Below, in pieces: positions 1 to 40,203 of a stretch of DNA of 40,203 nucleotides. The position numbers and the translations under genes were made by a program. Positions within the stretch are counted from its first letter, which is position 1, and every line of letters begins with the position of its first letter. The DNA is taken from the NCBI GenBank assembly GCA_014238525.1, contig JABAAY010000004.1, forward strand, positions 1-40,203. Direction: 5' to 3'. The DNA is from Mycoplasmatales bacterium (lineage in GTDB: Bacteria > Bacillota_I > Bacilli_A > Mycoplasmatales > JABAAY01). The notes under the pieces are model-generated. The model did no database searches and was not told the origin of the DNA. It was given only the letters and a program-made list of their open reading frames with translations.

Positions 1-261
1 CAAAATTTCTAATTTTATCATTTCAATCATTTCAGCATTACTCTCTTCTTTTAGAGCAGCACTGCTAATTTTTATATTGTCTTCCAACTTGATAAATTCG
101 TTATATGAATCGTATATATCTTTATTTTGAGCAATTTTAATGTTCATTTCCTTGACTAACTCGTAATTCTCAAATACTTCTTTTTTAGAAAGCGATCCTT
201 GTCATTGCTCGCAATTTTCCTTGATACCATTTAGTCTAAGTCTTAAGTCTTTTGAAACCAT
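1..261 (-). CDS. prfA: Peptide chain release factor 1, N-terminal part (runs off the window edge)
   Basis: ATG at 261 gives MVSKDLRLRLNGIKENCEQW(TGA)QGSLSKKEVFENYELVKEMN...EESNAEMIEMIKLEI, a helical RF1-like N-terminus. It lies directly after tdk, matching the conserved rpmE-tdk-prfA order. No catalytic motif is visible in the window. Confidence 0.75.
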
Positions 262-268
262 ATTAAAT

Positions 269-850
269 TTATAAAACTGTGTGGCAAAAGCGACAGCGTG
301 CTTCGTATGAATCACTACCACTAATTAAAATTATTGGATCGGTAGTTTTTGCCGGCTCTCCATCGATTAATCTTTGTGTTTTGGTGGCTGGATTTCCACA
401 AATTACACAAACCGCTGATAATTTTGTTACAAATTCTGCAGATGTTAAAAGTTGGGGTATAAAAGAAAACGGTTTTCCTGTGAAATCCTGATCTAGACAC
501 CCGATAATAACTTTTTTTCCTTGATTGGCTATCTCGTTTGCTAATTCTACCAATGACTCGTCTAGAAATTGAGCCTCATCAACGACAAGTGCACTAAAAT
601 TAGGATTTTTACTTATTAATTTTCTAATGTCGCCTGAATTTTCTACAAAATTAGCATCAACAGAAGCGCCTAAATGAGTGATAATAACTGGTTTTTTACT
701 ATATCTAGTATCGATATGTGATTTTACAATTATTATGTTTTCTTTCGCATATTTAAGTGTTGTTATTCTTCGTATCAATTCTTCGGTTTTTCCTGCAAAC
801 ATACATCCGCAGATAACCTCTATTCACCCATCTCTGAATTTTTTATACAT
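269..850 (-). CDS. tdk: Thymidine kinase
   Basis: Extends through TGA to ATG 850: GWIEVICGCMFAGKTEEL P-loop, VDEAQF, zinc-binding CVIC...YEARCRFCH. Confidence 0.97.
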
Positions 851-1062
851 TATTTCTTCTTCTTTATATTGTATTTGGTGCGGAATTTCTCAACTCTTCC
901 TTTTGCTTTATCCAAGTTTAATTTATTGGTATAAAAACTATGGCAATTAGAACAGGTGTCAATTCTTATTTCTTTTTCGGTGCTTTGTGTCTTAAATTTT
1001 TTATGGCAAGTTGTACAAACAATCGTTACATCTTCCATAATTGGGTGAATATTTTTTTTCAT
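850..1062 (-). CDS. rpmE: 50S ribosomal protein L31
   Basis: MKKNIHP...CTTC...IDTCSNCHSFYT...GRVEKF; the stop overlaps the tdk ATG (TAATG). Confidence 0.96.
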   Translation of the reverse strand: MKKNIHPIMEDVTIVCTTCHKKFKTQSTEKEIRIDTCSNCHSFYTNKLNLDKAKGRVEKFRTKYNIKKKK

Positions 1063-1063
1063 A

Positions 1064-1936
1064 TTACGCTTTTCCTGTTGAACCAAATAATTTTAACTTA
1101 TTCTCAATAGCATTGTTCATTGCTATAAGACCCGGTTTCATAATGTTTCTTGGATCATATCCTTTCCCAATTTTGTATTTTTCACTTTCAAAGTAAACAA
1201 CTAGTGCGTCACAAAAAGCCTCCTGAATTTCAGTATTAACATTGATTTTAGACTCGCCGCATGAAATTGCTTTTTTTATTAAATCATCTGCAATGCCGCT
1301 TCCGCCGTGCAAAACTAGAGGTAATCCAGTGGCTTTAGAATATTCTTTCATTTCCTCAAACCCCAATTTAGCTTCGCCTTCGTAATGACCGTGCACAGAT
1401 CCAAGGGATGCAGCAAGAGCGTCAACACCAAGTGCAGCCATTCTTTTACATTCATCTAGTGATGCGTATCTAATTCCGCCAACAACGCCGTCTTCTTCTC
1501 CGCCAACGCTTCCTACTTCTGCTTCAACAGAAACACCGTGTTCCATAGCTAAAGCAACTACTTTTTTAGAAATTTCTAAATTTTCTTCAATATTTCTTTT
1601 GCTTCCGTCGAACATCACAGAACTGAAACCGCCTTTTATAGCTTCTTCTACTACTTCGTATGTTGTGCCGTGATCTAGATGTAAAATAACTGGGATGGTT
1701 ATTTTATAAAAATCTATCATTCCTAAAACCATTCCCGTGATAGCTTCGAATCCTCCCATATATTTTTTAGCTCCTTCTGAAACTCCCAAAATTATTGGCG
1801 AGTTACATTCTTGAGCGGTATTAAGTGCTGATTTTGTTCACTCTAAATTATTTATATTAATTTGAGCAACAGCGTACTTTCCTTGTCTTGCCATTGGCAA
1901 TATGTCTTTTAATGTCTTTAGTCTTTTGTTAAACAT
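1064..1936 (-). CDS. fba: Class II fructose-1,6-bisphosphate aldolase
   Basis: ATG 1936 preceded by an AAAGGAG SD; INNLEW(TGA), LHLDHG, MFDGS, GSVHG, LVLHGGSG, KINVNTE. Confidence 0.97.
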
Positions 1937-3573
1937 TGTACTCCTTTTAAGTGGTTTTGTTTTTTTACTATTTCTATTAAACCATAAAATAACGGTGATG
2001 GTGTATTAGGACGACTTTTAAATTCAGGATGAAATTGACATCCGATAAAGAAGTTGTTTTTAGGTAATTCAAGGATTTCTATCAGTTGATTCTCTGTGTT
2101 TACACCTGAGCAAACAAGTCCACTGTTTTCAAATTGTTCTCTAAAATCATTGTTAAATTCATAGCGATGTCTGTGTCTTTCGGTAATGTTATTCTTGCCA
2201 TAAATTTTAAATGCCTGTGTGTTGGACTTTATTTTACATTTAAAGTTGCCTAACCTTAATGTTCCACCATGGCCGACTTTTTTGTCATCACATTCTTCTA
2301 AAATATTAATAATGGGGTATTGTGTGTTGGCATCAAATTCAGTAGAATTGGCATTTTTTAAATTTAAAACGTTTCGGGCAAATTCTACTGCCATAAGTTG
2401 CATTCCTAAACAAATACCAAGAATAGGTATGTTGTTTTCTCGACAATGTTTTATTGTAGCAATTTTACCGTTGATTCCTCTGTCCCCGAATCCGCCGGGA
2501 ATAATTACACCATCATTTGAGGATATTATTTCACCAACGTTTTTTTCATTTATGGAGTCAGAATTAACCATTTTCAATTCTACATTTACCTCCGCTGCGA
2601 ATCCCGAATGTTTAATAGATTCACAAATAGAGAGGTAGGTGTCTGATGACTCAGTATATTTGCCGACAAGAACAATTTTTATTTTCTCTGTCTTGTCGTT
2701 ATCAATAAAAGAAATTATGTTATTAAAATCTCTAAATTCGATTATAGGCTTTGTAACTTTGAAATGATTATAAATTTTGGACATAATGTCTTGTTTTTCT
2801 AAAAATAGCGGAACATGATAAATGGACTTAGCATCCTCGCACGCGAAAACATTGTCTTTTTTAATGTTGCAGAAAAAAGCAATTTTAGAAAGTAACTCCT
2901 TTTCTATTGGAACGGAAGAACGACACATTATAAAGTTAGGGTGAACGCCTTGTTGATTTAGGGTTCTTGTAGAGTGTTGAGCAGGCTTGGTTTTTAGTTC
3001 CTTAGTTATGGGCAAATAAGGAAGAAGAACTGTGTGAATATAAAGAACTTGGGATTTATCAAGCAATAATCCTATTTCTCTTATTGCTTCGATGAAAGGA
3101 TCTAATTCTATGTCGCCTACTGTTCCACCAATCTCAACAATCATATAATCATAATCTTTTTTTTCTACAGTGCCTAGTATAGCGTTAACTATACTAGAAG
3201 TCAGGTGAGGAATAACTTGGACTGTTTGTCCTAGAAATTTACCTTGTCTTTCGTCTTCTATTAGTCTCGAATATATTTTTCCGGCAGTTATGTTTGAATG
3301 TTTATTTAATTCCACATTAGTCATTCTTTCGTAATGACCAATGTCCAAATCTGTCTCAGCACCATCGTATGTAACAAAAACTTCTCCATGTTGTGCAGGG
3401 CTAATTGTGCCTGGATCTACATTTAAATAGGGGTCGATTTTCTGTAAAAAGACTTTATTTTTAGAATTTTTAAGTAGTCGAGCTGTGCTCGCTGCTATAG
3501 TGCCTTTGCCTAAAGATGAGACAACACCCCCAGTAATAAAAATAAATTTAGTTTTATTCGTCGCTGTTTTCAT
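1918..3573 (-). CDS. pyrG: CTP synthase
   Basis: FITGGVVSSLGKG, KIDPYLNVDPGT, KTKPAQHS, GICLGMQ, ERHRHRYE, QFHPE. Confidence 0.98.
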   Translation of the reverse strand: MKTATNKTKFIFITGGVVSSLGKGTIAASTARLLKNSKNKVFLQKIDPYLNVDPGTISPAQHGEVFVTYDGAETDLDIGHYERMTNVELNKHSNITAGKIYSRLIEDERQGKFLGQTVQVIPHLTSSIVNAILGTVEKKDYDYMIVEIGGTVGDIELDPFIEAIREIGLLLDKSQVLYIHTVLLPYLPITKELKTKPAQHSTRTLNQQGVHPNFIMCRSSVPIEKELLSKIAFFCNIKKDNVFACEDAKSIYHVPLFLEKQDIMSKIYNHFKVTKPIIEFRDFNNIISFIDNDKTEKIKIVLVGKYTESSDTYLSICESIKHSGFAAEVNVELKMVNSDSINEKNVGEIISSNDGVIIPGGFGDRGINGKIATIKHCRENNIPILGICLGMQLMAVEFARNVLNLKNANSTEFDANTQYPIINILEECDDKKVGHGGTLRLGNFKCKIKSNTQAFKIYGKNNITERHRHRYEFNNDFREQFENSGLVCSGVNTENQLIEILELPKNNFFIGCQFHPEFKSRPNTPSPLFYGLIEIVKKQNHLKGVQCLTKD

Positions 3574-4081
3574 CAACATCAAGTATTATTTCTGTTGTTT
3601 CGCTTGTTTCCATTTCGCTCATGGTTTCATCTATTAAAATATCATCTAAATAAACTTCTTCATTAGCATCAGCAGCCTTATTAAGGTTTATATCCTTAAC
3701 TAAACTTTCTTCACCTAATTTTTCTGTATCTAAAGTTATAGGTAAATCACCATCATCGTTAAGCGCTTCTTCTTTTTTGTAACTATCTTCTTCGTTTATG
3801 TCTGTTTCATCATCATGAAACAAATCGCTTTCATCATAAACACTACTTACGTTGTGCTGAAATTCATCAAAAGGTTGGTTTCTCTTAATATCTCAATTAT
3901 TCCTTCCAACAGTTACAAACCTTCTATCGTTTATAAAATTAAAATAAAATTTGGTCATTTCTTCGCTTTTTTGATTATCAGTCATTTTAATGCCCTTTGT
4001 GAAGTGGTTTCAAATCTCGTAGAAATCTTGAGGACATCCTTTTTTTTCAAGATATTCGTATGCTTTTTCTAAATCTATCAT
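3554..4081 (-). CDS. rpoE: RNA polymerase delta subunit
   Basis: Code 4: [15 protein letters not shown]...FYEIWN...FYFNFINDRRFVTVGRNNWDIK followed by an acidic C-terminal tail; immediately upstream of pyrG as in Bacilli. Confidence 0.9.
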
Positions 4082-6060
4082 TATATTTTTCCTTCCAGGT
4101 AAGAAATTATTTTTTTCTTTACACTTTCTTTATCTAGTTTTAATTTTTTGATTAAGTTTTCTTCTTTTGCTGATCCGCCGAAATCATCAACACCTATAGC
4201 TAATCCGTCGCTTCCAATATACTTATGTCAACCAAAAGTTGTTGCTATTTCATAAGAAATTTTTATTGACTTAGGAGTAATAACTGACCTTTTGTATTGT
4301 TCTATTTGTTTATCAAATAATTTCATACACAGCATGCTCACGACATTTATTTCTCATTGTTTCTCTTTATGAAGTTCTTTAGCAATTTCAACAGCAGTAG
4401 ATACTTCGCTTCCTGTGGATATGATTATGGCTTGTGGTTTTTCTGAAACTTTATGAATAACATATGCTCCTCTTATTCCAACAGAGTTTTGTGGAGTTTT
4501 AGTAATTTTAACTTTTTGCCTCGATGTACCGATAAAAACAGGTTTGCTTCTTTGAAAAAATCCAAATGCCATGGCTTCTATCATTTCTCTTAGATTGGAT
4601 GGTCGAAGGAAGTACAAATTAGGCGTGGAGCGAAGCATCGCAAATTGTTCTATAGGTTGGTGAGTAGGTCCGTCGGTTCCAACCCATACAGAATCATGAG
4701 AAAAAATGTTAACAACAGGAAACTTACTTAATGCCCCCAATCTCAATGCTGGTTTTGTGTAATCCGAAAAAACCAAAAAACTACTTGTGACAGCTTTCAA
4801 AATTCTAGTTCCAACAATTCCGTTGGCAATTGCTGTCATAGCAAATTCTCGAACTCCTGCTTTTAAATAGTTGGAATTTCTGTTGGTTGGACTGTAAGGA
4901 TTGTCAGTTCCGACTATCTTAGTGCTGGATCCTAGATCAGCATTTAAAACTACAATGCCTCTTGTTCTTTCCAAGAAAAGCTTCAGAACTTGAATGGAAA
5001 TATTCCTAAGTTGGTCGTCTTTTTCTTCCATAAAGTTTTTTGGGAGAGTTTCTCTATCGACAGGAAACATTCCTTTGATATAAATTTCCATTATTTCCGG
5101 AAAAAGATTCAATAATTTCTCTGAAGTTTCTTTTCATACATTGATTATTTTTGAATTTCTTTCATCAAAGAAATTCAAAAAATCGTTTTTCAAAATTTCA
5201 TTGTTGGAAAAAGGGTCTTTTTTTATTTTATAGTGTTTTTTTGTGGCATCGGCTTGCTCATTTAGAATAGCTCCATGAGCCTTATTCGTATTTTCTACCG
5301 GTGATCCTGCTCCTATTATGCTTTTAATTTCAATAATGCTAGGTTTTTCGGATCGTTTAGCATTTTCAATAGCCTTATTTATCTCGTCAATGTTTTCGGA
5401 ATCTTTTACTAATTGGTAATGTCATTGGTTGCTTTCGAAATATTTCTTTATATCTGTATTAGTACACTCGCTTGTTTTACCGTCTAGCTGAATGTCGTTA
5501 GAATCATAAAGCAAAGTTAATTTGTCCAATTTTCATGTACCCGCAAGAGCAATGGATTCTAATGCAACTCCTTCTTGAAGATCTCCATCACCACACATTA
5601 CGTAAGTGTGATAATTAATAGGGGACTGGGATTTCTTGTTTTCGTAGTTAGCTCTTCAGTATGTTTCAGTAACAGCAGCACCAACGGACATTGCAATTCC
5701 CTGCCCTAAAGGACCTGTTGTATAATCTATTCCTTGTGTTACAGTGTTTTCGGGATGTCCAGGGGTTTTTGAATCCAATTTTCTAAATTGTTTTAAATCA
5801 TCCATTGATAAATAATCCAACATGAATAGTACAGTGTACATCATTGCTGATCCATGACCAGCACTTAAAATGAAACGATCTCTATTTATTCAGTCACGAT
5901 TTTCTGTATCTCAGCATATATGGTTTTTGAATAGCAAATACATAGCAGGCATAGCTGCTATTGCCATTCCAGAGTGTCCGATTTGGGCATTATTTACTTG
6001 ATCAATGGCAAGACCTCTCATAAAATTTATAGTTTGAATATCTTTTGTATTGCCGTCCAT
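4081..6060 (-). CDS. tkt: Transketolase (659 aa)
   Basis: One frame with TGA=Trp: [57 protein letters not shown]. The stop overlaps the rpoE ATG. Confidence 0.97.
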
Positions 6061-6102
6061 ATATACATATTACATTTATTTGTAACAAAAACCAAGCACA
6101 AA

Positions 6103-7728
6103 TTACATTACGGAAGGATGAGAAACGCTCAAAAGATTTAGAATTGTTTTCATAAAATTTTGGGTTTTTTGAACTATTTTTATTCTTAAATTTTCTATTG
6201 CTTTGTTATCGTTAAAAACACGATTAAGAGAATAGAAATTATGAAATGATTTTGCTAATTTAATGGCATATCTAACCAAAAAAACTGGATCTAACTCTTT
6301 TATGCTTTGTTCTAAAACATCCTCAAATTCTTCAAATGTTTTCAACAATTCTTTTTCGCTATCGGTAAAGTTATGTTGTTCGTGAGTTTCTATGGAAACA
6401 GGTTTTATATATTTAGCCAGTAATTGACATGATCTTGCATACACATATTGACAGTAATAAAGGAGGTTTTCTTTAGTTTGCTTTCTTGCCTCATTGATAT
6501 CTATTTCAATGCTTGTTTTTTTAGAATTATTTAACAAAAAGAAGAAGGAAGCATCTTTCCCAATTAAAGAAAACAAGTCTCTTCATCAAAAAACATTTCC
6601 CTTTCTTTTAGACATTTTAATTTTTTGATCAGCGTTTTTTAGTTTAACTAATTCCATAAGAGGAATTTGAATTTTACTCATGGGATACCCCATTGTTTCG
6701 CATAAAATTTTTAATCTTTTAACATAACCGTGATGATCAGAGCCCCAAACATTTATTAACATATCGTAATTGTGCTGAATTCGCTCGTAGTGGTAAACAG
6801 CATCCGGGAGAATGTATGTATAGGACTTATCACTTTTAACAAGAACTCTGTCTTTATCGTCTCCGTATTTTTGTGTTTGAATTCACAAAGCGTTGTCTTT
6901 TACATAAACAACTTTCTTTTCTTCTAAAATTTCCAAATATTTTTTTATCAAATACTCTTGGTTATTATAAAGATCCGATTCATTAAATCATTCGTCAAAA
7001 ACAATATCTAAAGACGAAATGTCCTCTTTAATTTCAGAAGTAAAATATTCTCGCACTTTTTTTCTTGCAATAATAAAATTATCAGATGTAAAATTATATA
7101 TTTCAAAGTCTTCCTTAGCAAAATTAGTGTTTATGTTTCTGGCCGCTTCTTCGATTTCTGTACCTTTATAAAAATCTGGATCTTCGATATCCAACGAGAA
7201 AAATAGATTCATAACGCTCTGAGTACACACGTTTATTTGGTGACCATGATTGTTGTTGTAGTAAATAGTGGAAACATTATGACCCTTGAATTTCAAAATA
7301 TTTTTTAAAACTTTTGCATATACCGCATTTCTCATATGACCTATGTGCATGTAACCGGTAGGATTAGCACATATAGATTCAATATTTATGTTTTGAGGTT
7401 CCTTTGCACGAGAAACTAAGTGGTGATTTTTGTCAAGAATGTTTTGGTACATTTGATTGGACAAAAAAACGTTAAAAAAACCATTTTTAGCCACATTTAT
7501 TGTCATTCCTGTATCTTTTGTTATTGATTTTTTAATTTTTTCAGCAATTGCTACTGGGCTTTGTCGCAGTTTCTTAGATAATAGAAAGGGGAAATTAGAA
7601 TAATAATCACACACAGAAGGGTGTTTGCCTTTTAAAACTTGTGCATTGAAGTCAATGTCAAAATCCGCTTTCACCTGTTTACTTAAAATTTGAGAAATGT
7701 ACTCAGCAATGTTCACTGTTTTATCCAT
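6103..7728 (-). CDS. argS: Arginyl-tRNA synthetase
   Basis: ANPTGYMHIGH, GDDKDRVLVKSD, WGSDHHGY, KMSKRKGN, YCQYVYAR, C-terminal M; fragments are in frame across TGA. Confidence 0.96.
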
Positions 7729-8901
7729 AAAAAATATAAGTTATTTTCTGTTCTGTTTTTCCCAAATCTTTAAGTAGTGGGGATATCTTATCAATTATTT
7801 GATAAGTGCTGTCGTAGTTTTTTATATAAATATTTTGTTCAGTAATGTTTCCTATTGATTTGTAAGCAATATTTCTAGATGAAAAGTAGTGAAAATAATA
7901 ATCTGGGTCAAGTCCTTGAGAAATTACGCTTTTTTTTATATTTTCTCTTTCCTGAATAGTTGTTTTTCTTGAATAGTTGAATAGTCTTGCCGTAGATACT
8001 TTGTAAACCAAATCGCTCAATATATTGTCATTTTCTTTTTCTAAGTTAAAAATACTGGACATAAAATTAAAATCATTTAACTGTGTGTACTCTTCAACCG
8101 TAAAGTCTCTTTCTCTTAAAATTGGCAGTAATAGTGTTATGTCGGATGAAAAAGAAAAGTTCTCTTTGTAAAGTGCTCTTGCTCTCTTAATTATTTTTCA
8201 AATCATAATTTCAAAACCCACACTTTTTGGATGGAGAACAACTTGTTTGTACAAATACATTCTTCCAAGCAAATATTTTTCTAAAACGTGCGTGCATCCA
8301 ATGCCAAATCCCATTATTCTTTTTTTTCCTTTTTCAAAAAAGGATAACGACTTTAACATTAATTCTAAATCAAAAACACTATAGGAAACGCCTGAAAAAT
8401 GTCCATCCCTTAGTAAGTAGTCCATCCTGTCTGCATCTATCTGTGAAGAGACGATTTGATTAACTGAATTATTAGAATATTCTTTTCTTAAGACTTTCGC
8501 AATATCATCAGGTAATCTTTTGTCGATTTTTTTTAAAATCTGAAAAAGTTCTGTACGGTTGGAATTAATGATTTGAATTCCGTATTCCTCGTGTGATGTT
8601 TTTGTAAACATCTCAAATGTATGAGACAAAGGCCCGTGACCAACATCATGTAATAGGGCAGCCACTTGAACCAATAATCTTTCATATTCAGAGAATTCTG
8701 AATAGTGATTCTCTGTAATGCGTCTAGCAATTTCATATGTTCCCAAACAATGTAAAAATCTTGAATGTGTGCTTCCTGGATAAGCGTACCTGACACTGTA
8801 CGATTGGCTAATGTTCATTAATCGCTGAAACTCTTTTGTTTTCAATATATTGTAAACATCAGGATTTTTAAAAGTTATAAACTGATGAATTGGGTCTCTT
8901 A

Positions 8902-8917
<16 letters not shown>
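7721..8917 (-). CDS. HD-domain phosphohydrolase (YwfO / dNTP triphosphohydrolase-like)
   Basis: RDPIH, EFQRL, HSRFLHCLG, LLHDVGHGPLSHTFE, DADRMDYLLRD; 398 aa with TGA=Trp. Confidence 0.9.
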
Positions 8918-10799
<1,882 letters not shown>

Positions 10800-10819
10800 G
10801 TTAAGGGCCTTAAAACCTA

Positions 10820-11908
10820 TTATATATTAAACTTAAAAAAACAAACATCGCCATCCTTCATTAAGTATTTTTTACCTTCAGTTTTTATTAATCCTTTGTT
10901 TTTTAAGTTTTGAATTGTGCTTCACACTTTCAAATCATTGTATTTATATATTTCTGCCTTGATAAATCCTTTTGCAAAATCTGTATGTATTACTCCAGCG
11001 CACTCCTGTGCTGTCATTCCATCAACATACACTCATGCCCTAGTCTCTTGTTCACCGGCTGTGAAAAATGTTTTTTGATGTAAGGTTCCATAACACTGTC
11101 GCACAATCTTATCTAGCCCGCTCATTTTCAATCCTAGTTCATCTATGAATTCTTGTCTTTCTTCTTTTGCAAGTTTCGAAATTTCCAATTCTAATTTTGC
11201 GCTTATTGTGATAACTTCTGTGCCGACTTTCTCAATAAGTTTTTTATAGTGTTCGTTTTCAAGGGGATTTAGTATTTTATCTTCTTCTACATTAGCAACA
11301 TATAACATATGTTTTATTGTTAGAAAATTTCACTCTTTTAAAATTTCCTCGTCTTCTGATCTAAAAGAAACTTCATTTAGCATTTGGTTTTTGTTTAAGT
11401 GTTCAATTACATTTTCCAGTAACTGTTTTCTTGAAACCAGGCTTTTATCGTGATTAGAATTTTTAGAGATTTTTTTCAATATGTTTATGGCTTGTTCCAA
11501 GTCTGCATAAATAAGTTCCAGGTTAACACTTTCCAAATCATCTATTGGATCAATTCTGTCGTGTACGTGAATTATGTTTCTATCTTCAAAACACCTAACT
11601 ACATGACAAATCATATCAACATTTCTAATATTTCCTAAAAACTGATTTCCCAACCCCTCGCCCTTGCTTGCTCCTTTAATTAATCCAGCAATATCAACAA
11701 TTCTTAAATTAGCTTCAATAACTTTTTTGCTAGAAAATACCTTGCTAAGAAAATTTAATCTTTCATCATAAACTTTAGCAATACCTACGTTTGCATCGAT
11801 TGTCACAAACGGGTAGTTTGCTATTTCTGTCTGAATAGCAGTAATTGCACTAAATAATGTTGATTTTCCAACATTAGGTAATCCTACTATTCCAACTTTT
11901 GAAGACAT
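10820..11908 (-). CDS. ychF: Redox-regulated ATPase YchF
   Basis: GIVGLPNVGKSTLF, ANYPF, DIAGLIKGASKGEGLGNQFL, TFFTAG, AGVIHTDF; 362 aa in frame. Confidence 0.98.
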
Positions 11909-11946
11909 GATTAATATATTCTACTTGTTTTGTATAAAATAAATAT

Positions 11947-13176
11947 ATGAACAAAAAAAATAAAATCATAACGACGGCGCTGGGAGCAGGTGTGTTGGGA
12001 AGTGGAATTGCATTAACCGCAATTGCACAGGCATGTACTGATGATTCCCCAGCGATTGATCCACAACAAGAAGAAGCAATAAACACAATAACCACTGAAT
12101 TGAATGCGGTAACTTCCTACAGAGAAGGGGATATTCCTGATGGTATTTTGTGAGAACTACTTAGACTAGCTATAAACGATAGTGATTCTGCAGCAGTGAA
12201 TGTACTAGAGTGAAATTTTAGTACGATTTCTGCTGAAGATATTTCTGTTTCCGGATATGACTATACAGTTCAATTAAATAATTTCCAGGGACTTTTTAAT
12301 GATGGACAAGTTGTCATGCAGGCGACGCCTTCGACTTCTGTCTCGTGAGTGTTGAGAAACAGAAATGTAAATGATAGCATTGGACAATTAGCTTTGAGAA
12401 CGGTTTCTCTAGATGATATTTCTGCCTCAAGACAGAATGATCAAACAATTATTGCGGAAGTTAACACTTTATCTAATTATAATGTCAGTACTTCTCAACC
12501 TTCAGGCCTTGCCTTAGAGTTGTTAACAGCCATTGAATCAAATATCACAGGTAGTTATCCGTTTGGTGCCCTTACTTTGTCAACACTAACTTTTAGTGAA
12601 TTAAATTCCTCAAGAGTTTTTCCGTTTAATACTAGCGGAGAAAACAATATTTATTCGATAAATATCGACATTGCTTCAGGAGTTGCTGCTTCTGGAACTG
12701 AAACAATATCCGTTGCAGGCAGTATGATTATTGCTGTTGAGGTAAGTAACATCAATAATTTTGCAATTAGTGCAACAACAGGCGTTACAGGCGTAACGCT
12801 TGGTGACGAGGCTTTGCGTGATACTATTCGTACAGCGGTAAATCAATTTTCCAATTACGATTCAATGGTTGGTGTAACCGATGCTTTAGCCTTGGCAATT
12901 CTTCCTGTCCTTAATTCCACAATACAAACTGTGTATGGAGAGCCTTCTGCAACTTTACTTACTTTAAATTTCAATATGGTCACATCCACCGACACATTAA
13001 TATCCCCTAGCAGCACTAACTATAATATTGGGTTTATTTCCATTACAAGTGCGACGATTAGCACTGATTCGGGTCCCTTTACTATTAATGATATTAATTT
13101 CAGAATCACAATCGGCGCTAATAGTGATTTTACACTTGATGATCAGAATATCGCAGTTATAATACCTACCGTTTAG
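11947..13176 (+). CDS. Lipoprotein of the AQxC family, 409 aa, three ~120-aa repeats
   Basis: Basic N-region, Gly/Ala-rich H-region, AIAQA-C30; joins two track ORFs via three TGA codons; S/T/N/I-rich. Confidence 0.85.
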
Positions 13177-14081
13177 TCAATTAAAAAACCCAAAAGTTCA
13201 AGAATTCTATTTAAGTCGTTGTTACTTTTGTATTTAATTTGAATTTTATTATTTCCAATATCTATTTTGGTTTGTAATTTTGCTCTGATGAAATTTTCTA
13301 TTTCTAGAATTTCTATGGATTTATTGGATTTTAGCTTCTTATGTCGGTATTTTTGTAAACCGTGTCCTCTAACAATATCTTCTACCTGTCTTACGGACAA
13401 TTTTTCACGCATGATTCTTTCAGCAATACCTAAGATTATTTTTTCATCGTCTATTGTAATAAGGGGTTTAACATGACCCATGCTTACCTGGTTGTGCAAA
13501 ACCATTTGCTGAATAGAATAAGGAAGTTTTAACATTCTTATTGTATTAGCAATGTAACTTCGTGATTTTCCTAAATGTTGTGACAGCTGCTCTTGTGTGA
13601 AACTACGATCATTCAATATTTTTTCGTATGCTCTACCTTCTTCAAGTGGATTTAAATTTTCACGATGAATATTTTCGATTAATGCAATATCTTGCATTTG
13701 AATGTCGGTGGCGTTAATAACAATTCCCTTTATAAAGGGCTTGTTGAGGATATCCTTAACTGCTTTTAAGCGTCGTTCACCGGCAATAACATAATACTGA
13801 TCCTCAGATGCTTGTTTTAAAATAATTGGACTTAATAACCCTTGCTTTTCAATTGAATGTGCCAACTCTCTTAAACCATCTTGATTAAAAACTAATCTAG
13901 GTTGAAAAGGATTGGATAATATAGAATTGGTTGGAAACTCGTCTGCTTGTCTTATTATTTCTTCATCTTGCTCAATACTATCTATTTGTTTAAGAATGTC
14001 ATCGTCTCCTTCCATTTGTTCAGAGGCACGAAATAAATCTTTTAATCCCCTACTTAATCCTGATTTTTTTGAGTATTTCAA
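13173..14081 (-). CDS. parB: ParB/Spo0J chromosome partitioning protein
   Basis: GLSRGL, NPFQPR, IAGERR, ALIENIHRENLNPLEE, HTH TQEQLSQHLGKSRSYIANTIR. Confidence 0.96.
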   Translation of the reverse strand: MKYSKKSGLSRGLKDLFRASEQMEGDDDILKQIDSIEQDEEIIRQADEFPTNSILSNPFQPRLVFNQDGLRELAHSIEKQGLLSPIILKQASEDQYYVIAGERRLKAVKDILNKPFIKGIVINATDIQMQDIALIENIHRENLNPLEEGRAYEKILNDRSFTQEQLSQHLGKSRSYIANTIRMLKLPYSIQQMVLHNQVSMGHVKPLITIDDEKIILGIAERIMREKLSVRQVEDIVRGHGLQKYRHKKLKSNKSIEILEIENFIRAKLQTKIDIGNNKIQIKYKSNNDLNRILELLGFLID

Positions 14082-14082
14082 T

Positions 14083-14847
14083 TTATTTACCTATTACCTC
14101 TCCAACAAAGGCAGAGTATGCCTTTGCTCCTGCAGATTTTTGATTGTAATCATAAATTGATAATCCAGCAGATTGTGATTCACTAATTTTTACGTTTCGT
14201 GGAATGTAAGTTTTATAGACCTTTTCTCCAAAATATTTTCTTACTTCGTATGCTATTTCTGTTGATAAATTTGTTCGCATATCAAACATGGTTAATAAAA
14301 TCCCTTCGATTTTAATTTTTGGATTATAAAGTTTTTTGATAAATTTTATTGTTGACAATAACTGTGTTAGCCCCTCAAGTGCATAGTACTCTGTTTGAAT
14401 AGGTATGATGACTCCATTTGTAGCAGCAATACCATTCCGATTTAGTAAACCTAAACTTGGGGGACAATCAATAATTATGTAGTCGTAAAGATGTTCAATT
14501 GTTTTAAATTTAGGTTCTAAAATATTTTCACGAAGCCTATTGTGTTCAACTATATAAACATCTGCTGCCGCTAAGTCAATGGTTGCCGGAGCAAGATCAA
14601 CATTAGGAACAATATTTTTGATTAAGATGTCCTCTATTGTGGTTGCTTTTTCCACAACCAAGTGAAATACACTCTTCTCTACAGAATGTTTTGATATACC
14701 AAATCCTGTTGTAAGGTTACCTTGTGGATCTAAGTCAATGACAAGGCATTTAAAACCTCTTTTACCTAATCCGGCGCTTAGATTAATTGCGGTTGTAGTT
14801 TTTCCGACTCCGCCTTTTTGATTAGTTATTGATATTTTTTTAGCCAC
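14083..14847 (-). CDS. parA: ParA/Soj ATPase
   Basis: NQKGGVGKTTT, DLDPQGN, IDCPPSLG, EYYALEG, IPRNV; GTG start. Confidence 0.97.
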   Translation of the reverse strand: MAKKISITNQKGGVGKTTTAINLSAGLGKRGFKCLVIDLDPQGNLTTGFGISKHSVEKSVFHLVVEKATTIEDILIKNIVPNVDLAPATIDLAAADVYIVEHNRLRENILEPKFKTIEHLYDYIIIDCPPSLGLLNRNGIAATNGVIIPIQTEYYALEGLTQLLSTIKFIKKLYNPKIKIEGILLTMFDMRTNLSTEIAYEVRKYFGEKVYKTYIPRNVKISESQSAGLSIYDYNQKSAGAKAYSAFVGEVIGK

Positions 14848-14853
14848 GGTTAA

Positions 14854-14859
14854 ATTATA
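14854..14859 (-). promoter_or_regulatory. -10 box of a probable leaderless parA transcript
   Basis: TATAAT 6 nt before GTG 14847. Confidence 0.6.
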
Positions 14860-14901
14860 TCTTTGTTTTATTGATAATATTGAAGACTTTTATCTTTTTG
14901 T

Positions 14902-16371
14902 TTATATTGAACTTTGAAAAATTCCTTGGCCTGCACTAAAAACTCCAAACGCAATTAAAAAGTATACTGAATTACTAAGTGCATCAGTAATTGTTGTTAA
15001 TAAAGGAACACCCATAATTGCGGGATCAAGTTTTAATTTTTGAGCAATAACCGGGACACTACCCCCCACTATATTTGCTAATAAAACAGCAGGAATGATT
15101 GCTACTGTGGCAGAAATTGCAGCACCGTATTGTTCTGGTCCTATAATAGAACCATTAGGCCGTTCACCAACAATTAAATTTGTTATTGTATAAACGAAAA
15201 GTGATCTTGGTATTTCAATTACGGCTAAAACAGTTCCCACAATTAAAGAAATTCTAGACTCCAACCAAACAACCTTGAGGAGGTCGGTTTTTTTTATTTC
15301 TCCTATAGCAAGCCCTCTCACCACAATCGTTACTGCTTGACTACCTGTGTTGCCTGCAGTATCAGAAATAATGCCTGTTAAAACAGCAACAAAAGCAAAA
15401 ACAGTTGCCCCTTGGACAAAATTACCGCTATCTCGAAACAAAAGCAAAAATGCACTATTCACAAATTGATACAAAGAGGTGGAAATTATTAAAAAAACTA
15501 GTCACGGTATTCTTTTTCCGCTATTTCTTAGATATCCCGATCTAAAATAATTGTGTCTATCTGGTGTAATATTTGCTAATCGTTGTATGTCTTCTGTTGC
15601 TTCTTCTTCTATAACGTCGATAACATCATCCACACTGATAACGCCAGCCAATTCAAATAAACTATTAACAACAGGAATTTCCAGTAAATCATAATTTTTA
15701 ATAAACTCAACAACTTTTTCTTGATCATCTGCCGTCTTGACAAAAATTATTTCTTTTTTCATTATTTCTTCTATTTTTTTAGAATTATCAGTAATCAATA
15801 AATCTTGTGCAGTGACATACCCCTTTAAGTGGTTGCCTTCATCAACAATATAATATAAAGGTAATTTTTCATATTTTCCTATATTTTTTTTAATGAAATC
15901 TATACAACTAGCAACTGTCTTTTCAAGCCTAAAATAGATATAATCGATATTCATTAAACTTCCCGCGGTGTCTTCTCCGTACTTTAAAAGTTGGTTAATT
16001 TCTTTCCTTGTTTCTTTGTTAGAAGCTGCAATAATTCTTTTGGAAATATCGTTAGGCATTTCCTCTAGTAGTTCAACAAGATCATCACTATATAGTGAAT
16101 TTAAAATATTAGAAATTTCTTTACTATTCAAATTGTCAATGATTTGTTCTTGAAATTCCGGATCTAAATAACTGAATAGTGTTGCGCTGTCACCTGTTTT
16201 CAAGCAACGAAGAACAAATAGTTGTTCTTTTTCATCTAATTGTTGAAATAATTGTACAAAATCATAAATATTCGTCTCTTTAGCTCAATATCTAATTTTT
16301 TCTAAACTTTTTTTCTCAATTAATTCTTTTAGAGATGCAAGGTCAATGGATGATGCTGGTTTTTTTAGCAT
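14902..16371 (-). CDS. mgtE: Magnesium transporter MgtE
   Basis: ATG 16371 with an AGAGGT SD; N-domain, YGEDTAGSLM and a CBS pair, EEEATEDI, AGNTGSQ, DPAIMGVPLLTTITD; 489 aa across TGAs. Confidence 0.96.
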
Positions 16372-16373
16372 TA

Positions 16374-16980
16374 TTATTTACCTCTTTTTTCTGTGATAAT
16401 TGAAAATATAACTTTAGAAATATCTGCCGATAGAACTCTATGAAGTTTGCCGTTAAGTGCGTACGAAATCTTGCCATTAGTTTCAGAAACAACAATTGCA
16501 AAAACATCTGATTGTTCACTCGCTCCAACTGCGGCTCTGTGTCTACTCCCATAATTAGATGACATCTTTTTTTTTCATGGGAAGGTACGAGGCAACAGAA
16601 ATGACTCGATCTCCTCTAATTATTAATGCTCCATCGTGTAAAGGAGAGGTTTTTTGAAACAAAGCAACTATGATTTGTGGTTGAATAATGGAATCCATTG
16701 GTACTCCTAAATCTATGTAACTTTTGACCTGTACTTTTCTTTCGATTAATATTAATCCACCTATTTTGTTTTGTGATAATTCAGAAATGGCTGTTGCCAA
16801 TTTATTAGCAATTTGTTTTTTTAATTCAATTCCTGATAGTTTTTTTCGTCCACCAAAAAATGTTTTAGATTTAGCAATTAAAGGTTGTAGAAAAGCAAAG
16901 TATCCAAAAAGAATAAACAAAAATATCACCATACTAAATGTGACAGCGGTAAGTATTAAAACAGTTTGTAGCGGATCCAT
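16374..16980 (-). pseudogene. cdaA: Diadenylate cyclase (CdaA/DacA-type) interrupted by a frameshift at an A9 run (real or artefact)
   Basis: Frame 1 has an N-terminal TM, GGLILIER and SPLHDGA, then ends at TAA 16555. Frame 2 carries YGSRHRAAVGASEQSD...VVSETNGKIS. Total span is 607 nt (3n+1). Confidence 0.9.
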
Positions 16981-16986
16981 AACTGT

Positions 16987-16992
16987 ATTATA
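16987..16992 (-). promoter_or_regulatory. -10 box of a probable leaderless cdaA-mgtE transcript
   Basis: TATAAT 6 nt before ATG 16980. Confidence 0.6.
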
Positions 16993-17069
16993 GTGAACAA
17001 AAGAAACAATTTTCTATTATTTAAATTTTTTATTATCTCAATTAGATTTATTTATAAATAGATTTAATA

Positions 17070-19631
17070 CTATGAAGTAGCGCCAATATTCATTCAAGTA
17101 CCGGTGATAATTACATTGCTTGCAAAGGTGACCCCAGTGATTGTTACATTTTCACCATTAATTGCTCCAAAACTTGTTTGTACAGTATTTAGATCGTAAG
17201 TTCCCGTGACTTCGGTAAGTGTTATTGTGTATGTAGGAGTATCCCCCGCACCACCAGCGTCTGTTCTTTGAACAGAAGTTCCTAGAAGACCTCCTGCTGC
17301 TAGTGAATTAACATCTTCAACTGGAACACTTAATGCTGTGGCAAGTTGATTTATTAAAAACACTGCACTTGGAGAGGTTGGAAGAATAGTTGAAAAACTC
17401 ATTCTTTGCACGATCGCATGTATTTCAATTTCTCTGCTGTCTACTGGCACAATACCGCTAACGCCTGTTTCAGGGTTAATTGACAAAGAAGCACCGTCAA
17501 ATCCTATTGAAACTCTCATTTCTCCAGAAAACGAATCTTGATTGGAAAGAGTGTTAACAACAGGCGCAAGTGCAATTCTGACTTCGTATCCTGAGCTGGT
17601 TGCTGTAATATTTGATGCACTAATGGATGCAAAAAATATGCTTGTAATTGTAGCGTTTGGTTCGCTAATATTAATGTGTGCAGTCATTGCACTTAACATT
17701 TCTTCAGCCAAAAGACCAAGATTGTTTATATCTGAACTGTTGTAATTCCTCAATTCATTAACATCACTTATTATTTGAGCAACAAATGTGCTTCCACTTA
17801 AACTTAAACCCGTGGTACCATCTGTAGCAATTGTAAACGAACCGCTTGTATAATCAATTGTTGTCACCGCAGTGCCACCAATGATTTCTCCTGTACTCGC
17901 AGTTCCCGTCATTGCCACACTAGCAGTAAAAATATCCCCTGATTCTGAAATGTCTTGAGTAGTAATTTCGGTAAAATTCAACTCCCTTACAGTGTTGCCT
18001 GTGGATACATCGGATAAATTATTATTTATAGAAACTAAGTAATTTTGCGCCAATCTTCCTATTTGTTGTCCTACAATGTATGAACTAATCTCATTAATAG
18101 CATTAACGATTACACTTTCATTAGGTAAATCGGACAAAGTAAGTCCCGTTACGCCGCCTGATGCAACAGATAATGTGGAGGTTACGGGATCATATGAAAT
18201 CGTTGCCACGGCATTTCCACTAATTGCCTGGCCGTCATCTGCTGTTCCTGTCATTGCTATAGTGACTGTATATACATTACTGTTCTCGCTTAAGTCTTCA
18301 GTAGTTATAGGTGAAAAGGTAAGACTCGTTACAAAAAGAGAATTATCCGCGCTTTCAGTTCGTATGTTATTATTAATTGCTGTTAAAAATTCTGCTGTTA
18401 CTCCCGATACCTGTGAGTTCGCTCTGTAGTCTTGCAAACCATTAATGCTTGTAACTATTCTATCTTCAACATTTCCTTCATTAACACCTAATCCAGTGAC
18501 AGTGCCTGCAACTAGAGTTTCACCAGAAATTGTAAATGAAGTGTTTATTTGCCCGGAAATAACATCATCCGTTGTAGTTAAACCTGTAACAGCGCCTGTT
18601 GAAACCGTATACTCGTTATTTGCGAATCTAATGGCTGCATTGTTTATTTGAGCAAACTGCATACTTTGAATGCTCGAGGAAGGGTCTGTTGCAAGATTAT
18701 TATTTATTTCTTGTAAAATGCTTCCAGCCAACCCTGTTGGTAAATTACTAGGGTTTATTGTGTAGTTGGAAAAAACATTTATAGCATCTCTTATGAATGC
18801 TGAGTTTTGGGGATTTATAATTTCAAGTTGTGAAACGCCTGTAACGCTTAAAACATCGTTTTGATTTGCTATAGCAACTCTGATTGTACCAAAGACGTCT
18901 CTAGAGATTTCAGAACTGCCGGAAGGTATATTTACTGTTGTTCCGCTCACAGAAAAATCAGCTTGAAAATTAGTGAATCCTTCTCCTGTAGTTGAAACAT
19001 TAGTGTTTTGTATTGGAGTAAATTGTAATGAGTCTAAAACATCTCCCTCTAGGTTGTTTCCAATTACAACATTTGTTTGAGCAATAAATTCTTCAGACAA
19101 ACCTGAATATATATTAGTTCTTGAATAATTATTTGTTGCATTTAAAGCAGAAACAATCTGACTAATAACTGCGGTGTTTGACACTTGTAAATTACTAACG
19201 TCAGAGGTTGCGGTGTCAATACTAAAATTTTCATTAACAAATCTAGCAGCAATAGTTATTGTGCCGGTTACAAGCAAGCTTGAGTTAGTTTCTCCACTTA
19301 TGTCGATATTAATCGACAATTCATTTGTAGTGCTATCGACAATAACGTTTTGGCTTTGCAATGCGGCAAAAGTTAGAGAATTAAGCTCTGAATTGGGCAC
19401 GCTGCTGGAAATTCCGTTATTGATTAAACTTATCACCTCTGTTTGGAAACCATCCGGACTAAAAGTCATTCTGTTGTATTGGTCAAGTCCGTTTAACTCA
19501 TTTGTGAAGGCAACGCTTCTATCTGTTGTAGGTTCAGAAGCACATGCTTGTGCAACGGCTGCTACCGCTACGCCGGTTCCTAATGCTGTTACACCCATTA
19601 AAGTTGCTAGTTTATTTTTGTTTTTTTTCAT
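17070..19631 (-). CDS. Large AQxC-family lipoprotein, 853 aa, six tandem ~115-aa repeats plus a C-terminal domain
   Basis: AVAQA-C30 lipobox; extends past TGA 17094 to TAG 17070; repeats visible by eye. Confidence 0.88.
17440..19508 (-). repeat. Six degenerate protein-level tandem repeats (112-121 aa)
   Basis: Anchor motif (I/F)xxx(I/L/V)NxxxxY starts at about 19508, 19157, 18794, 18458, 18110 and 17774, followed by 'INNN(L/I)', 'SLxF', 'ISG' and 'GVTGL'-like motifs. Confidence 0.85.
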
Positions 19632-19688
19632 GAAATTTCTCTTTTCTTTTATTTATATAGTACATTCTTATTTTTTGTTATTTTAATT

Positions 19689-20339
19689 TTATTTGATTTT
19701 TTTCAATCTATGTTTGTTTACTGTGACTGTAAAATCATTTATTAATACGAGAGTATACAAAGCCAAACCCAATACGAAATATAAGTCGCCAATGTTCGTA
19801 ATAAAGGAAACTTGACCGCGCGCGCCTGTAAAATACTGCCCTCAGTTTATATAAATGTAGTCTATAACAACCGGAAGTCCGTCTCGATTAGTAAAAATAA
19901 ATCTATCAACAAAATGACTAAATAAGCCTGTGAACATCAATCCCACAAATAAAGTGTGTGAAGATTTTTTAGTAAACAACAGCAGCAGCAATAATGGCGC
20001 TAATATGACAACGGAAACAATTCATATTCCCACCTGGTCTCGTCCTCCAGGAAAGGTGCCAAAGAATAAACCCTCGTTGCCAATTAAGTAAATTCCGAAA
20101 GCAGAAGTTGGTTCAGCTCTTCCTGTGGGAAAGTTATTCGTTGGTATTGTGTTAAATCCATAAATACTTGGATTGATAACAGCATAGACCGCAATAAGCC
20201 GTATGGATATGAAAATCAGAATCAAAAATAGAAAAATAAAAATTTTGCTAAAAATTATTTTTTTTAACCTTTGTTTGTTTGTTTGTTCTTTTAATTTTTT
20301 AAAATTCACTGATTTCTGCCTGTACAGTTTCTGAAACAT
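19689..20339 (-). CDS. lspA: Lipoprotein signal peptidase II, divergent
   Basis: Code 4: four hydrophobic segments, GNEGLFFG, GLFSHFVDRF, VVIDYI, ITNIGDLY (both catalytic Asp positions present). Start could be 20339 or 20390. Confidence 0.82.
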
Positions 20340-22266
20340 CTTGGGCAAAAATGTTTTTGCCGATGTACTCTCCACACAATAAAGAAACATCTAATTTCAT
20401 TGCAGTAATTAACAAAGTATGTGTGTCAATATTTATTAGAGCGGTTTCTATTTTGTTCTTTTTTATGTTATCTAATGATATCTTAAAGCCTTGTAATAAG
20501 GACCTATCCTTATGAACAGCATTAATGGTATACGGCTTAAAAAGTACAAAAGCTGGTTGGATTTTAGGAAGAAGTTCATGGTGTTTTTTGCTTTTGTAAT
20601 CAAAATTACTCAAAATTATTCTAATTTTATTTTCGTTTAATGTTTTTATTTTTTCAAGGAGCGTGTTTGTGATGGATGATAAATGTTCACAATTAAAGTC
20701 AATCATAATCTTGCTTGGGTTTATCCCAAAATTACGAATGCGTTCGACAAAAGAATGTGGATTAAATCATTCGTTATTTATAGAGCCTGCGTCATAAGTT
20801 ATGGCAAGGGGTTGTTTGGTGTTGCCCTGCAAAACGTATTGATTAATACTTAGTCCGGCGAAATACCTAAGCATTGTATCGTACAAAAATTTATCATATA
20901 CATAATCAAATAATTCTTTAACGTTGGAAAATCGATTCATCTTCGAAATATAGTAACGCGAGTTATAAAAAATGATTTTTGAATTAACTGAGGAAACGAC
21001 TGGCATGTATTCAACTTGTAAATCCCTTATGGGGAATAAATTAGATAAAGCACTAAATTTTTTGCTTTCTGTAATTCCTTCGTTTCATATCTTAGGGTTA
21101 AATATGGACACATGCTTACATTTGGTTGAATCAGGTTTTTGTAAAAAGTTCTTTTGATTGTAAGTCTCTAATTCTTCTAAAGAGTTAGAATGAACACCAT
21201 AATAACTCACTACACACCGCGGATTTATGCTTTTGTATTTGTTTTCGTTTTTTTGAATTTTTTTCTTAATGTTTAAAGCAGATTGTTCCAACAACAATAA
21301 GAAGTTGTCGTTTTTTAAGTGGTAATCTGGAGAGTCCATTTGCTCGCTAGAAACAACATTAGAGAGATTTTCAATTGGTTTAAATAATCCATATTGATCT
21401 TTTGTAATTTCAAAAAGCAAAATATCATCATTAGAATATGTGTGACCCAACTCATGCCGCAATTCATTAAGGAAAGACTGTTTTGCTCTTGTGCCGTGTT
21501 TAATTTCAAGAGTTTTTAATGCTTCGAAACCAAACGTTACAAAAAAACCAGCAGTTACATTTTTGATATTTATAAATTTTTCTATCTCAGTAAAAGCCAA
21601 GGAAGATCTGATAAATTTTTCATAAACGTATATGTTTACAATATTTAATTGAAATGCACTATTTACAACGGAAGTTATATAGGCAAAAGCAATAGAAAGA
21701 AGAGATAGAGAAAGAAAACTTCATAAAACACCATATAAGTTTGTGGTTTGATCAAGAGATGGGAAAGCCCTTGTTGGTGTAATAAAATAATAAATCAATA
21801 TTAGGCCCACAGTTTGAAAAATAATTGAAAGAACAATAGCTATGCTTTTATATTTTTTTAAAATAAGAGAAACAATTCAATAAAAAATAATTGCTACGAA
21901 GACAACAAGAAAAATTACATTGGTTTGTGTGCTTGATGAGTAATTAGCTAAATCAATTACCCAACTACTTGCAATAGTAAGAACGCCAACAATCGGATTT
22001 ATAAATATTCCTATCACCAAAGGGATTATTACGGCATAACTTATAGAAAAAAAGCTTTCCGTTGTTCTTTGAAATAACAAACTTTGGAATAAGTTTAGGA
22101 GAATAATGATCGCAGCTCATTCAAGAAAAATAACAGCACTATACACCTTTCTAAAATTGGAATTAATAAATGGCTGAAGAACAGCTCATGTCGTGGAAAA
22201 AATAATAATTATTAATAAAAGGAGTGCAAGATTAAGGAGAATTTCAAATACTATGGAATCTAACAT
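20299..22266 (-). CDS. Multi-pass membrane protein with degenerate GGDEF-like and EAL-like domains (655 aa)
   Basis: Four track ORFs share one frame from ATG 22266. About 200 aa of TM helices, then LEIKHG...LFEITKDQYGLF...VVSYYG (GGDEF-like layout), then VEYMPVV...GFKISLDNI...LLCGEYIGK (EAL-like layout). Confidence 0.7.
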
Positions 22267-22272
22267 TTTTTT

Positions 22273-22652
22273 TGGTGGAGATGGTGGGAATCGAACCCAC
22301 GTCCAGACTAAACAATCCTAAAACGTCTACAGTTTAGGGTGCCTTGTTTTTAACTATGAAAATATAAGACAACCAAAACTTCTCATAGCGAGTTCTCTAA
22401 AATTTCAACTGATTAGCGAGAAAATAATCAATCTATTCGGTTTATTTGGCGTTTGCCTGTAGACTACCGACTCATCTACAAGAAACGGGTTTCTGCTTTA
22501 TTAAGCAGTAGCAAAAGTGCTTGAAGCACCTCTACTTTGTAAGAAACCAAGGTCGACTTTTTTTTCGTCTGCGGTTATAAAACCTAGTGTCTATTAGGTA
22601 GACAACCACTGCAATTTTAGGTTGATAAAATCTGTCGAAGCCCTACATCCCC
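22273..22652 (-). ncRNA. ssrA: tmRNA
   Basis: 5' GGGGATGTAGGGCTTCGAC and 3' GTGGGTTCGATTCCCACCATCTCCACCA; 7-bp acceptor stem with the G3-U Ala identity pair; 380 nt; internal tag frame; smpB is nearby. Confidence 0.97.
22501..22572 (-). other. tmRNA tag reading frame (A)ADEKKVDLGFLQSRGASSTFATA**
   Basis: ATAACC followed by the GCA resume codon, open to tandem TAA TAA. Confidence 0.85.
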
Positions 22653-22658
22653 AATAAA

Positions 22659-22664
22659 ATTATA
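22659..22664 (-). promoter_or_regulatory. -10 box of ssrA
   Basis: TATAAT 6 nt before the mature 5' G at 22652. Confidence 0.65.
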
Positions 22665-22724
22665 GTTCTTTTTTGTTAATTTTTAAAAATTAATTTTACG
22701 AAATAAATATAAAATAAGTAAATC

Positions 22725-23681
22725 ATGAATAATAGAAAAAGTAAATTTAAAAAAGTGTTTTTGGGTGGCATTGGCGGTGCTGCAGTTATTACAAGTGTTG
22801 TAGCACAGGCATGTGGCGATGATAGTTCTCAATTCATAAATCAAAATTTTATACTGAAAGAAATAAACTCTTTTTCAGAAAATTTTAGAATAAATGAACT
22901 TACCCAAAATCAAGAAAACATGCGAGACGGAATTTTAAATACTGTAAACAATTTAAACGCTGGAATATATAATCAAAATCCCGCACGCACAACATATGAT
23001 CTTCTAGCAAATATAAATTTTCCCGAGCTTTCAATTTCAAATATTCGTGTGGTTCCTGGTTCGTTCAATCAGGATTTTATAATAAACTATGATTCGCCAA
23101 TAACTTTTATTGGTCAGAGCACACAATTCGAAGGAATTAACAAAAACTTTTCAAACGTACAAAATAATAGCGGCACGACTATTTTGATTACATTAAGCGA
23201 TAAAATTATACAAAATTTTGGGATTTTAAATATTGCTGCCGTTAATTCTTCAGAAAAAATTACTTTGCCAACCTTCCTGAGTCGTTTAGATATTGAAATT
23301 CTTTTGAATAAATTATCCAATGCTCAACAAAACGAAATATTTGACTATCAAGAATCACCTTCTTTTTATTCCTTAATTTCGTTTATTAATGCATTAGGTA
23401 TTCAACAAGGTGTAGATTTTTTTGGTGGTCAAGGATTTTTATTTTTAGAAAATTTTACTTTCGAAAATATTATTGAATACAATGAACAAACACTAAAAGG
23501 AAGAATTTTTATAAAAAGGACTGATTTTGGTATTCGAATCGGTAGTGGGGTGTTCAACAGTCAGTGGCAATTGCCTGGTGGGCAATCCGCTCATTTATTT
23601 GAAGAAAGTGTTGTTTTATCTTTTGAAGTTTTCCTGGGCTCTGGTGTGGACGGCAACGACTTGATAAGTTTTTATGTATAA
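22725..23681 (+). CDS. AQxC-family lipoprotein, 318 aa
   Basis: MNNRKSKFKK...VVAQA-C30; N/I/F-rich mature region. Confidence 0.85.
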   Translation: MNNRKSKFKKVFLGGIGGAAVITSVVAQACGDDSSQFINQNFILKEINSFSENFRINELTQNQENMRDGILNTVNNLNAGIYNQNPARTTYDLLANINFPELSISNIRVVPGSFNQDFIINYDSPITFIGQSTQFEGINKNFSNVQNNSGTTILITLSDKIIQNFGILNIAAVNSSEKITLPTFLSRLDIEILLNKLSNAQQNEIFDYQESPSFYSLISFINALGIQQGVDFFGGQGFLFLENFTFENIIEYNEQTLKGRIFIKRTDFGIRIGSGVFNSQWQLPGGQSAHLFEESVVLSFEVFLGSGVDGNDLISFYV

Positions 23682-24378
23682 AAAACAAATTTATACCGTG
23701 AAAAGCTTTGAGTGCCTTGAAAGCACTCAAAGCGAAATAATGTTGAAAAAATGGGATAAATACGAAGACTTTCTTTTTTTAGAAACCGAAAGCCAAACTA
23801 AGGGACTAACCCGAAAAAAAAACACTCTTTGACATTCAAAAAAAGGAGATATTCTTTTCTCTTTGCGTTTTAAATCAAAATTACTGAGTTCTCAAATAAT
23901 GTTTTTAAATTTTATAATCGCACAACAAATTATTAAGGTAATTGTTTCCTCCCCTGGAGCAATCCTGAAAATAAAATGGCCCAATGATGTTTATTTAGGG
24001 AAAGAAAAAGTTGCTGGTATTTTAACGAACGTTTCTTCCTTATTAAACACTGATGAAAAAATAGTCTACATTGGTGTCGGAATAAATACTTCTCAAGACA
24101 GAAGTAAATCTTCAAGAGTTAAAATTAACTCAAAGTGATTGTTGTTTGAAAAAATTGTTGAAAAAATTAAACGGTTTGAAGATAATCCTTCCTTGTATAC
24201 AAAAAAAATTCAAAAATCATTTACGAAGTATGATTATTTCAAAGACATGCATTTAATACATAAAAATAAAAAACATAAATCAATCGGCATAGATCGTTCT
24301 GGATTTCTTTTGATTGGTACTAGAGGGGAAATAATTACTATTTACGATACAAAAGAAATTCAATATATTAAAAAATAA
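23674..24378 (+). CDS. birA: Biotin--protein ligase (class I, no HTH), 234 aa
   Basis: Code 4 from ATG 23674: LESTQ, ETESQTKG...W(TGA)HSKKGDILFS, KIKWPNDVY, KVAGIL, IGVGIN, GIDRSGFLLI. Confidence 0.9.
23705..23733. repeat. Perfect 11-bp inverted repeat with a 7-nt spacer
   Basis: GCTTTGAGTGC-cttgaaa-GCACTCAAAGC. Confidence 0.9.
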
Positions 24379-24394
24379 TCTCTATAATTAGAAA

Positions 24395-24823
24395 GTGGAA
24401 AAACCCAAAAAAGCTAGTGAAAACTCAAAAAGCGTAAAGTTTAATGATTTTTGAAGTAAATGAAAAGACAACCCTTACTTTAAAACTACATTAACGTTGG
24501 TAGGAGTCTTATTTTTTGGAATTCCGGGAATAATAATTGTAGGTATTGCCTCTCAATTTGTCGATTCAAATCCCTCAAGAATAGCCAATGATTTTTTCTT
24601 TCAATTAGGAATAGCCATGTTTTTGATTTTCATCTTTTTTTCTTTGTTTGAGGTTTATTTTTTTATTTTAGAAACCATAACTCTTATTGCAAAAAAAAGT
24701 AAATTGAAAAAAAGTTTTGCTGTCGGTGTTTCATCAGATGGTAAAACAATTCCTCACGATAAGAAAAGTACTGACTTAAAAAAAAGTGTTGATGTTAAGA
24801 AAACTTCGTCTAAAAAGAAATAA
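24395..24823 (+). CDS. Hypothetical 2-TM membrane protein, 142 aa
   Basis: GTG 24395 (6 nt after TATAAT), open through two TGAs; two hydrophobic helices and a Lys-rich C-terminal tail. Confidence 0.75.
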
Positions 24824-24827
24824 ATTC

Positions 24828-25277
24828 TTATTTGAATTTTAAATTTCTATTCATTTCTCTGTCTAAGTCTCGTTTTTGAATTTCTCGTTTTCTATCGTGT
24901 AATGTTTTTGGCTTTCCCAAACCGACGTCGACTTTAATTTTATTGTTTTTTCAGTACATTTTAACTGGAATAACTTGCAATTTTTTTTCATTTTTCTTTC
25001 GAATTATTCTAAAAATTTCCTTTTTGTTTAAAAGCAATTTTCTTGTTGCACTATCGTTGTAATTAGGATCGGTATTGAATTTATATTTATTTATTTTTGC
25101 ATTAATTAAAAAGGCTTCCTCGTTACGAAAAACTACATAAGAATCTCTTAAATCGATTTCATTTTTTCTAAGAGACTTTACTTCGCTTCCGCTTAATACT
25201 ATCCCCGCTTCGTAGTTATCAATAAATGTATATCTATAGTTTGCGTTTTTATTTTTTGTGATTATTTTAAATGCCAC
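24828..25277 (-). CDS. smpB: SsrA-binding protein
   Basis: YEAGIVLSGSEVKSLR, RKLLLNKKEI, MYW(TGA)KNNKIKV, HDRKREIQKRD. Confidence 0.97.
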
Positions 25278-25286
25278 TTTTTTATT

Positions 25287-25598
25287 TTAATTTAAAATTA
25301 AAGTAATTCCATTACTAATAAACATTTCAGTTGTTACAGGTGATTCAGCCCTAAACAAACGAGCAGAAAGTATGGCGATTACAAAAATTACGGCCACAGT
25401 TCCAAAAATAACATATTTAAAAACAATTTCTGAAGTTCTCTCTTTGGATTGCTGAAAGAGATTGGCATCGCTAGCACCAGTTAAGGCTTGTCCTAGTCCC
25501 TGAACCTTCCCACCTTGTAACAATACTAAGAAAATAACCACTATAGATAAAATAAAAACTATGATCTGTATGGCTTCAAGGGTATTGGCGTCTATCAT
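25287..25598 (-). CDS. secG: Preprotein translocase subunit SecG
   Basis: Two TMs with VLLQGGKVQGLGQALTGASDANLFQQSKERTSE; upstream of smpB. Confidence 0.93.
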   Translation of the reverse strand: MIDANTLEAIQIIVFILSIVVIFLVLLQGGKVQGLGQALTGASDANLFQQSKERTSEIVFKYVIFGTVAVIFVIAILSARLFRAESPVTTEMFISNGITLILN

Positions 25599-25679
25599 AG
25601 ATACTATTATAACTTTAAATAAAAATAATTCAAATAAAAACGATATCAAATAACCTGCAAATAATAATAAAATAAGTGT

Positions 25680-26075
25680 GTGAAGAATTATTCTACTGAT
25701 CCAAAAATAAAACAGGCACTCAATAAAATACACGTAACAAGTATTGTTGGTCTCTCCATATTTATGTTTTTGTTCATTGTTTTTTTAGTTATCGGTATAA
25801 GTATTGCTGTGCCTAATTCCGCTGATACTCAAAATAACACGGAAACATCAATAATAATCGGTATTGTTATCATTATTATCGGTTTTATCTTTTTTCTTAA
25901 TTCAATGATTTTTGCTAATAATTTGATTCGTGTGTGAAGATTAAGTAAAAGCTGAACGAGTTACCATTATTTTTTGATAAATGCAATCCTTATGTTTGTT
26001 CTCTTAAATTGAATTTTTGCAATAATAATGCTTTTCTCATATAGAAAAATAAACCAAATTTGCGCGAATAACTAG
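25680..26075 (+). CDS. Hypothetical membrane protein (about 3 TM), 131 aa
   Basis: GTG 6 nt after TAAAAT; open through TGAs to TAG 26075. Confidence 0.72.
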
Positions 26076-27304
26076 GACAAACTAGCACTAGGAATTCAAA
26101 ACGAGAGAAAAACAATATAGTTTATAGCAGTAAATATGATGCTGTTTCTCAACCTTAATTTAAATAAAAATTGAGAATAAAAAAAAGATAGGTTAACTGC
26201 CACAAGAGAGAGCAGTAAAATTGTGGGTATAAATGAGTCTGAATCCGACCTAATTACCTCCAAAGAGTTTTGATTACCGGAAATAATGTCACCAATAAAA
26301 ATCAAGGAAAAAGTGAACAAGTTGTCTAAAAATAAAGCCTGTAAACCTTCTTTTTGTCTGTTGTTTTTAAAAAGGAAAAAAGTACTGCTTATTTCTGGCA
26401 ATGCAGCACTTATGCCTAGAAATAGTCCTCCTGCTGACACTTCGCTTATTCCGTATCCTCCTCTAGAAACTGGTAACGACATAGCGTTGACAGTAGCAGA
26501 CTGCAGGAAACCAAATCCAGCTAAAAGACACGAAGAAACAATTATTAGGATTCATATCCGAATTTGTCGTTTAGTTTTACCGACTATTTTGGTTTCACTA
26601 TTGCCAACGTTCAAGTTTTCATTGATTTGTTCGTTTTTAATTTCTTTGTTTACGTCTTGTAGAATAAATAAACTGTGTTTTTTTTCCAATGACAATATTT
26701 TTTTTCTCTTATTTTCTTTTGCTCCTAAAATAATAAAAGCCGCTAAAGTTCCTATGTACATGAAGAATGTTAATGCTGAAAAGATAGAAAAATTTGCTCC
26801 GCCAATAAATACGGTTGTTGAGTTAACGGTTATACCAATAATTAAAAATGCAACAACAACCATGATAGCAATATATGATAGTAAGTTATCTCTGAAAACA
26901 TGTTTACCGACCAAATTCATTTTTTTGTTTTCTTTGATTGGTTTCTTTTTTGTTTTGTTTTTCATTTTTTGAAATGCAAATAAAATTAAAATATTTGTAC
27001 TGGCAATTATGACAAGAAAAACATTACTTCCGATAGCGCCAGTGATGCCAATGGTTGAATTGCCGAATGCTGATTGTGACACCATCCCGATTATTTCCGG
27101 AATGGTTGTTATAATAGGCAATAAAAGAAAAGTGAAAACAATTCCTAGATTAGAGTCTTTTTTGTAAAAATATTCAACCTGATCTATAAGAAGTTTAGCA
27201 GCAAGAACTACTCCGGCAGAAAAGAAAATAAAAGAGAATCACAAAATTGCAGGCTGAAAAAAGAATACGCTGGCTGGTATTCCGAATATGGTTGGTGGTT
27301 GCAC
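26072..27304 (-). CDS. Ca2+/cation antiporter (CaCA, Na_Ca_ex-like), 410 aa
   Basis: GTG 27304; alpha-1 ITTIPEI...GAIGSNVF and alpha-2 SAALPEI...LFLDNLF; two hydrophobic halves separated by a charged loop. Confidence 0.82.
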
Positions 27305-27310
27305 CTAAAA

Positions 27311-27320
27311 ATTATATAAT
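27311..27320. promoter_or_regulatory. Palindromic ATTATATAAT giving a -10 box on each strand
   Basis: Lies in the 24-nt gap between divergent starts GTG 27304 (-) and ATG 27329 (+). Confidence 0.65.
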
Positions 27321-27328
27321 AATAAACA

Positions 27329-27670
27329 ATGGCAATAAAATTTATTCATTCTAGGCGATTGAAAAAAATACTTCAAAATGAAAAATGATTTATTCTTGAT
27401 ATTAGGCCTCCTGATGATAATTTTGAGTCTCATATTGCTGGCAGCCTTAATATTTATATAGAAATGTTTTTTATGCCTAAAATTTTAGGAGTTTTTAAAA
27501 AAATACCAGAGAAAAAGAAAATTCTTGTCGTAACACGAAACGGAAGGAATTACATGCGCTTAGTGCAAACATTAAATGCACATGGTTGTAATAACGTCTT
27601 TGTATTAAAAAATGGATACGAGTCTTTAAACAAAAATGAACCTTATATTGAAAGTAAAAACATTTATTAA
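27329..27670 (+). CDS. Rhodanese-like single-domain protein lacking the active-site Cys
   Basis: FILDIRP, SHIAGSLNI, ILVVTRNGRN, VFVLKNGY; 113 aa. Confidence 0.85.
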
Positions 27671-27897
27671 TAATTGAAAGAAAGCAATTCACTTATGGTA
27701 ATTTCAAGCGCTTCGGCTATTTTTCAAATTGCTTTTATCGAGAGATTCCTTTTTCCTAATTCTACATCATTAATGTAATTGAAATGTAAATGAGCCTTGT
27801 CAGCAAGTTTTTTTTGAGTCATATTGCGTTTTATTCTTAATAATCTTAGATTTGCTCCAAATTTTGCAATTATTAAATCACTATCCTTCTTTAGCAT
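27667..27897 (-). CDS. XRE-family helix-turn-helix regulator, 76 aa (not in the ORF track)
   Basis: MLKKDSDLIIAKFGANLRLLRIKRNMTQKKLADKAHLHFNYINDVELGKRNLSIKAIW(TGA)KIAEALEITISELLSFNY. Confidence 0.92.
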
Positions 27898-28630
27898 ATT
27901 CAATTGCTCTCCTTAATATGTTATTTATTCCTGATATTGAAATGGGCTTCAGGTGTGTTGAGTTAAATATTTGACTTAGTTCTTTCAAGCTTGCAGAAGA
28001 ATTATTTTTTCTAAGCTCGCAAATCTCCAAAAACAATCCCTCTAATGATGGATGATAACGAGATGCAATAAGATTTATCGCACTTATTTGCTTTATTGCG
28101 GCTTTATCTGTTTTAATCTGATTTAGAATTTCAATATTGTTGGCTTTTACAATAGAATTTATAAACCCTGATTCAACGATGTTTTTTTCAAATTTCAAGA
28201 AAGATTTTGAGGCACCGAGTATTGCTAGAATATCGAGAATTTCTTCTGTTTTTTTCAAATAAAAAGTAGTTAGTCCATTTCTTTTGTATTTTTTGAATTG
28301 TGGCGAATATGAAGCAAACAATTTGCAAATTGTTTTTTCATTCTTGTAGTTATAGTTTCTTATCTCAAAATGAAGATTGCCCTTTTGAAAATTACTAATA
28401 CTTCCCTTGCTGAAAAAAGCTCCTTGGAGAAACGTAAAAAAACTTTTTTTAGTAAAGTCATTTACTGTAAAAACATAATCTTCTACTAGATACGATTGTT
28501 TTTGAAAATAACTGTGGTTAATTACCGAGTTTTTAGAAAGCAGTTTTATTCCAAGTAAAAAGTACTTTAACTCCTTTTCGTCACTTAAATTATTTAAAAC
28601 CTCTTCTTTTATATCTTTTGAAAAGCTCAT
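27881..28630 (-). CDS. whiA: DNA-binding protein WhiA
   Basis: MSFSKDIKEE, FLQGAFFSKGSIS, HFEI, ANNIEILNQIKT, SLKEL, ISISGINN. Confidence 0.92.
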   Translation of the reverse strand: MSFSKDIKEEVLNNLSDEKELKYFLLGIKLLSKNSVINHSYFQKQSYLVEDYVFTVNDFTKKSFFTFLQGAFFSKGSISNFQKGNLHFEIRNYNYKNEKTICKLFASYSPQFKKYKRNGLTTFYLKKTEEILDILAILGASKSFLKFEKNIVESGFINSIVKANNIEILNQIKTDKAAIKQISAINLIASRYHPSLEGLFLEICELRKNNSSASLKELSQIFNSTHLKPISISGINNILRRAIEYAKEG

Positions 28631-28631
28631 T

Positions 28632-29264
28632 TTATTTAATGTCTATAACCCTAACATCGTAGATTTTATGTATTTTTTCTGCCAATCATTCAGAAAATGA
28701 TTCAGCGATTTCTGTGTTTCCTTGTGAACCAACCCCTATTACTAAAGGAAAACCAAAATTTTGTTGCTTTAAAAAACTATTTACTGCCACCAGCGGATTG
28801 TTATGTCTTTTCTTGTTTTCACCAGAAATGCCTCATGCCCGAAGGTCTATTATAAAGTTAGTATCAGAAGGTATCCCGTTTTCAAAAGAAAATGTTTTCA
28901 AAATGACTACTTTGTTGTTGTCTGCAAAAACATCAATATACAAACTTAAAGTTTGTTCTACTTGGTTTTGGTGATATCCCGTTACATCTATTACGTGACT
29001 TCTTATTTTATAATTATCAAAAAAACCTAAGGAATGTCTTTTTTTCATGTGTCTGTTATAAAAATAAATTGCTTCTGGCCTTCTAAAAATCTTATTGAAC
29101 TCTAGCGTTTTGTCTTCTCATTGTTTGTTTTCATTTAAATATAGAAAAACATTTCCCGAAAAATATCTTTTTTTATACAGTTTATAAGCTGATTTTTTTA
29201 AGTAATAGAAAGCATATCCTTGTGATACTTTGTCATTGCCAGCAACAATTAATTGTAATGCCAT
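28632..29264 (-). CDS. rapZ: Degenerate RapZ/YvcJ-like protein, 210 aa
   Basis: ILKTFSFENGIPSDTNFIIDLRAW resembles the SFGFKxGxPxDxDxxxDxR motif; it sits upstream of whiA as yvcJ does in Bacilli. Confidence 0.7.
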
Positions 29265-30362
29265 TTATTTTTTTTTCTTGTTATGATCATCTTTAATAAA
29301 ATAATCAATCTCGCCTAATATTTCGTTGGCTAATTTTTTATTTTCTTTTTTTGAGTCGTAATGTTCGTCAACAACATTTTCAGGATTATTAAAGGACTCG
29401 GTATTTAAGAGTCTTTCTTCAGGAATGGGTTCATTCTTATCTACAGGCATTTTCTCAGGTTCAATGCCAATAATTTTAGCATTAACATCTGAATCAATTA
29501 GCCCTGTAGCCTTTGATGCGAAATGGCCTACGTGTGCTACTTGAGGTTTGTCCCTCTTTGGAAGAATTGCATAGTGTCAAACAATAATTCAAATAAGAGC
29601 TGCCAAAGAGAATATGACGATTATTATTGCCGATACAAAAGAGAAACTACCCCCTAAAATATCTGAAGAGTTCCGAAAGTTCTCAGTAATGGCTCGGAAC
29701 GCACCTCATCAAATCCCTGTTATTGCTGCCCCCATTCCAATTCTGTATCCCTTTATTTTTGGAAATACAAAAACAACAAGGAAGAACAAGGTTAAATTAG
29801 ATAATGCCTCGTATAGAAATAACGGTTGCAGAAAGCCGGTGTTGCTGGTACCGGGCAAATGGAAAAATTCCGCAATTACTCTGAAAAAATTGGAAATACT
29901 TGCAATATCGAACGGCACATTCAGAAATATTTCCTGATTAAAATAATTCCCAAGCCTTCCTACTGCCTGTCCAACGACTAATGCAGGAACAATAGCTTCA
30001 AAATAAGTGAATACTGATACTCCTGTTTTTCAAGATGATCATCATATCCCGCCAATAATAATTGGAACGCCAACGATAAGAGCTCCCAATATGGAAAATC
30101 CTCGAATTCCGCCTGCATCAATCCCGAAAAAGAGTCGTCAAAAGGCTATAAAACCTCCAATATTGTCTAATTCTCCACTAAATATTAGGGAGGCAAGTCT
30201 CGCTCCAAACAAAGCAAAAATAGCAAAAACAAAAAATCCTATTTCAACATGAAGTAAGTCTATTCCTCTTCGTTTTGACCTAACTAAACTTATAGCAAGA
30301 GCAATAAGTATTCCAGATGCAAAGAAAACACCATATCAATTAAACCCTGAAAAATCTACCAT
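29265..30362 (-). CDS. lgt: Prolipoprotein diacylglyceryl transferase with a charged C-terminal extension, 365 aa
   Basis: FNW(TGA)YG, FGARL, GQAVGRLGNYFNQE, QPLFLYE, FRAITENFR. Confidence 0.94.
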
Positions 30363-30420
30363 CTGTCTATTTCCATAATTAGTATTTTACAAAATTATAA
30401 GTTTATTTACCACTTATATT

Positions 30421-30852
30421 TTACTCAAATATGTCTAATGGGTTCACTCCTTTGGTATTGGAGTAAATGAAAAATGAAACTTGGTATACAAAAAGAAAAA
30501 CAACATTCACCATAAAAAACGCAAACCCAGAAACCGCTAAGTTTCAAATTTCCAAATAGTTGGCACCGAGATTAACATTCTGCTGTGCAATAATAATATT
30601 CCGTATTTCGAAAAGCGACTCGCTTGTCTCTCCCGTTAGCACATTTAAATTAATAGAACTTAAATCACCAAACATTAGAGGTCTGTTGAAGTTTATTAAA
30701 AAACCACATGTTAGTAAGATTGACGCGACTATCAAAACAATCACAAAGATGAATCAAACATAATACCAGGGAATTTTAAGCGCTTTTTTAAAATTTCTAA
30801 GACGTCTTTCTTTTTTGCTTAAAATTTTGTGTATTGTATTGGTTTCTGTCAT
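30421..30852 (-). CDS. Hypothetical 2-TM membrane protein, 143 aa
   Basis: ATG 30852; basic N-terminus, TM, ~50-aa loop, TM; open across TGAs. Confidence 0.75.
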
Positions 30853-30881
30853 ATTAAATTGCTTTTTTTAAAATCTTTATC

Positions 30882-31478
30882 CTACGAAGTGGGAGGGTTT
30901 GGAAATATTTCGACAAAATTAGTTGCATTAGCTTGCACACCGAATGAATTAGCATTTATTTGAGGTCTTTGATTCGAATCAAGTGATGCAGTTATAACTA
31001 TCATAAAACCAGGAGTATTGTTTGCAGCGCCTCCTCATATTCCTCTATTAGAAACTCCTCCAGAAGAAAGTGATGCTGTAACAAGTAACTCGGTAATTGT
31101 AATAGTAAACATGTTACTATCTTCGTCAAAGGCTACGTTAGAATTCTCCAAAGTGCCGATATAAACGTTATTTAATGTGATTGGTTCAAGATCTGTGTCG
31201 GTTGGACTGGCTGTGGGCGTTCCGCCCATCATATTGTTATAAATTAATACTCTTGCTCCTCGTACAAAGTCTCTTTGAATTTGAGTTTGGGGATTCTCGA
31301 GATTAAATATTCCAGAATCAAAATTATTAAGATCGTTCACTATTTCTTCAATATTGTCGGTTGTTGTTGTTCCAGTGGCACACATTTGAGCAACCGCTCC
31401 AATTGTTGTTGCGCCTGCAAGAGTTGTAATTCCTAATGCCGCGGAAATGATTTTTGTATTTTTGCTTTTTTTATTCAT
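30882..31478 (-). CDS. AQxC-family lipoprotein, 198 aa
   Basis: AVAQM-C33; AGAAGG SD upstream; extends past TGA 31035 to TAG 30882. Confidence 0.85.
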
Positions 31479-31504
31479 GTAAATATAACCTTCTTGTTAT
31501 TATT

Positions 31505-34342
31505 TTAATACTTTTTTAAAATTTTTTGTAAATATAAAGCGGTATAGCCGTTCTGCTTTTCAACAATCTGCTCTGGCGTTCCTTTAGTGACTACTTCTCC
31601 TCCGAATTGTCCTCCGTCGGGACCCAAGTCGATGATATAGTCAGCAACCTTTATTACTTCCAAATTGTGTTCAATAACAACTACTGTATCTCCGTTATTC
31701 ACTATTCAATCTAAAACCTCTATTAGTTTTTTTACATCATCTGTATGCAAACCTGTCGTAGGTTCGTCCATTATGTATATGCTTTTCCCGGTTGGCTTTT
31801 TTTGTAAAAAGGTCGCAAGTTTAACTCGTTGAGCTTCTCCACCAGACAATTGTGTGGCTGGTTGCCCTAGTTTAATATATCCCAAGCCTACATCGAAAAT
31901 AATGTTTAGCTTACCCATGATTTTTGGATGATTCTCTCAAAAAATTAAGGCCTTTTCAATTGTCATATTCAAAATGTCAAAAATGTTTTTTCCTTTATAT
32001 CTAATTTGCAAAGTTTCATTATTGTATCTTTTGCCTTTACATTCTTCGCACTCCACAAAAACATCGGGTAAAAAATTCATGGATATTCTTAAGACTCCAT
32101 CACCTTCACATTTTTCGCATCGCCCTCCCCGAACATTAAACGAGAATCTTCCTTTTAAGTAACCTCTGATTTTTGATTCTGGAGTATCCGCGAAAACATC
32201 TCTTATTTCGTTAAACACACCTGTATAAGTTGCTGGGTTGCTTCGAGGCGTTCTTCCAATTGGATCTTGCGAAATATTTATGATTTTATCGACATAATTA
32301 CTTCCTTTTATTTCTTTATAAGCCGCAGGTTTAATATTTAAATATTTTTTTTCGTGTAGTAACCCCTTGTATAGGGTCTCATTTATTAAAGTAGACTTTC
32401 CACTTCCACTAACGCCTGTAACACAAATGAACTTGCCCAATGGAAAAGTAACATTTATGTTTGCGAGGTTGTTTCCTTTGGCTCCTTTTATTTCTATTTT
32501 TTTAGAATTACCGCCTCTTCGTTTACGAGGAATGGGAATAGTTTTTTTCTGAGCCATATATTGACCAGTTAATGATTTATCGTTTTCCATTAGTTCTTCG
32601 GGAGTTCCTTCAGCAACTATATTTCCACCGTGAATTCCTGCACCAACGCCCAGGTCTACAATTCAGTCGGCTGATTCTAAAGTTTCTTCATCGTGCTCCA
32701 CAACAATTAAAGTATTTCCTAAATCCCGCATTTTTTTAAGTGTTTCAATTAATTTTTTGTTATCTTTTTGATGTAGTCCGATTGAGGGTTCGTCAAGAAC
32801 ATATAAAACCCCCGTCAAGTGTGAACCAATTTGAGTAGCAAGCCTAATTCTTTGTGCTTCTCCGCCACTTAGGGTTTGTGAACTTCTAGATAAATTCAGA
32901 TAACTCAATCCTACATTTTGCAAAAATTCTAATCTATGTAAAATTTCATTCAAAACCAATTTTGCAATTTGGAATTCTTTATCAGTTAACTTTAAGTTTT
33001 TTGTAAATAGTACAGCGTCATTAATATCCTTTTGAACAAAATCATCTATGTTAATATCATTTAATTTAACACTTAACGCTTCTTCGTTAAGTCTTTTCCC
33101 TAAACACTGTAAACACTTTTTATCGCTCATAAATTTCTTATAAAATTTTCGGGCGCCTTCACTGCTAGTTTCCATATATCTTCTTTCGATCAATCTTGCA
33201 ATGCCTTCTATATAATCATATTTTTCATATCTATTGCCACTTTTGGTTACTATCACATAGTGAATTTCTTCATCGCTGCCTCTCATTAAAATTTTTACTT
33301 CGCTTGGTGTGAAATTACTATAGGGAGTATTTAAGTCTATATTATAGTGATCACAAAGCTTTTTAAAATTTTGTCACTCGATGTTCATTGTTCCAATTAT
33401 GTTTTTTATATATTCTATTGCACCTGCATTTAGTGTTTTACTTTTGTCTGGGACAAGAATGTCGGTATCAACTTCGAGCCTTACCCCAAGCCCCTTACAC
33501 GCGGAACACGCGCCCACAGGTGAGTTAAAACTAAATAATCTTGGTTCTAAATCTGAAATTGAAAATCCGCATTTTTTACAAGAATGTTTCTGAGAATAAA
33601 GAACTTCTTCTTTATCCAGAAAATTAACTAATACTAGTCCCCTTCCGTAATTTGCAGCAACCTCCACCGCCTCATATAGTCTAGAATTAGTCTCTGCTTC
33701 TTTATTTAAAATCAACCGATCAATAACAATCTCCACATTATGTTTTTGATTTTTATTAATGTTTATTTCATCATCCAAAGAAACAGTAACTCCGTCAATT
33801 CGAATCCTTAGAAAACTTTCTTTTCTTAATTGTTCAACAAGTAAATGATGCCCACCTTTTTGTGATCTAACGACTGGTGATAAAATTTCTATTTTTTGTC
33901 CTTCGTCGTGAGTGTTTATTTGATCAACAATTTCTTGTACAGTTTGCGCTTGAATGATTCCGTGATTTTTAGGACAGTGTGGGTTACCAATTCTGGAAAA
34001 CAATAATCTAAGATAGTCATATATTTCGGTAACGGTTCCAACCGTACTTCTTGGGTTGTGGCTAGTTGATTTTTGGTCGATGGAAATAGAAGGCGACAAT
34101 CCTTCGATTGATTCGACATCAGCTTTGCTGACTGAATGGAGAAATTGTCTTGCATATGAACTCATAGACTCAACATATCTTCTTTGCCCTTCAGCATAAA
34201 TAGTATTAAACGCTAAAGAGGTTTTGCCGCTTCCGCTAACTCCGCTGAAAACAACCAACTTGTTTTTTGGAATATTAAGACTAACAGATTTTAAATTGTG
34301 TTGTTTCGCTTTTTTTACAATGATGAAATCTTTTGTGTTCAT
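31505..34342 (-). CDS. uvrA: Excinuclease ABC subunit A, 945 aa
   Basis: Two Walker A motifs (GVSGSGKT/S), two LSGGEAQR, zinc fingers; five fragments in frame across TGA. Confidence 0.98.
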
Positions 34343-34402
34343 TATAGTTATTTTACTGAAAAATTGATTTTAAACAAAATTAAAATTACGCGATAAAAGT
34401 TT

Positions 34403-34408
34403 TATAAT
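34403..34408 (+). promoter_or_regulatory. -10 box of a probable leaderless lipoprotein transcript
   Basis: TATAAT 6 nt before ATG 34415. Confidence 0.6.
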
Positions 34409-34414
34409 TGTGAA

Positions 34415-35404
34415 ATGAAGAAAAAATACAAAAAAATATTCAAAATATTTTCGTTATCCTCAATAGGTGCGTCTTCAACTGTTCTGGTTGCTCAATCGTG
34501 TTCCAATATTCCTTCTGCTCCTCCGGAAATTCTCAATGATTTAAGTATTATCTTTGCCAACTTAAATCATAATAATTTGAATGTGAACACGTCTCCTGAA
34601 ACGGAAGTGATACTGGATAGTTTTTTAGATGTGATTAATGCTTCTACTTCCCTCCAAAGCATTGATGAAAATTTTGATGAAATTTTAGCAATGAATAATC
34701 TTTCTGTACAAAGTATAACGGACGAGGGTGGTGGTGCTTTTCGTATATCCTTGCCTACAACAGTCACAATAGAGGTCAGAAATTCCAAAATTTCTGCCTC
34801 ACAAACAACAATAAAATTGCAAAATACCACAATTAATTTTTTTCTTGTTGTTAGAACATCTAATGATTCAGAAATAAATTTTTCAACCGTTTCACTTCCT
34901 AATAATGATTTTGAATATGTCTTTGATAGGGATTATTCAAACTCTCAAATAAACAGTTTATTTACTAGCACTATTTTAGAAACAATTAACGCTACTTCTC
35001 CTACGAAGGGATCTTTATTAAGAAGTTCTGCGAATGATAATGCAAATTTTAATTTACTGGAAACAGAAATCAATGGCAATTATAATTTTTTAAGTGTTCG
35101 TGGTTTTGTTCACAAACTAAATTCTTTATTGCTTTCGCCTAACTCAACATTTACAAATGGAATTTTTGCTCCACTTGAAGGCGGAGAATACGGAATTTCC
35201 TTAACTTGAGACAACATGAGTCGAACTGGGATTTTAACTTTTAGTGATTCCTCGGTTTTTTCTAGAGTGGAAATGGATGGAACTGTTGTTAACGATTCTT
35301 GATTAGAAAATAATACAGAAGTGTTTACAAACTTTCGTTCTCCCTTAAATTTGTCTTTTACAATTGTGCAAACAAGTTCTGAATTGGCAACCTTTCTATT
35401 TTAA
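34415..35404 (+). CDS. AQxC-family lipoprotein, 329 aa
   Basis: MKKKYKKIFK...VLVAQS-C29; open to TAA 35404. Confidence 0.83.
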
Positions 35405-35465
35405 CTATGATTGAGTTTTTTATTTGTTATAATACAAATCAATCTAGTCATGGTTTTAGTAATTA

Positions 35466-36977
35466 ATGGATAAACAACAGTTAGAGCAAAACAATGCTCT
35501 AAAATATAAAAATGGAGTTTTTGATCAATCACAGAGAAAAAAAGGATTGTTATTTGCCTTTATAACAATTATTTTAAGCAGTTCACTAACATCTGTAACA
35601 GGCTTGGTAATAATTAATGTTAGTCAATTCTTTGGAGAATCACAGGCACTAATACTTGCGTTTTCACTATTGGTGATATTGTTTTCGGTTTTTGGAAATT
35701 TAATTTCTGGACCTTTAGTTCATAAATTCGGAGCTAAGAAAAATATTCTCTTTAGTTCTATTTTGTTTTTTCTTTCGGCTGCTGGCACAGCAGCTTTAAT
35801 AACTTCGAGCACAACTACACTTGTTTTGTATGGTGTTTTCTTAACATTACAGGGAATAGCAAACGGATGAATTCATCCCTCCGTATACACCTTGGTTTAT
35901 GGTTACACCTCGCAGAAAAGAAAAGAAAAAACATCATTAAATTTAGTTTTAGCTTTTTATGGACTAGGTTTTGTTGTTTTTTATTTGTTGAACACTTTGT
36001 TGTCACATACAATTGAACAAACAGTAACAAATGGTGCTGGAAGCAGTATATTTTGACATTCGGCATTTGCAATCAATGCATTTTTCTATCTTGTTGTTGT
36101 AGTTTATGTTTCGTTTAGTAAAGTTACAGAAATATCTGCCCGGGATTTAGAAAGAATGGCGTCTGGTATCACGAAAAAGAAAATTATTCCAAAATGGGCG
36201 AAATCAAGCATAAAAAAATATTCGTCGCTTTCTCAATTTAAAGAACAAGAAATTAGAAACAAAAACGGTAAGAGTTTCTGAAGCAACAATAAATATTGAA
36301 TTATTTCTCTAATTTTTCTCTTATTTGCAGCTGGATTTTATTCTTCCACGGAATATTTTTGAACCAATTATGGAATTACTTTTTTGGTTGGCGCGCGTTC
36401 TAGCGATGGTGCCTTCATAAACGGACGTGGTTTTTCTGCATTGAACGCAGGGCTAATTTTAAGTACTTACAATATTGGATTAACAATCGCAAGATTTGTT
36501 TACTATTTTATAGGCGAAAGGAAAAAAAGCAAGGGAGCGATATACTATTTATTTTTAATATACATTTTAACTTTTGTTGGCATATCTCTTGTATCGGTTG
36601 GTAACCCTAGTGAAGACTTAAGCTTATCGGTTAATTACATATTATTCTTTATTCAGGGGACAATTTCTGGGATTTTGTACGGGGTTTTTATAGGTTATGT
36701 ATTAAAGCTGTCTCAAAAATACTCGAATATTGTTTCTTCAGTAACGGTTGCTATATATAATTCTGCGGCATTTTTAACAGCAGCAATTTTTTCATTAACT
36801 GCCCATTTGGCTATAGTACAAGGAGGAGCGATTGGACATGAAATTTTGGTTGCCCCAGTGTATGCAATGCCTGTGATAAGCGTTCTTATTTTGATTTCAT
36901 TCGTTATTGCACATTATTTTAACTCTAGAAACACAAAAGAGTGAAATTTTGAAAGAGTTAGTTTTCAGATACTCTAA
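35466..36977 (+). CDS. MFS transporter, 503 aa
   Basis: About 12 TMs, motif A-like GPLVHKFGAKK, central Lys-rich loop; in frame across TGAs. Substrate unknown. Confidence 0.85.
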
Positions 36978-38506
36978 TTATTTATTCTTTCAAATAAATG
37001 ACTTGTTCTCTTCACTTTTTTATTAGATAAAAAGCCAAAATTTTCTATGCGCGCGTTGTCTATGTTTTCATTTAATATTCCAAGCTGTTCACATATTTTT
37101 TCCCAACTGTCAACAAGCACAGGGCTGAACATTCAACCTATGTATAGTAAACAATTGGCCAGCAGGTTTAACAAGTTGTTTAATTTTGTTTTGTTGTTTG
37201 TTTTAAATAGGGTTCATGGTTTTTGATCTTCGATAATTTTATTAATATCTCTAATGAATGCAAGAAGTTCATTTATTCCTTTTGAAAAAAAATAGTCTTT
37301 TCAAAAATTTTCAACTTTTATCTTGTTTTCCATAATTATTTTTTTTATATGCATGGTATTTTCTGATTTCAAATCGCTCTCAGGAATTATCCCGTTAGCA
37401 TACTTAATTATCATTTGAATTGTTCTCGAAAATAAATTACCAAATTCATTAACAAGATTATTATTAATGCAGTCAACCAATAGTTCTTCAGAGTATTTAC
37501 CGCCTTTGGAGATTGTAATTTCTTTTAAAAGGAAAAATCGTAATGCGTCTGATCCATATTTATTTATCAAAAGATTTGGATCAATTATATTGCCTCTTGA
37601 CTTGGACATCTTCTCTCCCTGAAATAAAATTCAGTCATGTGCCAAAATTACGTTTGGTTGGGGTTTATTTAATAGATCAAGAAGTATGGGTCAGTAGAGT
37701 CCGTGAAATCTAGAAATCTCCTTGCCTATGATTTGAATTTTAATATTTTCATCGTTTCAAAAATCTATTTCCTGCGATTCCGATTTCAGTTGTTTGAAAC
37801 CACTTAAATAGCTTAAAAGGGCATCAAACCAAACATATATTTCTTGCCCCGAAGAAATAGGGGTTTCAATTCCTCATCCGTTCTTTTTTCTAGAAACACA
37901 CAAATCAGACAAGTCATTATCTATAAAATTATTAAATAACTCATTCTTAATTTTTTCAGGTATCAAAAATCTTGGATTTTTTTTATATAAATTTATTATT
38001 CATTCTCTTTTATTTGTAACCTTAAGGAAGAAAACCTCTTCATTTAGAAATTGCAATGTGCCATTACAATTTATGCATTTTTGATTATCGGTTGAAAATT
38101 TCTTCGTAAAAAAGTCCTCGCACTTCACGCAGTAAAATCCCTCGTAATTTCCTTCATAAATTTCTTTGGTTTTGTACAAAGAGGAGAACACTTCCTTTAC
38201 AAGATCTTCGTGTTTTTGATTTGTTGTTCTGGTAAAAACAGAATAATCAATGTTTAACATGTCTCATAGTTTCTTAAAATTTGTAACATTATCTTCTACA
38301 AAATCAACTACATCTTGTTTGTTTTCTTGACTACTTCTTAGGATTTTCTTGCCGTGTTCGTCTGTCCCCGTCAACAAAAAACAGCGGTGTCCTCTTTGCT
38401 CAAAATATCGTTTTAGAAAATCAGCAATAACTGTTGTATATGCGTGTCCAATGTGCGGCTTACCATTAACATAATAGACTGGGGTACTTATGTATATATT
38501 CTTCAT
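36974..38506 (-). CDS. metG: Methionyl-tRNA synthetase, 510 aa
   Basis: [49 protein letters not shown]. Confidence 0.98.
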
Positions 38507-38512
38507 AATAAG

Positions 38513-38522
38513 ATAATATAAT
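38513..38522. promoter_or_regulatory. Overlapping divergent -10 boxes (metG / hypothetical-nagA)
   Basis: TATAAT (+, 38517-38522) is 6 nt before ATG 38529; TATTAT (-, 38513-38518) is 6 nt before ATG 38506. Confidence 0.55.
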
Positions 38523-38528
38523 TTTATT

Positions 38529-39239
38529 ATGGTATTTCGTCGATTAACTAACAGTCCTAGCTATTTATTGTTTAAGGAAAAATGATCCAAAATAATTACT
38601 GTAGATAATGCTGCCAAAATCAATAAAAAAACAATACATGATTTTTTTAAAGATGCGAATGAAAATTGAGCAGCTGTTTATGGGATGTCAATCTTAAAAA
38701 AATACATTGAAACCAAAAATAACTATTCTTCAAAATTTATAAAAACATGCTTTTCAATTGCTCAAAATTTTGAAATAAAGTTAACGGGCGAGGAGCAAAG
38801 CTATATTTTTGAACAAGAAGCCATCGGATTTGCTCTAATTAGAAACTTTAAGGAGCTAAGTGTGCCGGTTTCTCTTTCTACTGGTGTCACTTGTTTTGCA
38901 AGAATGCCGTCAATAACTAGATTCAAAATTGATGAGGGAGATATATTAACAAATATGAAAAGAGGTGAGCTTTTTTTCACAAACGTTTACATGTCTTTTT
39001 TTTATAATAAGTCTGAAGAAAAAGTATATTATGATGAGATAGAAATAATGATAATTGAAAGCTTCGGAGTAAAATTAAAGTTGGTGAAAGAAGAAAAATC
39101 GATATTTTGAAGAATACCCCAGGTAGATTTGTTCCAAATTTATATTTACTATGTTATAAAGGTTTATTTTAAAAAACAGGATGTTTTTCAAATTCAAAAC
39201 TATAATAAAAAGATCAGAAGGATAATTCTTGAAAAATAA
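38529..39239 (+). CDS. Hypothetical soluble protein, 236 aa
   Basis: ATG 6 nt after TATAAT; open across TGAs to TAA 39239, overlapping the nagA start. GELFFTN weakly recalls bacterial PH-like domains. Confidence 0.72.
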
Positions 39240-40203
39240 AATATTAATCAAAAACGTTGATATATACAACCACAACGAAACACTGAAAACTAAAGACATC
39301 CTTATAAAAGATGGTTTAATAGAAAAAGTAGAGAACGGTATCCCCACACAAAAAAACATTGAAGTAATCGATGGTAGTGGACTATACTCAATTCCTGGTT
39401 TTATTGACTTACAAGTAAACGGCGCATACGGAAGCGACATATGAGATGCAAGTGAGAAGTCCGTGAACAATATAATAAAAATGTTGCCTTCCGAAGGAAC
39501 AACCAGGTTTTTATACACATATATAACCGCTGATGTAAAAATCACAACATCCACAATGAAAAAGAATGTAGCGTTGTTTGACAGAATTCAAAAACAAATG
39601 CATGGAGCTTTTTTGGAAGGTTTTCATCTAGAGGGTCCTTTTATAGATAAAAAGAAAAAAGGAACACATAATGAAAAATACATTATTCCCTACAATAAAG
39701 ATGTTTTTGAAACATTTTGAGACGCAACTAGTCAATCTATAAAGGTGGTGACCTTTTCCCCAACGGATGAGACAGTGCCGTTTGCAAATGAAGTCATCAA
39801 TCGAAATATTGCTCCATCCATTGGTCACAGTGCGGCGCATAATTCAAAAGTAAAAAGTAATATAGATGCTGGGGCGATTTATTGCACTCATTTATTTAAT
39901 GGCATGACCGGAATAAATCATCATGAAGTTCTAGTTGCTCATGAATTTTTAATAAATCCAAAGACCAGTGTTATGCTTATTGCTGACTTTATTCATTTAA
40001 CTAGGTCTACTTTGGAGTTGGTCCTAAAGACAAAATCTGTTAATCAGATAATGTTGGTTACCGATTCAGTAAGCCCAAAGGGTTTGAAAAATGGCATTTA
40101 TAATATGGGACCAATCAAAATACAAAAAGATGACAGCAGAATTCATCTTCTTGGTCACCCTGAAACTCTTGCTGGTTCAGGCGGAAAAATGAGTCAATCT
40201 TAC
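39229..40203 (+). CDS. nagA: N-acetylglucosamine-6-phosphate deacetylase (3' end beyond the window)
   Basis: TTG start with an AGAAGGA SD; PGFIDLQVNG, GTTRFL, HLEGPF, KGTH, IGHS, THLFNGM, LVTDS, LAGS. Confidence 0.95.

Follow-up and report, generated by a model that had tools for sequence, protein, structure and literature searches.

Lipoprotein Genes of the Window

The window, the whole stretch of 40,203 nucleotides analysed here, comes from an uncultured wall-less marine Mollicute of a family with two known species and encodes five lipoproteins. The gene at 17070..19631 (minus strand), an ORF read with code 4, codes for an 853-aa surface lipoprotein. Its signal peptide and lipobox (MKKNKNK...AAVAQAC; 19542..19631, minus strand) have the organization MKKNKNK-LATLMGVTALGTGVAVAAVAQA-C30, that is a basic n-region with 4 K, a hydrophobic h-region and the lipobox Cys at residue 30 (19542-19544). 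The A-Q-x-C ending is common to 29 further lipoproteins of the genome. From these features the protein is predicted to be lipidated, anchored in the membrane and surface-exposed. The 823 residues that follow the Cys (17070-19541, minus strand) comprise 0 K, 19 R, 2 H, 0 C, 38 D and 40 E. An earlier sequence-only reading gave the range 17070-19541, which is exact for this mature part (19541 is the first base past the Cys codon), although the gene itself reaches 19631; its hand count of 19 Arg agrees with the recount.

A paralogous lipoprotein of 409 aa (11947..13176, plus strand) has three repeats of the same domain as the 853-aa protein, with 0 K and 10 R in 379 mature residues, and a 198-aa lipoprotein (30882..31478, minus strand) has 0 K and 5 R in 165. 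The 318-aa lipoprotein (22725..23681, plus strand), which matches no Pfam family, has 7 Lys in 288 mature residues and the 329-aa lipoprotein (34415..35404, plus strand) has 4 in 300. Each of the five signal peptides carries 3-6 K. The initial claims of Lys-free mature parts in three of these proteins, of about 7 and 4 Lys in the other two and of Lys-rich signal N-regions are all borne out by these counts.

Both enzymes of the lipoprotein pathway are encoded in the window. The ORF of signal peptidase II (Lsp; 19689..20390, minus strand) lies directly upstream of the 853-aa gene on the same strand and matches Peptidase_A8 at 19743-20105 (38.6 bits for a cut-off of 25); it is one of two Peptidase_A8 copies of the genome. 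Prolipoprotein diacylglyceryl transferase (Lgt) is assigned to the ORF at 29265..30362 (minus strand), with a match at 29592-30341 (89.3 bits for a cut-off of 24.9).

Structure prediction divides most of the mature 853-aa protein into six repeats, all on the minus strand. Repeat 1, modelled as an NTF2-like domain (aa 33-150; 19182..19535), and repeats 2 (aa 151-271; 18819..19181), 3 (aa 272-385; 18477..18818), 5 (aa 503-612; 17796..18125) and 6 (aa 613-730; 17442..17795) are delimited by the AF2 model, alignment and profile match, while repeat 4 (aa 386-502; 18126..18476) was folded alone with pLDDT 94 and pTM 0.87. The C-terminal region (aa 731-853; 17070..17441, minus strand), modelled with low confidence, holds the sole TGA codon of the gene (W846) and is Lys-free too. 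VIA-align of the repeat 4 model gave a middling top Z of 7.2 (92-96 residues aligned at rmsd 3.1-3.4), and its best 50 rows are almost exclusively NTF2-like, SnoaL or VirB8-like. Foldseek assigned the whole model to 7c5x and 3ub1 with a probability of 0.97 but low TM scores, and found no match at E of 0.001 or better for a single repeat. Pfam gave no hit and hence no sequence family for the protein, and of the 398 genomes of the order that were scored with a profile of the repeat domain, only 2 matched. The modelled fold and this narrow distribution suggest that six NTF2-like domains are chained in a protein restricted to this lineage.

Source Genome, Topology and Comparators

The source genome (32% GC, 77% complete) has 9.2% K over 649 ORFs read with code 4, the table used for all counts. 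AAA and AAG do code for Lys in it, as the conserved P-loops of UvrA (GSGKT, GSGKS) translate correctly. Some of the sequencing runs that contain the stretch are labelled marine metagenome and others, from a second study, are labelled with a single organism; the Mollicute is probably animal-associated. The paper on a salmon Mycoplasma MAG concerns a different organism (25% GC) and its available text has no mention of lysine (PMC8192413). Encoded uptake functions include PTS sugar uptake, OppA, MgtE and TrkH, as in extracellular Mollicutes. PS decarboxylase gave no match in the source genome at its present completeness, and the FtsH copy is interrupted by a contig end.

The lipoprotein set consists of the 30 proteins with the conserved A-Q-x-C signal, the total being at least 30. 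This lipobox is unusual, with a variable residue at -1 (A, G, Q, S, M, E, T or F in the 30 proteins). Inside and outside topology was assigned by a crude hydropathy rule rather than a trained predictor. Orienting polytopic proteins by Arg alone, with K/(K+R) as readout in the source, congener and two control genomes, was too noisy, with 6% K outside in the source genome, and was dropped. The comparators were the only congener genome, a control Mollicute with 36 lipoproteins, and a second control in which the filter retained 1 lipoprotein and which carries little weight. A Pfam scan of 39 membrane and surface proteins gave families above cut-off for only 6 (PTS, FtsX, TrkH, FtsK, SBP_bac_5 and EAL). 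A 726-aa protein with 11 TM segments (C53:3208-5388) has no Pfam family, and its matches in relatives are too weak for an alignment of the loops.

Composition of the Two Membrane Faces

The comparison of extracellular and cytoplasmic K and R under code 4, proposed along with the initial reading, gave a sharp contrast. Taken over all 30, mature lipoproteins contain 56 K in 12,233 residues (0.46%), whereas K makes up 12.7% of the signal peptides of these proteins and 10.5% of the residues of 336 soluble ORFs. Their K content ranges from 0 to 3.2% and is zero in 13 of them, so the normal Lys content of other lipoproteins that would have spoken against the initial claim is not found. K-free runs of at least 150 aa occur in 21 of the 29 lipoproteins of 150 aa or more, in 13 of 129 TM proteins and in 1 of the 336 ORFs that lack TM segments. 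Relative to the soluble proteins of the same genome, His falls to 0.14x, R to 0.78x and E to 0.65x, while D (0.97x), I (1.01x), L (0.96x), F (1.05x) and Gln (1.04x) hardly change. Ser and Thr are enriched 1.8-1.9x; Gly, Ala, Val and Asn (10.4%) are also higher, Trp and Tyr lower. Lys is not replaced by Arg outside and the whole lipoproteome therefore has a pI of about 4.

Segment-by-segment tables of polytopic membrane proteins show outward segments almost free of Lys with Arg kept, and Lys-rich inward loops. K-rich and K-free segments alternate in the PTS EIIABC and in FtsX-like permeases, whose large outward domains have K 4/R 20 and K 7/R 21, and short outward loops of transporters are likewise purged of Lys. 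Three signal-anchored proteins (C41:6743, C39:10109 and C39:20662) have 3.4-5.3% K in their presumed outer parts; either they are exceptions to the rule or their topology was assumed wrongly. Almost every outer-face segment, be it in lipoproteins, anchored exoproteins or outward transporter loops, is near-free of Lys and strongly depleted of His. Arg is tolerated there, whereas Lys stays abundant on the cytoplasmic side and in the signal peptides that are cleaved off.

A charge effect is not the cause, as seen from the swing of the K:R ratio from about 3:1 inside to 1:6 outside. Arg stands at 0.78x of the genome's own cytosol and at 1.76x of control lipoproteins, and the initial argument that its retention speaks against simple avoidance of charge or trypsin holds. 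The same evidence makes it hardly credible that an export constraint, in which positive charges impede Sec translocation, shaped the pattern: the K+R total does drop to 3.2% outside from 14% inside, but Arg, of the same charge, is kept (R 339 versus K 56 in mature lipoproteins, derived from percentages), and the control Mollicute exports lipoproteins with 14% Lys. Abundant surface proteins could instead economise a growth-limiting amino acid. Such lysine sparing would agree with the enrichment of cheap Ser, Thr, Gly, Ala and Asn and the lower content of costly His, Trp and Tyr. However, what decides the Lys content is the membrane side and not the protein, the same transporter being Lys-rich inward and Lys-free outward; the signal peptides, which are discarded, have 12.7% Lys; and Phe, Ile and Leu are not reduced. 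We regard sparing as very improbable.

Comparison with Relatives

The OppA-like lipoprotein of the SBP_bac_5 family (C50:27888-30695; PF00496 match of 43.9 bits for a cut-off of 32.4), adjoined by permease-like genes, has 9 K in 935 aa in both the source and the congener genomes. A search of relatives with its own sequence gave no match outside the genus and the Pfam family search was used instead; the eight SBP_bac_5 ORFs that it found in seven genomes of five other families have 62-101 K. The fold therefore does not dictate the Lys depletion: SBP_bac_5 proteins are poor in Lys in this lineage but rich in it in the five other families. Equal depletion in homologous domains elsewhere, the other observation that would have weakened the initial claim, is hence not the case.

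The 36 lipoproteins of the control Mollicute have 14.15% K (7.8-19.1%), 1.13% H and pI values of 5.0-9.6. Compared with them, source lipoproteins are richer in Met (1.61x) and poorer in Glu (0.49x). Cys is scarce in the control set too (0.05%); its depletion is generic to Mollicute lipoproteins and uninformative on the Lys purge. N-x-S/T sites number 2.09 per 100 residues in source lipoproteins versus 1.06 in the control.

These profiles bear on a physicochemical adaptation to the outside medium, in which Lys would be the residue that least suits the salt, the pH or the demands of solubility, or else a coat of low charge, acidic and rich in hydroxyl groups, possibly glycosylated. The marine origin, the uniform acidic pI with Lys not replaced by Arg, the lower Glu, the higher Ser, Thr, Gly, Ala and Val, and the density of N-x-S/T sites all fit. 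The halophilic signature combines an Asp/Glu excess, fewer large hydrophobic residues and low Lys, but the lipoproteins lack the excess of acidic residues (0.97x and 0.65x) and the loss of Ile, Leu and Phe (about 1.0x), and seawater is not hypersaline. Proteins of extreme halophiles have about 2% K; the purge described here (0.46%, zero in 13 proteins) goes further, and does so in an AT-rich genome. Secreted proteins adapted to alkaline media exchange Lys for Arg, gain His, Asn and Gln and have fewer acidic residues, although Asn is also regarded as disfavoured in them; here His falls, R is not raised, the net charge is strongly acidic and Asn reaches 10.4%. Acid would purge Arg too, and even the short outward loops of transporters are affected. 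Halophiles are known to carry fewer surface Lys (Tadeo 2009, cited in the accessible part of PMC13696103), yet with neither the halophilic nor the alkaline signature found in the mature lipoproteins we consider such adaptation a doubtful explanation.

Selection against Exposed Lysine and Histidine

The probability of finding 0 K in the 823 residues of the 853-aa lipoprotein has a log10 of -39.6 at the cytosolic K frequency and of -19.5 at the frequency expected from the base composition of the genes themselves. Codons one base away from a Lys codon make up 30% of the mature lipoprotein genes (3,698 of 12,233), and AAA/AAG accounts for 0.46% of in-frame triplets, while the other two frames contain 5.2% and 6.6%. 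The pattern is common to both genomes of the genus, 19 congener lipoproteins having 47 K in 8,856 residues; the congener ortholog of the 853-aa protein, 83% identical, likewise has 0 Lys in 824 mature residues. Lipoproteins of the two congeners diverge by 25% and soluble proteins by 10.8%. The 13 pairs of lipoprotein orthologs show 1,585 differences over 6,264 sites, and K is involved in only 21 of these differences (1.3%), versus 715 of 3,425 (20.9%) in 103 soluble pairs. Eleven distant homologs from a library of 1.84 billion proteins have 4 K in about 5,600 residues.

These data demonstrate a side-specific and continuing purifying selection against exposed Lys and His in this lineage. The ortholog differences and the contrast between reading frames uphold the earlier proposal that strong selection removes surface Lys against the AT-rich mutational bias. 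The depletion reaches well beyond that proposal, which had noticed neither its extension to outward transporter loops and thus to the entire outer face, nor the loss of His, nor its presence in the congener, nor the lack of compensating Arg. Because the two faces differ within one AT-rich genome, and indeed within individual membrane proteins, the contrast cannot stem from composition, codon usage, fold or expression level.

Possible Agents Acting on the Exposed Surface

We privilege, with a probability of roughly 0.55, the hypothesis that the purge denies a covalent handle to an outside agent, which is the best explanation of the data as a whole. The epsilon-amino group, together with the imidazole, would have been removed as a target of an agent that acts outside and is unable to reach the cytoplasm; a wall-less cell lacks any other shield. 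A single exposed Lys seems costly because many proteins have exactly zero over hundreds of residues, and a one-hit process such as tagging, cross-linking or cleavage would fit better than a bulk property. Candidate agents would be electrophiles, cross-linking enzymes, ubiquitin-like tagging systems or a protease specific for Lys.

Quinones, reactive aldehydes and haloamine-forming oxidants react with Lys, His and Cys and spare Arg. The joint loss of Lys and His with Arg kept matches this reactivity and favours host or environmental electrophiles or cross-linking enzymes, for example phenoloxidase-type quinones, reactive aldehydes or haloamine-forming oxidants; the proposal is speculative and we advance it only tentatively. 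Its transglutaminase version is weakened because Gln is not depleted, and a pure hypohalous-oxidant version because Met is not below the level of control lipoproteins.

Exposed Lys-X bonds could also be cut by a Lys-specific endoprotease of the host, of co-resident microbes or of the organism itself, in the form of a nutritional surface protease. Lys-specific proteases exist in bacteria, and the preference for Lys over Arg and the one-hit pattern would fit. Escape from such an enzyme is nevertheless quite improbable: it leaves the depletion of His unexplained, digestive trypsins also cleave after Arg, which is kept, and the Pfam scan of the 39 membrane and surface proteins revealed no protease family, one Peptidase_S15 match being sub-threshold.

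In ubiquitin-like tagging the bacterium would live free in the host cytosol, where a Lys-free surface offers no canonical acceptor to E3 ligases (ubiquitin, ISG15) and escapes xenophagy, a hard-wired counterpart of Rickettsia methylation. Tagging, too, would explain why Lys is purged and Arg is not and why the counts lie near zero, as in a one-hit process; lipoproteins and loops are all that a cell without a wall exposes, and the presence of the stretch in runs labelled with a single organism implies a physical association with a host. Precedents are the methylation of outer membrane protein lysines in R. parkeri (PMC8232902, accessible text) and the lysine deserts that shield toxins and ubiquitin-system proteins (PMC13696103, accessible text). 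Against this stand the depletion of His, for which tagging gives no reason, the enrichment of Ser and Thr, both able to accept ubiquitin non-canonically, and uptake genes of the extracellular Mollicute type, with no sign of intracellular life. A search for the ATP/ADP translocase (PF03219) gave no match in the source genome, nor in the control genomes, and carries no weight. Taken together, tagging appears unlikely.

Returning to the denial of a covalent handle, there seems to be an even chance that the exposed proteome, genetically devoid of the primary amine and of most imidazole, forms a compartment-wide lysine desert serving passive immune or chemical evasion. Such a surface would be invisible to Lys-directed defences, whether cytosolic ubiquitin-like tagging and xenophagy or extracellular cross-linking of the quinone, aldehyde or transglutaminase type, and it would be maintained by selection at each site, strong enough to keep proteins of 800 residues without any Lys despite the AT-rich genome.

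Significance and Relation to Known Systems

Avoidance of Lys is already known in single toxins, ubiquitin-system proteins and GC-rich proteomes, where selection is hard to separate from composition. The contrast inside one AT-rich genome, with 10-13% Lys inside and about 0% outside while Arg is kept, is a clean natural experiment on the cost of an exposed lysine and suggests that a marine host niche exerts a strong pressure directed at Lys. It predicts that surface proteins of these cells resist labelling, cross-linking and ubiquitylation through lysine. The inside/outside Lys:Arg ratio is a simple genomic signature that can be scanned across wall-less and intracellular bacteria. The modelled repeats would add a lineage-restricted family of surface proteins made of NTF2-like modules. 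The literature that was searched contains no report of a Lys-free Mollicute surface.

The proteins share with ordinary Mollicute lipoproteins the Lys-rich n-region, hydrophobic core and lipobox Cys, the presence of Lgt and Lsp, Cys-poor mature parts and an organization in lineage-specific, fast-evolving paralog families. They differ from those of the control in their 0-3.2% Lys, pI of about 4 and unusual A-Q-x-C lipobox. The 110-120-aa repeats, for which the models show helices and then a curved sheet, resemble the alpha+beta cone domains of the NTF2-like, VirB8-like and SnoaL-like proteins (3rob, 3a76, TraM 3wz3, TcpC 3ub1 and the tandem iota-carbonic anhydrase 7c5x), but here six would stand in tandem on a lipoprotein, with no sequence family and a middling Z. 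Low Lys, kept Arg and an acidic net charge recall halophilic and alkaliphilic proteins; the Asp/Glu excess and the loss of large hydrophobic residues are missing, His falls, and the depletion is confined to the outer face and far more complete.

Rickettsia parkeri methylates lysines of its outer membrane proteins through PKMT1/2 and so blocks ubiquitylation, according to the accessible text of PMC8232902, and in both cases a bacterial surface hides Lys amines, there from host attack. R. parkeri, however, keeps its lysines and masks them enzymatically, whereas here there are no surface lysines to methylate, since they are gone from the genes; an intracellular lifestyle, moreover, would be hypothetical here.

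A lysine desert is defined as a Lys-free run of 150 residues or more, or of at least 50% of a protein (PMC13696103, accessible text). The 853-aa protein, with a run of 823 of its 853 residues, falls under this definition, as do 21 of the 29 lipoproteins of 150 aa or more. In AB-toxin A chains, ubiquitin-system proteins, and pupylating Actinobacteria and their phages, similarly long Lys-free regions are read as protection from Lys-directed tagging (accessible text of PMC13696103 and PMC10665810). The accessible part of the review on these deserts has no mention of lipoprotein, Mycoplasma, Mollicutes or extracellular (PMC13696103). As far as these sources go, known deserts are single proteins or belong to GC-rich proteomes whose composition favours Lys loss, whereas here the desert covers the whole outer face of a cell with 32% GC and 10.5% Lys in its cytosol, and His is depleted together with Lys.

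Lysine in the lipoproteins of the genome

The assembly to which the window belongs as contig C72 (G000; 665,840 bases in 127 contigs, 31.9% GC, estimated completeness 77%) uses genetic code table 4, under which the window is densely coding and TGA is read through over the full Pfam length in UvrA, transketolase, CTP synthase and several tRNA synthetases. Its 649 non-overlapping ORFs contain 9.2% Lys and 3.4% Arg. A lipobox filter retained 38 candidates, 30 of which carry a conserved A-Q-x-C signal (A-V-S-C in one case); the remaining 8 look like false positives. The 30 mature lipoproteins hold 56 Lys in 12,233 residues (0.46%), versus 10.5% in soluble ORFs (n = 336) and 12.7% in the lipoproteins' own signal peptides. 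Thirteen have none and the richest reaches at most 3.2%, so that the Lys-poor surface that the sequence-only reading had noticed in a few proteins holds throughout the set. Another lipoprotein, passed over by the filter (C31:4501-5436), has no Lys in 283 residues.

Relative to soluble ORFs, the mature lipoproteins are depleted in K (ratio 0.044), C (0.05), H (0.14), M (0.49), Y (0.62), W (0.63), E (0.65) and R (0.78), unchanged in D (0.97) and enriched in N (1.5), S (1.8) and T (1.9). Computed pI values are all between 4.05, the floor of the program, and 4.35. Ser and Thr make up 22% of the residues and the density of N-x-S/T sequons is 2.09 per 100 residues, versus 1.06 in the lipoproteins of a control Mollicute of another family (G002); this density could allow dense glycosylation, a modification reported for mycoplasma lipoproteins (PMC4657876). 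The signal end, (A/V)-(A/V)-A-Q-x-C, is highly conserved, as at window positions 19542-19631; Gln occupies -2, the residue at -1 varies (A, G, Q, S, M, E, T, F), and the motif departs from the usual L-(A/S)-(G/A)-C lipobox. It recurs in metagenomic homologs and could be a lineage marker or a sign of altered Lsp specificity.

Recounting the window lipoproteins under table 4 reproduced every count of the earlier reading. The 853-aa P0001 (17070-19631, minus strand) starts with MKKNKNK, followed by a hydrophobic stretch and the signal end AAVAQAC with Cys30; its 823 mature residues include no Lys or Cys, 19 Arg, 2 His, 38 Asp and 40 Glu. Lys is likewise absent from the mature parts of the 409-aa (11947-13176, plus strand; 379 residues) and 198-aa (30882-31478, minus strand; 165 residues) proteins, and numbers 7 in 288 residues of the 318-aa protein (22725-23681, plus strand) and 4 in 300 of the 329-aa protein (34415-35404, plus strand). 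The window also encodes Lgt. Two signal peptidase II (Peptidase_A8) genes are present in this genome of ~0.7 Mb, one at C39:46794-47138 and the other at window 19689-20390 on the minus strand. The latter is the gene immediately upstream of P0001, in the same orientation, an arrangement that suggests co-transcription. The start of its ORF is overlapped by ~90 bases by that of a 655-aa multi-pass membrane protein with a carboxyl-terminal EAL domain (20299-22266, minus strand; 38.1 bits against a cut-off of 31.3). In a Mollicute, a c-di-GMP phosphodiesterase-like protein would not be expected.

Selection against lysine on the outer face

The probability of finding no Lys in 823 residues is 10^-39.6 at the cytosolic Lys frequency of the genome and 10^-19.5 if the base composition of the genes themselves sets the expectation. 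Among the 12,233 codons of the mature lipoprotein genes, 3,698 (30%) lie one substitution from AAA or AAG, and these triplets occupy 0.46% of in-frame positions versus 5.2% and 6.6% in the two other frames. The congener G001, which alone among the relatives compared shares both genus and family with G000, has a P0001 ortholog with 83% identity and no Lys in 824 mature residues; its 19 lipoproteins (290 kb searched) contain 47 Lys in 8,856 residues. Lipoproteins of the two genomes evolve fast, yet almost never through Lys: the 6,264 mature sites of 13 reciprocal-best pairs include 1,585 differences (25%), of which 21 (1.3%) involve Lys, whereas 103 soluble pairs differ at 3,425 of 31,836 sites (10.8%), 715 involving Lys (20.9%). 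The strong selection against surface Lys proposed from the sequence alone is supported by these data.

The depletion follows the side of the membrane. Non-transmembrane segments of at least 60 aa in membrane proteins have a bimodal Lys content, below 1% in 18 of 186 and 6-20% in the bulk. Successive segments of a PTS EIIABC protein (assigned by Pfam) have 38/0/5/0/9/0/0/5/0/1/4/11 Lys. Two large domains ahead of the FtsX modules in a double permease of this type (1,395 aa), extracytoplasmic according to the known topology of the family, have 4 Lys and 20 Arg in 433 residues and 7 Lys and 21 Arg in 596; short loops on the opposite side have 3-5 Lys in 18-57 residues. Arg is retained in outward segments. 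Lys-free runs of at least 150 aa occur in 21 of 29 lipoproteins, 13 of 129 transmembrane proteins and 1 of 336 ORFs without a transmembrane segment, the last, on a 3-kb contig, looking like a fragment of a surface protein. A 676-aa amino-terminally anchored protein (C94:23222-25252) has 11 Lys in 644 outer residues; it bears a run of ~14 acidic repeats of GNGEEPGD type. Three signal-anchored proteins without a Pfam family (C41:6743-8086, C39:20662-22017 and C39:10109-11428) have presumed outer parts with 3.4-5.3% Lys and several His; two are paralogous and have a second hydrophobic stretch rich in Gly and Ala. They are either exceptions to the rule or differ in topology or fate, and may be released or membrane-inserting factors.

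These data show purifying selection that is specific to one side of the membrane: on the outer face it acts against Lys and His and tolerates Arg. Codon or mRNA effects are excluded because the mRNAs in question also encode signal peptides and inward loops that are rich in Lys, and amino-acid sparing because the pattern tracks topology rather than the protein.

Other Mollicutes and the role of the fold

The 36 lipoproteins of G002 (400 kb) contain 14.15% Lys (7.8-19.1%), 1.13% His, 0.05% Cys and 0.63% Met, with pI values of 5.0-9.6. Low Cys and Met are therefore generic to Mollicute lipoproteins. Lys and His loss is special to the present lineage, whose lipoproteins have 0.03 times the Lys, 0.23 times the His (binomial p = 1.5e-27) and 1.76 times the Arg of the control. 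A simple effect of charge, which the sequence-only reading had already argued against from the retained Arg, and a constraint on export are excluded because Arg is kept and other Mollicutes export Lys-rich lipoproteins. The fold is excluded as the cause as well: an OppA-like SBP_bac_5 lipoprotein of 935 aa (C50:27888-30695) has 9 Lys, 5 of them in its mature part, and its G001 ortholog also 9, versus 62-101 (6.0-9.4%) in eight SBP_bac_5 ORFs, one scoring under the family cut-off, from seven genomes of five other families of the order.

P0001 matches no Pfam family. A scan of 1.84 billion representative proteins gave 12 hits including itself; the 11 homologs are 21-28% identical to P0001 in an alignment (25-33% over matched stretches) and contain 4 Lys in about 5,600 residues. 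Ten have the P0001-type signal and the other is amino-terminally incomplete. The AlphaFold2 model (14 sequences; pLDDT 74, good confidence for residues 40-730 and low for 732-853) comprises six repeats, 110-120 aa long and built of two helices and four to five strands apiece. One repeat folded alone reached pLDDT 94 and pTM 0.87. VIA-align against 48,161 chains gave this repeat a top Z of 7.2 (3rob, 8uqf, 3a76; rmsd 3.1-3.4 over 92-96 residues), and nearly all of the best 50 matches are NTF2-like, SnoaL-like or VirB8-like proteins. Foldseek related the whole model to a tandem-NTF2-like iota-carbonic anhydrase and to TcpC with probability 0.97, and found no match to the single repeat at E <= 0.001. 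An NTF2-like repeat is thus moderately supported by the models; this fold implies no function. Among 398 scored genomes of the order (61 genera), a profile of 15 repeats matches in G000 and G001 only.

Habitat

The stretch 14000-23900 is present in runs labelled marine metagenome from one study and in four runs of one sample, labelled with a single organism, from a second study; contigs from both cover the P0001 gene nearly identically. This fits a marine, host-associated Mollicute. Beside these contigs, run X3 of the single-organism sample contains one ~87% identical to the 3' end of the P0001 gene (window 17070-17779; 61 differences in 479 bases), with 167 other bases in place of 164; the sample therefore harbours another strain or species of this lineage.

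Possible causes

A competing explanation that stays viable is bulk physicochemical adaptation of the coat to the outside medium. This coat is acidic throughout, Lys has not given way to Arg, and high salt is known to disfavour surface Lys (Tadeo 2009, quoted in PMC13696103). However, halophilic hallmarks are absent, with no excess of Asp or Glu and unchanged Ile, Leu and Phe. Alkaline adaptation predicts more His and fewer Asn, and acid adaptation a loss of Arg. Zero Lys over hundreds of residues, and in short transporter loops too, looks like a cost paid per site.

Given these points and the exclusion of codon or mRNA effects, charge, export, sparing and fold, we privilege the general idea of the sequence-only reading, in which the exposed epsilon-amine would be a handle for covalent attack from outside. 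Given their chemistry, electrophiles or cross-linking by enzymes (quinones, reactive aldehydes, haloamine-forming oxidants) would best match the joint loss of Lys and His with retention of Arg. Ubiquitin-like tagging and a Lys-specific protease are candidate versions that account for Lys alone, and the former would require a hypothetical cytosolic lifestyle. A transglutaminase is weakened by normal Gln, and a pure hypohalous-acid reading by normal Met.

Relation to known systems

A bacterial surface proteome devoid of Lys did not turn up in our literature search, which covered subscription journals thinly, so that an earlier mention is possible. Comparison of inside and outside within the same proteins is an internal control that makes selection unambiguous and its cause directly testable. 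The nearest concept is the lysine desert. In its available text, a 2026 review covers toxins, ubiquitin-system proteins, and Actinobacteria and their phages, and is silent on lipoproteins, Mollicutes and extracellular proteins (PMC13696103). The present trait extends lysine avoidance to an entire face of the cell, and does so in an AT-rich genome. Methylation masks the surface lysines of Rickettsia (PMC8232902), whereas in this lineage the lysines are gone from the genes.

Follow-up and report, generated by a model that had tools for sequence, protein, structure and literature searches.

A repeat domain of about 115 amino acids is common to dispersed lipoproteins of a Mycoplasmatales bacterium, and this unit is real, modular and old. 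Profile searches show that it founds a small, lineage-restricted sequence family. The analysis started from a window of 40,203 nt (contig JABAAY010000004.1), which was translated with genetic code table 4 (TGA as Trp); many genes are fragmented under table 11. Under table 4, positions 17070–19631 of the reverse strand encode an 853-aa lipoprotein with six units, and positions 11947–13176 of the forward strand encode a 409-aa lipoprotein with three.

Repeat units of the two window genes

The translated 853-aa protein begins with a signal peptide and lipobox (aa 1–30, MKKNKNK...AVAQAC, with Cys30; 19542..19631, reverse strand), and a run of eight adenines lies within codons 2–4 of its gene. The units follow on the same strand as A1 (aa 38–154; 19170..19520; HMM domain E 1.2e-31), A2 (aa 155–275; 18807..19169; E 7e-28), A3 (aa 276–387; 18471..18806; E 8.6e-31), A4 (aa 388–503; 18123..18470), which was chosen for folding, A5 (aa 504–615; 17787..18122) and A6 (aa 616–734; 17430..17786; E 2.4e-33). 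Their anchors at aa 42, 159, 280, 392, 508 and 620 (nt 19508 down to ~17440) are spaced by 117, 121, 112, 116 and 112 residues, exactly as claimed in the preliminary description. The protein ends in a 119-aa tail (aa 735–853; 17073..17429, reverse strand) that would lie distal to the membrane and is not recognisable as a unit. We considered it as a seventh, degenerate unit, but this is unsupported: an hhalign comparison with the 60-unit profile yields nine aligned columns at E 0.095, and phmmer matches orthologs only. The tail is kept in the sister genome G001, with a dN/dS of 0.20.

The 409-aa protein also starts with a signal peptide and lipobox (aa 1–30, ...AIAQAC; 11947..12036, forward strand), followed by B1 (aa 44–163; 12076..12435; E 7.5e-31), B2 (aa 164–289; 12436..12813; E 1.4e-31) and B3 (aa 290–409; 12814..13173; E 1.1e-24), where protein and unit end together. 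The three copies described earlier for this protein were recovered, with anchors at aa 48, 168 and 294.

All-versus-all BLASTP of the nine units, with E-values that refer to a 10-sequence database, gave 11 of 36 pairs at E<1e-3, in register, and each unit takes part in at least one such pair. A4 and A5 share 40% identity across 112 aa (E 5.9e-23), B2 is 34% identical to A1 (E 6e-10), and B3 is linked to B2 at E 1.6e-4; identity among the units is 20–40%. At the DNA level there is neither a ~345-nt periodicity nor a long direct repeat, so the copies are old, in agreement with the earlier view that they are diverged duplications.

A search of the genome with an HMM of the nine units had been proposed as a check, and the family came through it well. 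The profile found more multi-unit ORFs on other contigs; on iteration nine real ORFs matched at E≤1e-3, and none of 3,234 reversed and 3,234 shuffled ORFs did so at E≤1. The converged profile covers 13 proteins of the genome and, overall, 145 domains in 45 proteins, with no reversed decoys. The unit profile does not match three other window lipoproteins (22725–23681, 30882–31478 and 34415–35404) that had been credited with a similar first helix. Their hhalign E-values are 0.13, 0.039 and 0.05, respectively, the best phmmer E to any family member is no lower than 0.11, and they were never recruited during eight rounds of iteration; their membership as distant relatives is statistically unsupported. 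One of these, of 198 aa, aligns in register over 71 columns (hhalign E 0.039) and has family members as its best phmmer matches (E 0.11–0.12), which is no more than a hint of distant membership.

Distribution and architecture of the family

Searches of Pfam and NCBIfam with the whole 853-aa and 409-aa proteins gave no family, and the sole NCBIfam match, NF040628, is noise (13.7 bits, where the cut-off is 75). Among 60 units no Pfam family was matched by more than one; the best match is the unrelated DUF4828 (E 0.003), and SnoaL matched a single unit at E 0.093. A PDB sequence-profile search returned nothing relevant, only 4p99_A (the MpAFP RII tetra-tandemer, E 0.043), which we judge to be a compositional match. 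The domain is matched by 18 of 1.84 billion representative proteins, nearly all of them with an MKKNKK...AQxC lipoprotein signal, and is present in three of 398 genomes of the order; a related-locus search with a single protein returned only the sister-genome contig. The literature that we searched on mollicute lipoprotein tandem repeats does not describe the module, and searches pairing NTF2-like domains with mycoplasma lipoproteins or with tandem surface proteins yielded nothing relevant to it. The family has been overlooked partly because public gene calls under table 11 truncate its genes. It is a clean new domain family and a candidate Pfam entry.

The A-Q-x-C lipobox is non-canonical, yet it recurs behind a lysine-rich n-region and a hydrophobic core in ~27–30 ORFs of the genome. 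This signal is present in eight of the nine strongest genome matches and in nearly all relatives; one family member (C48/P0024) is lysine-rich and has no lipobox. The window also encodes both lgt (29265–30362, by Pfam annotation) and lspA, the signal peptidase II gene (19689..20390, reverse strand; PF01252, E 3.7e-9), which lies directly upstream of the 853-aa gene across a 57-nt gap, an arrangement also seen in G001. We infer that the family proteins are lipid-modified and surface-exposed. Roughly one third to two-fifths of all lipoproteins of this uncultured Mycoplasmatales lineage belong to the family.

Each protein carries two to six units in this genome and up to ten in metagenomic relatives. 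Domain envelopes tile aa 41–623 of a 623-aa ORF (contig C39), aa 46–290 of a 290-aa ORF and aa 47–412 of the 412-aa ORF of the 409-aa protein, and adjacent envelopes abut or overlap by a few residues. The linkers between units are ~0–3 residues long, and that between the predicted lipidated Cys and the first unit is ~8–17 residues. The 409-, 620-, 567- and 284-aa proteins and the 1,212-aa P0008, and so most members, end at a unit end with no tip. Members of 918, 452 and 429 aa combine units with other, unassigned regions; the units of the 918- and 452-aa proteins are C-terminal, which would place them distally, and the non-repeat region of the former would be membrane-proximal. Pfam gives nothing above noise for these fusion partners or for the other family proteins.

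Predicted fold of the unit

Secondary-structure prediction gives two helices followed by five strands, much as had been proposed from the sequence. The suggested GVTG(L/V) ending fared less evenly: a G/x-[VT]-[TS]-G-[LIV] motif closes five of the six units of the 853-aa protein, but in the 409-aa protein it is found, loosely, in one of three. Folding of a single unit with AlphaFold2, from an alignment of three genomes only, and comparison by Foldseek, both suggested in the preliminary description, predict a compact alpha+beta cone of the NTF2-like (cystatin-like) type, with a pair of helices lying against an antiparallel sheet of five strands that is strongly curved. This agrees with the layout that defines NTF2-like proteins, in which N-terminal helices pack into a curved antiparallel sheet of five or six strands. 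Nearly all of its neighbours among predicted structures are NTF2-like or cystatin-like; there was no PDB match at E≤1e-3 (best E 0.036) and none at that threshold in the BFVD viral fold library. The conserved columns are core hydrophobics together with N10, Y15, N33, G75 and G85. Charged residues predominate in none of the columns, and the strand positions that are exposed vary among Ser, Thr and Asn.

The fold is thus predicted to be a familiar one, whereas the earlier statement that the unit cannot be assigned to a known family holds for sequence. We found no significant match to the Pfam clan (SnoaL, DUF4440, DUF4878, MecA_N, VirB8 and others) among the 60 units, and PF12870 (DUF4878) and PF26061 (DUF8021) matched none of these units at E≤1, nor the whole proteins. 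The likeness to the NTF2-like superfamily (SnoaL, ketosteroid isomerase, scytalone dehydratase, NTF2) is therefore a predicted likeness of fold with no detectable sequence relationship. The unit differs from the usual NTF2-like domain in having two long helices rather than three, in its lack of a conserved polar site and in its occurrence in arrays of two to ten. DUF4878, DUF8021 and SnoaL-like lipoproteins differ from this family in phylum and in their far lower copy number, and the ectodomains here are lysine-free.

A model of two adjacent units has a pLDDT of 90.8 and a pTM of 0.77, the latter being an indirect gauge of rigidity, and suggests a defined joint between neighbours. Its only PDB matches by Foldseek at E≤1e-3 are four chains of TcpC (3ub1; E 4.9e-4 to 9.6e-4), followed by the VirB8-like OrfG (E 1.3e-3). 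TcpC, OrfG, TraM and PrgL, of Gram-positive conjugation, resemble the family as membrane-tethered extracellular proteins with tandem NTF2-like domains. However, they have one or two domains, a transmembrane anchor and type IV secretion (T4SS) gene clusters, whereas the family has two to ten units, a lipobox and no such cluster at the loci examined. Their geometry differs as well: the two-unit model superimposes on TcpC with an rmsd of ~20 Å and a TM score of 0.2, so that the match is one of per-domain fold and not of arrangement. One or two NTF2-like domains is also the number given for VirB8-family proteins in the account of PMC12857230.

Proposed roles of the arrays and the lysine-free surface

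We consider it somewhat probable that the unit is a structural module of a surface coat or stalk, in which NTF2-like bricks are joined into lipid-tethered strings. Each unit would fold autonomously as a cone. Many lipoprotein ectodomains are nothing but head-to-tail strings of the module, and these would be tethered to the membrane via the N-terminal lipidated Cys and its ~8–17-residue linker. The strings would form rods of graded length, acidic, rich in hydroxyl groups and free of lysine, and these rods would cover the wall-less cell as its exposed protein coat or its layer of stalks, acting as coat or spacer. A few proteins join the module to non-repeat regions, either distal, as with the 119-aa tail, or membrane-proximal, as in the 918-aa protein. 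The pTM of the two-unit model and the very short inter-unit linkers fit a stalk or coat of concatenated folded modules, and conservation appears scaffold-like because the conserved columns are core hydrophobic and none is predominantly charged. The stability of the array genes and the lack of an operon partner, both described below, also favour this reading, whereas the lysine-rich member that has no lipobox (C48/P0024) speaks against it. Because many NTF2-like domains of other proteins bind ligands or act as enzymes, the case for a purely structural role depends on the lack of conserved polar sites.

It is unlikely that the arrays are modular adhesins, either as stalks for a binding tip or with units that themselves bind host surface molecules. 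Bacterial adhesin stalks are usually built as tandem arrays of folded domains in the account given in PMC9704523, the 853-aa protein has its distinct distal tail, kept in the sister species, and the 918-, 452- and 429-aa members add unassigned regions to their units. Most members nevertheless end exactly at a unit, the units of the 918- and 452-aa proteins are distal and so not stalk-like, and neither Pfam nor whole-protein searches found a known adhesive domain. The family resembles the 'periscope proteins' (SasG/Rib type; MpIBP region II) in that length is set by the number of small folded domains. Those stalks, however, are Ig-like and all-beta, with near-identical DNA repeats, variable copy number and LPXTG or T1SS anchoring, whereas the units here are diverged and predicted to be alpha+beta, with fixed copy number and a predicted lipid anchor.

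Less likely still is a multivalent ligand binder, in which each module keeps a hydrophobic cone pocket and captures sterols, lipids or pigments from the host or from sea water. Mollicutes depend on external lipids, and such capture would serve a bacterium unable to make hydrophobic molecules. The top structural neighbours of the predicted unit include designed and natural binders and enzymes with pockets of this kind, among them binders of cortisol, apixaban and vitamin D3, ketosteroid isomerase and a bile-acid dehydratase. However, with 115 aa and two helices the unit is small, all its strongly conserved inward positions are hydrophobic and core-like with no predominantly charged column, and no transporter or lipid-handling gene recurs among the annotated neighbours.

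The family shares with Vlp, Vsp, Vsa and Vpma the character of a multigene set of repeat-containing mollicute surface lipoproteins, and its array genes evolve faster than housekeeping genes. Variable antigens of the Vlp/Vsp/Vsa type, with phase and size variation for immune escape, are nonetheless very improbable here and already largely refuted. Those systems have short, low-complexity, DNA-identical repeats of varying size in clustered, switchable loci; none of these was found in the family, where unit identity is low and no repeat is seen in the DNA. In a quick tree that carries SH-aLRT support only, each unit groups with the orthologous unit at the same array position in G001, with SH-aLRT 87–100 (100 for A1, A3 and B1, 99 for A2 and A6). 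The 853-aa protein has 854 aa in the sister genome, unit number and order are identical between the species, and comparison of contigs from two studies revealed no indels and no joints. The dN/dS values of the two array genes against G001 are 0.149 and 0.085, that is, purifying (0.09–0.15), compared with 0.002–0.08 for ParA, ParB, MgtE, SmpB, LspA and an EAL protein. Family genes are dispersed singly over at least nine contigs amid housekeeping genes; no recombinase was seen at their loci, and the 57 nt upstream of the 853-aa gene carry no long tract that would mark a switching promoter. Pfam annotation covered the 34 window ORFs and, near seven further family loci, 44 of the 68 ORFs that were called; it revealed unrelated housekeeping genes only and no operon partner. 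On these sequence comparisons, the arrays are old and stable and are not phase-variable antigens.

A VirB8/TcpC-like scaffold of a conjugation or secretion machine is exceedingly improbable and contradicted by context: although such proteins are, to our knowledge, the only solved ones with tandem extracellular NTF2-like domains, and TcpC and OrfG lead the two-unit matches, these extend to the per-domain fold alone, the anchor is a lipobox and not a transmembrane helix, no VirB4, VirD4 or VirB6-type gene was found in the annotated neighbourhoods, and there are 13 paralogs per genome.

A surface-type composition also favours the coat or stalk reading. The ectodomain of the 853-aa protein has no lysine in 823 aa, compared with 9% genome-wide, and 4,796 mature residues hold three lysines and no Cys, with a pI of ~4. 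Across the genome (32% GC), median lysine content is 0.24% in lipoprotein ectodomains and 10.2% elsewhere. We tentatively propose, as a possibility somewhat on the unlikely side, that this module is the principal component of an acidic protein coat, free of lysine and rich in Ser, Thr and Asn, that replaces the wall or S-layer on a wall-less, probably host-associated marine mollicute, and that the near-complete lysine loss across the surfaceome is an adaptation against lysine-directed attack. Candidate attacks are Lys-specific proteolysis, cross-linking by transglutaminase or thioester proteins and, if the organism is intracellular, ubiquitin tagging.

Up to ten NTF2-like cones would be strung together as building blocks in such proteins, and we have not found this architecture described. 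That lipoproteins across the surface should be lysine-free although the genome is AT-rich is a clear and testable mark of selection acting on a bacterial surface. If the proposal is true, lysine loss would serve as a 'lysine desert' strategy outside the cell, one that is absent from the literature that we searched on lysine-free and lysine-poor proteins, where the lysine-desert papers are centred on ubiquitin or pupylation. Such a surface could reflect a more general means by which symbionts that have no wall withstand the defences of their hosts.

The repeat units and their genomic setting

The 853-aa lipoprotein (17070-19631, minus strand; N-terminus MKKNKNK...AVAQAC, Cys30) carries six anchor peptides, the motifs of the first helix, at aa 42, 159, 280, 392, 508 and 620, together covering nt 19508 to about 17440, and the 409-aa lipoprotein (11947-13176, plus strand) carries three, at aa 48, 168 and 294. 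The number of units in each protein, and the span and spacings of the anchors in the larger one, are as the preliminary description gave them. Comparison of the nine units by all-against-all BLASTP (E-values computed on a 10-sequence database) gave 11 of 36 pairs at E<1e-3, all of them in register and with every unit linked; the best pair, A4-A5, the fourth and fifth units of the 853-aa protein, is 40% identical (E 5.9e-23). The significant alignment on which the existence of the repeat had been made to depend is therefore found, and no DNA-level repeat with the unit period was detected, in agreement with the view that the copies are diverged at the DNA level.

An A8 homopolymer at 19621-19628 spans codons 2-4 (ATG AAA AAA AAC) of the 853-aa gene; such runs are usual where mollicute signal peptides are rich in K, but this one could permit slippage. 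The public record P0010 (275 aa; 12349-13176) is a table-11 truncation of the 409-aa protein beginning after its third in-frame TGA (W134), and wrong-code gene calls therefore fragment the repeat family in databases.

The window is contig C72 of a 666 kb assembly (127 contigs, 77% complete) and is 32% GC. Its ORFs are whole under table 4 and broken up under table 11; the organism is an uncultured mollicute in which TGA is read as Trp. The Pfam-annotated genes are ordinary housekeeping genes (among them thymidine kinase, aldolase, CTP synthase, transketolase, ArgRS, GluRS, MetRS, YchF, ParAB, MgtE, UvrA, SmpB, SecG, WhiA, Lgt and LspA), and scattered between them are five ORFs that have a lipobox but no Pfam family (11947-13176, 17070-19631, 22725-23681, 30882-31478 and 34415-35404). 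The signal peptidase II gene, lspA (19689-20390), precedes the 853-aa gene in the same orientation across a 57-nt gap, an arrangement present both in this genome (G000) and in a congener (G001), and a few kilobases separate lgt (29265-30362) from another lipoprotein gene. An ORF with a diadenylate cyclase (DAC) domain at 16555-16980 is 141 aa long and covers just positions 2-77 of the 119-position model; its syntenic G001 counterpart has 203 aa, and the short form may reflect truncation, frameshift or assembly error.

Extent of the family

A profile HMM built from the nine units, the search proposed in the preliminary description, located more multi-unit ORFs on contigs C39, C11, C50, C48 and C74. 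Upon iteration it recovered nine ORFs at E<=1e-3, eight of them with a lipobox, and no decoys at E<=1 among 3,234 reversed and 3,234 shuffled ORFs. A deeper, maximum-sensitivity iteration converged at 13 ORFs of this genome; in the 3,348-sequence set searched it recovered 145 domains, spread over 45 proteins, and no reversed decoys. The lipobox is a nearly invariant A-Q-x-C (AVAQAC, AVAQGC, AVAQQC; 19542-19556 in the 853-aa gene), which is unusual relative to the canonical L-[AS]-[GA]-C. It is present in about 27-30 ORFs of the genome, and the repeat family thus constitutes roughly a third to two-fifths of its recognisable lipoproteins.

Extension of the family to the three other window lipoproteins is not supported, as no test recruited them; the same is true of the 119-aa tail of the 853-aa protein, considered as a further unit. 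These three proteins, of 318, 198 and 329 aa (22725-23681, 30882-31478 and 34415-35404), are not significantly linked to the repeat family; the first has a 74% identical counterpart in G001 (dN/dS 0.147). A 918-aa lysine-poor lipoprotein (C11:10611-13364; L030:112-2865) has two C-terminal units, and its N-terminal ∼660 aa, without a Pfam match, show by eye a ∼125-aa helix-helix-strand periodicity of their own; this region may be related to the module but more diverged. One member (C48:2661-4079; L026:262-1692) lacks a lipobox and has a signal-anchor-like N-terminus.

Apart from the query itself, a word-indexed search with the whole 853-aa protein yielded an 83% ortholog, a single 27% relative and a fragment. 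When 1,835,955,588 representative proteins were searched exhaustively by profile, 18 matched at E<=1e-3, 13 of them at <=1e-10; their arrays reach 10 units within 1,212 aa, and nearly all of the relatives start MKK...AQxC. Within the order, the nine-unit profile matched three of 41 genomes; a 60-unit profile matched three of 398 scored (E<=1e-5; three further genomes were not scored), namely G000, G001 and G010, a genome of another family. The 60-unit profile contains units of G010 itself, and the nine-unit profile, built without them, also matches that genome (E 2.4e-4). The domain was not detected in the other 395 genomes searched, including 132, 131 and 79 from the three largest families. 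Whole proteins matched nothing in Pfam or NCBIfam, no Pfam family was matched by more than one of 60 single units, with the NTF2-fold families DUF4878 and DUF8021 matching none of them at E<=1, and a profile search of PDB sequences gave only a weak, probably compositional match. The domain is therefore unrecognised at the sequence level, as had been proposed.

Predicted fold and composition

Structure prediction used the alignment of 60 units from G000, G001 and G010, with a depth of three genomes. The AlphaFold2 model of unit A4 (mean pLDDT 94.8, pTM 0.87) has helices at 2-10 and 23-40 and strands at 47-52, 61-63, 66-77, 82-94 and 99-113, and its structural neighbours place the predicted fold in the NTF2-like (cystatin-like) class. 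A two-unit A4-A5 model, for which 39 unit pairs were aligned, reached pLDDT 90.8 and pTM 0.77, the latter apparently higher than would be expected for two freely hinged 113-residue domains. Foldseek matched it at E<=1e-3 only to the four chains of 3ub1, the conjugation protein TcpC, which has a pair of NTF2-like domains; next came a tandem iota-carbonic anhydrase, VirB8-like OrfG, fetuin-B and latexin. All matches have rmsd of about 13-21 Å and TM of about 0.2, and the likeness is therefore only that of two domains in series; TcpC shares the domain pairing, but the arrangement differs. What is new is the sequence family and its high-copy tandem architecture, the fold class being already known.

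Unexpectedly, the mature family proteins contain three Lys in 4,796 residues (0.1%), compared with 9.0% in the long ORFs of the genome; Cys is missing from them altogether, and their pI is about 4. Not one of the 823 residues of the mature 853-aa protein is Lys, against four Lys in its signal peptide. Metagenomic relatives P0004-P0023 have two or fewer each, and only P0024, the C48 member, is lysine-rich (6.2%). Genome-wide, the median Lys content of the mature part is 0.24% for 30 AQxC-lipobox proteins versus 10.2% for 498 other genes, and 26 of the 31 genes below 2% have a lipobox; lysine depletion thus spans the whole lipoprotein surfaceome. The 'lysine desert' literature that we located deals with ubiquitin or pupylation avoidance and with GC-rich Actinobacteria, and the words extracellular, secreted and trypsin are absent from the available portion of a 2026 review (PMC13696103).

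Candidate roles of the repeat

An adhesin in which the units form a stalk bearing a tip overlaps with a purely structural role, and we regard it as possible though unlikely. In many members the units occupy all of the mature protein, each touching the next or sharing a few residues with it, and the chain stops at the final strand of the final unit. Multivalent capture of hydrophobic ligands through NTF2 pockets seems to us quite doubtful. Conservation falls on hydrophobics of core type, spaced with a helical or alternating periodicity, and on N10 (88%), Y15 (97%), N33, G75 (87%) and G85 (79%); no column of the unit alignment is mostly charged, and the strand positions that face outward vary among Ser, Thr and Asn. 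This pattern looks scaffold-like, unlike that of an enzyme or specific binding site.

That these are variable antigens is very improbable and is contradicted by their stability. In a quick tree with SH-aLRT support, each of the nine units pairs with its positional ortholog in G001 (87-100), the units being separated by long branches, and synteny between the two genomes is conserved. The dN/dS ratios between G000 and G001, which are rough because dS is about 0.7-1.4 and near saturation, are 0.149 for the 853-aa and 0.085 for the 409-aa lipoprotein, and 0.002 for ParA, 0.012 for ParB, 0.021 for SmpB, 0.029 for MgtE and 0.278 for BPL (biotin/lipoate ligase family). Contigs from runs of two studies, one run of which may be the source sample, tile the lipoprotein gene at no less than 99% identity with point differences only and no indels or joints. 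The window repeat genes are constrained and stable, and are not size-variable antigens. A part in a VirB8/TcpC-like machine can be practically dismissed, being contradicted by gene context, as the genes that flank family members, both in the window and at seven other loci, are unrelated housekeeping genes (PDH complex, GroEL, DnaB, SSB, LysRS, PtsI, HIT, SufBD, M17 peptidase and others), with no transporter, nuclease, recombinase or secretion gene recurring among them.

With modest confidence, and from the predicted models, we lean towards the unit being a structural module of lipid-anchored rods. Such rods, of two to ten NTF2-like cones in series and in some proteins joined to other, uncharacterised regions, would give a wall-less cell an outer layer that is acidic, rich in hydroxyl groups and free of lysine.

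What the first reader, a model, noticed from the sequence alone, without database searches (positions are those of the whole stretch)
19689..36977. Lys exclusion seems to extend to outside loops of housekeeping membrane proteins
Seen: Lys-free but Arg-containing loops in LspA (VINPSIYGFNTIPTNNFPTGRAEPTSAFGIYLIGNEGLFFGTFPGGRDQV), Lgt (NQEIFLNVPFDIASISNFFRVIAEFFHLPGTSNTGFLQP), the SecG C-tail (RLFRAESPVTTEMFISNG), the ~50-aa loop of 30421-30852 and MFS loops (GARSSDGAFINGRG). The MgtE loop TNLIVGERPNGSIIGPEQY is the same. Inference: the constraint acts on the whole cell surface, not on one protein family. The positive-inside rule explains part of this but not the K-versus-R asymmetry.
Basis: partly seen in the sequence, partly recalled or inferred. 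Interest (0 to 1): 0.7.

Follow-up and report, generated by a model that had tools for sequence, protein, structure and literature searches.

The report
Lysine-free outer face of a Mollicute
In this small wall-less marine bacterium almost every protein segment that faces outward, housekeeping membrane proteins included, has lost its lysines but kept arginines, which points to strong selection against exposed amino groups on the cell surface.

Summary
All quoted loops are at the stated places, contain no Lys and contain Arg.

Single short loops prove little. Lgt and SecY orthologues of other Mollicutes often have 0-3 outside Lys too. The pooled signal is strong.
- In 13 housekeeping polytopic proteins whose predicted topology matches the textbook one, outside segments hold 4 K and 40 R in 1285 residues. 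Inside segments hold 247 K and 87 R in 1526.
- Control orthologues hold 49 K and 18 R in 1140 outside residues (Fisher p = 8e-12).
- Loops of 25-49 aa are K-free in 37 of 101 cases here, against 24 of 365 across five control genomes.
- Mature lipoproteins hold 0.8% K against 7.6-14.3% in controls.
- His is also depleted outside.
- The sister species shares the trait, and K-creating substitutions are about tenfold under-represented between the two.

The best reading is selection that removes primary amines from the whole outer face, to deny some Lys-directed covalent process. Which process is not known. My literature searches found no report of this. The scan's earlier notes on this genome concern other genes.

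The parts
19689..20339 (-). lspA (signal peptidase II). Loop K/R pattern in order is 32:9K2R | 47:0K2R | 7:2K | 27:0K2R | 16:4K1R. The two outside loops have 0 K and 4 R. The quoted loop is nt 20031-20180.
   Evidence: Pfam Peptidase_A8; loop counts
29265..30362 (-). lgt. The outside N-tail, loop 2 and the head loop (nt 29823-29939) have 0 K. The cytoplasmic C-tail of 104 aa has 15 K. The same outside loops are also K-poor in other Mollicutes.
   Evidence: Pfam LGT; alignment of 14 sequences (this genome, G001 and 12 other Mollicutes)
25287..25733 (-). secG. The cytoplasmic loop has 2 K. The outside C-tail (nt 25308-25361 and beyond, 26 aa) has 0 K and 2 R.
   Evidence: Pfam SecG residues 55-124
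30421..30852 (-). Two-TM protein of no known family. The N-tail has 6 K and 3 R (inside). The 51-aa loop has 0 K and 2 R (outside).
   Evidence: (no Pfam match)
35466..36977 (+). MFS transporter with 12 TM, N-in. The six outside loops total 91 residues with 0 K and 2 R. The seven inside segments total 172 residues with 29 K and 8 R. The quoted loop is nt 36390-36431.
   Evidence: Pfam MFS_1
14902..16371 (-). mgtE. The outside TM3-TM4 loop (nt 15127-15183 within a 24-aa loop) has 0 K and 1 R. The gene lies just outside the stated range.
   Evidence: Pfam MgtE_N, CBS, MgtE
26072..27304 (-). Na/Ca-exchanger-like protein with 10 TM. Outside segments total 98 residues with 0 K and 2 R. Inside segments total 119 residues with 26 K and 7 R.
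   Evidence: Pfam Na_Ca_ex
24395..24823 (+). Two-TM protein. Both tails are K-rich (8 K and 15 K). The 18-aa outside loop has 0 K and 1 R.
17070..19631 (-). Lipoprotein with a VAQAC lipobox. The signal peptide has 4 K. The mature part of 823 aa has 0 K, 19 R and 2 H.
11947..13176 (+). Lipoprotein. The mature part of 379 aa has 0 K, 10 R and 0 H.
30882..31478 (-). Lipoprotein. The mature part of 165 aa has 0 K and 5 R.
34415..35404 (+). Lipoprotein. The mature part of 300 aa has 4 K and 9 R, so the exclusion is incomplete here.
22725..23681 (+). Lipoprotein. The mature part of 288 aa has 7 K and 8 R. It is the least depleted surface protein in the window.

Best explanation
This is a real constraint on the whole extracellular face of a wall-less marine Mollicute lineage, and it is maintained by selection. 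Lysine is purged from everything that faces outward and histidine is partly purged. This covers lipoprotein ectodomains, solute-binding proteins, large permease ectodomains and the short outside loops of housekeeping polytopic proteins. Arginine is kept and is even about twice as frequent outside as in controls. Cytoplasmic loops and signal-peptide n-regions of the same genes stay Lys-rich.

Shown: the exclusion exists, it is one-sided, it is absent from five other Mollicute families, it is shared with the sister species, and few Lys-creating substitutions are fixed.

Inferred: the agent of selection is a process that needs the primary epsilon-amino group, which the Arg guanidinium cannot replace. 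My preferred form is covalent attack on surface amines in the host niche. Candidates are host cross-linking or tanning chemistry (quinones, aldehydes, transglutaminase) and amine-reactive opsonins such as thioester proteins. Ubiquitin-type tagging would apply if the cells live in host cytosol. Cleavage by a Lys-specific protease is the main non-covalent alternative.
For: 1. Lipoproteins. Mature parts hold 0.82% K (31 proteins, 12,491 residues) here and 0.55% in sister G001. The five control genomes hold 7.6-14.3%. Cytoplasmic K is 10.9%.

2. Orientation-free test on proteins with at least 4 TM. Loops of 25-49 aa are K-free in 37/101 (G000) and 14/39 (G001), against 9/88, 2/78, 7/62, 5/77 and 1/60 in controls. 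Loops of 50 aa or more are K-free in 13/66 and 4/28, against 2/66, 0/37, 0/28, 0/38 and 0/53.

3. The same TopPred-like pipeline on all genomes. Proteins with at least 30 outside residues and no K: 23/55 and 8/20, against 0/73, 1/39, 3/28, 1/57 and 0/31.

4. Curated set of 13 housekeeping proteins. Outside: 4 K, 40 R and 6 H in 1285 residues. Inside: 247 K, 87 R and 24 H in 1526. Nine control orthologues outside: 49 K, 18 R and 26 H in 1140.

5. Large ectodomains plus the OppA-type protein: 23 K and 104 R in 2558 residues.

6. Within-gene contrast excludes gene-level composition as the cause. Signal peptides carry 3-6 K and are then followed by up to 846 residues without K.

7. Ongoing selection. 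Between G000 and G001, 20 of 865 differences (2.3%) in mature lipoproteins involve K. The figure is 293 of 1445 (20.3%) in cytoplasmic proteins and 17 of 81 in the signal peptides. 30% of mature-lipoprotein codons lie one mutation from a Lys codon.

8. Where a control orthologue has an outside K (56 cases), this genome has K in 2. Otherwise it has R, T, Q or N most often.

9. SecY here has 0 K and 5 R outside. None of 119 homologues has 5 or more R outside.

10. His is depleted only on the outside. It is 0.47% against 2.28% in control orthologues (p = 1e-4), and 0.31% in lipoproteins. This fits avoidance of nucleophiles.
Against: - No agent of selection was identified. Nothing in the sequence says which Lys-directed process acts, or whether the cells are intra- or extracellular.
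- The exclusion is not absolute. About 0.3-1% K remains outside, and two window lipoproteins keep 4 and 7 K.
- Topologies come from a home-made hydropathy predictor that uses K+R to choose among models. This favours K-poor outside faces, although equally so in the controls.
- The automatic parity pipelines were noisy.
- Only five control genomes from five of the 15 families in the order were analysed, and three of them only in part.
- 4 of 13 candidate control orthologues were dropped because their predicted TM number did not match.
- The controls are related to one another, so the Fisher tests overstate independence.
- Gln, the other partner of transglutaminase, and Ser/Thr, which are hydroxyl targets of thioester proteins, are not depleted.
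Confidence: 0.6

Rival explanations
1. Ubiquitin avoidance. The bacterium lives naked in host cytosol, and a Lys-free surface offers no acceptor sites for host E3 ligases, so it escapes xenophagy. This would be a genomic equivalent of the lysine-methylation shield of Rickettsia and of the Arg-over-Lys bias of AB-toxin A chains.
For: - Strict K-versus-R asymmetry on every exposed segment.
- Precedents: Rickettsia parkeri methylates outer-membrane-protein lysines to block ubiquitylation (PMC8232902, abstract seen); lysine-poor toxin A chains (PMC13696103, passages seen).
- A paper on marine invertebrate Mollicutes places their clade beside intracellular symbionts of mycorrhizal fungi (PMC11535214, passage seen).
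Against: - There is no evidence on where the cells live.
- His depletion on the outside is not explained by ubiquitin chemistry.
- No OTU deubiquitinase and no ATP/ADP translocase were found. Both searches had silent controls and the genome is 77% complete, so this weighs little.
Confidence: 0.2
2. Protease evasion. The niche, or the bacterium itself, contains a Lys-specific endopeptidase, and surface proteins without Lys cannot be cut.
For: The K-only exclusion with R tolerated is what a Lys-C-type specificity predicts, and it would act on all exposed segments alike.
Against: - No Trypsin, Trypsin_2 or subtilase (S8) domain was found in the 77%-complete genome, with working controls.
- A host enzyme cannot be tested here.
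- His depletion is unexplained.
- Most digestive serine proteases cut after Arg as well.
Confidence: 0.12
3. No special selection. The pattern is the ordinary positive-inside rule plus family-conserved loops, a compositional or GC effect of surface genes, a translocation handicap for positive charge, or halophile-like acidification.
For: - Outside loops of Lgt and SecY are K-poor in many Mollicutes.
- Controls also show about a 4-fold lower K outside than inside.
Against: - In controls K/(K+R) is equal on both sides (p = 0.52), but here it is 0.09 against 0.74.
- Arg is not excluded; it is enriched about 2-fold outside, which argues against a charge or translocation cause.
- SecA, SecY, SecG, YidC and a SecDF-like protein are present.
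- K-rich and K-free segments alternate within single genes.
- D+E is not raised (10.0% in lipoproteins against 12.8% in cytoplasmic proteins).
- Long ectodomains are K-free only in this genus.
Confidence: 0.04
4. Anti-mineralisation. In a silica-depositing host, exposed amine and imidazole groups would nucleate silica on the cell, so Lys and His are removed from the surface.
For: - Joint depletion of K and H on the outside only.
- Earlier scan notes say the genome comes from a glass sponge (unchecked).
- The role of polyamines, Lys-rich and His-rich proteins in biosilicification is recalled knowledge and was not looked up here.
Against: - The host is not verified. One search shows only 'marine metagenome' and a coded organism.
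- Arg-rich polymers also precipitate silica (recalled), yet Arg is enriched.
Confidence: 0.04

Closest known systems
Positive-inside rule of membrane-protein topology (von Heijne; recalled)
   Same: K+R are concentrated in cytoplasmic loops: 21.9% inside against 3.4% outside in the 13 curated proteins. The loops alternate accordingly.
   Different: The rule treats K and R alike. Control Mollicutes do the same, with K/(K+R) of 0.73 outside and 0.77 inside. Here K is removed about 14-fold further, R rises about 2-fold, and the exclusion also covers long translocated domains, which the rule does not govern.
Lysine deserts (PMC10665810; PMC10169902; review PMC13696103)
   Same: There are long continuous K-free stretches, up to 846 residues and over 90% of a protein, with Arg retained. 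They are read as protection from a Lys-directed modification.
   Different: Described deserts belong to individual cytosolic proteins or toxins and are tied to ubiquitin or Pup proteasome systems. Here the desert is defined by topology: the whole extracellular face of a cell, loops of a few residues included. The 2026 review has 0 occurrences of 'extracellular' or 'secreted'. The 2023 paper has 0 occurrences of 'Mollicutes' or 'membrane protein'.
Arg-over-Lys bias of AB-toxin catalytic chains (Hazes and Read 1997, London and Luongo 1989, as cited in PMC13696103)
   Same: The same K-versus-R asymmetry is maintained by selection in proteins exposed to a host.
   Different: That bias concerns single secreted toxin subunits that pass through host ERAD. 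The proteins here are housekeeping and structural surface proteins of the bacterium itself.
Lysine-methylation shield of Rickettsia parkeri outer-membrane proteins (PMC8232902, abstract seen)
   Same: It is a surface-wide neutralisation of Lys amino groups to evade host covalent tagging.
   Different: Rickettsia keeps its lysines and masks them enzymatically. Here the lysines are absent from the genes. PKMT homologues were not searched for.

Membership tests
Positive-inside rule | Positively charged residues (K+R) are enriched in cytoplasmic relative to translocated loops | tested here: met
   Inside there are 334 K+R in 1526 residues. Outside there are 44 in 1285 residues.
Positive-inside rule | K and R behave alike, so there is no side-specific K/R asymmetry | tested here: not met
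   Target K:R is 4:40 outside against 247:87 inside (p = 4e-17). Controls are 49:18 against 212:63 (p = 0.52).
Lysine desert | A continuous K-free region of at least 150 aa, or at least 50% of the protein (definition as in PMC10665810 and PMC13696103, passages seen) | tested here: met
   24 K-free runs have at least 200 residues outside predicted TM helices (19 lie in lipoproteins); the longest is 846 residues in all.
Lysine desert | A functional link to a ubiquitin or Pup conjugation system | not testable with these tools
   The location of the cells in the host is unknown. The OTU search had a silent control.
Halophile-type acidic proteome | Low K together with raised D+E on exposed surfaces | tested here: not met
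   Lipoprotein D+E is 10.0% against 12.8% in cytoplasmic proteins; control lipoproteins range 6.5-16.2%. Outside loops have 6.5% D+E against 7.5% in control orthologues.
Enzymatic lysine masking (Rickettsia PKMT type) | Surface lysines are present and modified by dedicated methyltransferases | tested here: not met
   The lysines are absent from the coding sequence. Methyltransferase homologues were not searched for.

The most novel reading that the evidence does not exclude
The whole cell surface has been rebuilt as an 'amine-stealth' coat. An early-branching marine animal host uses a defence or matrix chemistry that captures microbes covalently through exposed amino and imidazole groups, such as thioester opsonins, transglutaminase or quinone/aldehyde cross-linking. 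In a glass sponge the chemistry could even be amine-catalysed silica deposition. This wall-less symbiont escaped by deleting Lys, and much of its His, from every outward-facing residue. It would be the first case of a host effector chemistry imposing a topology-defined rule on the amino-acid alphabet of an entire proteome.
Probability: 0.3. Interest if true: 0.9.

Novelty: new variant of a known kind. Interest (0 to 1): 0.8.

Why it matters
If the reading holds, an entire bacterial surface obeys a residue-level rule, 'no primary amines outside'. That rule is strong enough to reshape SecY, YidC, LspA and transporters as well as antigens.

This would matter in four ways.
1. It gives a sequence-only marker for a host-symbiont interaction that nobody has characterised, in a lineage that cannot be cultured.
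2. It gives a sharp, testable prediction: intact cells should be nearly inert to NHS-ester labelling, and R-to-K variants should be tagged, cross-linked or cut by host material.
3. It extends the lysine-desert idea from single proteins to a cellular compartment.
4. In this genome, K-free segments mark the outside face, so they can serve as a built-in topology ruler for membrane proteins of unknown family.

Tried and rejected
**Topology pipelines that were too noisy**
- Automatic parity-based topologies from single-sequence or alignment-averaged hydropathy missed or over-split helices. At the low threshold they also admitted cytoplasmic enzymes as 'TM proteins'.
- Their pooled outside K (3.8-8.9%) is dominated by known cytoplasmic domains placed on the wrong side: MgtE_N/CBS, GdpP, ABC NBD, FtsK, PTS EIIA/B and a phage tape-measure protein (one search list, Pfam).
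- I therefore relied on three things: the orientation-free loop test, the count of proteins with a K-free side under one identical pipeline, and a curated set whose predicted TM number and N-terminus match the recalled literature topology.

**Single-family comparisons**
- Lgt alone and the K count of SecY alone do not separate this genome from other Mollicutes.

**Data limits**
- Fetching more relatives failed. G010, G012 and G002 are therefore covered for 400 kb each, G004 for 540 of 576 kb and G001 for 186 kb.
- LspA, CdsA, NaCaEx and MFS-a have no control orthologue in the fetched DNA.

**Searches of the own genome (77% complete)**
- No match for Trypsin, Trypsin_2, Peptidase_S8 or CN_hydrolase/Lnt.
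- The TLC and OTU searches had controls that rang nowhere, so they are uninformative.

**Other blanks**
- No RNA holder is listed for the window stretch.
- Searches of our earlier findings for lysine-free surfaces gave only unrelated K/R-free lipoproteins of other phyla.
- Literature searches and term look-ups in three papers found no report of a surface-wide Lys exclusion in a bacterium. Most subscription-journal papers are outside the library.

Full report
**What the window is.** The 40.2-kb window is contig C72 of a 666-kb, 127-contig, 32% G+C genome that reads TGA as Trp. Its completeness is 77%. I called genes with an ORF and codon-score caller under table 4. It gave 694 genes at 92% coding density. 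The proteome holds 9.5% Lys and 3.4% Arg.

It also identifies a Na/Ca-exchanger-like protein and an EAL-domain membrane protein. Among 40 sampled relatives, only G001 shares the genus and family. All others belong to other families of the same order. The nearest SecY outside the genus is 48% identical.

**Checking the observation.** All five quoted peptides are present at the coordinates given. All are K-free and contain R. So does the 51-aa loop of ORF 30421-30852. Their sides agree with the topologies I recall from solved structures:
- LspA: N-in, 4 TM
- Lgt: N-out, 7 TM
- MFS: N-in, 12 TM
- MgtE: 5 TM behind a cytosolic domain
- SecG: C-tail outside

Together the six stretches make 191 residues without Lys. 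P is 2e-4 even at the 4.3% K of control outside loops.

Singly they are weak evidence. The three outside segments of Lgt hold 0-3 K in 13 other Mollicute orthologues. 27 of 119 SecY homologues have no outside K. The positive-inside rule and family conservation already make such loops K-poor.

**Is there more than the positive-inside rule?** I compared G000 and its sister G001 (186 kb) with five control genomes of other families. These were G003 (complete), G004 (540 of 576 kb), and G010, G012 and G002 (400 kb each). The same gene caller and the same scripts were used throughout.

1. Mature lipoproteins hold 0.82% K (31 proteins, 12,491 residues) and 0.55% K (G001). Controls hold 7.6-14.3%. Cytoplasmic proteins hold 8.7-12.8% K in all seven genomes (10.9% in G000).

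2. An orientation-free test on proteins with at least 4 TM:

| Loop length | G000 K-free | G001 K-free | Controls K-free |
|---|---|---|---|
| 25-49 aa | 37/101 | 14/39 | 9/88, 2/78, 7/62, 5/77, 1/60 |
| 50 aa or more | 13/66 | 4/28 | 2/66, then 0/37, 0/28, 0/38, 0/53 |

3. With a TopPred-like procedure applied identically to all genomes, proteins with at least 30 outside residues and no K number 23/55 and 8/20. In controls they number 0/73, 1/39, 3/28, 1/57 and 0/31.

4. In 13 housekeeping proteins the predicted TM number and orientation equal the textbook ones. They are SecY, TrkH, YidC, MatE, CdsA, OppB, OppC, DgkA, two LspA, two MFS and NaCaEx. Counts:

| Segment set | Residues | K | R | H |
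|---|---|---|---|---|
| Target, outside | 1285 | 4 | 40 | 6 |
| Target, inside | 1526 | 247 | 87 | 24 |
| Nine control orthologues, outside | 1140 | 49 | 18 | 26 |
| Nine control orthologues, inside | 1282 | 212 | 63 | 16 |

Four further control orthologues were dropped because their predicted TM number differed. In controls the K:R ratio does not differ between sides (p = 0.52). In the target it does (p = 4e-17). The target differs from controls on the outside (p = 8e-12).

The loop-by-loop patterns alternate cleanly. SecY, for example, reads 3K | 0K1R | 3K4R | 0K2R | 1K | 0K1R | 2K1R | 0K1R | 3K2R | 0K | 3K4R.

5. Large translocated domains follow the same rule. The two ectodomains of a 1395-aa FtsX-like permease, two of a SecDF-like protein, one of an ABC-2 permease and the 905-aa mature OppA-type binding protein (SBP_bac_5) together hold 23 K and 104 R in 2558 residues. 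Controls hold 6-11% K in outside loops of 60 aa or more.

6. SecY has 5 outside Arg. None of 119 homologues has that many.

**Is it selection?** Three results say so.
- The contrast lies within genes. Signal-peptide n-regions carry 3-6 K and are followed by up to 846 residues without K. K-rich and K-free loops alternate along single polytopic proteins. This rules out gene-level composition, horizontal origin and codon effects.
- 30% of mature-lipoprotein codons are one mutation from a Lys codon, yet only 55 of 12,054 codons encode Lys.
- Between G000 and G001, mature lipoproteins have diverged faster than cytoplasmic proteins (18.7% against 10.9%). Even so, only 20 of 865 differences involve K. 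The figures are 293 of 1445 in cytoplasmic proteins and 17 of 81 in the lipoproteins' own signal peptides.

Where a control orthologue has an outside Lys (56 cases), this genome has Lys in 2. It mostly has R, T, Q or N, which are the one-step neighbours of AAA/AAG. Inside, Lys is kept in 110 of 249 cases.

An 83%-identical orthologue of the 853-aa window lipoprotein also has no Lys in its mature part. So does a 27%-identical 648-aa relative from another source.

**What else is depleted?**
- His is depleted on the outside only. It is 0.31% in lipoproteins against 1.86% in cytoplasmic proteins and 1.2-1.8% in control lipoproteins. In curated outside loops it is 0.47% against 2.28% in control orthologues (p = 1e-4).
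- Arg is about twice as frequent outside as in controls (3.1% against 1.6%).
- D+E is not raised.
- Tyr and Trp are somewhat low in lipoproteins, but Tyr is low on both sides of membrane proteins. I do not count them as side-specific.

**Mechanism.**

*Shown:* a one-sided, lineage-specific, selection-maintained removal of Lys, and partly of His, from all outward-facing protein.

*Inferred:* the property selected against is the nucleophilic primary amine, because the equally cationic but chemically inert guanidinium is welcome. This argues against electrostatic, translocation or halophile-type explanations. SecA, SecY, SecG, YidC and a SecDF-like protein are all present.

A wall-less cell exposes little besides lipid and protein. 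Deleting Lys therefore removes almost all surface amino groups. Processes that need such groups include:
- host cross-linking and tanning chemistry (quinones, aldehydes, transglutaminase);
- amine-reactive thioester opsonins;
- ubiquitin-type tagging, if the cells lie in host cytosol;
- Lys-specific proteolysis.

I prefer extracellular covalent capture, because His is hit as well, and His is another target of electrophiles. The data do not discriminate firmly among these.

No trypsin-family or subtilase gene was found in the 77%-complete genome. This speaks mildly against self-protection from the cell's own Lys-protease.

**Ecology.** Part of the window is held by 'marine metagenome' runs of one study. 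It is also held, at 0.32-0.46 of the sampled words, by four runs labelled with a coded organism in a second study. Earlier scan notes call the source a glass sponge. I did not check this.

[quoted passage not shown] It places that clade beside intracellular fungal symbionts. It contains no occurrence of 'lysine' or 'lipoprotein' (PMC11535214, passages seen).

**Comparison with what is known.**
- The pattern obeys the positive-inside rule but breaks its K/R symmetry.
- It meets the sequence definition of lysine deserts. Those, however, are described for single cytosolic proteins and toxins linked to ubiquitin or Pup systems. The 2026 review has no occurrence of 'extracellular' or 'secreted', and the 2023 survey none of 'Mollicutes' or 'membrane protein'.
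- The nearest functional analogue is the lysine-methylation shield of Rickettsia outer-membrane proteins (PMC8232902, abstract). There the lysines are masked rather than deleted.

Five literature searches found no report of a topology-defined, proteome-wide Lys exclusion on a bacterial surface. The library lacks most subscription journals.

**Limits.**
- Topologies rest on a home-made hydropathy predictor and on recalled textbook topologies.
- Three control genomes are only partly covered, and only 5 of the 15 families of the order were analysed.
- The controls are related to one another, so the p-values overstate independence.
- The curated set was chosen for agreement with known topology.
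- The genome is an incomplete assembly.
- The agent of selection is an inference.

**Verdict.** The phenomenon is best filed as a new, compartment-wide variant of lysine avoidance. Its cause remains open and can be tested experimentally.

Noticed in passing
window 19689-20339 (-) and G000:C39:46410-47246 (+): There are two LspA (Peptidase_A8) paralogues in a genome of about 0.7 Mb. Both have K-free outside loops. The second carries an 84-aa N-tail with 18 K.
   Followed up: partly
window 25287-25733 (-) and 25680-26075 (+): The secG ORF has a hydrophobic extension of about 50 aa before the Pfam SecG match (residues 55-124). This extension overlaps an opposite-strand 131-aa ORF with 3-4 TM and no Pfam hit. 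The true secG start is probably internal, and one of the two overlapping readings may not be a gene.
   Followed up: no
window 16374-16980 (-): The c-di-AMP cyclase gene (DAC domain) looks split. A 141-aa ORF ends inside the DAC domain (profile positions 2-77 of 119), and a 73-aa ORF follows it.
   Followed up: no
window 29265-29576 (-), Lgt C-terminus: Lgt carries a cytoplasmic tail of about 100 aa that is rich in K and E (15 K). The tail is long (55-104 aa) in six other sequences of the 14-sequence alignment and only 14-35 aa in six.
   Followed up: no
window 17070-19631 (-) and paralogues genome-wide: About 28 lipoproteins share the lipobox VAQ[AGQSM]C. The five encoded in the window have no Pfam match. 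The one searched (window 17070-19631) has homologues only in the same genus, plus one 27%-identical protein (P0124) that has the same signal peptide and no K or H in its mature part.
   Followed up: partly
G000:C61:35999-40186 (L171): A 1395-aa protein has two FtsX-type permease modules and two very large ectodomains of about 430 and 600 aa. Together these hold 11 K and 41 R.
   Followed up: partly
G000:C34:4786-6870 (L204): A phage tape-measure-like protein (PhageMin_Tail) is K-rich (70 K). Prophage virion proteins are therefore not under the surface rule.
   Followed up: no
window 17070-26075: This stretch is held almost completely by one 'marine metagenome' run. About a third to a half of its sampled words are held by four runs labelled with a coded host organism in a second study. 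That suggests a related strain in a named organism's sequencing data.
   Followed up: no
G000:C22:11428-12411 (L195): The ZIP transporter's predicted outside N-tail holds 2 K. An internal Met about 25 residues downstream would remove them, so the start codon was probably called too far upstream.
   Followed up: no
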